64,000 nt of DNA from Flectonema sp. DT1601. Lineage: Eukaryota. The translations under genes were made by a program, and so were the position numbers. Location: assembly GCA_964019425.1 (NCBI GenBank), contig OZ025795.1, positions 372,001-436,000 of the forward strand, read 5' to 3'. Below the pieces are notes generated by a model. The model did no database searches. It saw nothing but the letters and a program-made list of their open reading frames with translations, and was not told where the DNA came from. This document shows positions 1 through 64,000 of this stretch, piece after piece (positions within the stretch are counted from its first letter, which is position 1; each line of letters starts with the position of its first letter).

Positions 1-141
1 CATGATCACACTTACTAAACTGAAATCAAAGATAAGAGACTGAGACCCGACAGCCACAGCCCTGACGCATAGTAACGAAAGAAAAGCAATATTTTTATTC
101 ACAAATAGTAGTAAAAGTAGTACTCTACCATCAACTACTGT

Positions 142-1691
142 TTAAAGTACCTTGAGAAAGCTTTCATGTACGGCATCTTTCGTACTAGTTGTCTCCAGAA
201 GTCTTCGACGGTTTTAATATCTTTATGACGTCTGTTCATATTCTTAGACACTCTCAAAACCATTAAATTCCATTTCGTGACGTTAACAGGAAGCTCTTCG
301 TCGTCGTATTGAACGTGAAAACCGGCTATTTTACTGTTTTTTTTTGGGAATAAAATGTGTTGATTGTCTTATTTAGGTGGATATTGATTTTTTTTAAAAA
401 AAGAAAATAATAATAATAAAGCATACTTTAATACATCACGAGGTTCAGCTTTCTCCTTATCTCCATAGAATCCTTCAAATTGCCATTTTTGACCAGACAC
501 CAAAATTGCACAGACATAAGGCCATTCTTCTGGTCTCCTGTAGTTGTTTTAGTTTTTTTTTTTTTTTGTCTTTTTTTGTTTTTTTCTGTTTCAAAATAAA
601 TTAAATACAAACATTTGCTTCACATTATCTCTAACAAGAAAATCTGTGAAAGGACAGTTAGACCTGTCGACTTTCATAACCTGACCTGACGGTAGGATTT
701 CATGTTTAACCTTCAGAGGATCCTCCCACTTACCAGATGCTAAGAATGATCTCGCATTTCTTATATTAACAGCTGAAGTGATAGAACTCGGAACGAATAT
801 GATTGGACGGATCGAAGGAGTTAATGAAAGCTGTTTTGGTAAAGACTTCGAAAGGACTCTAATCGTTCTTGTTAAGATCTTGTGGATGTGTTCATTAGTA
901 GCGTGTGGTTGAAACGAATTACGAATACTGTCGTATCCGAAACACTCGTCTCTAAATGAACATAACTTCTTACTGACAACATAGTTGACAGGTGCTAAGG
1001 CTTTTACTTTTAGTGTTTCTATGTCGTATTCAGACATTCTCTTTAGGATTTGCTCACATCTGTCATGACATTGTTTTAATTTCTTATTACTATTAGTTGG
1101 TCTTACAGCAGGACCAATTGCAGGTCCAATAATTGGTGTTGCTCCTGACAACCGAGACGATGTCTGCGATCCAATGTCATCATAAACGGGACTCGCTTCA
1201 TACGCAGTTTTTGGTCGTTTTTTACGATATTTTGTTATATCTGTGTGGCTTCCAGCATCTCTACTGCTTCGGGTACCCGCAGAAGACAGGTATTCACTTG
1301 CACTAATTTCACTACCACCTCCATAGTTTGATACCTGACCAGTGATATTAATTACTGAATCAAAGAAACCTTCTTGTTGAGAAGGAACATCTTTACCCAT
1401 TTTTTGATACAAGAAGTCGTGAACTTTTGCTTTTCTTGATCTCAAACTCTCACCCACACTGATTAGAGGAGTTGTATGTTTCTCTGTCTGTGCAGTACTC
1501 GATGATATTAACTGTCGAAGAGACTCTCTTGGTAGCTCTGCAGCAACAGCGTTATTCATGCTATTTATATCATGGAGGGTGGGATAAGTTTCAGAAGCAG
1601 TAGGTTCATCATTTGATGCGAAGTATCTATCGACGTAAGTCTCCCACTCAGAATAAGCGCTTTCAAAAGTCTTCTTTTCGGTGGTCGTCAT
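142..1691 (-). CDS. CDC73: Parafibromin / Cdc73 (PAF1 complex subunit), 3 exons: 1691-613, 537-427, 333-142
   Basis: Exon 1 has PIIFVPSSITSAVNIRNARSFLASGKW. Joining GT-AG introns 612-538 and 426-334 gives RPEEWPYVCAILVSGQKWQFEGF...KIAGFHVQYDDEELPVNVTKWNLMVLRVSKNMNRRHKDIKTVEDFWRQL, matching the Cdc73 C-terminal domain. Start taken at MTTTEKK; an upstream exon is not excluded. Confidence 0.85.
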
Positions 1692-2072
1692 TTTTCCTAC
1701 CTGCCTATGGGGGAGAAAAAAAAAATTCAACAAAAAAAAAAAAAAAAAAAAAAAAACCTCACCAAATATCACTCATAACATTAGTTGCTGTAATAAAGAA
1801 GAATCATTCAATGGATGTGTTTTAAAAAATAAAAAATTTCTTTTTTTCTTTTTTTCCCCCAGGGATAGGACAGAAAAAAGAAAAAAAATAAGAGGGAAGA
1901 CACCACTGCAGTTCCCCTCGAAAAGTATCAAAAGAAAAAAAAAATTATTATTCATAAGCCTATATTATGTAAAGAAAGTGAGCTCCAGGAGAAGCTTTAA
2001 AAATATTTATTCTGAAAAAAAATAAAAAAAGGGACGCCAAGTCGTTTTAAACTGATTACAGAATTCTAAGTT

Positions 2073-2109
<37 letters not shown>

Positions 2110-2241
2110 AAATCTGAATGAAGTAATAATAAAAACAAAATAATAAAATAATCTCACTGAGCAATCAATCAATTCCCTCTTGTTAAGACCCCCTCAAACA
2201 GGATGCAGATTCTCAAAGAAGAATATTAAAATGAATTTATA

Positions 2242-2287
<46 letters not shown>

Positions 2288-2836
2288 AGAGCTCTGAAGG
2301 GAACCCGACACCAGTCATAAGGAATTGTTTCCATTGAAATCCGTGTTTCTATTTACCTTTCGTGATTGCTTTCTTTATAACGAGGTGAAACTTTGACAAT
2401 GTAAAAATAGCAACAACCTTAAGTTGTCTGTCAAAGAAAAGGTACGGTTAGAAGAAAGAAAATAAAACACATAATGATTTATAATGAAGGGAGAGAAAAA
2501 AATATAACACCTCGATGACAGAGAGTTTGTCGCATTCGCGAGCAAAAACATATGCGCGAAGAAAACAACCATTTTCCGCTTTTTCTGTTTTATTTAATAT
2601 GGAATACTTCTTTCACAAATATTAAAAAAAAAAAAAAAAAAAAATGTTCTTTCGAACTATAAAAGGAAAATAACTGACCAGAGTTTACTACAATAAAAAT
2701 AAAAAAATAAAGGGGATAGGCGGATTCTATGTATTGAGACGTACTGGGAGGTTAATCCTTTCGGACTTAAATTTTATTATTAAGTTGAAGAAGGTTATTA
2801 TTACTTCTCTACCATGCGTGGTTGATGGGGAGCTAT

Positions 2837-3094
2837 TTACATTCTCCGACGACACCGCTTAGGTAGAATTGCATTTGGTGGTGGGAGATGTAAAACGTTT
2901 AATACCGCCTGCGCCTGATTGATTAAAAAGAACTCTTCCTCATGTGTGCGACCAGAACTTGTTGAAGAACTCCCTGCAGATGGTTGTCTCCTAGCCGCTA
3001 TCGATCTCCCAGTTGGTCGAGGCTTTGATGCAGTTCTCCTTCCACCAGAACAGCTTCTTCGTCGAATCGGTTTTCTTCTATTTTCTGATGACAT
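2837..3094 (-). CDS. Small basic hypothetical protein (85 aa)
   Basis: ATG-initiated ORF in a GC-richer island between AT-rich spacers, same strand as neighbouring genes; no recognisable motif. Confidence 0.35.
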   Translation of the reverse strand: MSSENRRKPIRRRSCSGGRRTASKPRPTGRSIAARRQPSAGSSSTSSGRTHEEEFFLINQAQAVLNVLHLPPPNAILPKRCRRRM

Positions 3095-3509
3095 TTTTAT
3101 TACCCTGTCGTTGATAAGTATGATGGTGTCTAACTTTATTTATTAAAAGGGTAAGTGGGGTAACTCTTGGGTTGTTATTTTCTTTTTTTCTTTTTTTTTT
3201 TTCTTTTTTTCTTAACGAAAACATGAATGTACTATTTACAATTAGTGACTTCTACTGGAAAGCAGTGCCACAAACAGAACTTATTGAATAAAACTGCGTA
3301 GAAATGTTTACAACTTCATTCGGTGATGTGTAAGTGAGAGACAGTTTTCTTCTTCTCTTTTTTTTGAAGCTTAGACAAACGAGTGCCGTCCAACAGCTAT
3401 TCTACTTCACTCTTTTCAATTAGATTGGCAATTTGAACAAAGAAAACTACTACCTTAACCTGATTAGAAAACTGACTAAACAAAGTGCTACTACATAATG
3501 TTTTTCACA

Positions 3510-4040
3510 CTATCTTACTGTAGAACTAAATGCCAAGTCTCCAGCGAATCTTGTTATGTCGCAAGACTTCAACGCATGACTGAATTGAGCCTCGGGAGCC
3601 ACCAACGGCTTTGAAAGCCACCCGATTTCTTGAGCTTCTGTAATCGGGTTTATATATTTATCAACAGGTGTTTTTTGTACAGATAGAAGACAGTCGCGAA
3701 TTTCTTCAGCAGTTTTCTGGATTCGTTCTCTGTTAGAATCGACTTCGTCAGATTCACTTGTTACATTCCAATTGATGTCGTTGTTGACTTGAGAAAGTAG
3801 CTCACTGTTGGCTGATTTTCCCATCTGCTGTTGGATGCTCTCAAGTAAGAATCGTTCTTTTGAAAGAAATCGCTTTGATCTTTTTGTGATATTTTCACAA
3901 ACAGGTTTAGTCTTTGCTAGCCTATAAGGATTTACTGAAAATTTCTCTTTTGAATTCCGATATTGTGATTCTGTCCTAACGTGTTCCTTCCAAATCTTTT
4001 CCTTCGCAACTTCACTAATTTTACTATTCTTCCAGTTCAT
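3510..4040 (-). CDS. FAM183/CFAP144-like cilia-associated protein (176 aa)
   Basis: N-terminal IWKEHVRTE and C-terminal TPVDKYINPITEAQEIGWLSKPL...KSCDITRF resemble the FAM183 family as I recall it. Confidence 0.65.
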   Translation of the reverse strand: MNWKNSKISEVAKEKIWKEHVRTESQYRNSKEKFSVNPYRLAKTKPVCENITKRSKRFLSKERFLLESIQQQMGKSANSELLSQVNNDINWNVTSESDEVDSNRERIQKTAEEIRDCLLSVQKTPVDKYINPITEAQEIGWLSKPLVAPEAQFSHALKSCDITRFAGDLAFSSTVR

Positions 4041-4673
4041 TTTTTTTTTTTTAAAAAAAAGGTCCCTTACTTCTGCTAAGAAAATTATTATGATTTAAAA
4101 AAAAGTAAATAAATAAATAACTATGTAATATAGGTTTACTCCTATTCTTTTTTTTCTTTTTTTTTTTTTTGTATTTCTTTTTTTCTCGTCCGTTAGTTGT
4201 TATTTTAAAAATCGATATCGTTATTGACAACCAAAACCATGAACTTGAAGAGAGCCTCTTCGTGTAACTCAGACCGCAATATGCGAGATGAGGCGAGACT
4301 GAATAAAGGGAAACAAGGGGGGAAGTGTGTTTGAGAATATTTATAAAGACATAAATATAAGTATTGTATCAGAGCTAACAAAATCAAACGTTAATTATTT
4401 ATAATACAATTAGAGGGGGACATGGGTTATCGTTTAAGAACAGCAAACAAGCTCGTTGCCAAAACTTGTCGTTTTTATTAATTTATTTTTTTCGATGCGA
4501 TTATTGGAACATATCTTCTGAAGTAATGTTTCCTCGTCTTTGTTGTTCTGTTCAATTGTTTCTTTTGTTTTTTCTTAGTTTTATTTTTATGAGGCAAGCA
4601 CAACCAAAGATCTGAAGTGTCGTTCACAAGAAACGATGCCTGTGTAGAGTAATTTGGATATCACACAAACCAT

Positions 4674-5420
4674 TTACGGAATAACAAGATGTGCCTTCTC
4701 AACATGTGGGATAAGAAGAGTCTCATGTTGGTAGTAATCACATGATGAAGGAGGCTTAAGTGGTCCGAACACTTGAATTGGTTTTATATCTTCCATCTTG
4801 AAGCCACACTTCAATAAATGTGGAAGTTGTGTCTCTGCGAAGAGTTCCTCCCAAGCAGCCTTATCATCCTTGTTGGTATAACGAGGACGAAGAACTCCAA
4901 GAGAAGTCAAGTTGCAATAGGTTAAAACACCTCCCGGCTTTAAAATCCTCGGAGCGTGTTTGATAAAATCAAACTGATGAATATGTTGTGACTCCTCATT
5001 GTTTGGATAAGTGTCGTAGTAAATTCCATCGAATTCACTATCTGGGAGAGTACTGACAACATCCTGCCAAAGACCAAACTTTGGAATTACCTTGTGTGGC
5101 TGTTTCTCAGCCCATACTACCAACTTTTCAAAAACTTGTTTGTTAGCCTCGATGATAACATGTTCTTCTATGTCATGTGTTTGGATGGCGCTGGCACTCA
5201 AAGCGAGTCCGAAGCCAACTTCAAGAATTCTTCCTCCCTTGCTGCAAGCTACCTTAACAATAGCGTCTTGGTAAGGTTTCTCCCAACTCTCCATTACTGG
5301 ATGGCCATCGATGTAAACAATGTCTTCTGTTATCTCAGAAGGCTTGTTTTGCCACAACTTTGGGTCCTCTCCCTTAACTAGACCGTGGTATCCTGACTCT
5401 GGCTGCTTCTCAGTACTCAT
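4674..5420 (-). CDS. GAMT: Guanidinoacetate N-methyltransferase, copy 1 (248 aa)
   Basis: GHPVMESWEKPY, GGRILEVGFGL (SAM motif I), EHVIIEAN, GLWQDV, FDGIYYDTYP, HQFDFIK, LKPGGVLTYCNLTS follow animal GAMT closely. Confidence 0.88.
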   Translation of the reverse strand: MSTEKQPESGYHGLVKGEDPKLWQNKPSEITEDIVYIDGHPVMESWEKPYQDAIVKVACSKGGRILEVGFGLALSASAIQTHDIEEHVIIEANKQVFEKLVVWAEKQPHKVIPKFGLWQDVVSTLPDSEFDGIYYDTYPNNEESQHIHQFDFIKHAPRILKPGGVLTYCNLTSLGVLRPRYTNKDDKAAWEELFAETQLPHLLKCGFKMEDIKPIQVFGPLKPPSSCDYYQHETLLIPHVEKAHLVIP

Positions 5421-5972
5421 TGTTGTGTTTTTGTTGTGAAATCTGAAAAAAGAAATGTTGCAATAACATAAGCCAGACTAAACTAAACTAAACCTGAGTC
5501 TATTCCCAGTGATATGTGCTACTCGTTTGTCAACTCCTACGGTATGTATTTACATCTGAAAAATGTGAATTTGAAGAAACATAATCCGAACAACTAGCAG
5601 TCTTAGTAAAGGAATAGCTATCGTTATCAAAAAAGACCTCTTCGTGTAACTCAGACCGCAATATGCGAGAGTGAGACGAGATCGAATAAAGGGAAACAGG
5701 GGGAACATGGGTTATCGTTTAAGAAGAGCAACAAGCTCGTTGCCAAAGCTTTTTGTTAATTTGAAATTGTTTTTATTATTTTATTTTTTTTCGATGCGAT
5801 TATTGGAACATATCTTCTGAAGTAATGTTTCCTCGTCTTTGTTGTTCTGTTCAATTTTTTCTTTTGTTTTTTCTTAGTTTTGTTTTTATGAGGCAAGCAC
5901 AACCAAAGATCTGAAGTGTCGTTCACAAGAAACGATGCCTGTGTAGATTAATTTGTATATCTCACAAACCAT

Positions 5973-6719
5973 TTACGGAATAACAAGATGTGCCTTCTCA
6001 ACATGTGGGATAAGAAGAGTCTCATGTTGGTAGTAATCACATGATGAAGGAGGCTTAAGTGGTCCGAACACTTGAATTGGTTTTATATCTTCCATCTTGA
6101 AGCCACACTTCAATAAATGTGGAAGTTGTGTCTCTGCGAAGAGTTCCTCCCAAGCAGCCTTATCATCCTTGTTGGTATAACGAGGACGAAGAACTCCAAG
6201 AGAAGTCAAGTTGCAATAGGTTAAAACACCTCCCGGCTTTAGAATCCTCGGAGCGTGTTTGATAAAATCAAACTGATGAATATGTTGTGACTCCTCATTG
6301 TTTGGATAAGTGTCGTAGTAAATTCCATCGAATTCACTATCTGGGAGAGTACTGACAACATCCTGCCAAAGACCAAACTTTGGAATTACCTTGTGTGGCT
6401 GTTTCTCAGCCCATACTACCAACTTTTCAAAAACTTGTTTGTTAGCCTCGATGATAACATGTTCTTCTATGTCATGTGTTTGGATGGCGCTGGCACTCAA
6501 AGCGAGTCCGAAGCCAACTTCAAGAATTCTTCCTCCCTTGCTGCAAGCTACCTTAACAATAGCGTCTTGGTAAGGTTTCTCCCAACTCTCCATTACTGGA
6601 TGGCCATCGATGTAAACAATGTCTTCTGTTATCTCAGAAGGCTTGTTTTGCCACAACTTTGGGTCCTCTCCCTTAACTAGACCGTGGTATCCTGACTCTG
6701 GCTGCTTCTCAGTACTCAT
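5973..6719 (-). CDS. GAMT: Guanidinoacetate N-methyltransferase, copy 2 (identical 248-aa protein)
   Basis: Same protein as copy 1, offset 1299 bp; start at MSTEKQ (6719) by comparison with copy 1. Confidence 0.88.
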   Translation of the reverse strand: MSTEKQPESGYHGLVKGEDPKLWQNKPSEITEDIVYIDGHPVMESWEKPYQDAIVKVACSKGGRILEVGFGLALSASAIQTHDIEEHVIIEANKQVFEKLVVWAEKQPHKVIPKFGLWQDVVSTLPDSEFDGIYYDTYPNNEESQHIHQFDFIKHAPRILKPGGVLTYCNLTSLGVLRPRYTNKDDKAAWEELFAETQLPHLLKCGFKMEDIKPIQVFGPLKPPSSCDYYQHETLLIPHVEKAHLVIP

Positions 6720-7007
6720 TGGTGTGTTTTTGTTGTGAAATCTGAAGAAGAAATGTTGCAATAACATAAACCAGAGTAAACTAAACCAAACCTGAGTCTA
6801 TTCCCAGTAATCTGTGCTACTCGTTTATCATCTCCTGGTTGAAGAATAGGAATTGAAGAAAACATAATTGAATTCAATAAGCGGTTTAGTTAAAGAAACA
6901 AACAAGCTGAGCGGAAGCTTAGCACATTCATTTTAAGGAGAACTTAGCAAGGCACGGCCCGCAAGTGGAATTACGTCACATCGATCTCGAAGTACTCTAA
7001 ATGGTCA

Positions 7008-7772
7008 TTACTGTTGACGAAGAGGAGAATGATAAACAATATGAGAAGACGCATCTGAGCTATTGGGAGAGTAACTGTGAGTGTCTTCGATTGTTGACGA
7101 AGACTGACAACACTCACTATCAGTACTGTCAATAAATGATAAAAAGGTTTTTGCAACAGGCGGATTTTTAATGTCTGCCTTAACACTACGTGAAGACCAT
7201 ATTGAAGGGGTCTCAGCCATGTGTTGCCGAACATTTATTTTTCCAGACACCCTCGATGACATTGCAGAGAGAGGTCTTTGAGAAGATGCATTTTGTTTAT
7301 AATCAGAGAATGAACCATTCATAGATCGAGTGAACTTAGAAGAGTTGGTCATGTTCTTTTTAGAATCTTTCATCTGATGAGTCTTCTCCTTTCGTTCGCG
7401 GGATTGGACTGCCACACAAGCTTTCTTTAAAGTAAAGATTGAAAGTACTGCTTCCTGATGACGTGCTTCTACTTCTTGCATTTCCGCCTCATGAATCGCA
7501 TTATCAACTACGTGTTCTATAGAGTTTGAACTCTTCTTCGTATTAAATAGTACTCCAGACTTACTCATCATTCCATTGCTCGTGAGAGACTTTTTCCAAG
7601 CTCGTCTTCCCCAGTGCAAACACAGCGCCTTGTCTCTCAGACTGTTATATTCCTCTGGGTGAGTGCTTTCTAACCAACGTAGATCAAAGTCGGGTTTTTT
7701 ATTCTTTGCTCCTGTTCCTCGAGACTTTCTCCTCGAGCGTATGGCACTGATGCCCATTCCATAACATTGCAT
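7008..7772 (-). CDS. Hypothetical protein (254 aa, Ser-rich C-terminus)
   Basis: Long open frame within the gene cluster; no recognised family; extra upstream exons possible. Confidence 0.55.
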   Translation of the reverse strand: MQCYGMGISAIRSRRKSRGTGAKNKKPDFDLRWLESTHPEEYNSLRDKALCLHWGRRAWKKSLTSNGMMSKSGVLFNTKKSSNSIEHVVDNAIHEAEMQEVEARHQEAVLSIFTLKKACVAVQSRERKEKTHQMKDSKKNMTNSSKFTRSMNGSFSDYKQNASSQRPLSAMSSRVSGKINVRQHMAETPSIWSSRSVKADIKNPPVAKTFLSFIDSTDSECCQSSSTIEDTHSYSPNSSDASSHIVYHSPLRQQ

Positions 7773-9077
7773 TTATAAAGTGTAATTGAAGCCAACCAAT
7801 TCTATTGTAAAGGTAATATTAATTCACGTGGTCAAAAGTGAAAATCAAAGGATTCACTTTCACAGAAGATGGCCGCATTACTGTATCTTCTTTAGACCTG
7901 AAGAAGGGTAGTTTTTAAAAAACAGAAATTCGGATTGCTCAGCAACTCAATTGTTATCGGGTTTGGGTACCTCTTCAGTTGCAGTATCCACAAACTCTTC
8001 TTCTCTTGGCCAAAGCATGCCCAATAAGTAGTTCATAATTACACTAACCGGCTTAAAAGAAAAGGGGGGACAAAAAGAAAACAAAATAAAAAGAAAACGG
8101 GCGTCGTGGGTATAAAGATGAAGAGACAATTGCAAAACTGGTAAATTATAAACGAACAATGATGCAAACATTTTTTTTAAAGTGTACGTAGCTGTCAAAC
8201 CGCGAAAAAGAAAGAATGAAAAAAAAGAATTATCACGATGAGAATTAATTTTTTTGTGCTGTTTTTCTCATTACAATGCCAGCACGTATTCGGCCAGCTT
8301 TTCAAATAAAATTGTAAGGCGAGATAGCAGACAGCTCTGGTACGTAACCATTCACACGAAAAGAGGCAGAAGGTGGAAAAGCCTTAAAAAGAAAAATGTA
8401 CTTCCACTCGAGTAGGTAAACTGGGGAACAGCATCAAGTATGTTTGCTGGATTTAAAAAAGGGGAATTCTTCACTAAACTTCATTTCTCCGGTTTTTTTT
8501 TTCTTTTTTTTATTTTCTTTTTTTTTTCATCTTTTTTTTTTTTTGTCTCTCACCTGAGTCTCCAAACCACTTGTCGCCCTTCGTTCTGTTCAAAAATAAA
8601 AAAATCAGTTGAAGGAATGAACGGGGAACATTGAGCGAAGGGAAAGATGAGTAGGGTAGGAGCCTCCAGCTCTCATTAACACTCGGAAATTCAATCATTA
8701 TAAATGTCACCGGAACAGAGTATCAATTGTTAAGACCGGTCTACATTATGCAGATGTTTGTCGGCAAACGCTAACATATCGGAGCATGATACGAACACCC
8801 GCTGAAAGGCATAACTTCGGAACAGGAGGCGTACTCAACAATAACATGGAGACAGAAAACACATTTTACGGGTTAACAAAAAAAAATACCTCCGCAATAC
8901 GAACCAGGCTCCAATCGTGGAATCCCGCTAGGAAACCTGTTCATGAAAGGTAATTATTTTCCCCTATTTCTCGGAGAGTAGGGACGAAGGGGAAAAAGGT
9001 GGAGGAAAAGGGAGGCAATACAACACCAAAGAAAAAAAACACGAAAAGAGTGCATCAAGACAGTACCAAATCACTTA

Positions 9078-11072
9078 TCATTTGCGAGTTTTACGCTCGT
9101 AGTACATCTTCACCCACTCGGGACTGATCTTGTCGAGGGCAAGCTGTTTTATTTTTTTTTATAACAGGGAAAACGTGTGATCGCGTAAATGGAAAGAGTT
9201 AACAACAGTTTTTTTCTTTTGTTTTTTTGCTGTTGGATTTACCCGCCAATCAATCGGATACCTTAATGCGCACAGCGCTCGTCTGCCAAGAATAAAACAT
9301 ACCTTAGGGAAGATTCTCAACAACTCCCAGCAGAGGTCGAGTGATTCGAAGATAGTACGGTCCTCATTGTAATCCTGTGGATGAGTTATTTATTTAGATA
9401 GACGCAACGTTTATTCCTCGATGACATTGAAATACTCATCACACATGACAATAGGGGATCAAATAACTGAATACATACCTGCTCTAAGAATTTCTCTTCG
9501 AATTTAATAAGGAACTCGAGGAATCTCTTGTCTTCTTCGTTCAAAGCTTCTTCACCAACAACGGCCTTCATTGCCTGGGCATCCTTTGCCATCGCGTATG
9601 CTGCGTACATCTGGTTGCAGACACCTGAATGGTCCTCACGGGTCATCAATTCTTTGGTTTCATCGTCTCTTCCAATAGCGTTCTTCATTAATCTGCTCAA
9701 TGATGGAAGGATGTTAATTGGTGGGTAGATACCCTTGTTGTTCAATTGTCTATCAACATAGATTTGTCCCTCAGTAATGTAACCCGTCAAATCAGGGATA
9801 GGGTGAGTAATGTCTGTTGTTTATTTGTTTAGCTTGTGTTACTTTCCATAAAATAATCCCAGCTAAGCGTTCTCAATTAACGCTATTTCAGTTGCAGTAA
9901 AACTCAGTAAATGATAATAATAAAAACATACCATCGTTAGGCATAGTAAGAATTGGGAACTGGGTGATCGATCCACTTCTACCGTTAACACGTCCTGCAC
10001 GTTCGTAGATGCAGGCTAAATCGGTATACATATAACCTGGGTAACCACGTCTACCCGGAACTTCTTCTCTGGCAGCTGAGACCTCACGAAGGGCATCGGC
10101 GTATGAAGACATGTCAGTTAAGATGACGAGGACGTGAAGACCACAGTCATAGGCGAGGTATTCAGCGGTGGTTAGAGCCAAACGTGGGGTGATGATACGC
10201 TCGATAGTTGGATCGTTGGCAAGGTTCAAGAAGACAACGGCTTTTGAAAGTGCACCGTTCTGCTCGAATTCCTCCTTGAAGAAACGCGCGGTTTCCTGGT
10301 TCACACCCATCGCAGCAAACACAACAGCGAATTCTTCCTTCTTTCCCTCCTCACCCGGTTGCTGTACCAAACCTGCCTGTCTCACAATTTGAGCAGCAAT
10401 TTCGTTATGCGGAAGACCAGCTCCGGAGAATAGAGGAATCTTTTGACCTCTCGCAATAGACATCATCACGTCGATTGAAGAGATACCTGTATTGTTATCA
10501 TTCCAGTGAAGAAGAAACGTACTACTACGATTAACACAAAAAAGATGGCTTTGATTACCATTAACAGAAATAAAATTGATAAAATGCATACCAGTTTGAA
10601 TCATCTGCTTTGGGTATTCTCTTGACTGTGGGTTGATAGGGATACCGGAAATGTCACGGTACTGTTCGGCAATAACGTCACCACCACCATCAATAGGTTT
10701 TCCTGATCCGTTGAAGATTCTTCCAAGCATATCTTCTGCAACTCCAAATTCAAGAATCTTTCCAGTGAACTCGCAGTGACTCTTCTGTGCGTCAATTCCT
10801 GATGTTCCCTCAAAAACCTGAACGACAGCCTTTGTACCATCTACTTCTAGCACCTGACCTCTTCTCTTTTCGCCATCTGGAAGCTCGATTGTTACAATTT
10901 CAGCGAACTTTGGGAGTCTGACGTTCTCCAAAATAACAAGCGGACCATTAACAGCGGTGATAGTACGGTAGTCCAATCTTGGCTTTAATTTGTATTCTTT
11001 CTTCAAGTCTTCCAAGTGCTTCTGAAGGAGCTCTTCCTTGGATTTTGGTGCAGCAGAATCGTGTTCTCCCAT
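9078..11072 (-). CDS. VMA2: V-type H+-ATPase subunit B, 5 exons: 11072-10592, 10486-9932, 9813-9479, 9374-9303, 9143-9078
   Basis: [90 protein letters not shown]. Four GTATG..CAG introns restore a continuous frame; intron 1 (105 nt) is in frame and stop-free, which explains the insertion in the ORF track. Confidence 0.95.
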
Positions 11073-11189
11073 TTTATGTGGCCTAATATATCCTGAAAGG
11101 AAATGAAACCGTTAAAAGAAATTCAACAACTACTTTACATCACTTAACCTTCGCAATCAGAAGCATTGCACTAATATTATATGGTTCGA

Positions 11190-11400
11190 CCCATGAATGC
11201 AAGGTTTAGGGTGTCAAACTCATAAGCCGCACTGAAAGGGACTTTATGTGCCAACCCCTGGGGGTGCAGCACAGCCCGATCCCGATTTATTGGAAAAGGA
11301 TTTGAGGTAAAGTACACTTGTTGGGACCCGAAAAATGGTGAACTATGCCTGGATAGGACGAAGCCGGGGGAAAGTCTGGTGGAGGTCCGTTGCGGTGTCG
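11190..11400 (+). pseudogene. Degenerate fragment of large-subunit (25S/28S) rRNA
   Basis: GGATTTGAG...TGTTGGGACCCGAAAAATGGTGAACTATGCCTGGATAGGACGAAGCC...CTGGTGGAGG matches the conserved LSU core (GACCCGAAAGATGGTGAACTATGCCTG) with substitutions. Only about 200 bp, with no flanking rDNA. Confidence 0.8.
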
Positions 11401-11429
11401 ATTGAACTTGAATGATAGAAGCACGGTTG

Positions 11430-12240
11430 TTTCTTCGTTTGTTTTGATGGCACGAGGTTACTTTGTTCTCACTCCACCATCGGTCACTTCCTCACATGGT
11501 ATTAGAAAATCAGAGCCACCGAACATTTGCCAGATGTGATCGTATCCTCTCGCGTTGTGGAAGTAGATTGGGACATCTCCACAGATTACATTACTGCTGA
11601 TGTTTATGTTGCAAGCTGAACGCGAAACTCTTCATTCACGTTGCCTCCTATTCACACTTAATTTCTGCGAGTAATAACAACAGTCTGTAGCCGTTTGTAT
11701 TCATCTTTCCCCTTTGCAATCATCGTCATCGCCTTGATATCCTTGAATAAATGAGTATGATCCACAAACATGTTAATAGAACACATGATAGAGGGTTGTT
11801 GTAGAATGAGTGTAGTGTCTTCATCTAGTAATGCTGTCGTCGTTGTCATTATGTTCGTTGTTCAGTCTTCCGATCCCCTCACCTGTTGCATTGTCCCCAT
11901 GTGCTTATGACCTAGTGTATGTCTATTATAATCACGTAAGCAGCTTTGTGGTTTACCTTGCCAGGTTCTTATCTAACACACTTTCGAAGTCACTGGGGAG
12001 GATGAATAGTTACGAATGGACTTGCACATAAAGTAATCTTTGTAGAATAGAATGTTGATCCATCCATTCTTTGGGTTTTTGCAGTCTCCAAATTGACCGT
12101 TTGGTATAACTTTGTCGATGGTATCAAGTGTATAAAGACACACTCATTGTTCTTAGTGAACTTCATGATGTCCTTCTCCTTGGCTGGAAACTCTAAACCA
12201 TCGAAGTTGTACTAAGTAATGTGGCTCTTATGTGAGTGGC
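11430..12240 (-). pseudogene. Decayed protein-primed family-B DNA polymerase fragment (Polinton/Maverick-like)
   Basis: Manual translation gives YNFDGLEFPAKEKDIMKFTKNN (about 12212-12147), INILFYKDY, and SACNINIS...VPIYFHNARGYDH (about 11620-11536; pPolB exonuclease II HNxxGYD motif), broken by stops and frameshifts. Confidence 0.55.
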
Positions 12241-12388
12241 TGTGAACTGCAGAAGAAGTTCGATAATAACGATAAAACTAATAACAGTACCACTCACGCC
12301 GAAGTAAATCATATGTACGAAGTAAGAGAAGTGGAATAAAATACACACAAAGTAATTTTGGTATTTTATGTTTTCTTAATCATCGGTG

Positions 12389-15300
12389 TGTTTGCAGCTG
12401 GCAGTTTTTCGAAACTTTGCGTGTGGAGCTGGCAGTTCTTTGAAACTTTTTGCTTGCAGCTGGTGGTTTTTTAAAACTTTGTGTGTGGAGCTAGTGGTTT
12501 TTCAAAACTTCGCGTGTGGAGCTGGCAGTTTTTCGAAACTTTTTGTTGTGTGGAGCTGGTGGTTTTTCAAAACTTTGCGTGTGGAGCTGGCAGTTTTTTG
12601 AAACTTTGCGTGTGGAGCTGGTAGTTTTTTGAAACTTTGCATGTGGAGCTGGCAGTTTTTTGAAACTTTTTGTTTGGAGCTGGTGGTTTTTTAAAACTTT
12701 TTGTGTGGAGCTGGCAGTTTTTCGAAACTTTTTGTTTGCAGCTGGTGGTTTTTCGAAACTTTGCGTGTGGATCTGGTAGTTTTTTAAAACTTTGTGTGTG
12801 GAGCTGGTGGTTTTTCGAAACCTCAAAACTTTGCGTGTGGAGCTGGCAGTTTTCTCAAATTTTGTGTGGAGCTGGTGGTTTTTCAAAACTTTTTGTTTGC
12901 AGCTGGCAGTTTTTCGAAACTTTGCGTGTGGAACTGGCAGTTTTTTGAAACTTTTTGTTTGCAGCTGGCAGTTTTTCGAAACTTTGCGTGTGGAGCTGGT
13001 GGTTTTTCGAAACCTCAAAACTTTGCGTGTGGAGCTGGCAGTTTTCTCAAATTTTGTGTGGAGCTGGTGGTTTTTCAAAACTTTTTGTTTGCAGCTGGCA
13101 GTTTTTCGAAACTTTGCGTGTGGAACTGGCAGTTTTTTGAAACCTTTTGTTTGCAGCTGGTGGTTTTTTAAAACTTTGTGTGTGGAGCTGGTGGTTTTTC
13201 AAAGCTTCGCGTGTGGAGCTGGCAGTTTTTCGAAACTTTTTGTTTGCAGCTGGTGGTTTTTCGAAACTTTGCGTGTGGATCTGGTAGTTTTTTAAAACTT
13301 TGTGTGTGGAGCTGGTGGTTTTTCGAAACCTCAAAACTTTGCGTGTGGAGCTGGCAGTTTTTTGAAACTTTTTGTTTGCAGCTGGCAGTTTTTCAAAACT
13401 TTGCGTGTGGAGCTGGCAGTTTTCTCAAATTTTGTGTGGAGCTGGTGGTTTTTCAAAACTTTTTGTTTGCAGCTGGCAGTTTTTCGAAACTTTGCGTGTG
13501 GAGCTGGCAGTTTTTTGAAACTTTTTGTTTGCAGCTGGCAGTTTTTCGAAACTTTGCGTGTGGAACTGGCAGTTTTTTGAAACTTTTTGTTTGCAGCTGG
13601 CAGTTTTTCGAAACTTTGCGTGTGGAGCTGGCAGTTTTTTGAAACCTTTTGTTTGCAGCTGGTGGTTTTTTAAAACTTTGCATGTGGAGCTGGCAGTTTT
13701 TTGAAACTTTTTGTTTGGAGCTGGTGGTTTTTTAAAACTTTTTGTGTGGAGCTGGCAGTTTTTCGAAACTTTTTGTTTGCAGCTGGTGGTTTTTCGAAAC
13801 TTTGCGTGTGGATCTGGTAGTTTTTTAAAACTTTGTGTGTGGAGCTGGTGGTTTTTCGAAACCTCAAAACTTTGCGTGTGGAGCTGGCAGTTTTCTCAAA
13901 TTTTGTGTGGAGCTGGTGGTTTTTCAAAACTTTTTGTTTGCAGCTGGCAGTTTTTCGAAACTTTGCGTGTGGAGCTGGCAGTTTTTTGAAACTTTTTGTT
14001 TGCAGCTGGCAGTTTTTCGAAACTTTGCGTGTGGAGCTGGCAGTTTTTTGAAACTTTTTGTTTGCAGCTGGCAGTTTTTCGAAACTTTGCGTGTGGAACT
14101 GGCAGTTTTTTGAAACTTTTTGTTTGCAGCTGGCAGTTTTTCGAAACTTTGCGTGTGGAGCTGGCAGTTTTTTGAAACCTTTTGTTTGCAGCTGGTGGTT
14201 TTTTAAAACTTTGCATGTGGAGCTGGCAGTTTTTTGAAACTTTTTGTTTGGAGCTGGTGGTTTTTTAAAACTTTTTGTGTGGAGCTGGCAGTTTTTCGAA
14301 ACTTTTTGTTTGCAGCTGGTGGTTTTTCGAAACTTTGCGTGTGGATCTGGTAGTTTTTTAAAACTTTGTGTGTGGAGCTGGTGGTTTTTCGAAACCTCAA
14401 AACTTTGCGTGTGGAGCTGGCAGTTTTCTCAAATTTTGTGTGGAGCTGGTGGTTTTTCAAAACTTTTTGTTTGCAGCTGGCAGTTTTTCGAAACTTTGCG
14501 TGTGGAGCTGGCAGTTTTTTGAAACTTTTTGTTTGCAGCTGGCAGTTTTTCGAAACTTTGCGTGTGGAGCTGGCAGTTTTTTGAAACTTTTTGTTTGCAG
14601 CTGGCAGTTTTTCGAAACTTTGCGTGTGGAGCTGGCAGTTTTTTGAAACCTTTTGTTTGCAGCTGGTGGTTTTTTAAAACTTTGCATGTGGAGCTGGCAG
14701 TTTTTTGAAACTTTTTGTTTGGAGCTGGTGGTTTTTTAAAACTTTTTGTGTGGAGCTGGCAGTTTTTCGAAACTTTTTGTTTGCAGCTGGTGGTTTTTCG
14801 AAACTTTGCGTGTGGATCTGGTAGTTTTTTAAAACTTTGTGTGTGGAGCTGGTGGTTTTTCGAAACCTCAAAACTTTGCGTGTGGAGCTGGCAGTTTTTT
14901 GAAACTTTTTGTTTGCAGCTGGCAGTTTTTCAAAACTTTGCGTGTGGAGCTGGCAGTTTTCTCAAATTTTGTGTGGAGCTGGTGGTTTTTCAAAACTTTG
15001 CGTGTGGAACTGGCAGTTTTTTGAAACTTTTTGTTTGCAGCTGGCAGTTTTTCGAAACTTTGCGTGTGGAGCTGGCAGTTTTTTGAAACTTTTTGTTTGC
15101 AGCTGGCAGTTTTTCGAAACTTTGCGTGTGGAGCTGGCAGTTTTTTGAAACTTTTTGTTTGCAGCTGGCAGTTTTTCGAAACTTTGCGTGTGGAGCTGGC
15201 AGTTATTTGAAACTTTTTGTTTGCAGCTGGTGGTTTTTTAAAACATTGTGTGTGGAGCTGGTGGTTTTTCAAAACTTTTTGTGTGGAGCTGGCAGTTTTT

Positions 15301-16008
15301 TGAAACTTTTTGTTTGCAGCTGGTGGTTTTTTAAAACTTTGCGTGTGGAGCTGGCAGTTTTCTCAAATTTTGTGTGGAGCTGGTGGTTTTTCAAAACTTT
15401 GCTTGTGGAACTGGCAGTTTTTCAAAACTTTGCGTGTGGAGCTGGCAGTTTTTTAAAACTTTGCGTGTGGAGCTGGTGGTTTTTCAAAACTTTTCGTGTG
15501 GAGCTGGCAGTTTTTCAAAACTTTGCGTGTGGAGCTAGTGGTTTTTCAAAATTTTTTGTTTGCAGCTGGTGGTTTTTTAAAACTTTGTGTGTGGAGCTGG
15601 TGGTTTTTCAAAACTTCGCGTGTGGAGCTGGCAGTTTTTTGAAACTTTTTGTTTGGAGCTGGTGGTTTTTTGAAACTTTGCGTGTGTAGCTGGCAGTTTT
15701 TCAAAGCTTTGCGTATGGAGCTGGCAGTTTTTCAAAACTTCGCGTGTGGAGCTGGTGGTTTTCTCAGATTTAGTGTGGAGCTGGCAGTTTTTTGAAACTT
15801 TTTGTTTGGAGCTGGTGGTTTTTTGAAACTTTGCGTGTGGAGCTGGCAGTTTTTCAAAACTTTGCGTATGGAGCTGGCAGTTTTTCAAAACTTTGCGTGT
15901 GGAGCTGGTGGTTTTCTCAGATTTAGTGTGGAGCTGGCAGTTTTTTGAAACTTTTTGTTTGGAGCTGGTGGTTTTTTGAAACTTTGCGTGTGGAGCTGGC
16001 AGTTTTTC
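12389..16008. repeat. 31-bp satellite, block 1
   Basis: Tandem AAACTTTGCGTGTGGAGCTGGCAGTTTTTTG and variants; a 533-bp higher-order period is visible from recurring ORFs (13670/14203). Confidence 0.97.
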
Positions 16009-17608
16009 GTCGCGGGCAGTGTTACCTCAGTTTGCTACTCTCGTATCTGTGTTGTGTTAACTCATGTAAGTGATCTTAACTCCTGTTAAATAAAAAAAAA
16101 AAAAAAAAAAAAAAAAAGAAATTAAAAAAGAAGAATTTTCAAATGAAGTTATATCAACCCCTGCCACCCATTATGATCAATTCCGCTTGTTTTTTTTTTT
16201 TTTTTTCTTTCTTTTCTTCAAATATAAAAAAAAAATTAAAAAATATAAAAGATGAAACAATGTTATCATTGTTTTTTTTATCGATCGACTATGTCGATTA
16301 CTTCCAGTTTTCCGTCCTGGTCAAGACGCTAAACTGATTGTTTTTTTTTTTTTTTCAAAATTAATAAAAAGAATATAAAAAAAAAAAAAAAAAAAGAATA
16401 AACAATGTTATCATTGTTTTTTTTTTATCGTTCGACTTTGTCGACTAATTTCTATTTTCCGTTTCTTTTCTTTAAAGAATAAATAAAAAGAATTTAAAAT
16501 AAAAAAAAAGAATAAACAATGTTATCATTGTTTTTTTATCGATCGACTATGTCGATTACTTTCTATTTTCCGTCCTGGTCAAGACGCTAAACTGATTGTT
16601 TTTTTTTTTTCAAAATTAATAAAAAAGAATAAAAAAAATACAAAAAAAAGAATAAACAATGTTATCATTGTTTTTTTTATCGTTCGACTTTGTCGACTAA
16701 TTTCTATTTTCCGTTTTTTTTTTTTCTTTAAAAAATAAATAAAAAGAATTTAAAATAAAAAAAAAGAATAAACAACGTTATCATTGTTTTTTTATCGATC
16801 GACTATGTCGATCACTTTCTATTTTCCGTCCTGGTCAAGACGCTAAACTGATTGTTTTTTTTTCAAAATTAATAAAAAAGAATATTAAAAAAAATACAAA
16901 AAAAAAAGAATAAACAATGTTATCATTGTTTTTTTTTATCGTTCGACTTTGTCGACTAATTTCTATTTTCCGTTTTTTTTCTTTAAAAAATAAATAAAAA
17001 GAATTTAAATAAAAAAAAAGAATAAACAATGTTATCATTGTTTTTTTATCGATCGACTATGTCGATCACTTTCTATTTTCCGTCCTGGTCAAGACGCTAA
17101 ACTGATTGTTTTTTTTTTCAAAATTAATAAAAAAGAATATAAAAAAAAAAAAAAAAAAGAATAAACAATGTTATCATTGTTTTTTTTTATCGTTCGACTT
17201 TGTCGACTAATTTCTATTTTCCGTTTCTTTTCTTTAAAGAATAAATAAAAAGAATTTAAAATAAAAAAAAAGAATAAACAATGTTATCATTGTTTTTTTT
17301 TATCGTTCGACTTTGTCGACTAATTTCTATTTTCCGTTTTTTTTCTTTAAAAAATAAATAAAAAGAATTTAAAATAAAAAAAAAGAATAAACAATGTTAT
17401 CATTGTTTTTTTTATCGATCGACTATGTCGATCACTTTCTATTTTCCGTCCTGGTCAAGACGCTAAACTGATTGTTTTTTTTTTTTCAAAATTAATAAAA
17501 AAGAATATAAAAAAATACAAAAAAAAGAATAAACAATGTTATCATTGTTTTTTTTATCGTTCGACTTTGTCGACTAATTTCTATTTTCCGTTTTTTTTTT
17601 CTTTAAAA

Positions 17609-18377
17609 CATAGATGGAAGTGCCCTACAATTTGGAGGGCGTGTAGGGCGCTTGTAGGGCGCTTTTAATATAAATATTATTTTGGAGGGCGCTTTTTTTT
17701 ACCTTTTTTATTACTATAAGACAGCTAAATTGACGTCGACTTACACTGACGCACAAGTATTTTGACGCAGAAGCCAAAAAAAAATTTTGACATGCTTGGC
17801 AGTCTTTCGAAAAAGAGAAAAAAGGGTGTCACGGGGTTCGAACCCGAGACCTCCAGGTCATGGTTCGGAGGTCAGCAATGGCAAAAACAATGGGCCACTC
17901 CTTGAGAGCTTCCGGAGCCTGCTGCAATCCCTGAAGCTGAAACTCATTTCAGTGGACGATGCATCCCAGATCTACAAGGAACTAATAGCCCGCAGAATGC
18001 ACCGAGTCGAATATAGAGGGATTCGAGGAGGGAGAGTGCGTTCTTGCTAACCTGTTAATAGGCCGGTCTTCACGGTACCTTGTGAGAAAAAAAAGAAGTT
18101 TACTGGTGGCAAGTAAACTGATATCCCAGAGACGCATTTGATCGGGCGAACCGGAGAAAAGTCAAATAAGATGCGATTCGACCCTCGCTGAGGGCAGGGG
18201 TGTGTCAAAATGAACTCGGCATTATATTAAATTTAATTAAAAAAGCGCCCTACGCGCCCTCCAGCGCCCTATTTTGGCCCTATTTTGGCCCTACAATGGC
18301 CCTATTTTGGCCCTACAAATTTTTGAGGCTGATTTTCACCAGGCGCCCTCCAAATTTGGAGGGCACTTCCATCTATG
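17609..18377. mobile_element. MITE / non-autonomous TIR element (769 bp)
   Basis: TIR CATAGATGGAAGTGCCCT / AGGGCACTTCCATCTATG, extending imperfectly inward with AGGGCG / GGCCCTA subrepeats; flanked by a TTAAAA duplication whose removal restores the satellite. Confidence 0.9.
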
Positions 18378-19411
18378 TTAAAAAATAAATAAAAAGAATT
18401 TAAAATAAAAAAAAGAATAAACAATGTTATCATTGTTTTTTTATCGATCGACTATGTCGATCACTTTCTATTTTCCGTCCTGGTCAAGACGCTAAACTGA
18501 TTGTTCTTTTTTCAAAATTAATAAAAAAGAATAATAAAAAAAATACAAAAAAAAAAGAATAAACAATGTTATCATTGTTTTTTTTTATCGTTCGACTTTG
18601 TCGACTAATTTCTATTTTCCGTTTTTTTTCTTTAAAAAATAAATAAAAAGAATTTAAAATAAAAAAAAAGAATAAACAATGTTATCATTGTTTTTTTATC
18701 GATCGACTATGTCGATCACTTTCTATTTTCCGTCCTGGTCAAGACGCTAAACTGATTGTTTTTTTTTTTTCAAAATAAAAAAAAATATTTAAAAAAAAAA
18801 AATAAAAAAAAAGAATAAACAATGTTATCATTGTTTTTTTTATCGTTCGACTTTGTTGACTAATTTCTATTTTCTGTTTTTTTTTTCAAAATAAAAAAAA
18901 ATATTTAAAAAAAAAAAATAAAAAAAAAGAATAAACAATGTTATCATTGTTTTTTTATCGATCGACTATGTCGATCACTTTCTATTTTCCGTCCTGGTCA
19001 AGACGCTAAACTGATTGTTTTTTTTTCAAAATAAAAAAAATATTAAAAAAAAAAAAATAAAAAAAAAAGAATAAACAATGTTATCATTGTTTTTTTTTAT
19101 CGTTCGACTTTGTTGACTAATTTCTATTTTCCGTTTTTTTTTCTTTAAAAAATAAATAAAAAGAATTTAAAAAAAAAAAAAAAAAAAAAGAATAAACAAT
19201 GTTATCATTGTTCTTTTTATCGATCGACTATGTCGATTACTTTCTATTTTCCGTCCTGGTCAAGACGCTAAACTGATTGTTTTTTTTTTCAAAATTAATA
19301 AAAAAGAATATAAAAAAAATAAAATAAAAAAGAATAAACAATGTTATCATTGTTTTTTTTTATCGTTCGACTTTGTTGACTAATTTCTATTTTCCTTTTT
19401 TTTCTTTTTAA

Positions 19412-21136
19412 CCCATTACGGACGGGGGTAAAACCCGGTTTTTGGACTTTTTTTGAAAAAAGAGCTAACGGGGAAAAGGGGTAGGGGGGCTCGGAAAGGT
19501 GATGTGACAAAGTGAACCGCCATTGCCTGCCCGTTAAAAATACACACACATTCACCACCTAAAGGGTGAACAGAACAAATGAAAACACCACCAAAGACAA
19601 AAATAAGCTCAGTTCTTATGACTCCTTGCGCCTCTTCAATTTTGATGTTGTTGTGAGTGCAGGGGTCTTCCCCTTAGTACATTCTTCCCGGATAGCACCT
19701 CCCGACACAGAGGTAGTGGTATGGGACGCAAATGTTCTCCCCTTTGTAAGATTTAAGTGGTATTTGCCAAAACAGGGTGCAGGACACATAAAAACCTCAC
19801 ACCCCTGGCATCCATAAGTAGTCCTCACTCGAGTATTGTGTTTAGCAGTGCCAAATATTGATGGATAATGCTCAGTGGTGCTGAACATGTGTGAAAAGTG
19901 CGAACCCGGGTCAATAGTAGATGTAGTATTGGTTGTCTTGTCTCTCGACGTCCCGTCACTGACGAGTTGCATAGCGAGCTCCTCTACATACCGTGTGTAG
20001 GTACCAGTATCCTTACCGCATTTCCTTTGAAGGGTAAACGTGTTGAACATCGAAACTTTCAGCAAGTAGTCGAAAACCTTTAGATGCCATCGTTTAGTTT
20101 GAAGGTTTCTGTTCGCCCTTGCCTTCACGCTATCCATCAGGTCAACACCTCCCATCGTCTTGTTGTACCTGTCTACCTGCACCGGTAGTTTGATCGGCAC
20201 TTTTTCTTTTTTATTTCTCTTCCTAATCCAGCGATATACATCGACACGGTGCTCACGTAAGGGAAGAGTACTGAAAAGATGCACATCCTTTGAGTCTCTC
20301 CACTTTATATGGTGGATAAGGTGCTTGACTGAAGGTAAGAAGCAGTAAGATTCTTCGGTCTTTCTTTCACTTCCGATTTGCTTAGTCGTCCGGTCCAGGG
20401 GTAGCCTTCGGTTTTGTAACATCAACAGAACTCCCTTTCTGTTCCGTCAGGCTGTTCCAACACAGTGGAACCCTTTCGCCAACATCAAAACAAGAAATGC
20501 GTATGACGAATTGAAATTGTCAAACGTCACCCAATGCCCTTTATTATTATGGGGTTTAACAAGACTATGAACATAAGAAGCAGGAATGTGTTTGTTAGCA
20601 GTGTGGAAATTACGGAGAAAGCATTTCAGTTCACCAACTTCTAGTGACTTCATGGACGTCTCTTTGTCAATCGGGTAGGTAAGAGTGTGTCGAAATATCA
20701 TTTTAAGCACATGATCAGTGAAAATGAGTTGGATGCCTTCAATTCGCTCATTTCATTAAAGTCGCTCACACTCTGGGTAGGTCCTTTCCGTTTTTTCCTG
20801 GGGATTCTCTTGGTTTTGCCCCCCCACTTGATACCTTTGCTGTGTTGCTGTCAGATGACGACTCCGATACAGAATCCATCATCATCAGACCTTCATTGGA
20901 CGCCGAACTTGTATTAATTTCAACAGGCACACGAAACTTCTTGTTAGGTGGTAAAATTTCGATTATTAGTTTTGAATTTCATGAATAAAAACACAGCGAA
21001 CCACGCCATCCCACCCAAGATTCGTCGCGAAACGGCCTCGATTACACCCCCCCTGGGTAGCGTTAGCCGGGTTTTCCCCTTAGCGAAAATAAAATTTCAA
21101 AATAACCACTGTAGTGGACCTCCCGTCCTTAATGGG
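19412..21136 (-). mobile_element. Defective piggyBac transposon (1725 bp)
   Basis: TTAA on both sides (19408-19411, 21137-21140); TIR CCCATTACGGACGGG / CCCGTCCTTAATGGG (14 of 15 match). Confidence 0.93.
19616..20710 (-). pseudogene. Broken piggyBac DDD transposase
   Basis: WVTFDNFNSS..GFHCVGT in one ORF; YNKTMGGVDLMD, KRWHLKVF and C-terminal CQGCEVFMCPAPCFGKYH in the next. Split and too short for a full enzyme. Confidence 0.88.
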
Positions 21137-21778
21137 TTAAAAATAAATAAAAAGAATTAAAATAAAAAAAAAAAAAGAATAAACAATGTTATCATTGTTT
21201 TTTTTATCGATCGACTATGTCGATTACTTTCTATTTTCCGTCCTGGTCAGGACGCTAAACTGATTGTTTTTTCTTTAAAAATAAATAAAAAGAATAAAAA
21301 AAAAAAAAAAAGGAATAAACAATGTTATCATTGTTTTTTTTTTTATCGATCGACTATGTCGATTACTTACTATTTTCCGTCCTGGTCAAGACGCTAAACT
21401 GATTGTTTTTTCTTTAAAATAATTAAAAGGATTTAAAAAAAAAAAAAAAAAAAAAAGAATAAACAATGTTATCATTGTTTTTTTTCTATCGATCAACTAT
21501 GTCGATTAATTTCTATTTTCCGTCCTGATCGAGACGCTAAACTGATTGTTTCCTTTTTTTAAATAATAAATAAAAAAAAAAAAAAAAAAAAAAGAGCATC
21601 TCCCTGCTATCCCTCATATCCCCACAATAATATTATACCTTTTCATTTTCTCTTTCCTTTTCTGGTCTTTTTTTTTCTTTTTTTTTCCTTTTTCATACAA
21701 CGTTTTTTTATTTATATATATATATATTTTTTTTTTTTTTTTCATGTTTGATTATTTCCTCTTCATTTTTTTTTTTTC

Positions 21779-21809
<31 letters not shown>

Positions 21810-22006
21810 CTCTGCCTCTCTCTTAATTCTGTTCGTTTCTTTGAAACGAAAATTCATTTGAATATTATTCCTTGGTCAGCAACCATCATTGTCGCCCTTT
21901 GGGCCTGTTAAAAAAAATAAAAATAAAAAGAAAGTTTACATCGGGAATAGGGCAGGAGCCAAAAGCTCCCAGTCCGTTACTTCCCACTTTATCGAAATTC
22001 AGCTTT

Positions 22007-25000
22007 AAACTTTGCGTGTGGAGCTGGCAGTTTTTTGAAACTTTTTGTTTGCAGCTGGTGGTTTTTTAAAACTTTGCGTGTGGAGCTGGTGGTTTTTTGA
22101 AACTTTTTGTTTGCAGCTGGTGGTTTTTTTAAACTTTGTGTGTGGAGCTGGCAGTTTTTTGAAACTTTTTGTTTGCAGCTGGCAGTTTTTCAAAACTTTG
22201 CGTGTGGATCTGGTAGTTTTTTAAAACTTTGTGTGGAGCTGGTGGTTTTTCGAAACCTCAAAACTTTGCGTGTGGACAGCTGGTGGTTTTTTAAAACTTT
22301 GTGTGTGGAGCTGGCAGTTTTTTGAAACTTTGCGTGTGGAGCTGGCAGTTTTTTGAAACTTTTTGTTTGCAGCTGGCAGTTTTTCAAAACTTTGCGTGTG
22401 GAGCTGGCAGTTTTCTCAAATTTTGTGTGGAGCTGGTAGTTTTTCAAAACTTTTTGTTTGCAGCTGGCAGTTTTTTGAAACTTTGCGTGTGGAGCTGGCA
22501 GTTTTTCAAAACTTTGCGTGTGGATCTGGTAGTTTTTTAAAACTTTGTGTGGAGCTGGTGGTTTTTCGAAACCTCAAAACTTTGCGTGTGGAGCTGGCAG
22601 TTTTCTCAAATTTTGTGTGGAGCTGGTGGTTTTTCAAAACTTTTTGTTTGCAGCTGGCAGTTTTTCGAAACTTTGCGTGTGGAACTGGCAGTTTTTTGAA
22701 ACTTTTTGTTTGCAGCTGGCAGTTTTTTGAAACTTTGCGTGTGGAGCTGGCAGTTTTTTGAAACTTTTTGTTTTCAGCTGGTGGTTTTTTAAAACTTTGT
22801 GTGTGGAGCTGGTGGTTTTTCAAAACTTCGCGTGTGGAGCTGGCAGTTTTTTGAAACCTTTTGTTTGGAGCTGGTGGTTTTTTGAAACTTTGCGTGTGGA
22901 GCTGGCAGTTTTTCAAAACTTCGCGTGTGGAGCTGGCAGTTTTTTGAAACTTTGTGTGTGGAGCTGGCAGTTTTTTGAAACTTTTTGTTTGGAGCTGGTG
23001 GTTTTTTGAAACTTTGCGTGTGGAGCTGGCAGTTTTTCAAAACTTTGCGTGTGGAGCTGGCAGTTTTTTGAAACTTTGTGTGTGGAGCTGGCAGTTTTTT
23101 GAAACTTTTTGTTTGCAGCTGGTGGTTTTTTAAAACTTTGTGTGTGGAGCTGGTGGTTTTTCAAAACTTCGCGTGTGGAGCTGGTGGTTTTCTCAGATTT
23201 AGTGTGGAGCTGGCAGTTTTTTGAAACTTTTTGTTTGCAGCTGGTGGTTTTTTAAAACTTTGTGTGTGGAGCTGGTGGTTTTTCAAAACTTCGCGTGTGG
23301 AGCTGGTGGTTTTCTCAGATTTAGTGTGGAGCTGGCAGTTTTTTGAAACTTATTGTTTTCAGCTGGCAGTTTTTTGAAACTTTGTGTGTGGAGCTGGCAG
23401 TTTTTTGAAACTTTGCGTGTGGAGCTGGTGGTTTTTCAAAACTTCGCGTGTGGAGCTGGCAGTTTTTTGAAACTTATTGTTTTCAGCTGGCAGTTTTTTG
23501 AAACTTTGCGTGTGGAGCTGGCAGTTTTTTGAAACTTTGTGTGTGGAGCTGGCAGTTTTTTGAAACTTTTTGTTTGCAGCTGGTGGTTTTTTAAAACTTT
23601 GTGTGTGGAGCTGGTGGTTTTTCAAAACTTCGCGTGTGGAGCTGGTGGTTTTCTCAGATTTAGTGTGGAGCTGGCAGTTTTTTGAAACTTATTGTTTTCA
23701 GCTGGCAGTTTTTTGAAACTTTGTGTGTGGAGCTGGCAGTTTTTTGAAACTTTGCGTGTGGAGCTGGTGGTTTTTCAAAACTTCGCGTGTGGAGCTGGCA
23801 GTTTTTTGAAACTTATTGTTTTCAGCTGGCAGTTTTTTGAAACTTTGCGTGTGGAGCTGGCAGTTTTCTCAAATTTTGTGTGGAGCTGGTGGTTTTTCAA
23901 AACTTTTTGTTTGCAGCTGGCAGTTTTTCGAAACTTTGCGTGTGGAACTGGCAGTTTTTTGAAACTTTTTGTTTGCAGCTGGCAGTTTTTTGAAACTTTG
24001 CGTGTGGAGCTGGCAGTTTTTTGAAACTTTTTGTTTTCAGCTTGTGGTTTTTTAAAACTTTGTGTGTGGAGCTGGTGGTTTTTCAAAACTTCGCGTGTGG
24101 AGCTGGCAGTTTTTTGAAACTTTGTGTGTGGAGCTGGCAGTTTTTTGAAACTTTTTGTTTGCAGCTGGTGGTTTTTTGAAACTTTGCGTGTGGAGCTGGC
24201 AGTTTTTCAAAACTTTGCGTGTGGAGCTGGCAGTTTTTTGAAACTTTGTGTGTGGAGCTGGCAGTTTTTTGAAACTTTGCGTATGGAGCTGGTGGTTTTT
24301 CAAAACTTCGCGTGTGGAGCTGGCAGTTTTTTGAAACTTTGTGTGTGGAGCTGGCAGTTTTTTGAAACTTTTTGTTTGCAGCTGGTGGTTTTTTGAAACT
24401 TTGCGTGTGGAGCTGGCAGTTTTTTGAAACTTATTGTTTTCAGCTGGCAGTTTTTTGAAACTTTGTGTGTGGAGCTGGCAGTTTTTTGAAACTTTTTGTT
24501 TGCAGCTGGTGGTTTTTTAAAACTTTGTGTGTGGAGCTGGTGGTTTTTCAAAACTTCGCGTGTGGAGCTGGTGGTTTTCTCAGATTTAGTGTGGAGCTGG
24601 CAGTTTTTTGAAACTTTTTGTTTGCAGCTGGTGGTTTTTTAAAACTTTGTGTGTGGAGCTGGTGGTTTTTCAAAACTTCGCGTGTGGAGCTGGTGGTTTT
24701 CTCAGATTTAGTGTGGATCTGGCAGTTTTTTGAAACTTTGTGTGTGGAGCTGGCAGTTTTTTGAAACTTTTTGTTTGCAGCTGGTGGTTTTTTAAAACTT
24801 TGCGTGTGGAGCTGGCAGTTTTTCAAAACTTTGCGTGTGGAGCTGGCAGTTTTTTGAAACTTTGTGTGTGGAGCTGGCAGTTTTTTGAAACTTTTTGTTT
24901 GCAGCTGGTGGTTTTTTAAAACTTTGTGTGTGGAGCTGGTGGTTTTTCAAAACTTCGCGTGTGGAGCTGGTGGTTTTCTCAGATTTAGTGTGGAGCTGGC

Positions 25001-28000
25001 AGTTTTTTGAAACTTTTTGTTTGCAGCTGGTGGTTTTTTAAAACTTTGTGTGTGGAGCTGGTGGTTTTTCAAAACTTCGCGTGTGGAGCTGGTGGTTTTC
25101 TCAGATTTAGTGTGGAGCTGGCAGTTTTTTGAAACTTATTGTTTTCAGCTGGCAGTTTTTTGAAACTTTGTGTGTGGAGCTGGCAGTTTTTTGAAACTTT
25201 GCGTGTGGAGCTGGTGGTTTTTCAAAACTTCGCGTGTGGAGCTGGCAGTTTTTTGAAACTTTGTGTGTGGAGCTGGCAGTTTTTTGAAACTTTTTGTTTG
25301 CAGCTGGTGGTTTTTTGAAACTTTGCGTGTGGAGCTGGCAGTTTTTCAAAACTTTGCGTGTGGAGCTGGCAGTTTTTTGAAACTTTGTGTGTGGAGCTGG
25401 CAGTTTTTTGAAACTTTTTGTTTGCAGCTGGTGGTTTTTTAAAACTTTGTGTGTGGAGCTGGTGGTTTTTCAAAACTTCGCGTGTGGAGCTGGTGGTTTT
25501 CTCAGATTTAGTGTGGAGCTGGCAGTTTTTTGAAACTTTTTGTTTGCAGCTGGTGGTTTTTTAAAACTTTGTGTGTGGAGCTGGTGGTTTTTCAAAACTT
25601 CGCGTGTGGAGCTGGCAGTTTTTTGAAACTTATTGTTTTCAGCTGGCAGTTTTTTGAAACTTTGCGTATGGAGCTGGTGGTTTTTCAAAACTTCGCGTGT
25701 GGAGCTGGCAGTTTTTTGAAACTTTGTGTGTGGAGCTGGCAGTTTTTTGAAACTTTTTGTTTGCAGCTGGTGGTTTTTTGAAACTTTGCGTGTGGAGCTG
25801 GCAGTTTTTTGAAACTTATTGTTTTCAGCTGGCAGTTTTTTGAAACTTTGTGTGTGGAGCTGGCAGTTTTTTGAAACTTTTTGTTTGCAGCTGGTGGTTT
25901 TTTAAAACTTTGTGTGTGGAGCTGGTGGTTTTTCAAAACTTCGCGTGTGGAGCTGGTAGTTTTCTCAGATTTAGTGTGGAGCTGGCAGTTTTTTGAAACT
26001 TTTTGTTTGCAGCTGGTGGTTTTTTAAAACTTTGTGTGTGGAGCTGGTGGTTTTTCAAAACTTCGCGTGTGGAGCTGGTGGTTTTCTCAGATTTAGTGTG
26101 GATCTGGCAGTTTTTTGAAACTTTGTGTGTGGAGCTGGCAGTTTTTTGAAACTTTTTGTTTGCAGCTGGTGGTTTTTTAAAACTTTGCGTGTGGAGCTGG
26201 CAGTTTTTCAAAACTTTGCGTGTGGAGCTGGCAGTTTTTTGAAACTTTGTGTGTGGAGCTGGCAGTTTTTTGAAACTTTTTGTTTGCAGCTGGTGGTTTT
26301 TTAAAACTTTGTGTGTGGAGCTGGTGGTTTTTCAAAACTTCGCGTGTGGAGCTGGTGGTTTTCTCAGATTTAGTGTGGAGCTGGCAGTTTTTTGAAACTT
26401 TTTGTTTGCAGCTGGTGGTTTTTTAAAACTTTGTGTGTGGAGCTGGTGGTTTTTCAAAACTTCGCGTGTGGAGCTGGTGGTTTTCTCAGATTTAGTGTGG
26501 AGCTGGCAGTTTTTTGAAACTTATTGTTTTCAGCTGGCAGTTTTTTGAAACTTTGTGTGTGGAGCTGGCAGTTTTTTGAAACTTTGCGTGTGGAGCTGGT
26601 GGTTTTTCAAAACTTCGCGTGTGGAGCTGGCAGTTTTTTGAAACTTTGTGTGTGGAGCTGGCAGTTTTTTGAAACTTTTTGTTTGCAGCTGGTGGTTTTT
26701 TGAAACTTTGCGTGTGGAGCTGGCAGTTTTTCAAAACTTTGCGTGTGGAGCTGGCAGTTTTTTGAAACTTTGTGTGTGGAGCTGGCAGTTTTTTGAAACT
26801 TTTTGTTTGCAGCTGGTGGTTTTTTAAAACTTTGTGTGTGGAGCTGGTGGTTTTTCAAAACTTCGCGTGTGGAGCTGGTGGTTTTCTCAGATTTAGTGTG
26901 GAGCTGGCAGTTTTTTGAAACTTTTTGTTTGCAGCTGGTGGTTTTTTAAAACTTTGTGTGTGGAGCTGGTGGTTTTTCAAAACTTCGCGTGTGGAGCTGG
27001 CAGTTTTTTGAAACTTATTGTTTTCAGCTGGCAGTTTTTTGAAACTTTGCGTATGGAGCTGGTGGTTTTTCAAAACTTCGCGTGTGGAGCTGGCAGTTTT
27101 TTGAAACTTTGTGTGTGGAGCTGGCAGTTTTTTGAAACTTTTTGTTTGCAGCTGGTGGTTTTTTGAAACTTTGCGTGTGGAGCTGGCAGTTTTTTGAAAC
27201 TTATTGTTTTCAGCTGGCAGTTTTTTGAAACTTTGTGTGTGGAGCTGGCAGTTTTTTGAAACTTTTTGTTTGCAGCTGGTGGTTTTTTGAAACTTTGCGT
27301 GTGGAGCTGGCAGTTTTTTGAAACTTATTGTTTTCAGCTGGCAGTTTTTTGAAACTTTTTGTTTGCAGCTGGTGGTTTTTTAAAACTTTGTGTGTGGAGC
27401 TGGTGGTTTTTCAAAACTTCGCGTGTGGAGCTGGTGGTTTTCTCAGATTTAGTGTGGAGCTGGCAGTTTTTTGAAACTTTTTGTTTGCAGCTGGTGGTTT
27501 TTTAAAACTTTGTGTGTGGAGCTGATGGTTTTTCAAAACTTCGCGTGTGGAGCTGGTGGTTTTCTCAGATTTAGTGTGGATCTGGCAGTTTTTTGAAACT
27601 TTGTGTGTGGAGCTGGCAGTTTTTTGAAACTTTTTGTTTGCAGCTGGTGGTTTTTTAAAACTTTGCGTGTGGAGCTGGCAGTTTTTCAGAACTTTGCGTG
27701 TGGAGCTGGCAGTTTTTTGAAACTTTGTGTGTGGAGCTGGCAGTTTTTTGAAACTTATTGTTTTCAGCTGGCAGTTTTTTGAAACTTTGTGTGTGGAGCT
27801 GGCAGTTTTTTGAAACTTTGTGTGTGGAGCTGGCAGTTTTTTGAAACTTTTTGTTTGCAGCTGGTGGTTTTTTAAAACTTTGTGTGTGGAGCTGGTGGTT
27901 TTTCAAAACTTCGCGTGTGGAGCTGGTGGTTTTCTCAGATTTAGTGTGGAGCTGGCAGTTTTTTGAAACTTTGTGTGTGGAGCTGGCAGTTTTTTGAAAC

Positions 28001-31000
28001 TTTTTGTTTGCAGCTGGTGGTTTTTTAAAACTTTGCGTGTGGAGCTGGCAGTTTTTCAAAACTTTGCGTGTGGAGCTGGCAGTTTTTTGAAACTTTGTGT
28101 GTGGAGCTGGCAGTTTTTTGAAACTTATTGTTTTCAGCTGGCAGTTTTTTGAAACTTTGTGTGTGGAGCTGGCAGTTTTCTGAAACTTTTTGTTTGCAGC
28201 TGGTGGTTTTTTAAAACTTTGCGTGTGGAGCTGGTGGTTTTTCAAAACTTCGCGTGTGGAGGTGGCAGTTTTTTGAAACTTTGTGTGTGGAGCTGGCAGT
28301 TTTTTGAAACTTTTTGTTTGCAGCTGGTGGTTTTTTGAAACTTTGCGTGTGGAGCTGGCAGTTTTTCAAAACTTTGCGTGTGGAGCTGGCAGTTTTTTGA
28401 AACTTTGTGTGTGGAGCTGGCAGTTTTTTGAAACTTTTTGTTTGCAGCTGGTGGTTTTTTAAAACTTTGTGTGTGGAGCTGGTGGTTTTTCAAAACTTCG
28501 CGTGTGGAGCTGGTGGTTTTCTCAGATTTAGTGTGGAGCTGGCAGTTTTTTGAAACTTTTTGTTTGCAGCTGGTGGTTTTTTAAAACTTTGTGTGTGGAG
28601 CTGGTGGTTTTTCAAAACTTCGCGTGTGGAGCTGGTGGTTTTCTCAGATTTAGTGTGGAGCTGGCAGTTTTTTGAAACTTATTGTTTTCAGCTGGCAGTT
28701 TTTTGAAACTTTGCGTGTGGAGCTGGCAGTTTTCTCAAATTTTGTGTGGAGCTGGTGGTTTTTCAAAACTTTTTGTTTGCAGCTGGCAGTTTTTCGAAAC
28801 TTTGCGTGTGGAACTGGCAGTTTTTTGAAACTTTTTGTTTGCAGCTGGCAGTTTTTTGAAACTTTGCGTGTGGAGCTGGCAGTTTTTTGAAACTTTTTGT
28901 TTTCAGCTTGTGGTTTTTTAAAACTTTGTGTGTGGAGCTGGTGGTTTTTCAAAACTTCGCGTGTGGAGCTGGCAGTTTTTTGAAACTTTGTGTGTGGAGC
29001 TGGCAGTTTTTTGAAACTTTTTGTTTGCAGCTGGTGGTTTTTTGAAACTTTGCGTGTGGAGCTGGCAGTTTTTCAAAACTTTGCGTGTGGAGCTGGCAGT
29101 TTTTTGAAACTTTGTGTGTGGAGCTGGCAGTTTTTTGAAACTTTGCGTATGGAGCTGGTGGTTTTTCAAAACTTCGCGTGTGGAGCTGGCAGTTTTTTGA
29201 AACTTTGTGTGTGGAGCTGGCAGTTTTTTGAAACTTTTTGTTTGCAGCTGGTGGTTTTTTGAAACTTTGCGTGTGGAGCTGGCAGTTTTTTGAAACTTAT
29301 TGTTTTCAGCTGGCAGTTTTTTGAAACTTTGTGTGTGGAGCTGGCAGTTTTTTGAAACTTTTTGTTTGCAGCTGGTGGTTTTTTAAAACTTTGTGTGTGG
29401 AGCTGGTGGTTTTTCAAAACTTCGCGTGTGGAGCTGGTGGTTTTCTCAGATTTAGTGTGGAGCTGGCAGTTTTTTGAAACTTTTTGTTTGCAGCTGGTGG
29501 TTTTTTAAAACTTTGTGTGTGGAGCTGGTGGTTTTTCAAAACTTCGCGTGTGGAGCTGGTGGTTTTCTCAGATTTAGTGTGGATCTGGCAGTTTTTTGAA
29601 ACTTTGTGTGTGGAGCTGGCAGTTTTTTGAAACTTTTTGTTTGCAGCTGGTGGTTTTTTAAAACTTTGCGTGTGGAGCTGGCAGTTTTTCAAAACTTTGC
29701 GTGTGGAGCTGGCAGTTTTTTGAAACTTTGTGTGTGGAGCTGGCAGTTTTTTGAAACTTTTTGTTTGCAGCTGGTGGTTTTTTAAAACTTTGTGTGTGGA
29801 GCTGGTGGTTTTTCAAAACTTCGCGTGTGGAGCTGGTGGTTTTCTCAGATTTAGTGTGGAGCTGGCAGTTTTTTGAAACTTTTTGTTTGCAGCTGGTGGT
29901 TTTTTAAAACTTTGTGTGTGGAGCTGGTGGTTTTTCAAAACTTCGCGTGTGGAGCTGGTGGTTTTCTCAGATTTAGTGTGGAGCTGGCAGTTTTTTGAAA
30001 CTTATTGTTTTCAGCTGGCAGTTTTTTGAAACTTTGTGTGTGGAGCTGGCAGTTTTTTGAAACTTTGCGTGTGGAGCTGGTGGTTTTTCAAAACTTCGCG
30101 TGTGGAGCTGGCAGTTTTTTGAAACTTTGTGTGTGGAGCTGGCAGTTTTTTGAAACTTTTTGTTTGCAGCTGGTGGTTTTTTGAAACTTTGCGTGTGGAG
30201 CTGGCAGTTTTTCAAAACTTTGCGTGTGGAGCTGGCAGTTTTTTGAAACTTTGTGTGTGGAGCTGGCAGTTTTTTGAAACTTTTTGTTTGCAGCTGGTGG
30301 TTTTTTAAAACTTTGTGTGTGGAGCTGGTGGTTTTTCAAAACTTCGCGTGTGGAGCTGGTGGTTTTCTCAGATTTAGTGTGGAGCTGGCAGTTTTTTGAA
30401 ACTTTTTGTTTGCAGCTGGTGGTTTTTTAAAACTTTGTGTGTGGAGCTGGTGGTTTTTCAAAACTTCGCGTGTGGAGCTGGCAGTTTTTTGAAACTTATT
30501 GTTTTCAGCTGGCAGTTTTTTGAAACTTTGCGTATGGAGCTGGTGGTTTTTCAAAACTTCGCGTGTGGAGCTGGCAGTTTTTTGACACTTTGTGTGTGGA
30601 GCTGGCAGTTTTTTGAAACTTTTTGTTTGCAGCTGGTGGTTTTTTGAAACTTTGCGTGTGGAGCTGGCAGTTTTTTGAAACTTATTGTTTTCAGCTGGCA
30701 GTTTTTTGAAACTTTGTGTGTGGAGCTGGCAGTTTTTTGAAACTTTTTGTTTGCAGCTGGTGGTTTTTTAAAACTTTGTGTGTGGAGCTGGTGGTTTTTC
30801 AAAACTTCGCGTGTGGAGCTGGTGGTTTTCTCAGATTTAGTGTGGAGCTGGCAGTTTTTTGAAACTTTTTGTTTGCAGCTGGTGGTTTTTTAAAACTTTG
30901 TGTGTGGAGCTGGTGGTTTTTCAAAACTTCGCGTGTGGAGCTGGTGGTTTTCTCAGATTTAGTGTGGATCTGGCAGTTTTTTGAAACTTTGTGTGTGGAG

Positions 31001-33565
31001 CTGGCAGTTTTTTGAAACTTTTTGTTTGCAGCTGGTGGTTTTTTAAAACTTTGCGTGTGGAGCTGGCAGTTTTTCAAAACTTTGCGTGTGGAGCTGGCAG
31101 TTTTTTGAAACTTTGTGTGTGGAGCTGGCAGTTTTTTGAAACTTTTTGTTTGCAGCTGGTGGTTTTTTAAAACTTTGTGTGTGGAGCTGGTGGTTTTTCA
31201 AAACTTCGCGTGTGGAGCTGGTGGTTTTCTCAGATTTAGTGTGGAGCTGGCAGTTTTTTGAAACTTTTTGTTTGCAGCTGGTGGTTTTTTAAAACTTTGT
31301 GTGTGGAGCTGGTGGTTTTTCAAAACTTCGCGTGTGGAGCTGGTGGTTTTCTCAGATTTAGTGTGGAGCTGGCAGTTTTTTGAAACTTATTGTTTTCAGC
31401 TGGCAGTTTTTTGAAACTTTGTGTGTGGAGCTGGCAGTTTTTTGAAACTTTGCGTGTGGAGCTGGTGGTTTTTCAAAACTTCGCGTGTGGAGCTGGCAGT
31501 TTTTTGAAACTTTGTGTGTGGAGCTGGCAGTTTTTTGAAACTTTTTGTTTGCAGCTGGTGGTTTTTTGAAACTTTGCGTGTGGAGCTGGCAGTTTTTCAA
31601 AACTTTGCGTGTGGAGCTGGCAGTTTTTTGAAACTTTGTGTGTGGAGCTGGCAGTTTTTTGAAACTTTTTGTTTGCAGCTGGTGGTTTTTTAAAACTTTG
31701 TGTGTGGAGCTGGTGGTTTTTCAAAACTTCGCGTGTGGAGCTGGTGGTTTTCTCAGATTTAGTGTGGAGCTGGCAGTTTTTTGAAACTTTTTGTTTGCAG
31801 CTGGTGGTTTTTTAAAACTTTGTGTGTGGAGCTGGTGGTTTTTCAAAACTTCGCGTGTGGAGCTGGCAGTTTTTTGAAACTTATTGTTTTCAGCTGGCAG
31901 TTTTTTGAAACTTTGCGTATGGAGCTGGTGGTTTTTCAAAACTTCGCGTGTGGAGCTGGCAGTTTTTTGAAACTTTGTGTGTGGAGCTGGCAGTTTTTTG
32001 AAACTTTTTGTTTGCAGCTGGTGGTTTTTTGAAACTTTGCGTGTGGAGCTGGCAGTTTTTTGAAACTTATTGTTTTCAGCTGGCAGTTTTTTGAAACTTT
32101 GTGTGTGGAGCTGGCAGTTTTTTGAAACTTTTTGTTTGCAGCTGGTGGTTTTTTGAAACTTTGCGTGTGGAGCTGGCAGTTTTTTGAAACTTATTGTTTT
32201 CAGCTGGCAGTTTTTTGAAACTTTTTGTTTGCAGCTGGTGGTTTTTTAAAACTTTGTGTGTGGAGCTGGTGGTTTTTCAAAACTTCGCGTGTGGAGCTGG
32301 TGGTTTTCTCAGATTTAGTGTGGAGCTGGCAGTTTTTTGAAACTTTTTGTTTGCAGCTGGTGGTTTTTTAAAACTTTGTGTGTGGAGCTGATGGTTTTTC
32401 AAAACTTCGCGTGTGGAGCTGGTGGTTTTCTCAGATTTAGTGTGGATCTGGCAGTTTTTTGAAACTTTGTGTGTGGAGCTGGCAGTTTTTTGAAACTTTT
32501 TGTTTGCAGCTGGTGGTTTTTTAAAACTTTGCGTGTGGAGCTGGCAGTTTTTCAGAACTTTGCGTGTGGAGCTGGCAGTTTTTTGAAACTTTGTGTGTGG
32601 AGCTGGCAGTTTTTTGAAACTTATTGTTTTCAGCTGGCAGTTTTTTGAAACTTTGTGTGTGGAGCTGGCAGTTTTTTGAAACTTTGTGTGTGGAGCTGGC
32701 AGTTTTTTGAAACTTTTTGTTTGCAGCTGGTGGTTTTTTAAAACTTTGTGTGTGGAGCTGGTGGTTTTTCAAAACTTCGCGTGTGGAGCTGGTGGTTTTC
32801 TCAGATTTAGTGTGGAGCTGGCAGTTTTTTGAAACTTTGTGTGTGGAGCTGGCAGTTTTTTGAAACTTTTTGTTTGCAGCTGGTGGTTTTTTAAAACTTT
32901 GCGTGTGGAGCTGGCAGTTTTTCAAAACTTTGCGTGTGGAGCTGGCAGTTTTTTGAAACTTTGTGTGTGGAGCTGGCAGTTTTTTGAAACTTATTGTTTT
33001 CAGCTGGCAGTTTTTTGAAACTTTGTGTGTGGAGCTGGCAGTTTTCTGAAACTTTTTGTTTGCAGCTGGTGGTTTTTTAAAACTTTGCGTGTGGAGCTGG
33101 TGGTTTTTCAAAACTTCGCGTGTGGAGGTGGCAGTTTTTTGAAACTTTGTGTGTGGAGCTGGCAGTTTTTTGAAACTTTTTGTTTGCAGCTGGTGGTTTT
33201 TTGAAACTTTGCGTGTGGAGCTGGCAGTTTTTCAAAACTTTGCGTGTGGCAGTTTTTTGAAACTTTTTGTTTGCAGCTGGTGGTTTTTTGAAACTTTGCG
33301 TGTGGAGCTGGCAGTTTTTTGAAACTTTGTGTGTGGAGCTGGCAGTTATTTGAAACTTTTTGTTTGCAGCTGGTGGTTTTTTGAAACTTTGCGTGTGGAG
33401 CTGGCAGTTTTTTGAAACTTTGTGTGTGGCAGTTTTTTGAAACTTTTTGTTTGCAGCTGGTGGTTTTTTAAAACTTTGTGTGTGGAGCTGGTGGTTTTTC
33501 AAAACTTCGCGTGTGGAGCTGGTGGTTTTCTCAGATTTAGTGTGGAGCTGGCAGTTTTTTGAAAC
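22007..33565. repeat. 31-bp satellite, block 2 (11.6 kb) with higher-order repeats
   Basis: Same monomer and orientation as block 1; periods of 1385 bp (24548/25933) and 4866 bp (24052/28918, 27655/32521). Confidence 0.97.
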
Positions 33566-33830
33566 GAATTTCGATAAAGTGGGAAGTAACGGACTGGGAG
33601 CTTTTGGCTCCTGCCCTATTCCCGATGTAAACTTTCTTTTTATTTTTTATTTTTTTTTAACAGGCCCAAAGGGCGACAATGATGGTTGCTGACCAAGGAA
33701 TAATATTCAAATGAATTTTCGTTTCAAAGAAACGAACAGAATTAAGAGAGAGGCAGAGAAAAAAAAAAAAAAAAAAAAATGAAGAGGAAATAATCAAACA
33801 TGAAAAAAAAAAAAAAAAAAAAAAAAATAT
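33566..33830. mobile_element. Family A terminal region, copy 2 (inverted relative to copy 1)
   Basis: GAATTTCGATAAAGTGGGAAG... is the reverse complement of about 21715-22000. Confidence 0.9.
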
Positions 33831-36800
33831 TAGTCATTCCAAAAATAACCGTCCATTTTAGGGTTCCAGTATTTCATGGGTGAAAATAGGGAGTAAAACT
33901 TAAAACCGAATACCCATTTTAATCGCTTTTGCACCGCCGATTTCATTCCCGCTGCGATTCAAAAAAATGCAGCTGAGATTCAAAAAAATTGTGACATTTT
34001 TGTGTGGTGAAATTTTTGAATAATGGAACTGTTGATGTCTAATCGGCTGCCCCGGGTGCTAAAATGAAAGATCGGTATATGGTTCTATATCCGGCCGTAC
34101 CTGGTCGGATGTTTTACTCTGAAACAGTTACAAAGGCTGCTCGAAGCAAAACAGTACCTTGTACATCTTACACTACACAGCCTATTTTTATTTTTGATTA
34201 GGCTTAGCTTTTTTGGCAACTTTTACTGCTGGCCTTCTTCGTTTTCCTACCGGCAATGAACCGATAATAGAACTAGTTGAACACAGCGATCTGAAACTGG
34301 AACTAGAACTAGATTCACTAACAGAGTAAGAGCCAGTAGAAGACTCACCAGAATCTGAGGTGGGTTCAGTTGTTTCTGAAATAGACTCACTCTCAGTGTT
34401 GGTAGCAGGTGAAAGTTGGCTCGCACCAACCCACATTTAGGCCTTTTGTCACAAAACTGAGCATATGAGATAGCTGTGTGAGTTCTGCAGAAGGCACTCC
34501 AAGGCAAGGTATGGTTCTTTTACATGGAGGACTGTCTCTTTACTTGTCTCGCCGGTTATGTAGTCTTTGCTGAGGACCACGCGGTTTGACTCAGGGCGTG
34601 CATTGGAAATCCAGAAGTTCCAGATATCTCTGTCTTGGCTGCGCTGCTTTACTGATTGGGAGGGATCGTGCTGTTCCAGCCTCTGTAGCTGCTTACGCAT
34701 TGAAGAATCCCTGACATGGGCATTAATCTGGCTATCAGTGTAGCTTAGCGTGAGACAGAGTCTCAAAAACTGAGAACGGACAGCAGGAACTGATTCTTTC
34801 ACGCGTTCAAAAATATCGGAGAGCGGTTCCGGATTGATCGGCTCTGCAGGGACACTGACGGATGCGTAATGCGGATCACTAGTCAGCCTTTTTGCTCGCT
34901 GGTAGCAAGCGTTGCAGATTGAGCGCAGAGGAGCATACGCCGGGATTTCAAGACTACCGCGAAGTGGCTCAAGAAGCTTGTTGAACTTCGGATTCCATCT
35001 TTTCGCGTTAGTGTGCGAGGTGCAGTTGTAGTTGTCTGAGGAGCACGCCTTGTCGGTTCTTGTATTCCCGAAGTGCTTGTATTTCCGGAGGCATGCGATG
35101 CAGATTGCCTTTTCTCCCACTCCGATCTAGCGTCCTCATTACCGGTTCTGGCAAATCCGCGACGACATACTCAGCTGGCATCTCGTGGCACGTGTGACAA
35201 GAGAAGTTTAAGCTGGTGCTTAAGGGAATAATAAGTGTAGTTACGAGAAAAAATGCCAATCTCTGATGCATTTCCCTTTTTTTTCCAGAAAAAAATTAAA
35301 TGCAGCAACAGGATTAACTTTTCCGTGCCGACAGTGACATTCTCTTAGTACCCATAACGCACCTGTCGGGTTCCAACGGTCAGTAAAAAAAGTGAAAAAA
35401 AAATAATCCCATCGCGTAAAATGAGAGATTGGGGCCGAACCTTTCCACCTCGTAAAAAATCTCGAAAATGGATGCATTTTTGACCAACGGCTGCTCGAAG
35501 CAAAACTGGTTTTCGCGGCCGGTTATTTTTGGAATGACTAATTAGTCATTCCAAAAATAACCGTCCATTTTAGGGTTCCAGTATTTCATGGGTGAAAATA
35601 GGGAGTAAAACTTAAAACCGAATACCCATTTTAATCGCTTTTGCACCGCCGATTTCATTCCCGCTGCGATTCAAAAAAATGCAGCTGAGATTCAAAAAAA
35701 TTGTGACATTTTTGTGTGGTGAAATTTTTGAATAATGGAACTGTTGATGTCTAATCGGCTGCCCCGGGTGCTAAAATGAAAGATCGGTATATGGTTCTAT
35801 ATCCGGCCGTACCTGGTCGGATGTTTTACTCTGAAACAGTTACAAAGGCTGCTCGAAGCAAAACAGTACCTTGTACATCTTACACTACACAGCCTATTTT
35901 TATTTTTGATTAGGCTTAGCTTTTTTGGCAACTTTTACTGCTGGCCTTCTTCGTTTTCCTACCGGCAATGAACCGATAATAGAACTAGTTGAACACAGCG
36001 ATCTGAAACTGGAACTAGAACTAGATTCACTAACAGAGTAAGAGCCAGTAGAAGACTCACCAGAATCTGAGGTGGGTTCAGTTGTTTCTGAAATAGACTC
36101 ACTCTCAGTGTTGGTAGCAGGTGAAAGTTGGCTCGCACCAACCCACATTTAGGCCTTTTGTCACAAAACTGAGCATATGAGATAGCTGTGTGAGTTCTGC
36201 AGAAGGCACTCCAAGGCAAGGTATGGTTCTTTTACATGGAGGACTGTCTCTTTACTTGTCTCGCCGGTTATGTAGTCTTTGCTGAGGACCACGCGGTTTG
36301 ACTCAGGGCGTGCATTGGAAATCCAGAAGTTCCAGATATCTCTGTCTTGGCTGCGCTGCTTTACTGATTGGGAGGGATCGTGCTGTTCCAGCCTCTGTAG
36401 CTGCTTACGCATTGAAGAATCCCTGACATGGGCATTAATCTGGCTATCAGTGTAGCTTAGCGTGAGACAGAGTCTCAAAAACTGAGAACGGACAGCAGGA
36501 ACTGATTCTTTCACGCGTTCAAAAATATCGGAGAGCGGTTCCGGATTGATCGGCTCTGCAGGGACACTGACGGATGCGTAATGCGGATCACTAGTCAGCC
36601 TTTTTGCTCGCTGGTAGCAAGCGTTGCAGATTGAGCGCAGAGGAGCATACGCCGGGATTTCAAGACTACCGCGAAGTGGCTCAAGAAGCTTGTTGAACTT
36701 CGGATTCCATCTTTTCGCGTTAGTGTGCGAGGTGCAGTTGTAGTTGTCTGAGGAGCACGCCTTGTCGGTTCTTGTATTCCCGAAGTGCTTGTATTTCCGG

Positions 36801-39550
36801 AGGCATGCGATGCAGATTGCCTTTTCTCCCACTCCGATCTAGCGTCCTCATTACCGGTTCTGGCAAATCCGCGACGACATACTCAGCTGGCATCTCGTGG
36901 CACGTGTGACAAGAGAAGTTTAAGCTGGTGCTTAAGGGAATAATAAGTGTAGTTACGAGAAAAAATGCCAATCTCTGATGCATTTCCCTTTTTTTTCCAG
37001 AAAAAAATTAAATGCAGCAACAGGATTAACTTTTCCGTGCCGACAGTGACATTCTCTTAGTACCCATAACGCACCTGTCGGGTTCCAACGGTCAGTAAAA
37101 AAAGTGAAAAAAAAATAATCCCATCGCGTAAAATGAGAGATTGGGGCCGAACCTTTCCACCTCGTAAAAAATCTCGAAAATGGATGCATTTTTGACCAAC
37201 GGCTGCTCGAAGCAAAACTGGTTTTCGCGGCCGGTTATTTTTGGAATGACTAATTAGTCATTCCAAAAATAACCGTCCATTTTAGGGTTCCAGTATTTCA
37301 TGGGTGAAAATAGGGAGTAAAACTTAAAACCGAATACCCATTTTAATCGCTTTTGCACCGCCGATTTCATTCCCGCTGCGATTCAAAAAAATGCAGCTGA
37401 GATTCAAAAAAATTGTGACATTTTTGTGTGGTGAAATTTTTGAATAATGGAACTGTTGATGTCTAATCGGCTGCCCCGGGTGCTAAAATGAAAGATCGGT
37501 ATATGGTTCTATATCCGGCCGTACCTGGTCGGATGTTTTACTCTGAAACAGTTACAAAGGCTGCTCGAAGCAAAACAGTACCTTGTACATCTTACACTAC
37601 ACAGCCTATTTTTATTTTTGATTAGGCTTAGCTTTTTTGGCAACTTTTACTGCTGGCCTTCTTCGTTTTCCTACCGGCAATGAACCGATAATAGAACTAG
37701 TTGAACACAGCGATCTGAAACTGGAACTAGAACTAGATTCACTAACAGAGTAAGAGCCAGTAGAAGACTCACCAGAATCTGAGGTGGGTTCAGTTGTTTC
37801 TGAAATAGACTCACTCTCAGTGTTGGTAGCAGGTGAAAGTTGGCTCGCACCAACCCACATTTAGGCCTTTTGTCACAAAACTGAGCATATGAGATAGCTG
37901 TGTGAGTTCTGCAGAAGGCACTCCAAGGCAAGGTATGGTTCTTTTACATGGAGGACTGTCTCTTTACTTGTCTCGCCGGTTATGTAGTCTTTGCTGAGGA
38001 CCACGCGGTTTGACTCAGGGCGTGCATTGGAAATCCAGAAGTTCCAGATATCTCTGTCTTGGCTGCGCTGCTTTACTGATTGGGAGGGATCGTGCTGTTC
38101 CAGCCTCTGTAGCTGCTTACGCATTGAAGAATCCCTGACATGGGCATTAATCTGGCTATCAGTGTAGCTTAGCGTGAGACAGAGTCTCAAAAACTGAGAA
38201 CGGACAGCAGGAACTGATTCTTTCACGCGTTCAAAAATATCGGAGAGCGGTTCCGGATTGATCGGCTCTGCAGGGACACTGACGGATGCGTAATGCGGAT
38301 CACTAGTCAGCCTTTTTGCTCGCTGGTAGCAAGCGTTGCAGATTGAGCGCAGAGGAGCATACGCCGGGATTTCAAGACTACCGCGAAGTGGCTCAAGAAG
38401 CTTGTTGAACTTCGGATTCCATCTTTTCGCGTTAGTGTGCGAGGTGCAGTTGTAGTTGTCTGAGGAGCACGCCTTGTCGGTTCTTGTATTCCCGAAGTGC
38501 TTGTATTTCCGGAGGCATGCGATGCAGATTGCCTTTTCTCCCACTCCGATCTAGCGTCCTCATTACCGGTTCTGGCAAATCCGCGACGACATACTCAGCT
38601 GGCATCTCGTGGCACGTGTGACAAGAGAAGTTTAAGCTGGTGCTTAAGGGAATAATAAGTGTAGTTACGAGAAAAAATGCCAATCTCTGATGCATTTCCC
38701 TTTTTTTTCCAGAAAAAAATTAAATGCAGCAACAGGATTAACTTTTCCGTGCCGACAGTGACATTCTCTTAGTACCCATAACGCACCTGTCGGGTTCCAA
38801 CGGTCAGTAAAAAAAGTGAAAAAAAAATAATCCCATCGCGTAAAATGAGAGATTGGGGCCGAACCTTTCCACCTCGTAAAAAATCTCGAAAATGGATGCA
38901 TTTTTGACCAACGGCTGCTCGAAGCAAAACTGGTTTTCGCGGCCGGTTATTTTTGGAATGACTAATTAGTCATTCCAAAAATAACCGTCCATTTTAGGGT
39001 TCCAGTATTTCATGGGTGAAAATAGGGAGTAAAACTTAAAACCGAATACCCATTTTAATCGCTTTTGCACCGCCGATTTCATTCCCGCTGCGATTCAAAA
39101 AAATGCAGCTGAGATTCAAAAAAATTGTGACATTTTTGTGTGGTGAAATTTTTGAATAATGGAACTGTTGATGTCTAATCGGCTGCCCCGGGTGCTAAAA
39201 TGAAAGATCGGTATATGGTTCTATATCCGGCCGTACCTGGTCGGATGTTTTACTCTGAAACAGTTACAAAGGCTGCTCGAAGCAAAACAGTACCTTGTAC
39301 ATCTTACACTACACAGCCTATTTTTATTTTTGATTAGGCTTAGCTTTTTTGGCAACTTTTACTGCTGGCCTTCTTCGTTTTCCTACCGGCAATGAACCGA
39401 TAATAGAACTAGTTGAACACAGCGATCTGAAACTGGAACTAGAACTAGATTCACTAACAGAGTAAGAGCCAGTAGAAGACTCACCAGAATCTGAGGTGGG
39501 TTCAGTTGTTTCTGAAATAGACTCACTCTCAGTGTTGGTAGCAGGTGAAA
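33831..39550 (-). mobile_element. Head-to-tail array of a 1712-bp TIR element (starts 33831, 35543, 37255, 38967; fourth copy truncated)
   Basis: 21-bp perfect TIR TAGTCATTCCAAAAATAACCG / CGGTTATTTTTGGAATGACTA, with copies separated by AT. Each full copy has a Cys-rich frame (CIAC..C..CTSH..CNACY) but no recognisable catalytic domain. Confidence 0.9.
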
Positions 39551-41307
39551 AAAACAATGATAACATTGTTTATTCTTTTTTTTTTTTTTTTTAATTCTTT
39601 TTATTTATTTTTAAAAAGAAAAAAAATGGAAAATAGAAATTAGTCAACAAAGTCGAACGATAAAAAAAAACAATGATAACATTGTTTATTCTTTTTTTTT
39701 TTATTTTTTTTATATTCTTTTTTATTAATTTTGAAAAAAAAAACAATCAGTTTAGCGTCTTGACCAGGACGGAAAATAGAAAGTAATCGACATAGTCGAT
39801 CGATAAAAAAACAATGATAACATTGTTTATTCTTTTTTTTTTATTTTAAATTCTTTTTATTTATTTTTTAAAGAAAAAAAAACGGAAAATAGAAATTAGT
39901 CGACATAGTCGAACGATAAAAAAAAACAATGATAACATTGTTTATTCTTTTTTTTTTATTTTTTTTTTTTAATATTTTTTTTATTTTGAAAAAAAAAAAC
40001 AATCAGTTTAGCGTCTTGACCAGGACGGAAAATAGAAAGTAATCGACATAGTCGATCGATAAAAAAACAATGATAACATTGTTTATTCTTTTTTTTTTAT
40101 TTTTTATTCTTTTTATTTATTTTTTAAAGAAAAAAAACGGAAAATAGAAATTAGTCGACAAAGTCGAACGATAAAAAAAAACAATGATAACATTGTTTAT
40201 TCTTTTTTTTGTATTTTTTTATATTCTTTTTTATTAATTTTGAAAAAAAAACAATCAGTTTAGCGTCTTGACCAGGACGGAAAATAGAAAGTGATCGACA
40301 TAGTCGATCGATAAAAAAACAATGATAACATTGTTTATTCTTTTTTTTTTTTTATTTTTTTATTTTAAATTCTTTTTATTTATTTTTTAAAGAAAAAAAA
40401 AAACGGAAAATAGAAATTAGTCGACATAGTCGAACGATAAAAAAAAACAATGATAACATTGTTTATTCTTTTTTTTTTATTTTTTTTTTTTAATATTTTT
40501 TTATTTTGAAAAAAAAAAACAATCAGTTTAGCGTCTTGGCCAGGACGGAAAATAGAAAGTAATCGACATAGTCGATCGATAAAAAAAAACAATGATAACA
40601 TTGTTTATTCTTTTTTTTTTTATTTTAAATTCTTTTTATTTATTTTTCAAAGAAAAAAAAAACGGAAAATAGAAATTAGTCGACAAAGTCGAACGATAAA
40701 AAAAACAATGATAACATTGTTTAATCTTTTTTTTTGTACTTTTTTTATATTCTTTTTTATTAATTTTGAAAAAAAAAACAATCAGTTTAGCGTCTTGACC
40801 AGGACGGAAAATAGAAAGTGATCGACATAGTCGATCGATAAAAAAACAATGATAACATTGTTTATTCTTTTTTTTATTTTAAATTCTTTTTATTTATTTT
40901 TTAAAGAAAAAAAAACGGAAAATAGAAATTAGTCGACAAAGTCGAACGATAAAAAAAAACAATGATAACATTGTTTATTCTTTTTTTGTATTTTTTTATA
41001 TTCTTTTTTATTAGTTTTGAAAAAAAAACAATCAGTTTAGCGTCTTGACCAGGACGGAAAATAGAAAGTGATCGACATAGTCGATCGATAAAAAAACAAT
41101 GATAACATTGTTTATTCTTTTTTTGTATTTTTTTATATTCTTTTTTATTAATTTTGAAAAAAAAACAATCAGTTTAGCGTCTTGACCAGGACGGAAAATA
41201 GAAAGTGATCGACATAGTCGATCGATAAAAAAACAATGATAACATTGTTTATTCTTTTTTTTTTATTTTAAATTCTTTTTATTTATTTTTTAAAGAAAAA
41301 AAACGGA
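39551..41307. repeat. Family A satellite (reverse orientation)
   Basis: Reverse complement of the alpha/beta monomers. Confidence 0.95.
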
Positions 41308-42343
41308 AGTTGAATTTACAGGTGAGATTTGGACTGTTAGCTTTTGGCTAAGGCCCTCCCTGAAGAGCAAGAACAAAAAAACTACTCACACCTGAAGAAA
41401 ACATACACAAAGAACACACTGTAAGCTGTGTGTGTATTTTGTGTTTGTCACAACAGGAGAGAAAAGAAAGAATGTCAAGGTTGGTCACCTTGCCTATCAA
41501 CGCACAACATTGGTGGTCTCTACTAGACCCTGAGTGATCCCACTGGATCTCTCATCGTTCATAGTACCTATGTGAAGTTATAAAATCAAAGGTAAACTAT
41601 GAACTACAAATGACTTAGCCTGTTATTATAATGCCACAGGCAGGCCCTGCATTCAGCAACTATCCAGCAGTGCTTGGATGTCCTGATCTTCTTCTAAAAA
41701 AAAGAAAGAAAAACAAAACTGTAGCTGGGATCACTCAGGATCAACAGACTACCAATGCTACCTGTTGTACTTGCTCACTATGGGGGGTGATGCCAAACAC
41801 CCAGAAGTACTCAACTACTTTCCTTCTTGCTGCCCAGGAGTTTCTGACCAGAACTAATAGAAAATAAAAAGTAGATGGGAAACAATAAAAAGTAAAATGG
41901 ATATAACTGAAGTTATACAAGACAAATGAAGTAACAGACCAGAACAGAAAGAGGATTGTAATAGAAGATTACAAATAAAAAAATGCAAGTATCAACACAT
42001 AATCAAGATACACCAGCAGCTAACAAACAACATAAAATTGAAGATCAGTTGCCAGAGTATTTCAACCATGGTAGAATACTCGCCCCTCTGGCAGGGATTA
42101 TCCCAGACTTGTCCTTTAATCTAGTTGGACACCATGGTTCCCACCTTATGATTTTCTTGAAGAAAAAAAATAGAAGTCATAATGGTGCTTCCCTCTGGAA
42201 GGGTTGTAAGCCATGGTGTCCAACTAGATTAAAGGACAAGTCTGGGATAATCCCTGCCAGAGGGGCGAGTATTCTACCATGGTTGAAATACTCTGGCAAC
42301 TGATCTTCAATTTTATGTTGTTTGTTAGCTGCTGGTGTATCTA
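41308..42343. mobile_element. Family B partial copy with fold-back inversion at 42137/42138
   Basis: Starts at the B terminus (AGTTGAATT..); 42138-42343 is the reverse complement of a B internal segment. Confidence 0.8.
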
Positions 42344-42521
42344 GAATTCGATAGAGTGGGAAGTAACGGACTGGGAGCTTTTGGCTCCTGCCCTATTCCC
42401 GATGTAAACTTTCTTTTTATTTTTTTTTTTTTTTTTTAACAGGCCCAGAGGGCGACAATGACTGTTGCTGACCAAGGAATAATATTCAAATGAATTTTCG
42501 TTTCAAAGAAACGAACAGAAT

Positions 42522-44425
42522 GAGTTGAATTACCAGGTGAGATTTGGACAGTTAGCTTTTGGCTAAGGCCCTCCCTGAAGAGCAAGAACAGAAAAACTAC
42601 TCACACCTGAAGAAAACATACACAAAGAACACACTGTAAGCTGTGTGTGTATTTTGTGTTTGTCACAACAGGAGAGAAAAGAAAGAATGTCAAGGTTGGT
42701 CACCTTGCCTATCAACGCACAACATTGGTGGTCTCTACTAGACCCTGAGTGATCCCACTGGATCTCTCATCGTTCATAGTACCCTGTGTGAAGTTATAAA
42801 ATCAAAGGTAAACTATGAACTACAAATGACTTAGCCTGTTATTATAATGCCACAGGCAGGCCCTGCATTCAGCAACTATCCAGCAGTGCTTGGATGTCCT
42901 GATCTTCTTCTAAAAAAAAGAAAGAAAAACAAAACTGTAGCTGGGATCACTCAGGATCAACAGACTACCAATGCTACCTGTTGTACTTGCTCACTATGGG
43001 GGGTGATGCCAAACACCCAGAAGTACTTAACTACTTTCCTTCTTGCTGCCCAGGAGTTTCTGACCAGAACTAATAGAAAATAAAAAGTAGATGGGAAACA
43101 ATAAAAAGTAAAATGGATATAACTGAAGTTAAACAAGACAAATGAGGTAACAGACCAGAACAGAAAGAGGATTGTAATAGAAGATTACAAATAAAAAAAA
43201 ATGCAAGTATCAACACATAATCAAGATACACCAGCAGCTAACAAACAACATAAAATTGAAGATCAGTTGCCAGAGTATTTCAACCATGGTAGAATACTCG
43301 CCCCTCTGGCAGGGATTATCCCAGACTTGTCCTTTAATCTAGTTGGACACCATGGCTTACAACCCTTCCAGAGGGAAGCACCATTATGACTTCTATTTTT
43401 TTTCTTCAAGAAAATCATATGGTGGGAACAAAGAAAAATGCTAAGAGGAACCCCCTATTAACCTAAGACATCTAAACTGCAGCCCAGCCTATGCCCAATG
43501 CACTAACAGGTCATTCCCTCACACTCAGATCAAAAAATCAAAGTTCAGAGTGCATCTTAGCGTGAATGAGAGAATTTCCTCCCGCTTATTTTGAACAAAA
43601 GGGATAGGAGAAGGGATAGAAAACGAACATAAAAATAAGATTCTAAGTGAGAAACACTTAGCAGAAATACTTAGCAGCTTTTAAGGAGCTGAAAAGCAAA
43701 AAAAAAATCTAAGTGAGAAACACTTAGTAGAAACAATTTGTAGCTAATTAAGCTGAAAATAAAAAAATAAAAAATTTCTAAGTGAGAAATACTTAGCAAC
43801 TTTTAGAACAAATATTTCAGTAAATAACCTGTAATGATTAAACCATTACAGGTTTGATGTCAAAACTGACAAGGACTGAGTTGAATTACCAGGTGAGATT
43901 TGGACAGTTAGCTTTTGGCTAAGGCCCTCCCTGAAGAGCAAGAACAGAAAAACTACTCACACCTGAAGAAAACATACACAAAGAACACACTGTAAGCTGT
44001 GTGTGTATTTTGTGTTTGTCACAACAGGAGAGAAAAGAAAGAATGTCAAGGTTGGTCACCTTGCCTATCAACGCACAACATTGGTGGTCTCTACTAGACC
44101 CTGAGTGATCCCACTGGATCTCTCATCGTTCATAGTACCCTGTGTGAAGTTATAAAATCAAAGGTAAACTATGAACTACAAATGACTTAGCCTGTTATTA
44201 TAATGCCACAGGCAGGCCCTGCATTCAGCAACTATCCAGCCGTGCTTGGATGTCCTGATCTTCTTCTAAAAAAAAGAAAGAAAAACAAAACTGTAGCTGG
44301 GATCACTCAGGATCAACAGACTACCAATGCTACCTGTTGTACTTGCTCACTATGGGGGGTGATGCCAAACACCCAGAAGTACTTAACTACTTTCCTTCTT
44401 GCTGCCCAGGAGTTTCTGACCAGAA
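42522..44425. mobile_element. Family B insertion, about 1.4 tandem units of 1356 bp
   Basis: GAGTTGAATT terminus at 42522 and again at 43878. Confidence 0.85.
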
Positions 44426-44648
44426 GAGAGAGGCAGAGAAAAAAAAAAAAAAAAGAAAGAAAAGAAAAAAAAAATATGAAGAGGAAATAATCAAACATGA
44501 AAAAAATAAAAAAAAAAAAATAAAATATAAATAAAAAACGTTGTATGAAAAAGGAAAAAAAAGAAAAAAAAAAAAAAAAGACAAGAAAAGGAAAGAGAAA
44601 ATGAAAAGGTATAATATTATTGTGGGGATATGAGGATAGCAGGGAGAT

Positions 44649-44683
<35 letters not shown>

Positions 44684-44754
44684 TTATTATTTAAAAAAAA
44701 GGAAACAATCAGTTTAGCGTCTCGATCGGGACGGAAAATAGAAATTAATCGACA

Positions 44755-46390
44755 GGATAAGAGATTTGGGAGAGGAATAGGGGCAGTGAACTTTTGGTTC
44801 AGGCCCTTCCCATCGAACAGGACGAAGACTTCTAAAACCTGAGATGAACCAATTGAGTTGAAACAAACAAATAACAGAGACGCAACACATACCGGAACAT
44901 CATCGCAAGCAATGCTTCGGACCTCCGTCGACCTTCGTTCTTCCGGCGGCAAAGGGAAACAAGAAAGAACGGGCAATGAGACAAACCTGTTAGTTGGTGT
45001 TGTGTTGTTGTTAAAAACAAAAACATAAACGCCAGGAAGTTCGACAACGAAGACATCGACATCGATCGCTGCTCTGCAGATGTCCGGCGGGTGTTTGTCT
45101 ACACTGTGTTTATTGTTTGTTTTTTTCCCAAGGTTCAACCTTGGGAAGAGAAGTAAAAAATTCCGTCAATGTTGGCCTTCCTGTTCGAAGGTGCGCACCA
45201 ATGACGATAAATAGAGTGGGGGGAGAAAACCTTTGATCCAACTGGATCCCTTCACGAGCTGACATTGCCATGTGAAGTTAAATATTCTGGCGATGCCAGC
45301 TCAGGCGACTTAGCCTGCTTTTTTCTTTAAATAAAAAACAACAGGTGACGCTAAACACCCAGGGGATACAAACCAAACTTTCCCCCTGTTGCCCTGTTTG
45401 AAATAAATTAAAAAAAGAACAAGAAAACAGAATACAATACTCAGCAATCAGACTCGTTCACTCGCTTCGCCAGAGCCGTTCGAGCCGATGCTCATGTAAA
45501 GTTACCTGTTTTCTTTTAACAAATTAAATAAAATAAGATAAATAAAAATAAAGTAGCGCAACGGAGAGGAATACATAACACCTCGACTCTTGCGCTAGCA
45601 TCGCAAGGGGGGTACCCGGGAGATACAAACCAAACTTTCTCTGGAATACAATACCTAACAATCAGTGCGTTCACTGGCCTTAGGGCTGTTCGGACTTATG
45701 CTTTGGACTGTTCCCTTGCAGAAAAAAAAAGTAAAATAAACCAACTTTGGGACATTAGAAAAGCATAAAATAAAAGTTGCTACAACCAAAAGACAACTGC
45801 AAAAAAAAAAGGTTTTTGTAGGGGAGCTACAATGTAGCAATAATGTCACACAGTCATGTGGCAAGCTGGATAAGAGATTTGGGAGAGGAATAGGGGCAGT
45901 GAACTTTTGGTTCAGGCCCTTCCCATCGAACAGGACGAAGACTTCTAAAACCTGAGATGAACCAATTGAGTTGAAACAAACAAATAACAGAGACGCAACA
46001 CATACCGGAACATCATCGCAAGCAATGCTTCGGACCTCCGTCGACCTTCGTTCTTCCGGCGGCAAAGGGAAACAAGAAAGAACGGGCAATGAGACAAACC
46101 TGTTAGTTGGTGTTGTGTTGTTGTTAAAAACAAAAACATAAACGCCAGGAAGTTCGACAACGAAGACATCGACATCGATCGCTGCTCTGCAGATGTCCGG
46201 CGGGTGTTTGTCTACACTGTGTTTATTGTTTGTTTTTTTCCCAAGGTTCAACCTTGGGAAGAGAAGTAAAAAATTCCGTCAATGTTGGCCTTCCTGTTCG
46301 AAGGTGCGCACCAATGACGATAAATAGAGTGGGGGGAGAAAACCTTTGATCCAACTGGATCCCTTCACGAGCTGACATTGCCATGTGAAG
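44755..46390. mobile_element. Family C insertion: one 1113-bp deletion-variant unit plus a partial unit
   Basis: GGATAAGAG terminus at 44755 and 45868. Confidence 0.85.
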
Positions 46391-46429
46391 TAGTCGATCG
46401 ATAGAAAAAAAAACAATGATAACATTGTT

Positions 46430-46466
<37 letters not shown>

Positions 46467-46826
46467 CTTTTAATTATTTTAAAGAAAAAACAATCAGTTT
46501 AGCGTCTTGACCAGTACGGAAAATAGAAAGTGATCGACATAGTCGATCGATAAAAAAACAATGATAACATTGTTTATTCTTTTTTTTTATTTTAAATTCT
46601 TTTTATTTATTCTTTAAAGAAAAGAAAACGGAAAATAAAAATTAGTCGACAAAGTCGAACGATAAAAAAAAAACAATGATAACATTGTTTATTCTTTTTT
46701 TTTTTGTTTTTTTTTTATATTCTTTTTTATTAATTTTGAAAAAAAAAACAATCAGTTTAGCGTCTTGACCAGGACGGAAAATAGAAAGTAATCGACATAG
46801 TCGATCGATAAAAAAACAATGATAAC

Positions 46827-49013
46827 CATGGTGTCCAACTAAATTAAAGGACAAGTCTGGGATAATCCCTGCCAGAGGGGCGAGTATTCTACCATGGTTG
46901 AAATACTCTGGCAACTGATCTTCAATTTTATGTTGTTTGTTAGCTGCTGGTGTATCTAGATTATGTGTTGATACTTGCATTTTTTTATTTGTAATCTTCT
47001 ATTACAATTCTCTTTCTGTTCTGGTCTGTTACTTCATTTGTCTTGTTTAACTTCAGTTATATCCATTTTACTTTTTATTGTTTCCCATCTACTTTTTATT
47101 TTCTATTAGTTCTGGTCAGAAACTCCTGGGCAGCAAGAAGGAAAGCAGTTTAGTACTTCTGGGTGTTTGGCATCACCCCCCATAGTGAGCAAGTACAACA
47201 GGTAGCATTGGTAGTCTGTTGATCCTGAGTGATCCCAGCTACAGTTTTGTTTTTCTTTCTTTTTTTTAGAAGAAGATCAGGACATCCAAGCACTGCTGGA
47301 TAGTTGCTGAATGCAGGGCCTGCCTGTGGCATTATAATAACAGGCTAAGTCATTTGTAGTTCATAGTTTACCTTTGATTTTATAACTTCACATAGGGTAC
47401 TATGAACGATGAGAGATCCAGTGGGATCACTCAGGGTCTAGTAGAGACCACCAATGTTGTGCGTTGATAGGCAAGGTGACCAACCTTGACATTCTTTCTT
47501 TTCTCTCCTGTTGTGACAAACACAAAATACACACACAGCTTACAGTGTGTTCTTTGTGTATGTTTTCTTCAGGTGTGAGTAGTTTTTTTGTTCTTGCTCT
47601 TCAGGGAGGGCCTTAGCCAAAAGCTAACAGTCCAAATCTCACCTGGAAATTCAACTCAGTCCTTGTCAGTTTTGGCATCAAACTTGTAATGGTTTAATCA
47701 TTACAGGTTATTTACTGAAATATTTGTTCTAAAAGTTGCTAAGTATTTCTCACTTAGAAATTTTTTATTTTTTTATTTTCAGCTTAATTAGCTACAAATT
47801 GTTTCTACTAAGTGTTTCTCACTTAGTTTTTTTTTTTGCTTTTCAGCTCCTTAAAAGCTGCTAAGTGTTTCTGCTAAGTGTTTCTCACTTAGAATTTTAT
47901 TTTTATGTTCGTTTTCTATCCCTTCTCCTATCCCTTTTGTTCAAAATAAGCGGGAGGAAATTCTCTCATTCACGCTAAGATGCACTCTGAACTTTGATTT
48001 TTTGATCTGAGTGTGAGGGAATGACCTATTAGTGCATTGGGCATAGGCTGGGCTGCAGTTTAGATGTCTTAGGTGTTAATAGGGGGTTCCTCTTAGCATT
48101 TTTCTTTGTTCCCACCATATGATTTTCTTGAAGAAAAAAAATAGAAGTCATAATGGTGCTTCCCTCTGGAAGGGTTGTAAGCCATGGTGTCCAACTAAAT
48201 TAAAGGACAAGTCTGGGATAATCCCTGCCAGAGGGGCGAGTATTCTACCATGGTTGAAATACTCTGGCAACTGATCTTCAATTTTATGTTGTTTGTTAGC
48301 TGCTGGTGTATCTAGATTATGTGTTGATACTTGCATTTTTTTATTTGTAATCTTCTATTACAATTCTCTTTCTGTTCTGGTCTGTTACTTCATTTGTCTT
48401 GTTTAACTTCAGTTATATCCATTTTACTTTTTATTGTTTCCCATCTACTTTTTATTTTCTATTAGTTCTGGTCAGAAACTCCTGGGCAGCAAGAAGGAAA
48501 GCAGTTTAGTACTTCTGGGTGTTTGGCATCACCCCCCATAGTGAGCAAGTACAACAGGTAGCATTGGTAGTCTGTTGATCCTGAGTGATCCCAGCTACAG
48601 TTTTGTTTTTCTTTCTTTTTTTTAGAAGAAGATCAGGACATCCAAGCACTGCTGGATAGTTGCTGAATGCAGGGCCTGCCTGTGGCATTATAATAACAGG
48701 CTAAGTCATTTGTAGTTCATAGTTTACCTTTGATTTTATAACTTCACATAGGGTACTATGAACGATGAGAGATCCAGTGGGATCACTCAGGGTCTAGTAG
48801 AGACCACCAATGTTGTGCGTTGATAGGCAAGGTGACCAACCTTGACATTCTTTCTTTTCTCTCCTGTTGTGACAAACACAAAATACACACACAGCTTACA
48901 GTGTGTTCTTTGTGTATGTTTTCTTCAGGTGTGAGTAGTTTTTTTGTTCTTGCTCTTCAGGGAGGGCCTTAGCCAAAAGCTAACAGTCCAAATCTCACCT
49001 GGAAATTCAACTC
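46827..49013. mobile_element. Family B insertion, reverse orientation, about 1.6 units
   Basis: AATTCAACTC terminus at 47657 and 49013. Confidence 0.85.
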
Positions 49014-50546
49014 ATTGTTTAATCTTTTTTTTTAAATTCTTTTTATTTATTTTTTAAAGAAAAAAAACGGAAAATAGAAATTAGTCGACAAAGTCGAACG
49101 ATAAAAAAACAATGATAACATTGTTTATTCTTTTTTTTTATTTTTTTTATATTTTTTTTTAATTAATTTTGAAAAAAAAACAATCAGTTTAGCGTCTTGA
49201 CCAGGACGGAAAATAGAAAGTGATCGACATAGTCGATCGATAAAAAAACAATGATAACATTGTTTATTCTTTTTTTTTATTTTAAATTCTTTTTATTTAT
49301 TTTTTAAAGAAAAAAAAACGGAAAATAGAAATTAGTCGACAAAGTCGAACGATAAAAAAAACAATGATAACATTGTTTATTCTTTTTTTTATTTTTTTTT
49401 TTATATTCTTTTTTATTAATTTTGAAAAAAAAAAAAAAAAAACAACCAGTTTAGCGTCTTGACCAGGACGGAAAATAGAAAGTAATCGACATAGTCGATC
49501 GATAAAAAAACAATGATAACATTGTTTATTCTTTTTTTTTTTAAATTCTTTTTATTTATTTTTTAAAGGAAAAAAAAAAACGGAAAATAGAAATTAGTCG
49601 ACAAAGTCGAACGATAAAAAAAAAAAAACAATGATAACATTGTTTATTCTTTTTTTTTTTTTTTAATTCTTTTTATTTATTAAAAAAAAAAAACAATCAG
49701 TTTAGCGTCTTGACCAGGACGGAAAATAGAAAGTGATCGACATAGTCGATCGATAAAAAAACAATGATAACATTGTTTATTCTTTTTTTTTATTTTAAAT
49801 TCTTTTTATTTATTTTTTAAAGAAAAAAAAAAACGGAAAATAGAAATTAGTCGACAAAGTCGAACGATAAAAAAAAAAAAACAATGATAACATTGTTTAT
49901 TCTTTTTTTTTTTATTTTTTTATATTCTTTTTTATTAATTTTGAAAAAAAAACAATCAGTTTAGCGTCTTGACCAGGACGGAAAATAGAAAGTGATCGAC
50001 ATAGTCGATCGATAAAAAAACAATGATAACATTGTTTATTCTTTTTTTTTATTTTAAATTCTTTTTATTTATTCTTTAAAGAAAAGAAACGGAAAATAGA
50101 AATTAGTCGACAAAGTCGAACGATAAAAAAAACAATGATAACATTGTTTATTCTTTTTTTTATTTTTTTTTTATATTCTTTTTTATTAATTTTGAAAAAA
50201 AAAAAAAAAAAAAAAAAATCAGTTTAGCGTCTTGACCAGGACGGAAAATAGAAAGTAATCGACATAGTCGATCGATAAAAAAACAATGATAACATTGTTT
50301 ATTCTTTTTTTTTTTTAAATTCTTTTTATTTATTTTTTAAAGGAAAAAAAAAACGGAAAATAGAAATTAGTCGACAAAGTCGAACGATAAAAAAACAATG
50401 ATAACATTGTTTATTTTTTTTTTTTTTTTTTTTTATTTCTTTTTATTTATTAAAAAAAAAAACAATCAGTTTAGCGTCTTGACCAGGACGGAAAATAGAA
50501 AGTGATCGACATAGTCGATCGATAAAAAAACAATGATAACATTGTT

Positions 50547-53500
50547 GGATAAGAGATTTGGGAGAGGAATAGGGGCAGTGAACTTTTGGTTCAGGCCCTT
50601 CCCATCGAACAGGACGAAGACTTCTAAAACCTGAGATGAACCAATTGAGTTGAAACAAACAAATAACAGAGACGCAACACATACCGGAACATCATCGCAA
50701 GCAATGCTTCGGACCTCCGTCGACCTTCGTTCTTCCGGCGGCAAAGGGAAACAAGAAAGAACGGGCAATGAGACAAACCTGTTAGTTGGTGTTGTGTTGT
50801 TGTTAAAAACAAAAACATAAACGCCAGGAAGTTCGACAACGAAGACATCGACATCGATCGCTGCTCTGCAGATGTCCGGCGGGTGTTTGTCTACACTGTG
50901 TTTATTGTTTGTTTTTTTCCCAAGGTTCAACCTTGGGAAGAGAAGTAAAAAATTCCGTCAATGTTGGCCTTCCTGTTCGAAGGTGCGCACCAATGACGAT
51001 AAATAGAGTGGGGGGAGAAAACCTTTGATCCAACTGGATCCCTTCACGAGCTGACATTGCCATGTGAAGTTAAATATTCTGGCGATGCCAGCTCAGGCGA
51101 CTTAGCCTGCTTTTTTCTTTAAATAAAAAAAATAAAAAGATACCAACAGGTGGGGTGATGGGTTGCGCCACTGCAATCCAGTCACAAAAAGAAACAAAGG
51201 TAATCTCAAGGGTTCTCGACCCTTGGCTCTCCCTGCGCAAGCATCGCATGGAGGGTGACGCTAAGCACCCGGGGGGTACGAAACAAACTTTCCCCCTGCT
51301 GTCCTGTTTGAAATAAAAAAAAAAAAACAAAGGGATAGAAGTAAACAGAATACGTTACACCTCAACAGGTGACGCTAAACACCCAGGGGATACAAACCAA
51401 ACTTTCCCCCTGTTGCCCTGTTTGAAATAAATTAAAAAAAGAACAAGAAAACAGAATACAATACTCAGCAATCAGACTCGTTCACTCGCTTCGCCAGAGC
51501 CGTTCGAGCCGATGCTCATGTAAAGTTACCTGTTTTCTTTTAACAAATTAAATAAAATAAGATAAATAAAAATAAAAATAAAGTAGCGCAACGGAGAGGA
51601 ATACATAACACCTCGACTCTTGCGCTAGCATCGCAAGGGGGGTACCCGGGAGATACAAACCAAACTTTCTCTGGAATACAGTACCTAACAATCAGTGCGT
51701 TCACTGGCCTTAGGGCTGTTCGAACTTATGCTTTGGACTGTTCCCTTGCAGAAAAAAAAAGTAAAATAAACCAACTTTGGGACATTAGAAAAGCATAAAA
51801 TAAAAGTTGCTACAACCAAAAGACAACTGCAAAAAAAAAGGTTTTTGTAGGGGAGCTACAATGTAGCAATAATGTCACACAGTCATGTGGCAAGCTGGAT
51901 AAGAGATTTGGGAGAGGAATAGGGGCAGTGAACTTTTGGTTCAGGCCCTTCCCATCGAACAGGACGAAGACTTCTAAAACCTGAGATGAACCAATTGAGT
52001 TGAAACAAACAAATAACAGAGACGCAACACATACCGGAACATCATCGCAAGCAATGCTTCGGACCTCCGTCGACCTTCGTTCTTCCGGCGGCAAAGGGAA
52101 ACAAGAAAGAACGGGCAATGAGACAAACCTGTTAGTTGGTGTTGTGTTGTTGTTAAAAACAAAAACATAAACGCCAGGAAGTTCGACAACGAAGACATCG
52201 ACATCGATCGCTGCTCTGCAGATGTCCGGCGGGTGTTTGTCTACACTGTGTTTATTGTTTGTTTTTTTCCCAAGGTTCAACCTTGGGAAGAGAAGTAAAA
52301 AATTCCGTCAATGTTGGCCTTCCTGTTCGAAGGTGCGCACCAATGACGATAAATAGAGTGGGGGGAGAAAACCTTTGATCCAACTGGATCCCTTCACGAG
52401 CTGACATTGCCATGTGAAGTTAAATATTCTGGCGATGCCAGCTCAGGCGACTTAGCCTGCTTTTTTCTTTAAATAAAAAAAATAAAAAGATACCAACAGG
52501 TGGGGTGATGGGTTGCGCCACTGCAATCCAGTCACAAAAAGAAACAAAGGTAATCTCAAGGGTTCTCGACCCTTGGCTCTCCCTGCGCAAGCATCGCATG
52601 GAGGGTGACGCTAAGCACCCGGGGGGTACGAAACAAACTTTCCCCCTGCTGTCCTGTTTGAAATAAAAAAAAAAAAACAAAGGGATAGAAGTAAACAGAA
52701 TACGTTACACCTCAACAGGTGACGCTAAACACCCAGGGGATACAAACCAAACTTTCCCCCTGTTGCCCTGTTTGAAATAAATTAAAAAAAGAACAAGAAA
52801 ACAGAATACAATACTCAGCAATCAGACTCGTTCACTCGCTTCGCCAGAGCCGTTCGAGCCGATGCTCATGTAAAGTTACCTGTTTTCTTTTAACAAATTA
52901 AATAAAATAAGATAAATAAAAATAAAAATAAAGTAGCGCAACGGAGAGGAATACATAACACCTCGACTCTTGCGCTAGCATCGCAAGGGGGGTACCCGGG
53001 AGATACAAACCAAACTTTCTCTGGAATACAGTACCTAACAATCAGTGCGTTCACTGGCCTTAGGGCTGTTCGAACTTATGCTTTGGACTGTTCCCTTGCA
53101 GAAAAAAAAAGTAAAATAAACCAACTTTGGGACATTAGAAAAGCATAAAATAAAAGTTGCTACAACCAAAAGACAACTGCAAAAAAAAAGGTTTTTGTAG
53201 GGGAGCTACAATGTAGCAATAATGTCACACAGTCATGTGGCAAGCTGGATAAGAGATTTGGGAGAGGAATAGGGGCAGTGAACTTTTGGTTCAGGCCCTT
53301 CCCATCGAACAGGACGAAGACTTCTAAAACCTGAGATGAACCAATTGAGTTGAAACAAACAAATAACAGAGACGCAACACATACCGGAACATCATCGCAA
53401 GCAATGCTTCGGACCTCCGTCGACCTTCGTTCTTCCGGCGGCAAAGGGAAACAAGAAAGAACGGGCAATGAGACAAACCTGTTAGTTGGTGTTGTGTTGT

Positions 53501-53769
53501 TGTTAAAAACAAAAACATAAACGCCAGGAAGTTCGACAACGAAGACATCGACATCGATCGCTGCTCTGCAGATGTCCGGCGGGTGTTTGTCTACACTGTG
53601 TTTATTGTTTGTTTTTTTCCCAAGGTTCAACCTTGGGAAGAGAAGTAAAAAATTCCGTCAATGTTGGCCTTCCTGTTCGAAGGTGCGCACCAATGACGAT
53701 AAATAGAGTGGGGGGAGAAAACCTTTGATCCAACTGGATCCCTTCACGAGCTGACATTGCCATGTGAAG
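50547..53769. mobile_element. Family C tandem array, about 2.4 units of 1350 bp
   Basis: Unit starts at 50547, 51897 and 53247. Confidence 0.88.
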
Positions 53770-53808
53770 TAGTCGATCGATAGAAAAAAAAACAATGATA
53801 ACATTGTT

Positions 53809-53845
<37 letters not shown>

Positions 53846-56800
53846 CTTTTAATTATTTTAAAGAAAAAACAATCAGTTTAGCGTCTTGACCAGTACGGAA
53901 AATAGAAAGTGATCGACATAGTCGATCGATAAAAAAACAATGATAACATTGTTTATTCTTTTTTTTTATTTTAAATTCTTTTTATTTATTCTTTAAAGAA
54001 AAGAAAACGGAAAATAAAAATTAGTCGACAAAGTCGAACGATAAAAAAAAAACAATGATAACATTGTTTATTCTTTTTTTTTTTGTTTTTTTTTTATATT
54101 CTTTTTTATTAATTTTGAAAAAAAAAACAATCAGTTTAGCGTCTTGACCAGGACGGAAAATAGAAAGTAATCGACATAGTCGATCGATAAAAAAACAATG
54201 ATAACCATGGTGTCCAACTAAATTAAAGGACAAGTCTGGGATAATCCCTGCCAGAGGGGCGAGTATTCTACCATGGTTGAAATACTCTGGCAACTGATCT
54301 TCAATTTTATGTTGTTTGTTAGCTGCTGGTGTATCTAGATTATGTGTTGATACTTGCATTTTTTTATTTGTAATCTTCTATTACAATTCTCTTTCTGTTC
54401 TGGTCTGTTACTTCATTTGTCTTGTTTAACTTCAGTTATATCCATTTTACTTTTTATTGTTTCCCATCTACTTTTTATTTTCTATTAGTTCTGGTCAGAA
54501 ACTCCTGGGCAGCAAGAAGGAAAGCAGTTTAGTACTTCTGGGTGTTTGGCATCACCCCCCATAGTGAGCAAGTACAACAGGTAGCATTGGTAGTCTGTTG
54601 ATCCTGAGTGATCCCAGCTACAGTTTTGTTTTTCTTTCTTTTTTTTAGAAGAAGATCAGGACATCCAAGCACTGCTGGATAGTTGCTGAATGCAGGGCCT
54701 GCCTGTGGCATTATAATAACAGGCTAAGTCATTTGTAGTTCATAGTTTACCTTTGATTTTATAACTTCACATAGGGTACTATGAACGATGAGAGATCCAG
54801 TGGGATCACTCAGGGTCTAGTAGAGACCACCAATGTTGTGCGTTGATAGGCAAGGTGACCAACCTTGACATTCTTTCTTTTCTCTCCTGTTGTGACAAAC
54901 ACAAAATACACACACAGCTTACAGTGTGTTCTTTGTGTATGTTTTCTTCAGGTGTGAGTAGTTTTTTTGTTCTTGCTCTTCAGGGAGGGCCTTAGCCAAA
55001 AGCTAACAGTCCAAATCTCACCTGGAAATTCAACTCAGTCCTTGTCAGTTTTGGCATCAAACTTGTAATGGTTTAATCATTACAGGTTATTTACTGAAAT
55101 ATTTGTTCTAAAAGTTGCTAAGTATTTCTCACTTAGAAATTTTTTATTTTTTTATTTTCAGCTTAATTAGCTACAAATTGTTTCTACTAAGTGTTTCTCA
55201 CTTAGTTTTTTTTTTTGCTTTTCAGCTCCTTAAAAGCTGCTAAGTGTTTCTGCTAAGTGTTTCTCACTTAGAATTTTATTTTTATGTTCGTTTTCTATCC
55301 CTTCTCCTATCCCTTTTGTTCAAAATAAGCGGGAGGAAATTCTCTCATTCACGCTAAGATGCACTCTGAACTTTGATTTTTTGATCTGAGTGTGAGGGAA
55401 TGACCTATTAGTGCATTGGGCATAGGCTGGGCTGCAGTTTAGATGTCTTAGGTGTTAATAGGGGGTTCCTCTTAGCATTTTTCTTTGTTCCCACCATATG
55501 ATTTTCTTGAAGAAAAAAAATAGAAGTCATAATGGTGCTTCCCTCTGGAAGGGTTGTAAGCCATGGTGTCCAACTAAATTAAAGGACAAGTCTGGGATAA
55601 TCCCTGCCAGAGGGGCGAGTATTCTACCATGGTTGAAATACTCTGGCAACTGATCTTCAATTTTATGTTGTTTGTTAGCTGCTGGTGTATCTAGATTATG
55701 TGTTGATACTTGCATTTTTTTATTTGTAATCTTCTATTACAATTCTCTTTCTGTTCTGGTCTGTTACTTCATTTGTCTTGTTTAACTTCAGTTATATCCA
55801 TTTTACTTTTTATTGTTTCCCATCTACTTTTTATTTTCTATTAGTTCTGGTCAGAAACTCCTGGGCAGCAAGAAGGAAAGCAGTTTAGTACTTCTGGGTG
55901 TTTGGCATCACCCCCCATAGTGAGCAAGTACAACAGGTAGCATTGGTAGTCTGTTGATCCTGAGTGATCCCAGCTACAGTTTTGTTTTTCTTTCTTTTTT
56001 TTAGAAGAAGATCAGGACATCCAAGCACTGCTGGATAGTTGCTGAATGCAGGGCCTGCCTGTGGCATTATAATAACAGGCTAAGTCATTTGTAGTTCATA
56101 GTTTACCTTTGATTTTATAACTTCACATAGGGTACTATGAACGATGAGAGATCCAGTGGGATCACTCAGGGTCTAGTAGAGACCACCAATGTTGTGCGTT
56201 GATAGGCAAGGTGACCAACCTTGACATTCTTTCTTTTCTCTCCTGTTGTGACAAACACAAAATACACACACAGCTTACAGTGTGTTCTTTGTGTATGTTT
56301 TCTTCAGGTGTGAGTAGTTTTTTTGTTCTTGCTCTTCAGGGAGGGCCTTAGCCAAAAGCTAACAGTCCAAATCTCACCTGGAAATTCAACTCATTGTTTA
56401 ATCTTTTTTTTTAAATTCTTTTTATTTATTTTTTAAAGAAAAAAAACGGAAAATAGAAATTAGTCGACAAAGTCGAACGATAAAAAAACAATGATAACAT
56501 TGTTTATTCTTTTTTTTTATTTTTTTTATATTTTTTTTTAATTAATTTTGAAAAAAAAACAATCAGTTTAGCGTCTTGACCAGGACGGAAAATAGAAAGT
56601 GATCGACATAGTCGATCGATAAAAAAACAATGATAACATTGTTTATTCTTTTTTTTTATTTTAAATTCTTTTTATTTATTTTTTAAAGAAAAAAAAACGG
56701 AAAATAGAAATTAGTCGACAAAGTCGAACGATAAAAAAAACAATGATAACATTGTTTATTCTTTTTTTTATTTTTTTTTTTATATTCTTTTTTATTAATT

Positions 56801-58247
56801 TTGAAAAAAAAAAAAAAAAAACAACCAGTTTAGCGTCTTGACCAGGACGGAAAATAGAAAGTAATCGACATAGTCGATCGATAAAAAAACAATGATAACA
56901 TTGTTTATTCTTTTTTTTTTTAAATTCTTTTTATTTATTTTTTAAAGGAAAAAAAAAAACGGAAAATAGAAATTAGTCGACAAAGTCGAACGATAAAAAA
57001 AAAAAAACAATGATAACATTGTTTATTCTTTTTTTTTTTTTTTTAATTCTTTTTATTTATTAAAAAAAAAAAACAATCAGTTTAGCGTCTTGACCAGGAC
57101 GGAAAATAGAAAGTGATCGACATAGTCGATCGATAAAAAAACAATGATAACATTGTTTATTCTTTTTTTTTATTTTAAATTCTTTTTATTTATTTTTTAA
57201 AGAAAAAAAAAAACGGAAAATAGAAATTAGTCGACAAAGTCGAACGATAAAAAAAAAAAAACAATGATAACATTGTTTATTCTTTTTTTTTTTATTTTTT
57301 TATATTCTTTTTTATTAATTTTGAAAAAAAAACAATCAGTTTAGCGTCTTGACCAGGACGGAAAATAGAAAGTGATCGACATAGTCGATCGATAAAAAAA
57401 CAATGATAACATTGTTTATTCTTTTTTTTTATTTTAAATTCTTTTTATTTATTCTTTAAAGAAAAGAAACGGAAAATAGAAATTAGTCGACAAAGTCGAA
57501 CGATAAAAAAAACAATGATAACATTGTTTATTCTTTTTTTTATTTTTTTTTTATATTCTTTTTTATTAATTTTGAAAAAAAAAAAAAAAAAAAAACAATC
57601 AGTTTAGCGTCTTGACCAGGACGGAAAATAGAAAGTAATCGACATAGTCGATCGATAAAAAAACAATGATAACATTGTTTATTCTTTTTTTTTTTTAAAT
57701 TCTTTTTATTTATTTTTTAAAGGAAAAAAAAAACGGAAAATAGAAATTAGTCGACAAAGTCGAACGATAAAAAAACAATGATAACATTGTTTATTTTTTT
57801 TTTTTTTTTTTTTTATTTCTTTTTATTTATTAAAAAAAAAAACAATCAGTTTAGCGTCTTGACCAGGACGGAAAATAGAAAGTGATCGACATAGTCGATC
57901 GATAAAAAAACAATGATAACATTGTTGGATAAGAGATTTGGGAGAGGAATAGGGGCAGTGAACTTTTGGTTCAGGCCCTTCCCATCGAACAGGACGAAGA
58001 CTTCTAAAACCTGAGATGAACCAATTGAGTTGAAACAAACAAATAACAGAGACGCAACACATACCGGAACATCATCGCAAGCAATGCTTCGGACCTCCGT
58101 CGACCTTCGTTCTTCCGGCGGCAAAGGGAAACAAGAAAGAACGGGCAATGAGACAAACCTGTTAGTTGGTGTTGTGTTGTTGTTAAAAACAAAAACATAA
58201 ACGCCAGGAAGTTCGACAACGAAGACATCGACATCGATCGCTGCTCT
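52714..58247. repeat. Second copy of a duplicated block, offset 7379-7380 bp from about 45338-50867 (C-A-B-A-C)
   Basis: Identical junctions and ORFs recur at +7379/+7380 (46642/54021, 50443/57823); includes B 54206-56392. Confidence 0.92.
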
Positions 58248-58324
58248 ACTATGTCGATTACTTTCTATTTTCCGTCCTGGTCAAGACGCTAAACTGATTG
58301 TTTTTTCTTTAAAAAAAAAAAAAG

Positions 58325-58361
<37 letters not shown>

Positions 58362-59135
58362 ATAAACAATGTTATCATTGTTTTTTTTTTATCGATCGAC
58401 TATGTCGATCACTTTCTATTTTCCGTCCTGGTCAAGACGCTAAACTGATTGTTTTTTTTTTCAAAATTAATAAAAAAGAATATAAAAAAAAAAATAAAAA
58501 AAAAAGAATAAACAATGTTATCATTGTTTTTTTTTTTATCGTTCGACTTTGTTGACTAATTTCTATTTTCCGTTTTTTTTCTTTTTAAAATAAAAAGAAT
58601 TTAAAAAAAAAAAAAAAAAAGAGTAAACAATGTTATCATTGTTTTTTTTATCGATCGACTATGTCGATTACTTTCTATTTTCCGTCCTGGTCAAGACGCT
58701 AAACTGATTGTTTTTTTTTCAAAATTAATAAAAAAGAATATAAAAAAAAACAAAAAAAAAAAGAATAAACAATGTTATCATTGTTTTTTTTTATCGTTCG
58801 ACTTTGTCGACTAATTTTTATTTTCCGTTTTTTTTCTTTAAAAATAAATAAAAAGAATTTAAAAAAAAAAAAAAAAAAAGAATAAACAATGTTATCATTG
58901 TTTTTTTATCGATCGACTATGTCGATCACTTTCTATTTTCCGTCCTGGTCAAGACGCTAAACTGATTGTTTTTTCTTTAAAATAATAAAAAGGATTAAAA
59001 AAAAAAAAAAAAAAAAAAAAGAATAAACAATGTTATCATTGTTTTTTATCGATCGACTATGTCGATCACTTTCTATTTTCCGTCCTGGTCAAGACGCTAA
59101 ACTGATTGTTTTTTCTTTAAAAAATAATTAAAAGG

Positions 59136-59166
<31 letters not shown>

Positions 59167-59558
59167 ATAAACAATGTTATCATTGTTTTTTTATCGATCG
59201 ACTATGTCGATCACTTTCAATTTTCCGTCCTGGTCAGGACGCTAAACTGATTGTTTTTTCTTTAAAAATAAATAAAAAGAATAAAAAAAAAGAAAAAAAA
59301 AAGGAATAAACAATGTTATCATTGTTTTTTTTTTATCGATCGACTATGTCGATTACTTTCTATTTTCCGTCCTGGTCAGGACGCTAAACTGATTGTTTTT
59401 TCTTTAAAAATAAATAAAAAGAATAAAAAAAAAAGAAAAAAAAAAGGAATAAACAATGTTATCATTGTTTTTTATCGATCGACTATGTCGATCACTTTCT
59501 ATTTTCCGTCCTGGTCAAGACGCTAAACTGATTGTTTTTTCTTTAAAATAATTAAAAG

Positions 59559-59591
<33 letters not shown>

Positions 59592-59844
59592 ATAAACAAT
59601 GTTATCATTGTCTTTTTTCTATCGATCGACTATGTGGATCACTTTCAATTTTCCGTCCTGGTCAGGACGCTAAACTGATTGTTTTTTCTTTAAAAATAAA
59701 TAAAAAGAATAAAAAAAAAAAAAAAAAAAAGGAATAAACAATGTTATCATTGTTTTTTTTCTATCGATCGACTATGTCGATTAATTTCTATTTTCCGTCC
59801 TGATCGAGACGCTAAACTGATTGTTTCCTTTTTTTAAATAATAA

Positions 59845-59882
<38 letters not shown>

Positions 59883-62800
59883 ATCTCCCTGCTATCCTCA
59901 TATCCCCACAATAATATTATACCTTTTCATTTTCTCTTTCCTTTTCTGGTCTTTTTTTTTTCTTTTTTTCCTTTTTCATACAACGTTTTTTATTTATATT
60001 TTATTTTTTTTTTTTTTTTTCATGTTTGATTATTTCCTCTTCATATTTTTTTTCTATTCTTTCTTTTTTTTTTTTTTTTTTTTTTTCTCTACCTCTCTCT
60101 TAATTCTGTTCGTTTCTTTGAAACGAAAATTCATTTGAATATTATTCCTTGGTCAGCAACCATCATTGTCGCCCTTTGGGCCTGTTAAAAAAAAAAAAAA
60201 AATAAAAAGAAAGTTTACGTCGGGAATAGGGCAGGAGCCAAAAGCTCCCAGTCCGTTACTTCCCACTTATCGAAATTCAGATGTCCGGCGGGTGTTTGTC
60301 TACACTGTGTTTATTGTTTGTTTTTTTCCCAAGGTTCAACCTTGGGAAGAGAAGTAAAAAATTCCGTCAATGTTGGCCTTCCTGTTCGAAGGTGCGCACC
60401 AATGACGATAAATAGAGTGGGGGGAGAAAACCTTTGATCCAACTGGATCCCTTCACGAGCTGACATTGCCATGTGAAGTTAAATATTCTGGCGATGCCAG
60501 CTCAGGCGACTTAGCCTGCTTTTTTCTTTAAATAAAAAAAATAAAAAGATACCAACAGGTGGGGTGATGGGTTGCGCCACTGCAATCCAGTCACAAAAAG
60601 AAACAAAGGTAATCTCAAGGGTTCTCGACCCTTGGCTCTCCCTGCGCAAGCATCGCATGGAGGGTGACGCTAAGCACCCGGGGGGTACGAAACAAACTTT
60701 CCCCCTGCTGTCCTGTTTGAAATAAAAAAAAAAAACAAAGGGATAGAAGTAAACAGAATACGTTACACCTCAACAGGTGACGCTAAACACCCAGGGGATA
60801 CAAACCAAACTTTCCCCCTGTTGCCCTGTTTGAAATAAATTAAAAAAAGAACAAGAAAACAGAATACAATACTCAGCAATCAGACTCGTTCACTCGCTTC
60901 GCCAGAGCCGTTCGAGCCGATGCTCATGTAAAGTTACCTGTTTTCTTTTAACAAATTAAATAAAATAAGATAAATAAAAATAAAAATAAAGTAGCGCAAC
61001 GGAGAGGAATACATAACACCTCGACTCTTGCGCTAGCATCGCAAGGGGGGTACCCGGGAGATACAAACCAAACTTTCTCTGGAATACAGTACCTAACAAT
61101 CAGTGCGTTCACTGGCCTTAGGGCTGTTCGAACTTATGCTTTGGACTGTTCCCTTGCAGAAAAAAAAAGTAAAATAAACCAACTTTGGGACATTAGAAAA
61201 GCATAAAATAAAAGTTGCTACAACCAAAAGACAACTGCAAAAAAAAAGGTTTTTGTAGGGGAGCTACAATGTAGCAATAATGTCACACAGTCATGTGGCA
61301 AGCTGGATAAGAGATTTGGGAGAGGAATAGGGGCAGTGAACTTTTGGTTCAGGCCCTTCCCATCGAACAGGACGAAGACTTCTAAAACCTGAGATGAACC
61401 AATTGAGTTGAAACAAACAAATAACAGAGACGCAACACATACCGGAACATCATCGCAAGCAATGCTTCGGACCTCCGTCGACCTTCGTTCTTCCGGCGGC
61501 AAAGGGAAACAAGAAAGAACGGGCAATGAGACAAACCTGTTAGTTGGTGTTGTGTTGTTGTTAAAAACAAAAACATAAACGCCAGGAAGTTCGACAACGA
61601 AGACATCGACATCGATCGCTGCTCTGCAGATGTCCGGCGGGTGTTTGTCTACACTGTGTTTATTGTTTGTTTTTTTCCCAAGGTTCAACCTTGGGAAGAG
61701 AAGTAAAAAATTCCGTCAATGTTGGCCTTCCTGTTCGAAGGTGCGCACCAATGACGATAAATAGAGTGGGGGGAGAAAACCTTTGATCCAACTGGATCCC
61801 TTCACGAGCTGACATTGCCATGTGAAGTTAAATATTCTGGCGATGCCAGCTCAGGCGACTTAGCCTGCTTTTTTCTTTAAATAAAAAAAATAAAAAGATA
61901 CCAACAGGTGGGGTGATGGGTTGCGCCACTGCAATCCAGTCACAAAAAGAAACAAAGGTAATCTCAAGGGTTCTCGACCCTTGGCTCTCCCTGCGCAAGC
62001 ATCGCATGGAGGGTGACGCTAAGCACCCGGGGGGTACGAAACAAACTTTCCCCCTGCTGTCCTGTTTGAAATAAAAAAAAAAAAACAAAGGGATAGAAGT
62101 AAACAGAATACGTTACACCTCAACAGGTGACGCTAAACACCCAGGGGATACAAACCAAACTTTCCCCCTGTTGCCCTGTTTGAAATAAATTAAAAAAAGA
62201 ACAAGAAAACAGAATACAATACTCAGCAATCAGACTCGTTCACTCGCTTCGCCAGAGCCGTTCGAGCCGATGCTCATGTAAAGTTACCTGTTTTCTTTTA
62301 ACAAATTAAATAAAATAAGATAAATAAAAATAAAAATAAAGTAGCGCAACGGAGAGGAATACATAACACCTCGACTCTTGCGCTAGCATCGCAAGGGGGG
62401 TACCCGGGAGATACAAACCAAACTTTCTCTGGAATACAGTACCTAACAATCAGTGCGTTCACTGGCCTTAGGGCTGTTCGAACTTATGCTTTGGACTGTT
62501 CCCTTGCAGAAAAAAAAAGTAAAATAAACCAACTTTGGGACATTAGAAAAGCATAAAATAAAAGTTGCTACAACCAAAAGACAACTGCAAAAAAAAAGGT
62601 TTTTGTAGGGGAGCTACAATGTAGCAATAATGTCACACAGTCATGTGGCAAGCTGGATAAGAGATTTGGGAGAGGAATAGGGGCAGTGAACTTTTGGTTC
62701 AGGCCCTTCCCATCGAACAGGACGAAGACTTCTAAAACCTGAGATGAACCAATTGAGTTGAAACAAACAAATAACAGAGACGCAACACATACCGGAACAT

Positions 62801-64000
62801 CATCGCAAGCAATGCTTCGGACCTCCGTCGACCTTCGTTCTTCCGGCGGCAAAGGGAAACAAGAAAGAACGGGCAATGAGACAAACCTGTTAGTTGGTGT
62901 TGTGTTGTTGTTAAAAACAAAAACATAAACGCCAGGAAGTTCGACAACGAAGACATCGACATCGATCGCTGCTCTGCAGATGTCCGGCGGGTGTTTGTCT
63001 ACACTGTGTTTATTGTTTGTTTTTTTCCCAAGGTTCAACCTTGGGAAGAGAAGTAAAAAATTCCGTCAATGTTGGCCTTCCTGTTCGAAGGTGCGCACCA
63101 ATGACGATAAATAGAGTGGGGGGAGAAAACCTTTGATCCAACTGGATCCCTTCACGAGCTGACATTGCCATGTGAAGTTAAATATTCTGGCGATGCCAGC
63201 TCAGGCGACTTAGCCTGCTTTTTTCTTTAAATAAAAAAAATAAAAAGATACCAACAGGTGGGGTGATGGGTTGCGCCACTGCAATCCAGTCACAAAAAGA
63301 AACAAAGGTAATCTCAAGGGTTCTCGACCCTTGGCTCTCCCTGCGCAAGCATCGCATGGAGGGTGACGCTAAGCACCCGGGGGGTACGAAACAAACTTTC
63401 CCCCTGCTGTCCTGTTTGAAATAAAAAAAAAAAACAAAGGGATAGAAGTAAACAGAATACGTTACACCTCAACAGGTGACGCTAAACACCCAGGGGATAC
63501 AAACCAAACTTTCCCCCTGTTGCCCTGTTTGAAATAAATTAAAAAAAGAACAAGAAAACAGAATACAATACTCAGCAATCAGACTCGTTCACTCGCTTCG
63601 CCAGAGCCGTTCGAGCCGATGCTCATGTAAAGTTACCTGTTTTCTTTTAACAAATTAAATAAAATAAGATAAATAAAAATAAAAATAAAGTAGCGCAACG
63701 GAGAGGAATACATAACACCTCGACTCTTGCGCTAGCATCGCAAGGGGGGTACCCGGGAGATACAAACCAAACTTTCTCTGGAATACAGTACCTAACAATC
63801 AGTGCGTTCACTGGCCTTAGGGCTGTTCGAACTTATGCTTTGGACTGTTCCCTTGCAGAAAAAAAAAGTAAAATAAACCAACTTTGGGACATTAGAAAAG
63901 CATAAAATAAAAGTTGCTACAACCAAAAGACAACTGCAAAAAAAAAGGTTTTTGTAGGGGAGCTACAATGTAGCAATAATGTCACACAGTCATGTGGCAA
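57927..64000. mobile_element. Family C tandem array continuing past the window end
   Basis: Unit starts at 57927 (interrupted by A copy 4), 61305 and 62655. Confidence 0.88.
58248..60278. mobile_element. Family A copy 4 (truncated in the satellite, intact terminus) inserted in a C unit
   Basis: C sequence CTGCTCT|GC|AGATGTCC is interrupted: CTGCTCT ends at 58247 and AGATGTCC resumes at 60279. Confidence 0.88.

Follow-up and report, generated by a model that had tools for sequence, protein, structure and literature searches.

Penelope-like retroelements offer the closest described counterparts to the repeats analysed here, and the junction pattern itself is already known. MRC1 of Chlamydomonas and the Chlamys elements, in the available text of PMC8557442, resemble our repeats in being non-coding, in forming partial-tandem and multicopy head-to-tail insertions, in having one variable end with similarity restricted to one end, and in having no hammerhead; inverted truncated copies, seen once here, are also described for the Chlamys group. 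The same text holds that partial tandems with an inverted copy set Penelope-like elements apart from LINEs and that their 30-40-bp tail is present often, not always. In the descriptions available to us, inverted truncated copies beside the variable end are likewise frequent without being universal in these elements, and the hammerhead in the pseudo-LTR is absent from Naiad and most Chlamys elements. The Penelope elements of Adineta vaga, in the portion of PMC3846280 at hand, also form partial tandems and head-to-head inverted copies with palindromes at the joints, and some of their insertions have no target-site duplication (TSD), one such copy showing microhomology at its 5′ junction; unlike our repeats, they code for reverse transcriptase (RT) as well as a GIY-YIG nuclease, and 8-10-bp TSDs plus a tail are found in several of them. 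Non-LTR retrozymes, as presented in part of bioRxiv 10.64898/2026.07.22.740005, share the non-coding tandem units and are thought to ride on Penelope-like enzymes, but their defining feature, a type I hammerhead per unit, was not found here.

The window, that is, the whole 64,000-nucleotide stretch of DNA analysed, holds three families of non-coding repeats, A, B and C (B unit, 1356 bp; C unit, 1350 bp), nested in one another in the genome of a diplonemid-like protist (Table 1). Little sequence is common to them apart from a stem-loop, placed 24-26 nt from the fixed end, whose consensus has 19 exact matches in the window against none in 100 shuffles. This spacing is held in nine independent junctions in the window and in at least two junctions from other samples. 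The fixed ends read GAATT, GAGTT and GGATA on one strand, giving TTC, CTC and TCC as ends on the other. They carry no 30-40-bp tail (0 of 9 independent fixed ends), and no poly(A) or simple-repeat tail was seen on them. T precedes the fixed end in six of ten junctions, which is not significant (P ~0.07). The stem-loop of A probably forms on the strand that has the fixed end as its terminus: G.U pairs possible on one strand only number eight on the inferred RNA strand and two on the opposite strand (10 stems, picked while reading the favoured strand). A and B may owe their outer-stem wobble to one event, in C the opposite strand is favoured by a competing stem, and G.T pairs also form in single-stranded DNA. 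Compared with MRC1 and the Chlamys elements as described in PMC8557442, in the text available, the locus differs in its diplonemid-like euglenozoan host, in the absence of a microsatellite target at the four sites and of the 30-40-bp tail, and in having three families with one defined terminal stem-loop.

Table 1. Features of the nest, in window coordinates.
Feature	Position	Strand	Description
A copy	16257..22000	-	fixed end joins opposite side of 31-bp satellite block; far end in A satellite
A copy	33566..41308	+	fixed end joins 31-bp satellite; carries tandem array of TIR element
B copy	41308..42137	+	unit positions 2-832; A satellite adjoins fixed end
Inverted B piece	42137..42345	-	unit positions 906 down to 698; interrupted by A copy at 42344
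Host copy of A	42344..50546	+	fixed end 42344; A/T-rich body, then satellite of ~115/140-bp subunits
Terminal stem-loop of A	42368..42393	-	24 nt from fixed end
B insertion	42522..44425	+	1904 bp; one 1356-bp unit + 548 bp; in A; stem-loop 42546-42571
Structured motif common to B and C	42751..42838	-	two hairpins + long stem + possible loop pairings
C insertion	44755..46390	+	1636 bp; unit with 237-bp deletion + 523 bp; in A; stem-loop 44781-44806
B insertion	46827..49013	-	2187 bp; one unit + 831 bp; in A; far end at unit position 832
C array, 2.4 units	50547..53769	+	likely hybrid array
Near-exact duplicate of 45802-50867	53181..58247	+	2 differences; contains second copy of B insertion
C array, at least 3 identical units	57927..64000	+	interrupted by A; runs off window
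A insertion in C	58248..60278	-	2031 bp; far end within A satellite

Four insertions had been rebuilt in the sequence-only reading, and their coordinates, lost bases and absent TSD were all reproduced when each was set against intact copies within the window. The first B insertion interrupts A at AGAAT|AAGAGAG with loss of one target nucleotide (T) and 2 nt of far-end microhomology (AA), the C insertion is precise (CGACA|TAGTC, 1 nt of microhomology), the minus-strand B insertion is likewise precise with 1 nt, and the A insertion in C lost GC (only C if the G is shared) and has 0 nt of microhomology at its far end. Target loss is thus 0-2 nt, with bases lost in two of the four, far-end microhomology is 0-2 nt in all four, and the four share no target dinucleotide. 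No TSD was found at any of them: direct repeats spanning the junctions reach at most 2-4 nt, with ±3 nt of slack. Three of the empty sites were rebuilt from paralogous repeat copies, the A insertion in C being the only one with its own pre-insertion duplicate (~50868); none of the four junctions is bridged by pieces of other samples' contigs among the matches listed. The proposed insert size of 1.6-2.2 kb describes these four (1636-2187 bp) but not the longer inserts elsewhere in the window: one C array spans 3.2 kb, another >4 kb, and an A copy reaches 5.7 kb gross. Far ends vary among copies, yet they are not always as arbitrary as had been suggested: unit position 832 is where two independent B copies end. 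The reciprocal nesting proposed for A and C is real, and A and B show it too. Two other groups of elements were compared on features that PMC12278014, in the portion available, gives for them: a poly(A) tail and TSD for CRE/SLACS and ingi, neither of which occurs at any of the four insertions, and, for TATE/VIPER, two defined ends and direct repeats that are split, whereas far ends here differ between copies.

The internal structure of the inserts, which had gone unremarked in the sequence-only reading, includes partial tandems and an inverted copy of B. All three complete B and C insertions are partial tandems (1.40, 1.61 and ~1.39 units), the arrangement that forms the pseudo-LTR of Penelope-like elements; A is not a partial tandem over its whole length. 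A partial tandem is also formed by an element with TIR ends in this nest, so this structure is not unique to A, B and C here, and both its units and those of C are identical within arrays. The direct and inverted B pieces (41308-42345) are joined by their far ends at the palindrome ACCATGGT and overlap by at least 134 nt; this is the single case of an inverted truncated copy with a palindrome at its joint. The host copy of A is interrupted by B, C and B, with no far end seen within the window, and the A copy at 16257..22000 carries two TIR elements. A candidate second end of A lies at 16010-16256, of which the part 16018-16080 occurred with another left flank in one of four runs, the rest being skipped as repeat. 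The array at 50547..53769 is likely a hybrid of two C insertions that recombined unequally. Moreover, a segment of ~5 kb was recently duplicated ~7.38 kb downstream, and therefore neither B at 54206-56392 nor the junction pair 53769 and 57927 represents a new event, these being copies. Other samples' contigs, among the matches listed, contain B and C head-to-tail and A intact at both target sites, as well as at least two further A fixed-end junctions.

A structured motif, with a long stem that differs in sequence between the two, is common to B and C. Rfam searches of the window and of single B and C units returned no ribozyme and no other gathering-level match; a MIR5048 match merely reflects the long B inverted repeat. 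No hammerhead was detected by Rfam or by pattern scans run without a positive control, CUGANGA being absent from C on both strands and present twice in B without stem II, and HDV-like and twister pattern scans, non-circular orders included and again without a positive control, gave nothing. Twister was considered for the motif and rejected: the UAA and a 4-nt stem are alike but the core blocks fail. With twister defined by three core blocks and two pseudoknots, and the blocks taken from the supplement of PMC10085705, six orders on both strands of five sequences (B minus its last 9 nt; no positive control) yielded no match. Two matches to the motif occur in viral contigs, without the flanking stem. 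A bolder proposal, which we regard as quite doubtful, is that diplonemids harbour an undescribed Penelope-type system in which one small 3′ stem-loop licenses unrelated non-coding RNAs, and that the B/C motif is a new RNA able to cleave itself or define ends. Cutting of multimeric transcripts by the motif, as this proposal holds, would account for the C insertion 44755-46390 ending in its conserved loop (C 523).

A fixed end combined with a variable end showing microhomology is the ordinary signature of non-LTR retrotransposition. We consider it probable that A, B and C are non-autonomous retroelements copied into DNA breaks from their stem-loop end by a putative Penelope-like RT. The RNA would correspond to the strand that terminates at the fixed end, which would place the stem-loop near its 3′ end as the recognition signal of the enzyme, and the truncated far ends would correspond to the RNA 5′ end. 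Copying would be primed at the fixed end by a target 3′-OH and, on a multimeric or circular transcript, could pass from one unit into the next and stop variably, sometimes at preferred positions; near-blunt second-strand cleavage followed by end-joining would leave no TSD and small losses. The inverted copy would result from two copying events, one from each side of a break, and the nest would later have been enlarged by unequal recombination between C copies.

The sequence-only reading had offered one-ended rolling-circle transposition or reverse transcription without TSDs, primed from the stem-loop end, and it is the latter that the data support better, Helitron-type rolling circle failing the end and target rules. 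If an HUH enzyme (IS91-, Helitron2- or Replitron-like) were nevertheless responsible, which appears unlikely, the stem-loop end would be a nicking origin from which strand displacement overruns the unit end and stops variably. The absence of TSD in all four insertions, the terminal hairpin and the arrays arranged head-to-tail, here as well as in other samples, would fit, being features, together with internal satellites, of Helitrons (Helraiser, PMC4778049) and Helentron/HINE/DINE-1 elements (PMC4067079) in the text available for each; A in particular resembles in its layout the satellite-carrying non-autonomous Helentrons of the latter source. Helitron-like ORFs are, in addition, on record in D. 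papillatum, in the part of its paper available. By contrast, those elements insert precisely at AT or TT and have TC/CTRR ends or subterminal inverted repeats, whereas only one of the four targets here is A|T, none is a precise T|T, and two lost bases. Neither the canonical Helitron ends (5′-TC, CTRR-3′) with precise A-T insertion nor the Helentron/HINE/Helitron2 traits (subterminal inverted repeats, precise TT or TC insertion) were found; A and B lack a subterminal inverted repeat of at least 9 nt and C has a single match of 9 nt; the part seen may not include A's true second end. The hairpin end is dispensable in Helraiser, according to the available text of PMC4778049, but constitutes the fixed end here, and an inverted copy joined far end to far end would be unexpected. 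Replitrons, in the portion of PMC10288648 at hand, also have protist hosts, and Replitron-1 has one exact and one fuzzy end, the latter derived from downstream of the parent, but its terminal direct repeats are short, as is its fuzzy end, and its TSDs vary, against an overrun of 0.5-0.8 kb and no TSD here.

A conventional non-LTR partner (R2-, SLACS/CRE- or LINE-like) that cuts near-blunt would keep the same RNA-templated mechanism and make A, B and C SINE-like passengers bearing that element's 3′ stem-loop. Fixed end, variable end and microhomology suit any target-primed reverse transcription, and D. papillatum, in the text available, has RTs of these kinds in abundance. Against it stand the tail-less fixed ends, the poly(A) tails and TSDs that CRE elements have (PMC12278014, in part) and that all four insertions lack, the partial tandems with an inverted copy, and an overlap between inverted and direct pieces (134 nt or more) larger than simple twin priming would give; we rate this partner as very unlikely. 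We give still less credence to the idea that no dedicated enzyme was involved, host break repair having pasted array pieces or circles, or the identical arrays being partly assembly artefacts. Microhomology and small losses are what repair would leave, and the identical C and TIR-element units, the near-exact 7.4-kb repeat and the fact that the junctions are known from assembled contigs would suit an artefact; however, repair would not fix one end, and three families keep one stem-loop at a constant distance from it in the nine window junctions and at least two from other samples.

As for the enzyme that the preferred Penelope-like reading calls for, an RT of the Penelope/telomerase clade encoded by an element with which the repeats share an end, no RT domain was found in any of seven window frames scanned with Pfam. 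The stem-loop pattern matched one viral, 21 metagenome and no prokaryote-genome sequences in public collections (the prokaryote scan using a stricter pattern); none of these 22 loci resembles the window by blastn, and the matches were thus treated as chance, so that the pattern yielded no partner element. In the available text, the D. papillatum paper names LINE-1, SLACS, R2/jockey, TATE, MULE and Helitron ORFs but not Penelope, a term with no match in its seven supplementary files, so that on this record the lineage has a Helitron enzyme and not a Penelope one. Among the matches listed, the literature holds no report of Penelope-like elements in diplonemids, and a partner confirmed as Penelope-like would therefore extend the group to Euglenozoa; an HUH enzyme, were that the partner, would mean one-ended rolling-circle transposition in a eukaryote under unusual rules. 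The available part of PMC8557442 states that the choice of RNA by Penelope-like enzymes and the cause of partial tandems and inverted copies are unresolved. One stem-loop at a fixed distance in three dissimilar families provides a concrete, mutable candidate for a recognition signal.

The four junctions joining A, B and C, the non-coding repeats that each have one fixed stem-loop end and one variable far end, proved real on re-examination, as the sequence-only reading had described them. Its claim that they lack a target-site duplication (TSD) was likewise borne out in all four, the longest direct repeat spanning a junction being 2-4 nt with slack allowed. The target sites have no dinucleotide in common: one is A|T, one is T|G, and bases were lost at the other two. 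Copies of the intact target motif in the window number 3, 42, 76 and 7 for the four junctions, and the A-in-C junction alone has an empty site that directly duplicates its own locus. The insert size of 1.6-2.2 kb proposed earlier was too narrow, as there are C arrays of 3.2 kb and >4 kb and the A copy at 22000 measures 5.7 kb gross. Segment 45802-50867 recurs ~7.38 kb downstream with 2 differences, so that neither B 54206-56392 nor the junctions at 53769 and 57927 count as independent events; this duplication would have arisen most simply through unequal recombination of two C insertions. Several insertion points (44755, 46826, 50546 and 58247) lie within or next to short hairpins or palindromes in the repeat that hosts them, such as ATCGAC-ATA-GTCGAT and CTGCAG, and the satellite itself is rich in such hairpins.

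Coordinates of insertions, A fixed ends and other repeats in the window
Feature	Position (strand)	Details
B in A	42522-44425	one T lost; microhomology 2 nt
C in A	44755-46390	precise, 1 nt shared
B in A	46827-49013 (-)	precise, 1 nt shared
A in C	58248-60278 (-)	1-2 nt lost
A fixed ends	22000 (-), 33566, 42344, 60278 (-)
31-bp G/T-rich satellite	12387-16009	116 copies
31-bp G/T-rich satellite	22007-33565	375 copies
Non-coding element with terminal inverted repeats	17610-18378	~770 bp; within A satellite
piggyBac-like element	19409-21139	inverted ends, TTAA both sides; inserted in A satellite
TIR-element array	33831-39550	3.3 identical 1712-bp units, TIRs ~25 bp

The sequence-only reading overlooked the make-up of the insertions, an inverted joint and an internal motif. 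All three complete B and C insertions consist of one unit plus part of another (B 1356+548, B 1356+831 and C 1113+523 bp, the 1113-bp part being one unit with a deletion; full units measure 1356 bp in B and 1350 bp in C). The B copy at 41308 runs direct as far as unit position 832, where an inverted piece takes over, covering 906 down to at least 698; the two meet at the palindrome ACCATGGT. Position 832 is also the far end of the 46827 insertion, which has 3 differences from the 41308 copy in the first 540 positions; for a single pair, with no correction for how many pairs there are, the chance that two given far ends fall within 1 nt is ~0.2%, and position 832 may mark either the start of a transcript or a strong stop. 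Near it, at 48172-48250, two CCATGG-containing stretches could form a 9-bp pairing, including two G.U pairs, on the presumed RNA strand; an HDV-like fold does not fit. The internal motif, ~90 nt long and common to B and C, has a long stem between two hairpins, with pairing kept despite differing stem sequence and with conserved loop words; two such colinear 10-mers appeared in 3/1000 shuffles. The far end of the C insertion at 44755 falls in its conserved loop (one case). Rfam and pattern scans (the patterns run without a positive control) detected no known ribozyme, and permuted ribozyme patterns gave no match.

The stem-loop common to A, B and C keeps the loop motif CTTTTGG with changed stem bases, and in all three the stem starts at a distance of 24-26 nt from the fixed end; its consensus has 19 matches in the window against 0 in 100 shuffles. 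Beyond it, the likeness of B to C is limited to short words; both contain only short open frames, and the two that were scanned gave no Pfam match. In A, the fixed end is followed by ~500 bp of A/T-rich body and then by satellite with subunits of ~115/140 bp. Among ten stems, G.U pairing is possible solely on the strand ending at the fixed end in eight and solely on the opposite strand in two, which hints at a position of the stem-loop close to a 3' end; we put this no higher because the stems were picked by eye, one wobble occurs in both A and B, and C has a competing stem that favours the opposite strand. A possible old, diverged relative of A lies between genes at 8430-8693 (-), with a GAATTTC start, an A-like T-rich stretch and a GAGC/GCTC hairpin whose loop is unlike A's; it was the top score of a 1-12 kb scan, slightly over background (50 vs 43).

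All or part of the stretch was listed in 16 runs from 11 studies, all as contigs, and four runs were compared over 42300-46420. In these four, B and C occur as head-to-tail units, and A is uninterrupted at the B site in one run and at the C site in three. Two new junctions of the A fixed end also turned up in these samples: the 31-bp satellite holds one, and the other lies in C at 45651. In other samples the fixed end thus recurs at new sites, and C has a second point of entry for A. Among the matches listed for the four runs, no piece spans the window's four junctions, which is not evidence of absence since contigs drop rare forms.

From 12.4 kb on, the window is repeat almost throughout. The larger 31-bp satellite block is flanked on both sides by outward-pointing A fixed ends, and a joint of A with this 31-bp satellite is present in another sample too. 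The TIR-element array replaces part of its host A copy, its units lying head to tail without spacer and stopping part-way through a unit; each encodes a 223-aa cysteine-rich frame with a weak zinc-finger match and no clear Atlas match. The piggyBac-like element retains a remnant of a DDE_Tnp_1_7 transposase. Segment 16010-16256, with the 31-bp satellite on one side and an A copy's far end on the other, may be a fourth element joined to A far end to far end; 16018-16080 was found in one other run, where the flank before it closes with a GTTGAATT-like word that resembles the B fixed end. The window's single-copy genes suggest a euglenozoan of diplonemid-like character, the best named relative of the methyltransferase at 4674-5420 being from Diplonema papillatum (70% identity). 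A guanidinoacetate methyltransferase-like gene is duplicated in tandem (4415-5538 and 5700-6836; 96.7% identity).

The sequence-only reading, whose interpretation is partly supported, had proposed either one-ended rolling-circle transposition or TSD-less reverse transcription primed at the stem-loop end. The latter fits best, as target-primed reverse transcription that would begin at that end, whereas Helitron and Helentron rules fail. In Helraiser (PMC4778049), insertion is precise at AT, ends are TC/CTAG and the hairpin end can be bypassed, and Helentron-type elements (PMC4067079) are described with subterminal inverted repeats and TT insertion leaving the target unchanged; A, B and C, in contrast, entered A|T, T|G and two sites with losses, and do not follow these end and target rules. 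An IS91- or Replitron-like rolling-circle system (cf. PMC10288648) is a less likely source of the insertions. A, B and C belong to none of the canonical Helitrons, Helentrons, CRE/ingi or TATE/VIPER, and retrozymes as defined were rejected, the scans having shown no hammerhead.

Insertion from an RNA template by a reverse transcriptase of some kind is quite likely, and we moderately favour copying by a Penelope-like enzyme from the stem-loop end. Features listed by Craig et al. 2021 (PMC8557442) include 5' truncation, partial tandems and adjacent inverted truncated copies, with head-to-tail insertions of multiple copies and partner similarity at the 3' end in non-autonomous Chlamys elements; truncation at the presumed 5' end, partial tandems, an inverted truncated copy and head-to-tail units are seen here. 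Hammerheads are described there as missing in Naiad and most Chlamys elements. A Penelope insertion reported in PMC3846280 likewise has no TSD and a 5' joint with microhomology, and head-to-head inverted joints carry palindromes, as at the inverted joint here. Against Penelope-like copying, no partner enzyme was found, none of nine fixed ends carries a tail extension, inversion occurs just once, and the TIR-ended element of the same nest forms a partial tandem too; the D. papillatum paper, in its available text, names ORFs of Helitron, SLACS, R2 and LINE and not Penelope. Our literature search, thin on subscription papers, turned up no Penelope-like elements reported from diplonemids. A, B and C behave like non-autonomous Penelope-like elements, a class defined by its reverse transcriptase, and we regard them as candidates, not as filed members.

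Follow-up and report, generated by a model that had tools for sequence, protein, structure and literature searches.

The B, C and E repeats in the window, the 64,000-nt stretch of DNA analysed from the marine flagellate Flectonema sp. DT1601, are probably non-autonomous, non-coding retroelements mobilised in trans by a reverse transcriptase (RT)-endonuclease in the partial-tandem mode of Penelope-like elements (PLEs), the likeness being one of behaviour. B and C are non-coding repeats of 1.35 kb, and both families are very young. The evidence comes from three insertions that exceed one unit length, from the template variants that they carry, and from a stem-loop near the fixed end of all three families.

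Structure of the overlong insertions

The earlier note described single insertions of about 1.4, 1.5 and 1.6 units, and measurement bore this out: B2 is 1904 nt long against a unit of 1356 nt (1.40 units), C1 is 1636 nt against its own deleted unit of 1113 nt (1.47 units), and B3 is 2188 nt (1.61 units). The region that it gave is bounded exactly by the outer termini of B2 and B3. The three insertions start at the identical base, run through a full unit, cross the terminus without an extra base and stop part-way, so that each has one base-exact end and one variable end. A length between one and two units was found in 3 of the 5 independent B/C insertions in the window. The pattern had been ascribed to every B or C insertion; it holds for B2, C1 and B3, but not for B1 (0.61 unit plus an inverted piece), C2 or C3. 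Positions are given in Table 1, where each element is assigned to the strand that has the fixed terminus as its 3′ end.

Table 1. Positions of the repeat copies and structural motifs in the window.
Feature	Position	Strand	Remarks
E0	16010..22006	+	E inserted in 31-nt satellite; fixed end 22000
E1, fixed end and head	33566..33828	-	stem-loop 33591-33617
B1	41307..42137	-	far end shares base with B3
Inverted B piece	42138..42343	+	about 206 nt, about unit positions 907 to 701
E2, fixed end and head	42344..42521	-	stem-loop 42368-42394
B2	42522..44425	-	in head of E2; full unit 42522-43877, partial copy 43878-44425
C1	44755..46390	-	C variant; in E satellite
B3	46826..49013	+	orientation opposite to B2; in E-satellite palindrome
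C2	50547..53769	-	2.39 units
B3′	54205..56392	+	identical duplicate of B3
C3	57927..64000	-	at least 2.99 units, leaves window; E3 interrupts first unit
E3	58248..60278	+	E inserted in C3; fixed end 60278
Stem-loop, B2 outer copy	42546..42572	-	
Stem-loop, further B copies	41331-41357, 43902-43928	-	
Stem-loop, further B copies	47607-47633, 48963-48989, 54986-55012, 56342-56368	+	
Stem-loop, C1 outer copy	44781..44807	-	
Stem-loop, further C copies	45894-45920, 50573-50599, 51923-51949, 53273-53299, 57953-57979, 61331-61357, 62681-62707	-	
Internal double-hairpin motif, core common to B and C	43002..43020		
Internal double-hairpin motif, C copies	45344-45369, 51254-51279, 51368-51393		

When the flanks of B2, C1 and B3 were rejoined, an empty site was restored with the loss of 0-3 bases and no target-site duplication (TSD), and the three are therefore single insertions. 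The loss was 0-1 base at B3 and zero at C1, whose variant carries a 232-nt internal deletion. The fixed end was exact in 8 of 9 independent E, B and C insertions, and the ninth had one changed base. The target base before the fixed end varied (T in 5, A in 2, C in 1 and G in 1 of the nine), and no strict target motif was found at these insertions. None of the nine fixed ends carried a 30-40-nt tail, a feature that is optional in PLEs and was sought here in a small sample, and no poly(A) or repeat tail was found at the fixed end of the elements. The far ends had no terminator motif in common, and those of B1 and B3 coincided at one base. B, C and E0 showed partial sequence conservation to either side of the terminus.

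Other copies in the window

B1 is joined head to head, through 1 shared base, to the inverted B piece, which is truncated by E2. Such an adjacent inverted 5′-truncated copy is a PLE feature, present in 1 of 3 independent B insertions (41307-42343); it is a single case whose outer end was lost to E2. Partial tandems with a fixed 3′ end and a truncated 5′ end, another PLE feature, were found in B2, C1 and B3, with the polarity inferred from the fold. The comparison with Penelope-like partial tandems is strengthened by the head-to-head inverted copy and the common end structure.

The left junction of C2 is that of C3 and its right junction is that of C1, so C2 is a recombinant made by a 7.38-kb duplication. 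This duplication, with 99.8% identity over the 5.5 kb compared, includes B3′ and the right end of C2, which are therefore not independent events. E2 continues from 44426 into the AT-rich 140/256-nt satellite that is host to C1, B3 and C2/C3. The variable end of E3 falls in satellite, and 1-2 target bases were lost; the fixed end of E0 is followed by 3-6 extra bases that are similar to the post-terminus sequence of the C arrays.

Element A is a terminal-inverted-repeat (TIR) DNA transposon derivative that starts at its own terminus and runs through 3.34 identical units. It lacks the stem-loop, so other routes to concatemers exist here too. Comparison of element A with longer proteins gave no match, and a later search gave weak leads only.

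Template variants and a possible circular template

The two copies within B2 differed at 1 of 548 sites and those within B3 at 0 of 832, while 6-7 differences separated B2 from B3, and at 6 of 6 shared sites the variants sorted by insertion. These data indicate that each insertion was made from one template variant. Such sorting is expected from one template copied round more than once, or from a donor with identical neighbouring units.

Contigs of public sequencing runs (6 of 20 runs were examined, as contigs only) contained the head-to-tail joint of B in 3 of 4 runs and that of C in 4 of 4 runs from 3 samples. No RNA run was listed alongside the 20, an absence that has no bearing on expression. 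In run X4, B formed a single contig of 1387 nt and C one of 1382 nt, about one unit plus one word length, at depths of 14 and 6. Closed contig loops are no proof of a circle, because tandem arrays produce the same loops in short-read contigs. A circular template is compatible with the B and C insertions. The stop base shared by B1 and B3 could also mark the defined start of a linear read-through RNA.

Terminal stem-loop and internal motifs

A terminal stem-loop with compensatory changes is common to B, C and E, and its core ends 24-26 nt ahead of the terminus. The three families had the same minimum-energy fold on the strand with the terminus as its 3′ end (z-scores on that strand: E -3.4, B -1.4, C -2.3); C, alone of the three, reached a lower fold energy on the opposite strand. 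Pairing was kept in 45 of 45 cells, and both sides were changed in 3 of 9 pairs; the comparison covers three families, with a structure derived from those same families, and 60 of 500 shuffles reached this count of double changes. At one position E and B pair G with U where C has G-C; on the opposite strand the G-U pair would be an A-C mismatch. In B and C a hairpin was predicted on either side of the junction, with conservation across families for one of the two only. Pairing of the conserved loop with a U-rich stretch beyond the junction, as a pseudoknot, was rejected, since B and C space the two parts differently and the pairing is broken in one variant of B.

B and C also share an internal double-hairpin motif. 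Blastn of B against C gave three colinear same-strand matches, one of them an A-rich tract; three matches were reached in 0 of 300 shuffles and two in 19. These matches support the relatedness of B and C only jointly with the folds.

Searches for ribozymes, proteins and relatives

No Rfam ribozyme match came near its gathering score in three scans, and 0 candidates for a hammerhead core plus stem II were found on either strand of B, C and E, in agreement with the earlier note, which had found no hammerhead core. The likeness to retrozymes that the note pointed out does not amount to membership, because the hammerhead is absent. A home-made, crude descriptor of the HDV ribozyme gave 0 matches in B and C, and its four matches in E were poly(A)/poly(T) artefacts. 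The features of ingi/RIME/SIDER-type elements (HDV-like 5′ ribozyme, poly(A) tail, TSD) were not found, and the CRESS nonanucleotide was absent from B and C.

A Pfam search detected no RT, GIY-YIG or Rep family in 76 frames of at least 35 aa from B, C, the E head and a small TIR element, and the window frames that were scanned included no autonomous partner with a PLE reverse transcriptase and GIY-YIG. A pattern scan with the stem-loop returned 5 viral loci and at least 119 metagenome loci, with long flanks for 80. Among the matches listed, 0 of 124 loci matched the repeat-masked window by blastn; two of the 124 keep all four variable apical pairs, but lie in GC-rich contexts unlike the elements and were judged to be chance. 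The internal double-hairpin motif had 0 viral matches, and C had no match to plasmids.

Proposed mechanism

Under Penelope-like mobilisation, the unit would be transcribed as a multimer or circle, and a helper enzyme would bind the stem-loop and cut AT-rich DNA. The 3′ end of the target could then prime cDNA at the fixed point, possibly internal to the RNA; as the template continues, copying would pass through the next terminus, and 0-2 shared bases would serve to join the far end. The inverted form may arise when priming takes place on both sides of the break. Identical copies within an insertion would require a monomer stage, whether as circular RNA, as a DNA circle excised between the direct repeats, or as an array that had only just expanded. 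Unequal exchange would afterwards lengthen the arrays, as in C2.

Several of these steps have precedents. Naiad/Chlamys PLEs are described with partial tandems, an adjacent inverted 5′-truncated copy, no hammerheads, and non-autonomous multi-copy head-to-tail families with common 3′ ends (PMC8557442). One PLE studied in vitro initiates internally, in a stem-loop, without target homology, cuts AT-rich DNA and has both strands extended (PMC11167929), and a TSD-less partial tandem joined by microhomology is on record (PMC3846280). The Diplonema genome repeats are reported to include LINE, SLACS, R2/jockey, TATE, MULE and Helitron proteins; the word 'Penelope' is absent from the main text of that genome paper, and the supplements (the repeat catalogue of PMC10161547, and PMC8557442) may list PLE or Helitron families.

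Alternative explanations

The main rival, which we regard as rather unlikely, is DNA rolling-circle transposition by a Helitron2- or Replitron-like HUH protein, which would nick the junction in a circular or tandem donor, join the 5′ end to the target, copy for more than one turn and end at random. The absence of a TSD, the hairpin near one end, the satellite carried by E and the concatemers fit Helitron-type elements (PMC5148889; PMC13085455), the partial conservation flanking the terminus in B, C and E0 resembles that of a nick site, Helitron-like ORFs are reported in Diplonema papillatum, and one variant per insertion fits a circle equally well. However, there is no fixed target dinucleotide; Helraiser, by comparison, missed AT in only 46 of 1,751 insertions (PMC4778049). 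The Helitron1 ends (5′-TC, CTRR-3′) are absent, with an A|T target at the site of C1 only, and the asymmetric terminal inverted repeat and T|T-type target of Helitron2/Helentron were not found. Between the 25 nt of one end and the 100 nt of the other, the longest inverted match was 5 nt in C and 7 nt in B, where it lies 12 nt from the end. The short direct terminal repeats of Replitrons were likewise not found, the longest direct match being 4-6 nt and non-terminal. The far ends have no terminator motif in common, and a head-to-head inverted copy is unexpected for such an enzyme. It is quite unlikely that diplonemids harbour B and C as a family of circular satellite replicons of 1.35 kb, devoid of protein and ribozyme, which share a conserved structured origin and internal motifs, exist as free circles and are copied into chromosomes by rolling circle through a helper enzyme undescribed in Euglenozoa.

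SINE-like elements of a non-Penelope LINE with a restriction-like endonuclease (SLACS/CRE, R2 or Hero type), whose RT passes from the end of one unit-length RNA to the end of another, are a very unlikely source of the insertions. A 3′ stem-loop common to unrelated non-coding families is typical of SINE-LINE pairs, and D. papillatum is annotated with SLACS- and R2-like RTs; but jumps between RNAs should mix variants, yet all six sites sort by insertion, and poly(A) or repeat tail at the fixed end, TSD and site specificity are all missing. It is highly improbable that B and C exist as free circles in high copy number, whether episomes or small mitochondrial chromosomes, and that their rolling-circle tails were captured at nuclear breaks. 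Diplonemid mitochondria carry numerous small circles in high copy number, with sizes of 2-12 kb in the species cited, the D. papillatum nucleus contains mitochondrial inserts, run X4 gave contigs of about one unit, and B and C are nearly equal in size. Against this, B and C share motifs but no constant region, and no alternative cassettes branch from B in the contigs examined; no mitochondrial protein family was found by Pfam in the 76 frames with code 4 (a weak argument, such modules being short and divergent); E, a dispersed satellite-bearing repeat, ends in the same way; and passive capture does not produce base-exact ends. Unequal crossing-over alone, which the earlier note named among the findings that would refute its reading, fails for B2, C1 and B3: recombination needs a direct repeat, which a monomer lacks, and the junctions at either end are clean and restore the empty site. 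Although C2 and B3′ do derive from the 7.38-kb duplication, later expansion of ordinary monomer insertions, or an assembly error, is barely credible, and the head-to-tail joint also occurs in other runs that carry their own variants.

Comparison with known systems

The repeats share several features with non-autonomous Chlamys PLEs, such as MRC1 of Chlamydomonas, and with Naiad/Chlamys insertions in general: non-coding partial tandems and multi-copy head-to-tail arrays, a fixed 3′ end common to families with a variable 5′ end, an adjacent inverted truncated copy and no canonical hammerhead (PMC8557442). Unlike in those elements, no autonomous partner, 30-40-nt tail or microsatellite target was found here, and the host is diplonemid-like, while the terms 'Discoba' and 'Euglen' are absent from the main text of PMC8557442. 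Penelope of D. virilis and PAc of Anolis also have a truncated copy followed by a full copy, initiation beside a stem-loop and AT-rich targets (PMC2377424; PMC11167929), and a transcript begun in an upstream copy would explain the 0.61 and 1.61 units; unlike the repeats here, both encode RT and GIY-YIG, and PAc has a hammerhead and a tail. Non-LTR retrozymes are similar in their non-coding tandem units, proposed circular template and PLE helper, but are defined by a hammerhead in each unit (bioRxiv 10.64898/2026.07.22.740005).

Non-autonomous Helitron2/Helentron elements (FoHeli, DINE) resemble the repeats in lacking a TSD and in their subterminal hairpin, internal satellites (as in E), circles and tandem copies (PMC5148889), whereas here no asymmetric terminal inverted repeat occurs at the expected place, the target is not fixed, the far ends are random and there is an inverted copy. 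Replitrons have one exact and one imprecise end and a hairpin near the end (PMC10288648); unlike in Replitrons, there are here no short direct terminal repeats, RG target or TSD (PMC10288648), and the position of the far end, which lies inside the element, shifts by hundreds of bases.

For Penelope-type tandems no obvious mechanism has been offered beyond a propensity to form tandems (PMC2377424). With the very young, non-coding B and C families, the regeneration of such partial tandems becomes testable, and the sorting of variants by insertion suggests a monomer stage. Should the helper prove to be a PLE, behaviour of the endonuclease-type PLEs, of which no report in Euglenozoa was found in the literature searched, would reach this group; if it is an HUH protein, the repeats would represent a rolling-circle element that lacks target specificity. 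The helper enzyme could be traced by means of the conserved stem-loop.

Results

The non-coding tandem families B and C had been described in an earlier note as inserting from a fixed terminus through one full unit, passing seamlessly through the terminus again and stopping part-way, at about 1.4, 1.5 and 1.6 units. Measurement gave 1.40 units for B2, 1.61 units for B3 and 1.47 units for C1, whose own unit is a deletion variant of 1113 nt. These three copies have a common start base that is crossed again without added bases, their far ends have 1–2 bases in common with the target, and joining their flanks restores an uninterrupted target with 0–3 bases lost and no duplication. The lengths and the seamless passage were therefore borne out, but the description does not extend to each insertion: B1 is 0.61 unit followed by an inverted piece, C3 extends over at least 2.99 units, and C2 and B3′ (the duplicate of B3) arose by a 7.38-kb duplication, with the left junction of C2 as in C3 and the right as in C1. 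Three of the five independent insertions of B and C have lengths between one and two units. The finding of over-unit insertions is genuine and has more support than the earlier note gave it, while partial tandems as such are an already known signature.

Excess length alone is not diagnostic, because the tandem element A, inserted inside E1, a copy of the dispersed element E, also exceeds one unit. It begins at its terminus as B and C do, and its far end removes more than 200 nt of E, but it has 22-nt terminal inverted repeats and is without the stem-loop of E, B and C. Its protein fragment has relatives of 784 and 807 aa that show DDE-transposase-like motifs by eye and had no Pfam match; these relatives look like DDE transposases of a Sola2-like kind. 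Element A is a concatemer of a cut-and-paste element, and B and C are singled out by clean junctions and a shared end.

In the 548 nt present twice, the copies within B2 differ at 1 site and those within B3 at 0, whereas B2 and B3 differ from each other at 6–7 sites. Each of the six shared variant sites groups the copies by insertion, and none groups them by position, which is direct evidence for one template variant per insertion. The copies in C1 are identical, but no C copy differs from any other in that stretch, which makes C uninformative here. Because plain generation-after-generation copying of a redundant RNA would leave lineage changes in one copy only, we infer that the process required either a monomer stage or a donor homogenised not long before. 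The sorting supports the circular template proposed earlier, although an RNA circle, a DNA circle and a young array look alike by these variants. Evidence in the opposite direction is that B1 and B3, which differ in flanks and in variants, end at an identical base (chance about 0.002–0.004). This would fit transcripts that begin at that base, with lengths of 0.61 and 1.61 units, or a circle on which copying is strongly halted at it.

A 27-nt pattern ending 24–26 nt from the fixed end is common to E, B and C, with 19 matches in the window against none in 100 shuffles, the pattern being derived from these very copies. In the orientation that makes the terminus a 3′ end, all three give the same predicted fold, a two-stem hairpin whose A-rich loop has five bases, together with a lower stem and an unpaired tail of 10–15 nt, while the folds predicted for the opposite strand are unlike one another. 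Across these three families only, 45 of 45 cells are paired, both sides have changed in 3 of 9 pairs, and one stem pair is G-U or G-C on the 3′-end strand and would be a mismatch on the other. B and C also share, in unchanged order, an internal double hairpin that carries compensatory changes and a small palindrome, and so look like distant relatives with cis signals retained. The double hairpin had no Rfam match and is possibly a promoter, a protein-binding site or a new ribozyme. Directly behind E0, 3–6 bases (22001–22006) resemble those that come after the terminus in arrays of C, a hint that E, too, can occur head to tail.

No B or C frame matched Pfam at the curated cut-off (76 frames scanned), and no relatives were found in viral, metagenome (among the matches listed) or plasmid collections. 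Searches for known ribozymes in B and C were negative, in agreement with the earlier note, in which no hammerhead core was found; being hammerhead-free, the families were rejected as retrozymes.

Part of the region was present in 16 of the 20 public sequencing runs listed, from 11 studies, and contigs were examined in six of the 20. For B, 3 of 4 runs showed the head-to-tail joint, and for C 4 of 4 did (3 samples), and the runs carry their own variants; X4 gave one contig per family, of about a unit plus the word length. These contigs confirm the joint and are equally compatible with circles and arrays. The terminus of C begins GAA in three of the runs examined for its joint, closer to E and B. 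Words of B, C and E occurred under many coded organism labels (X1–X16), at low depth in those examined, the pattern that high-copy repeats would give if their protist host were a minor member of mixed samples.

The window is eukaryotic. Its host is, judged from protein matches, diplonemid-like, because Diplonema papillatum is the best named match of two host proteins (70% and 80% identity) and named trypanosomatid matches of a V-ATPase subunit lie near 70%. Repeats are nested within one another from 12 kb to the window end, and the AT-rich 140/256-nt satellite is the tail of E. Since E3 lies in the first unit of C3 yet is absent from the duplicated C2, the 7.38-kb duplication may predate a movement of E, which would indicate very recent activity.

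Features of the window and unit lengths of the tandem families
Feature	Coordinates	Unit (nt)	Description
Guanidinoacetate methyltransferase-like gene	4415-6836		Tandem duplication, 96.7% identical
31-nt satellite, first array	12387-16009	31	Strong G and T skew
Small non-coding element	17616-18378		In E satellite; terminal inverted repeats; apparent 6-nt target duplication; no Pfam match
piggyBac-like element	19411-21136		In E satellite; TTAA flanks; DDE_Tnp_1_7 frames broken
31-nt satellite, second array	22007-33565	31	Strong G and T skew; higher-order repeat of roughly 4.87 kb inside; flanked by two E fixed ends pointing away from each other
Element A	33830-39550	1712	3.34 identical units, head to tail, inside E1
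Family B		1356	
Family C		1350	
Internal double hairpin, B	43002-43050		One copy
Internal double hairpin, C	51254-51300, 51368-51415		Two complete copies plus part of a third
E3	58248-60278		Copy of E

Discussion

On balance, B and C were probably mobilised by a borrowed enzyme working like a Penelope-like element (PLE), which would prime reverse transcription on the target. The reading rests on the fixed and variable ends, the microhomology joins, the missing target-site duplication and strict target, the 3′ structure common to three families, and a head-to-head inverted copy whose arms show a single difference over about 130 shared sites. These features match what the available portions of three papers describe for Naiad/Chlamys elements and MRC1 (PMC8557442), for rotifer Penelopes (PMC3846280) and for the behaviour of PAc in vitro (PMC11167929). 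Counting against it, no helper enzyme was found, the fixed end has no tail, and PLEs are neither named in the accessible text of the Diplonema genome account (PMC10161547) nor among the four trypanosomatid clades in that of PMC12278014.

The main rival, HUH rolling-circle transposition, accounts for the missing duplication, the hairpin and the satellites, but is unlikely given that the target and terminal-repeat tests, as far as the available parts of PMC5148889, PMC4778049, PMC10288648 and PMC13085455 describe them, failed. LINE-type template jumping fits more poorly than either PLE-like or HUH copying and is improbable; captured episomal or mitochondrial circles, as partly available accounts present them (PMC5658414, PMC7049700), also fit more poorly than these two and are very improbable.

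By analogy of behaviour, B and C would thus work like a Penelope partial tandem. No earlier account of such elements in diplonemids was found in the literature searched, largely the main texts of open-access papers. The novelty here is that non-coding families free of hammerheads form a set with a conserved end structure, that their host is diplonemid-like, and that there is direct evidence for a single template variant behind each insertion.
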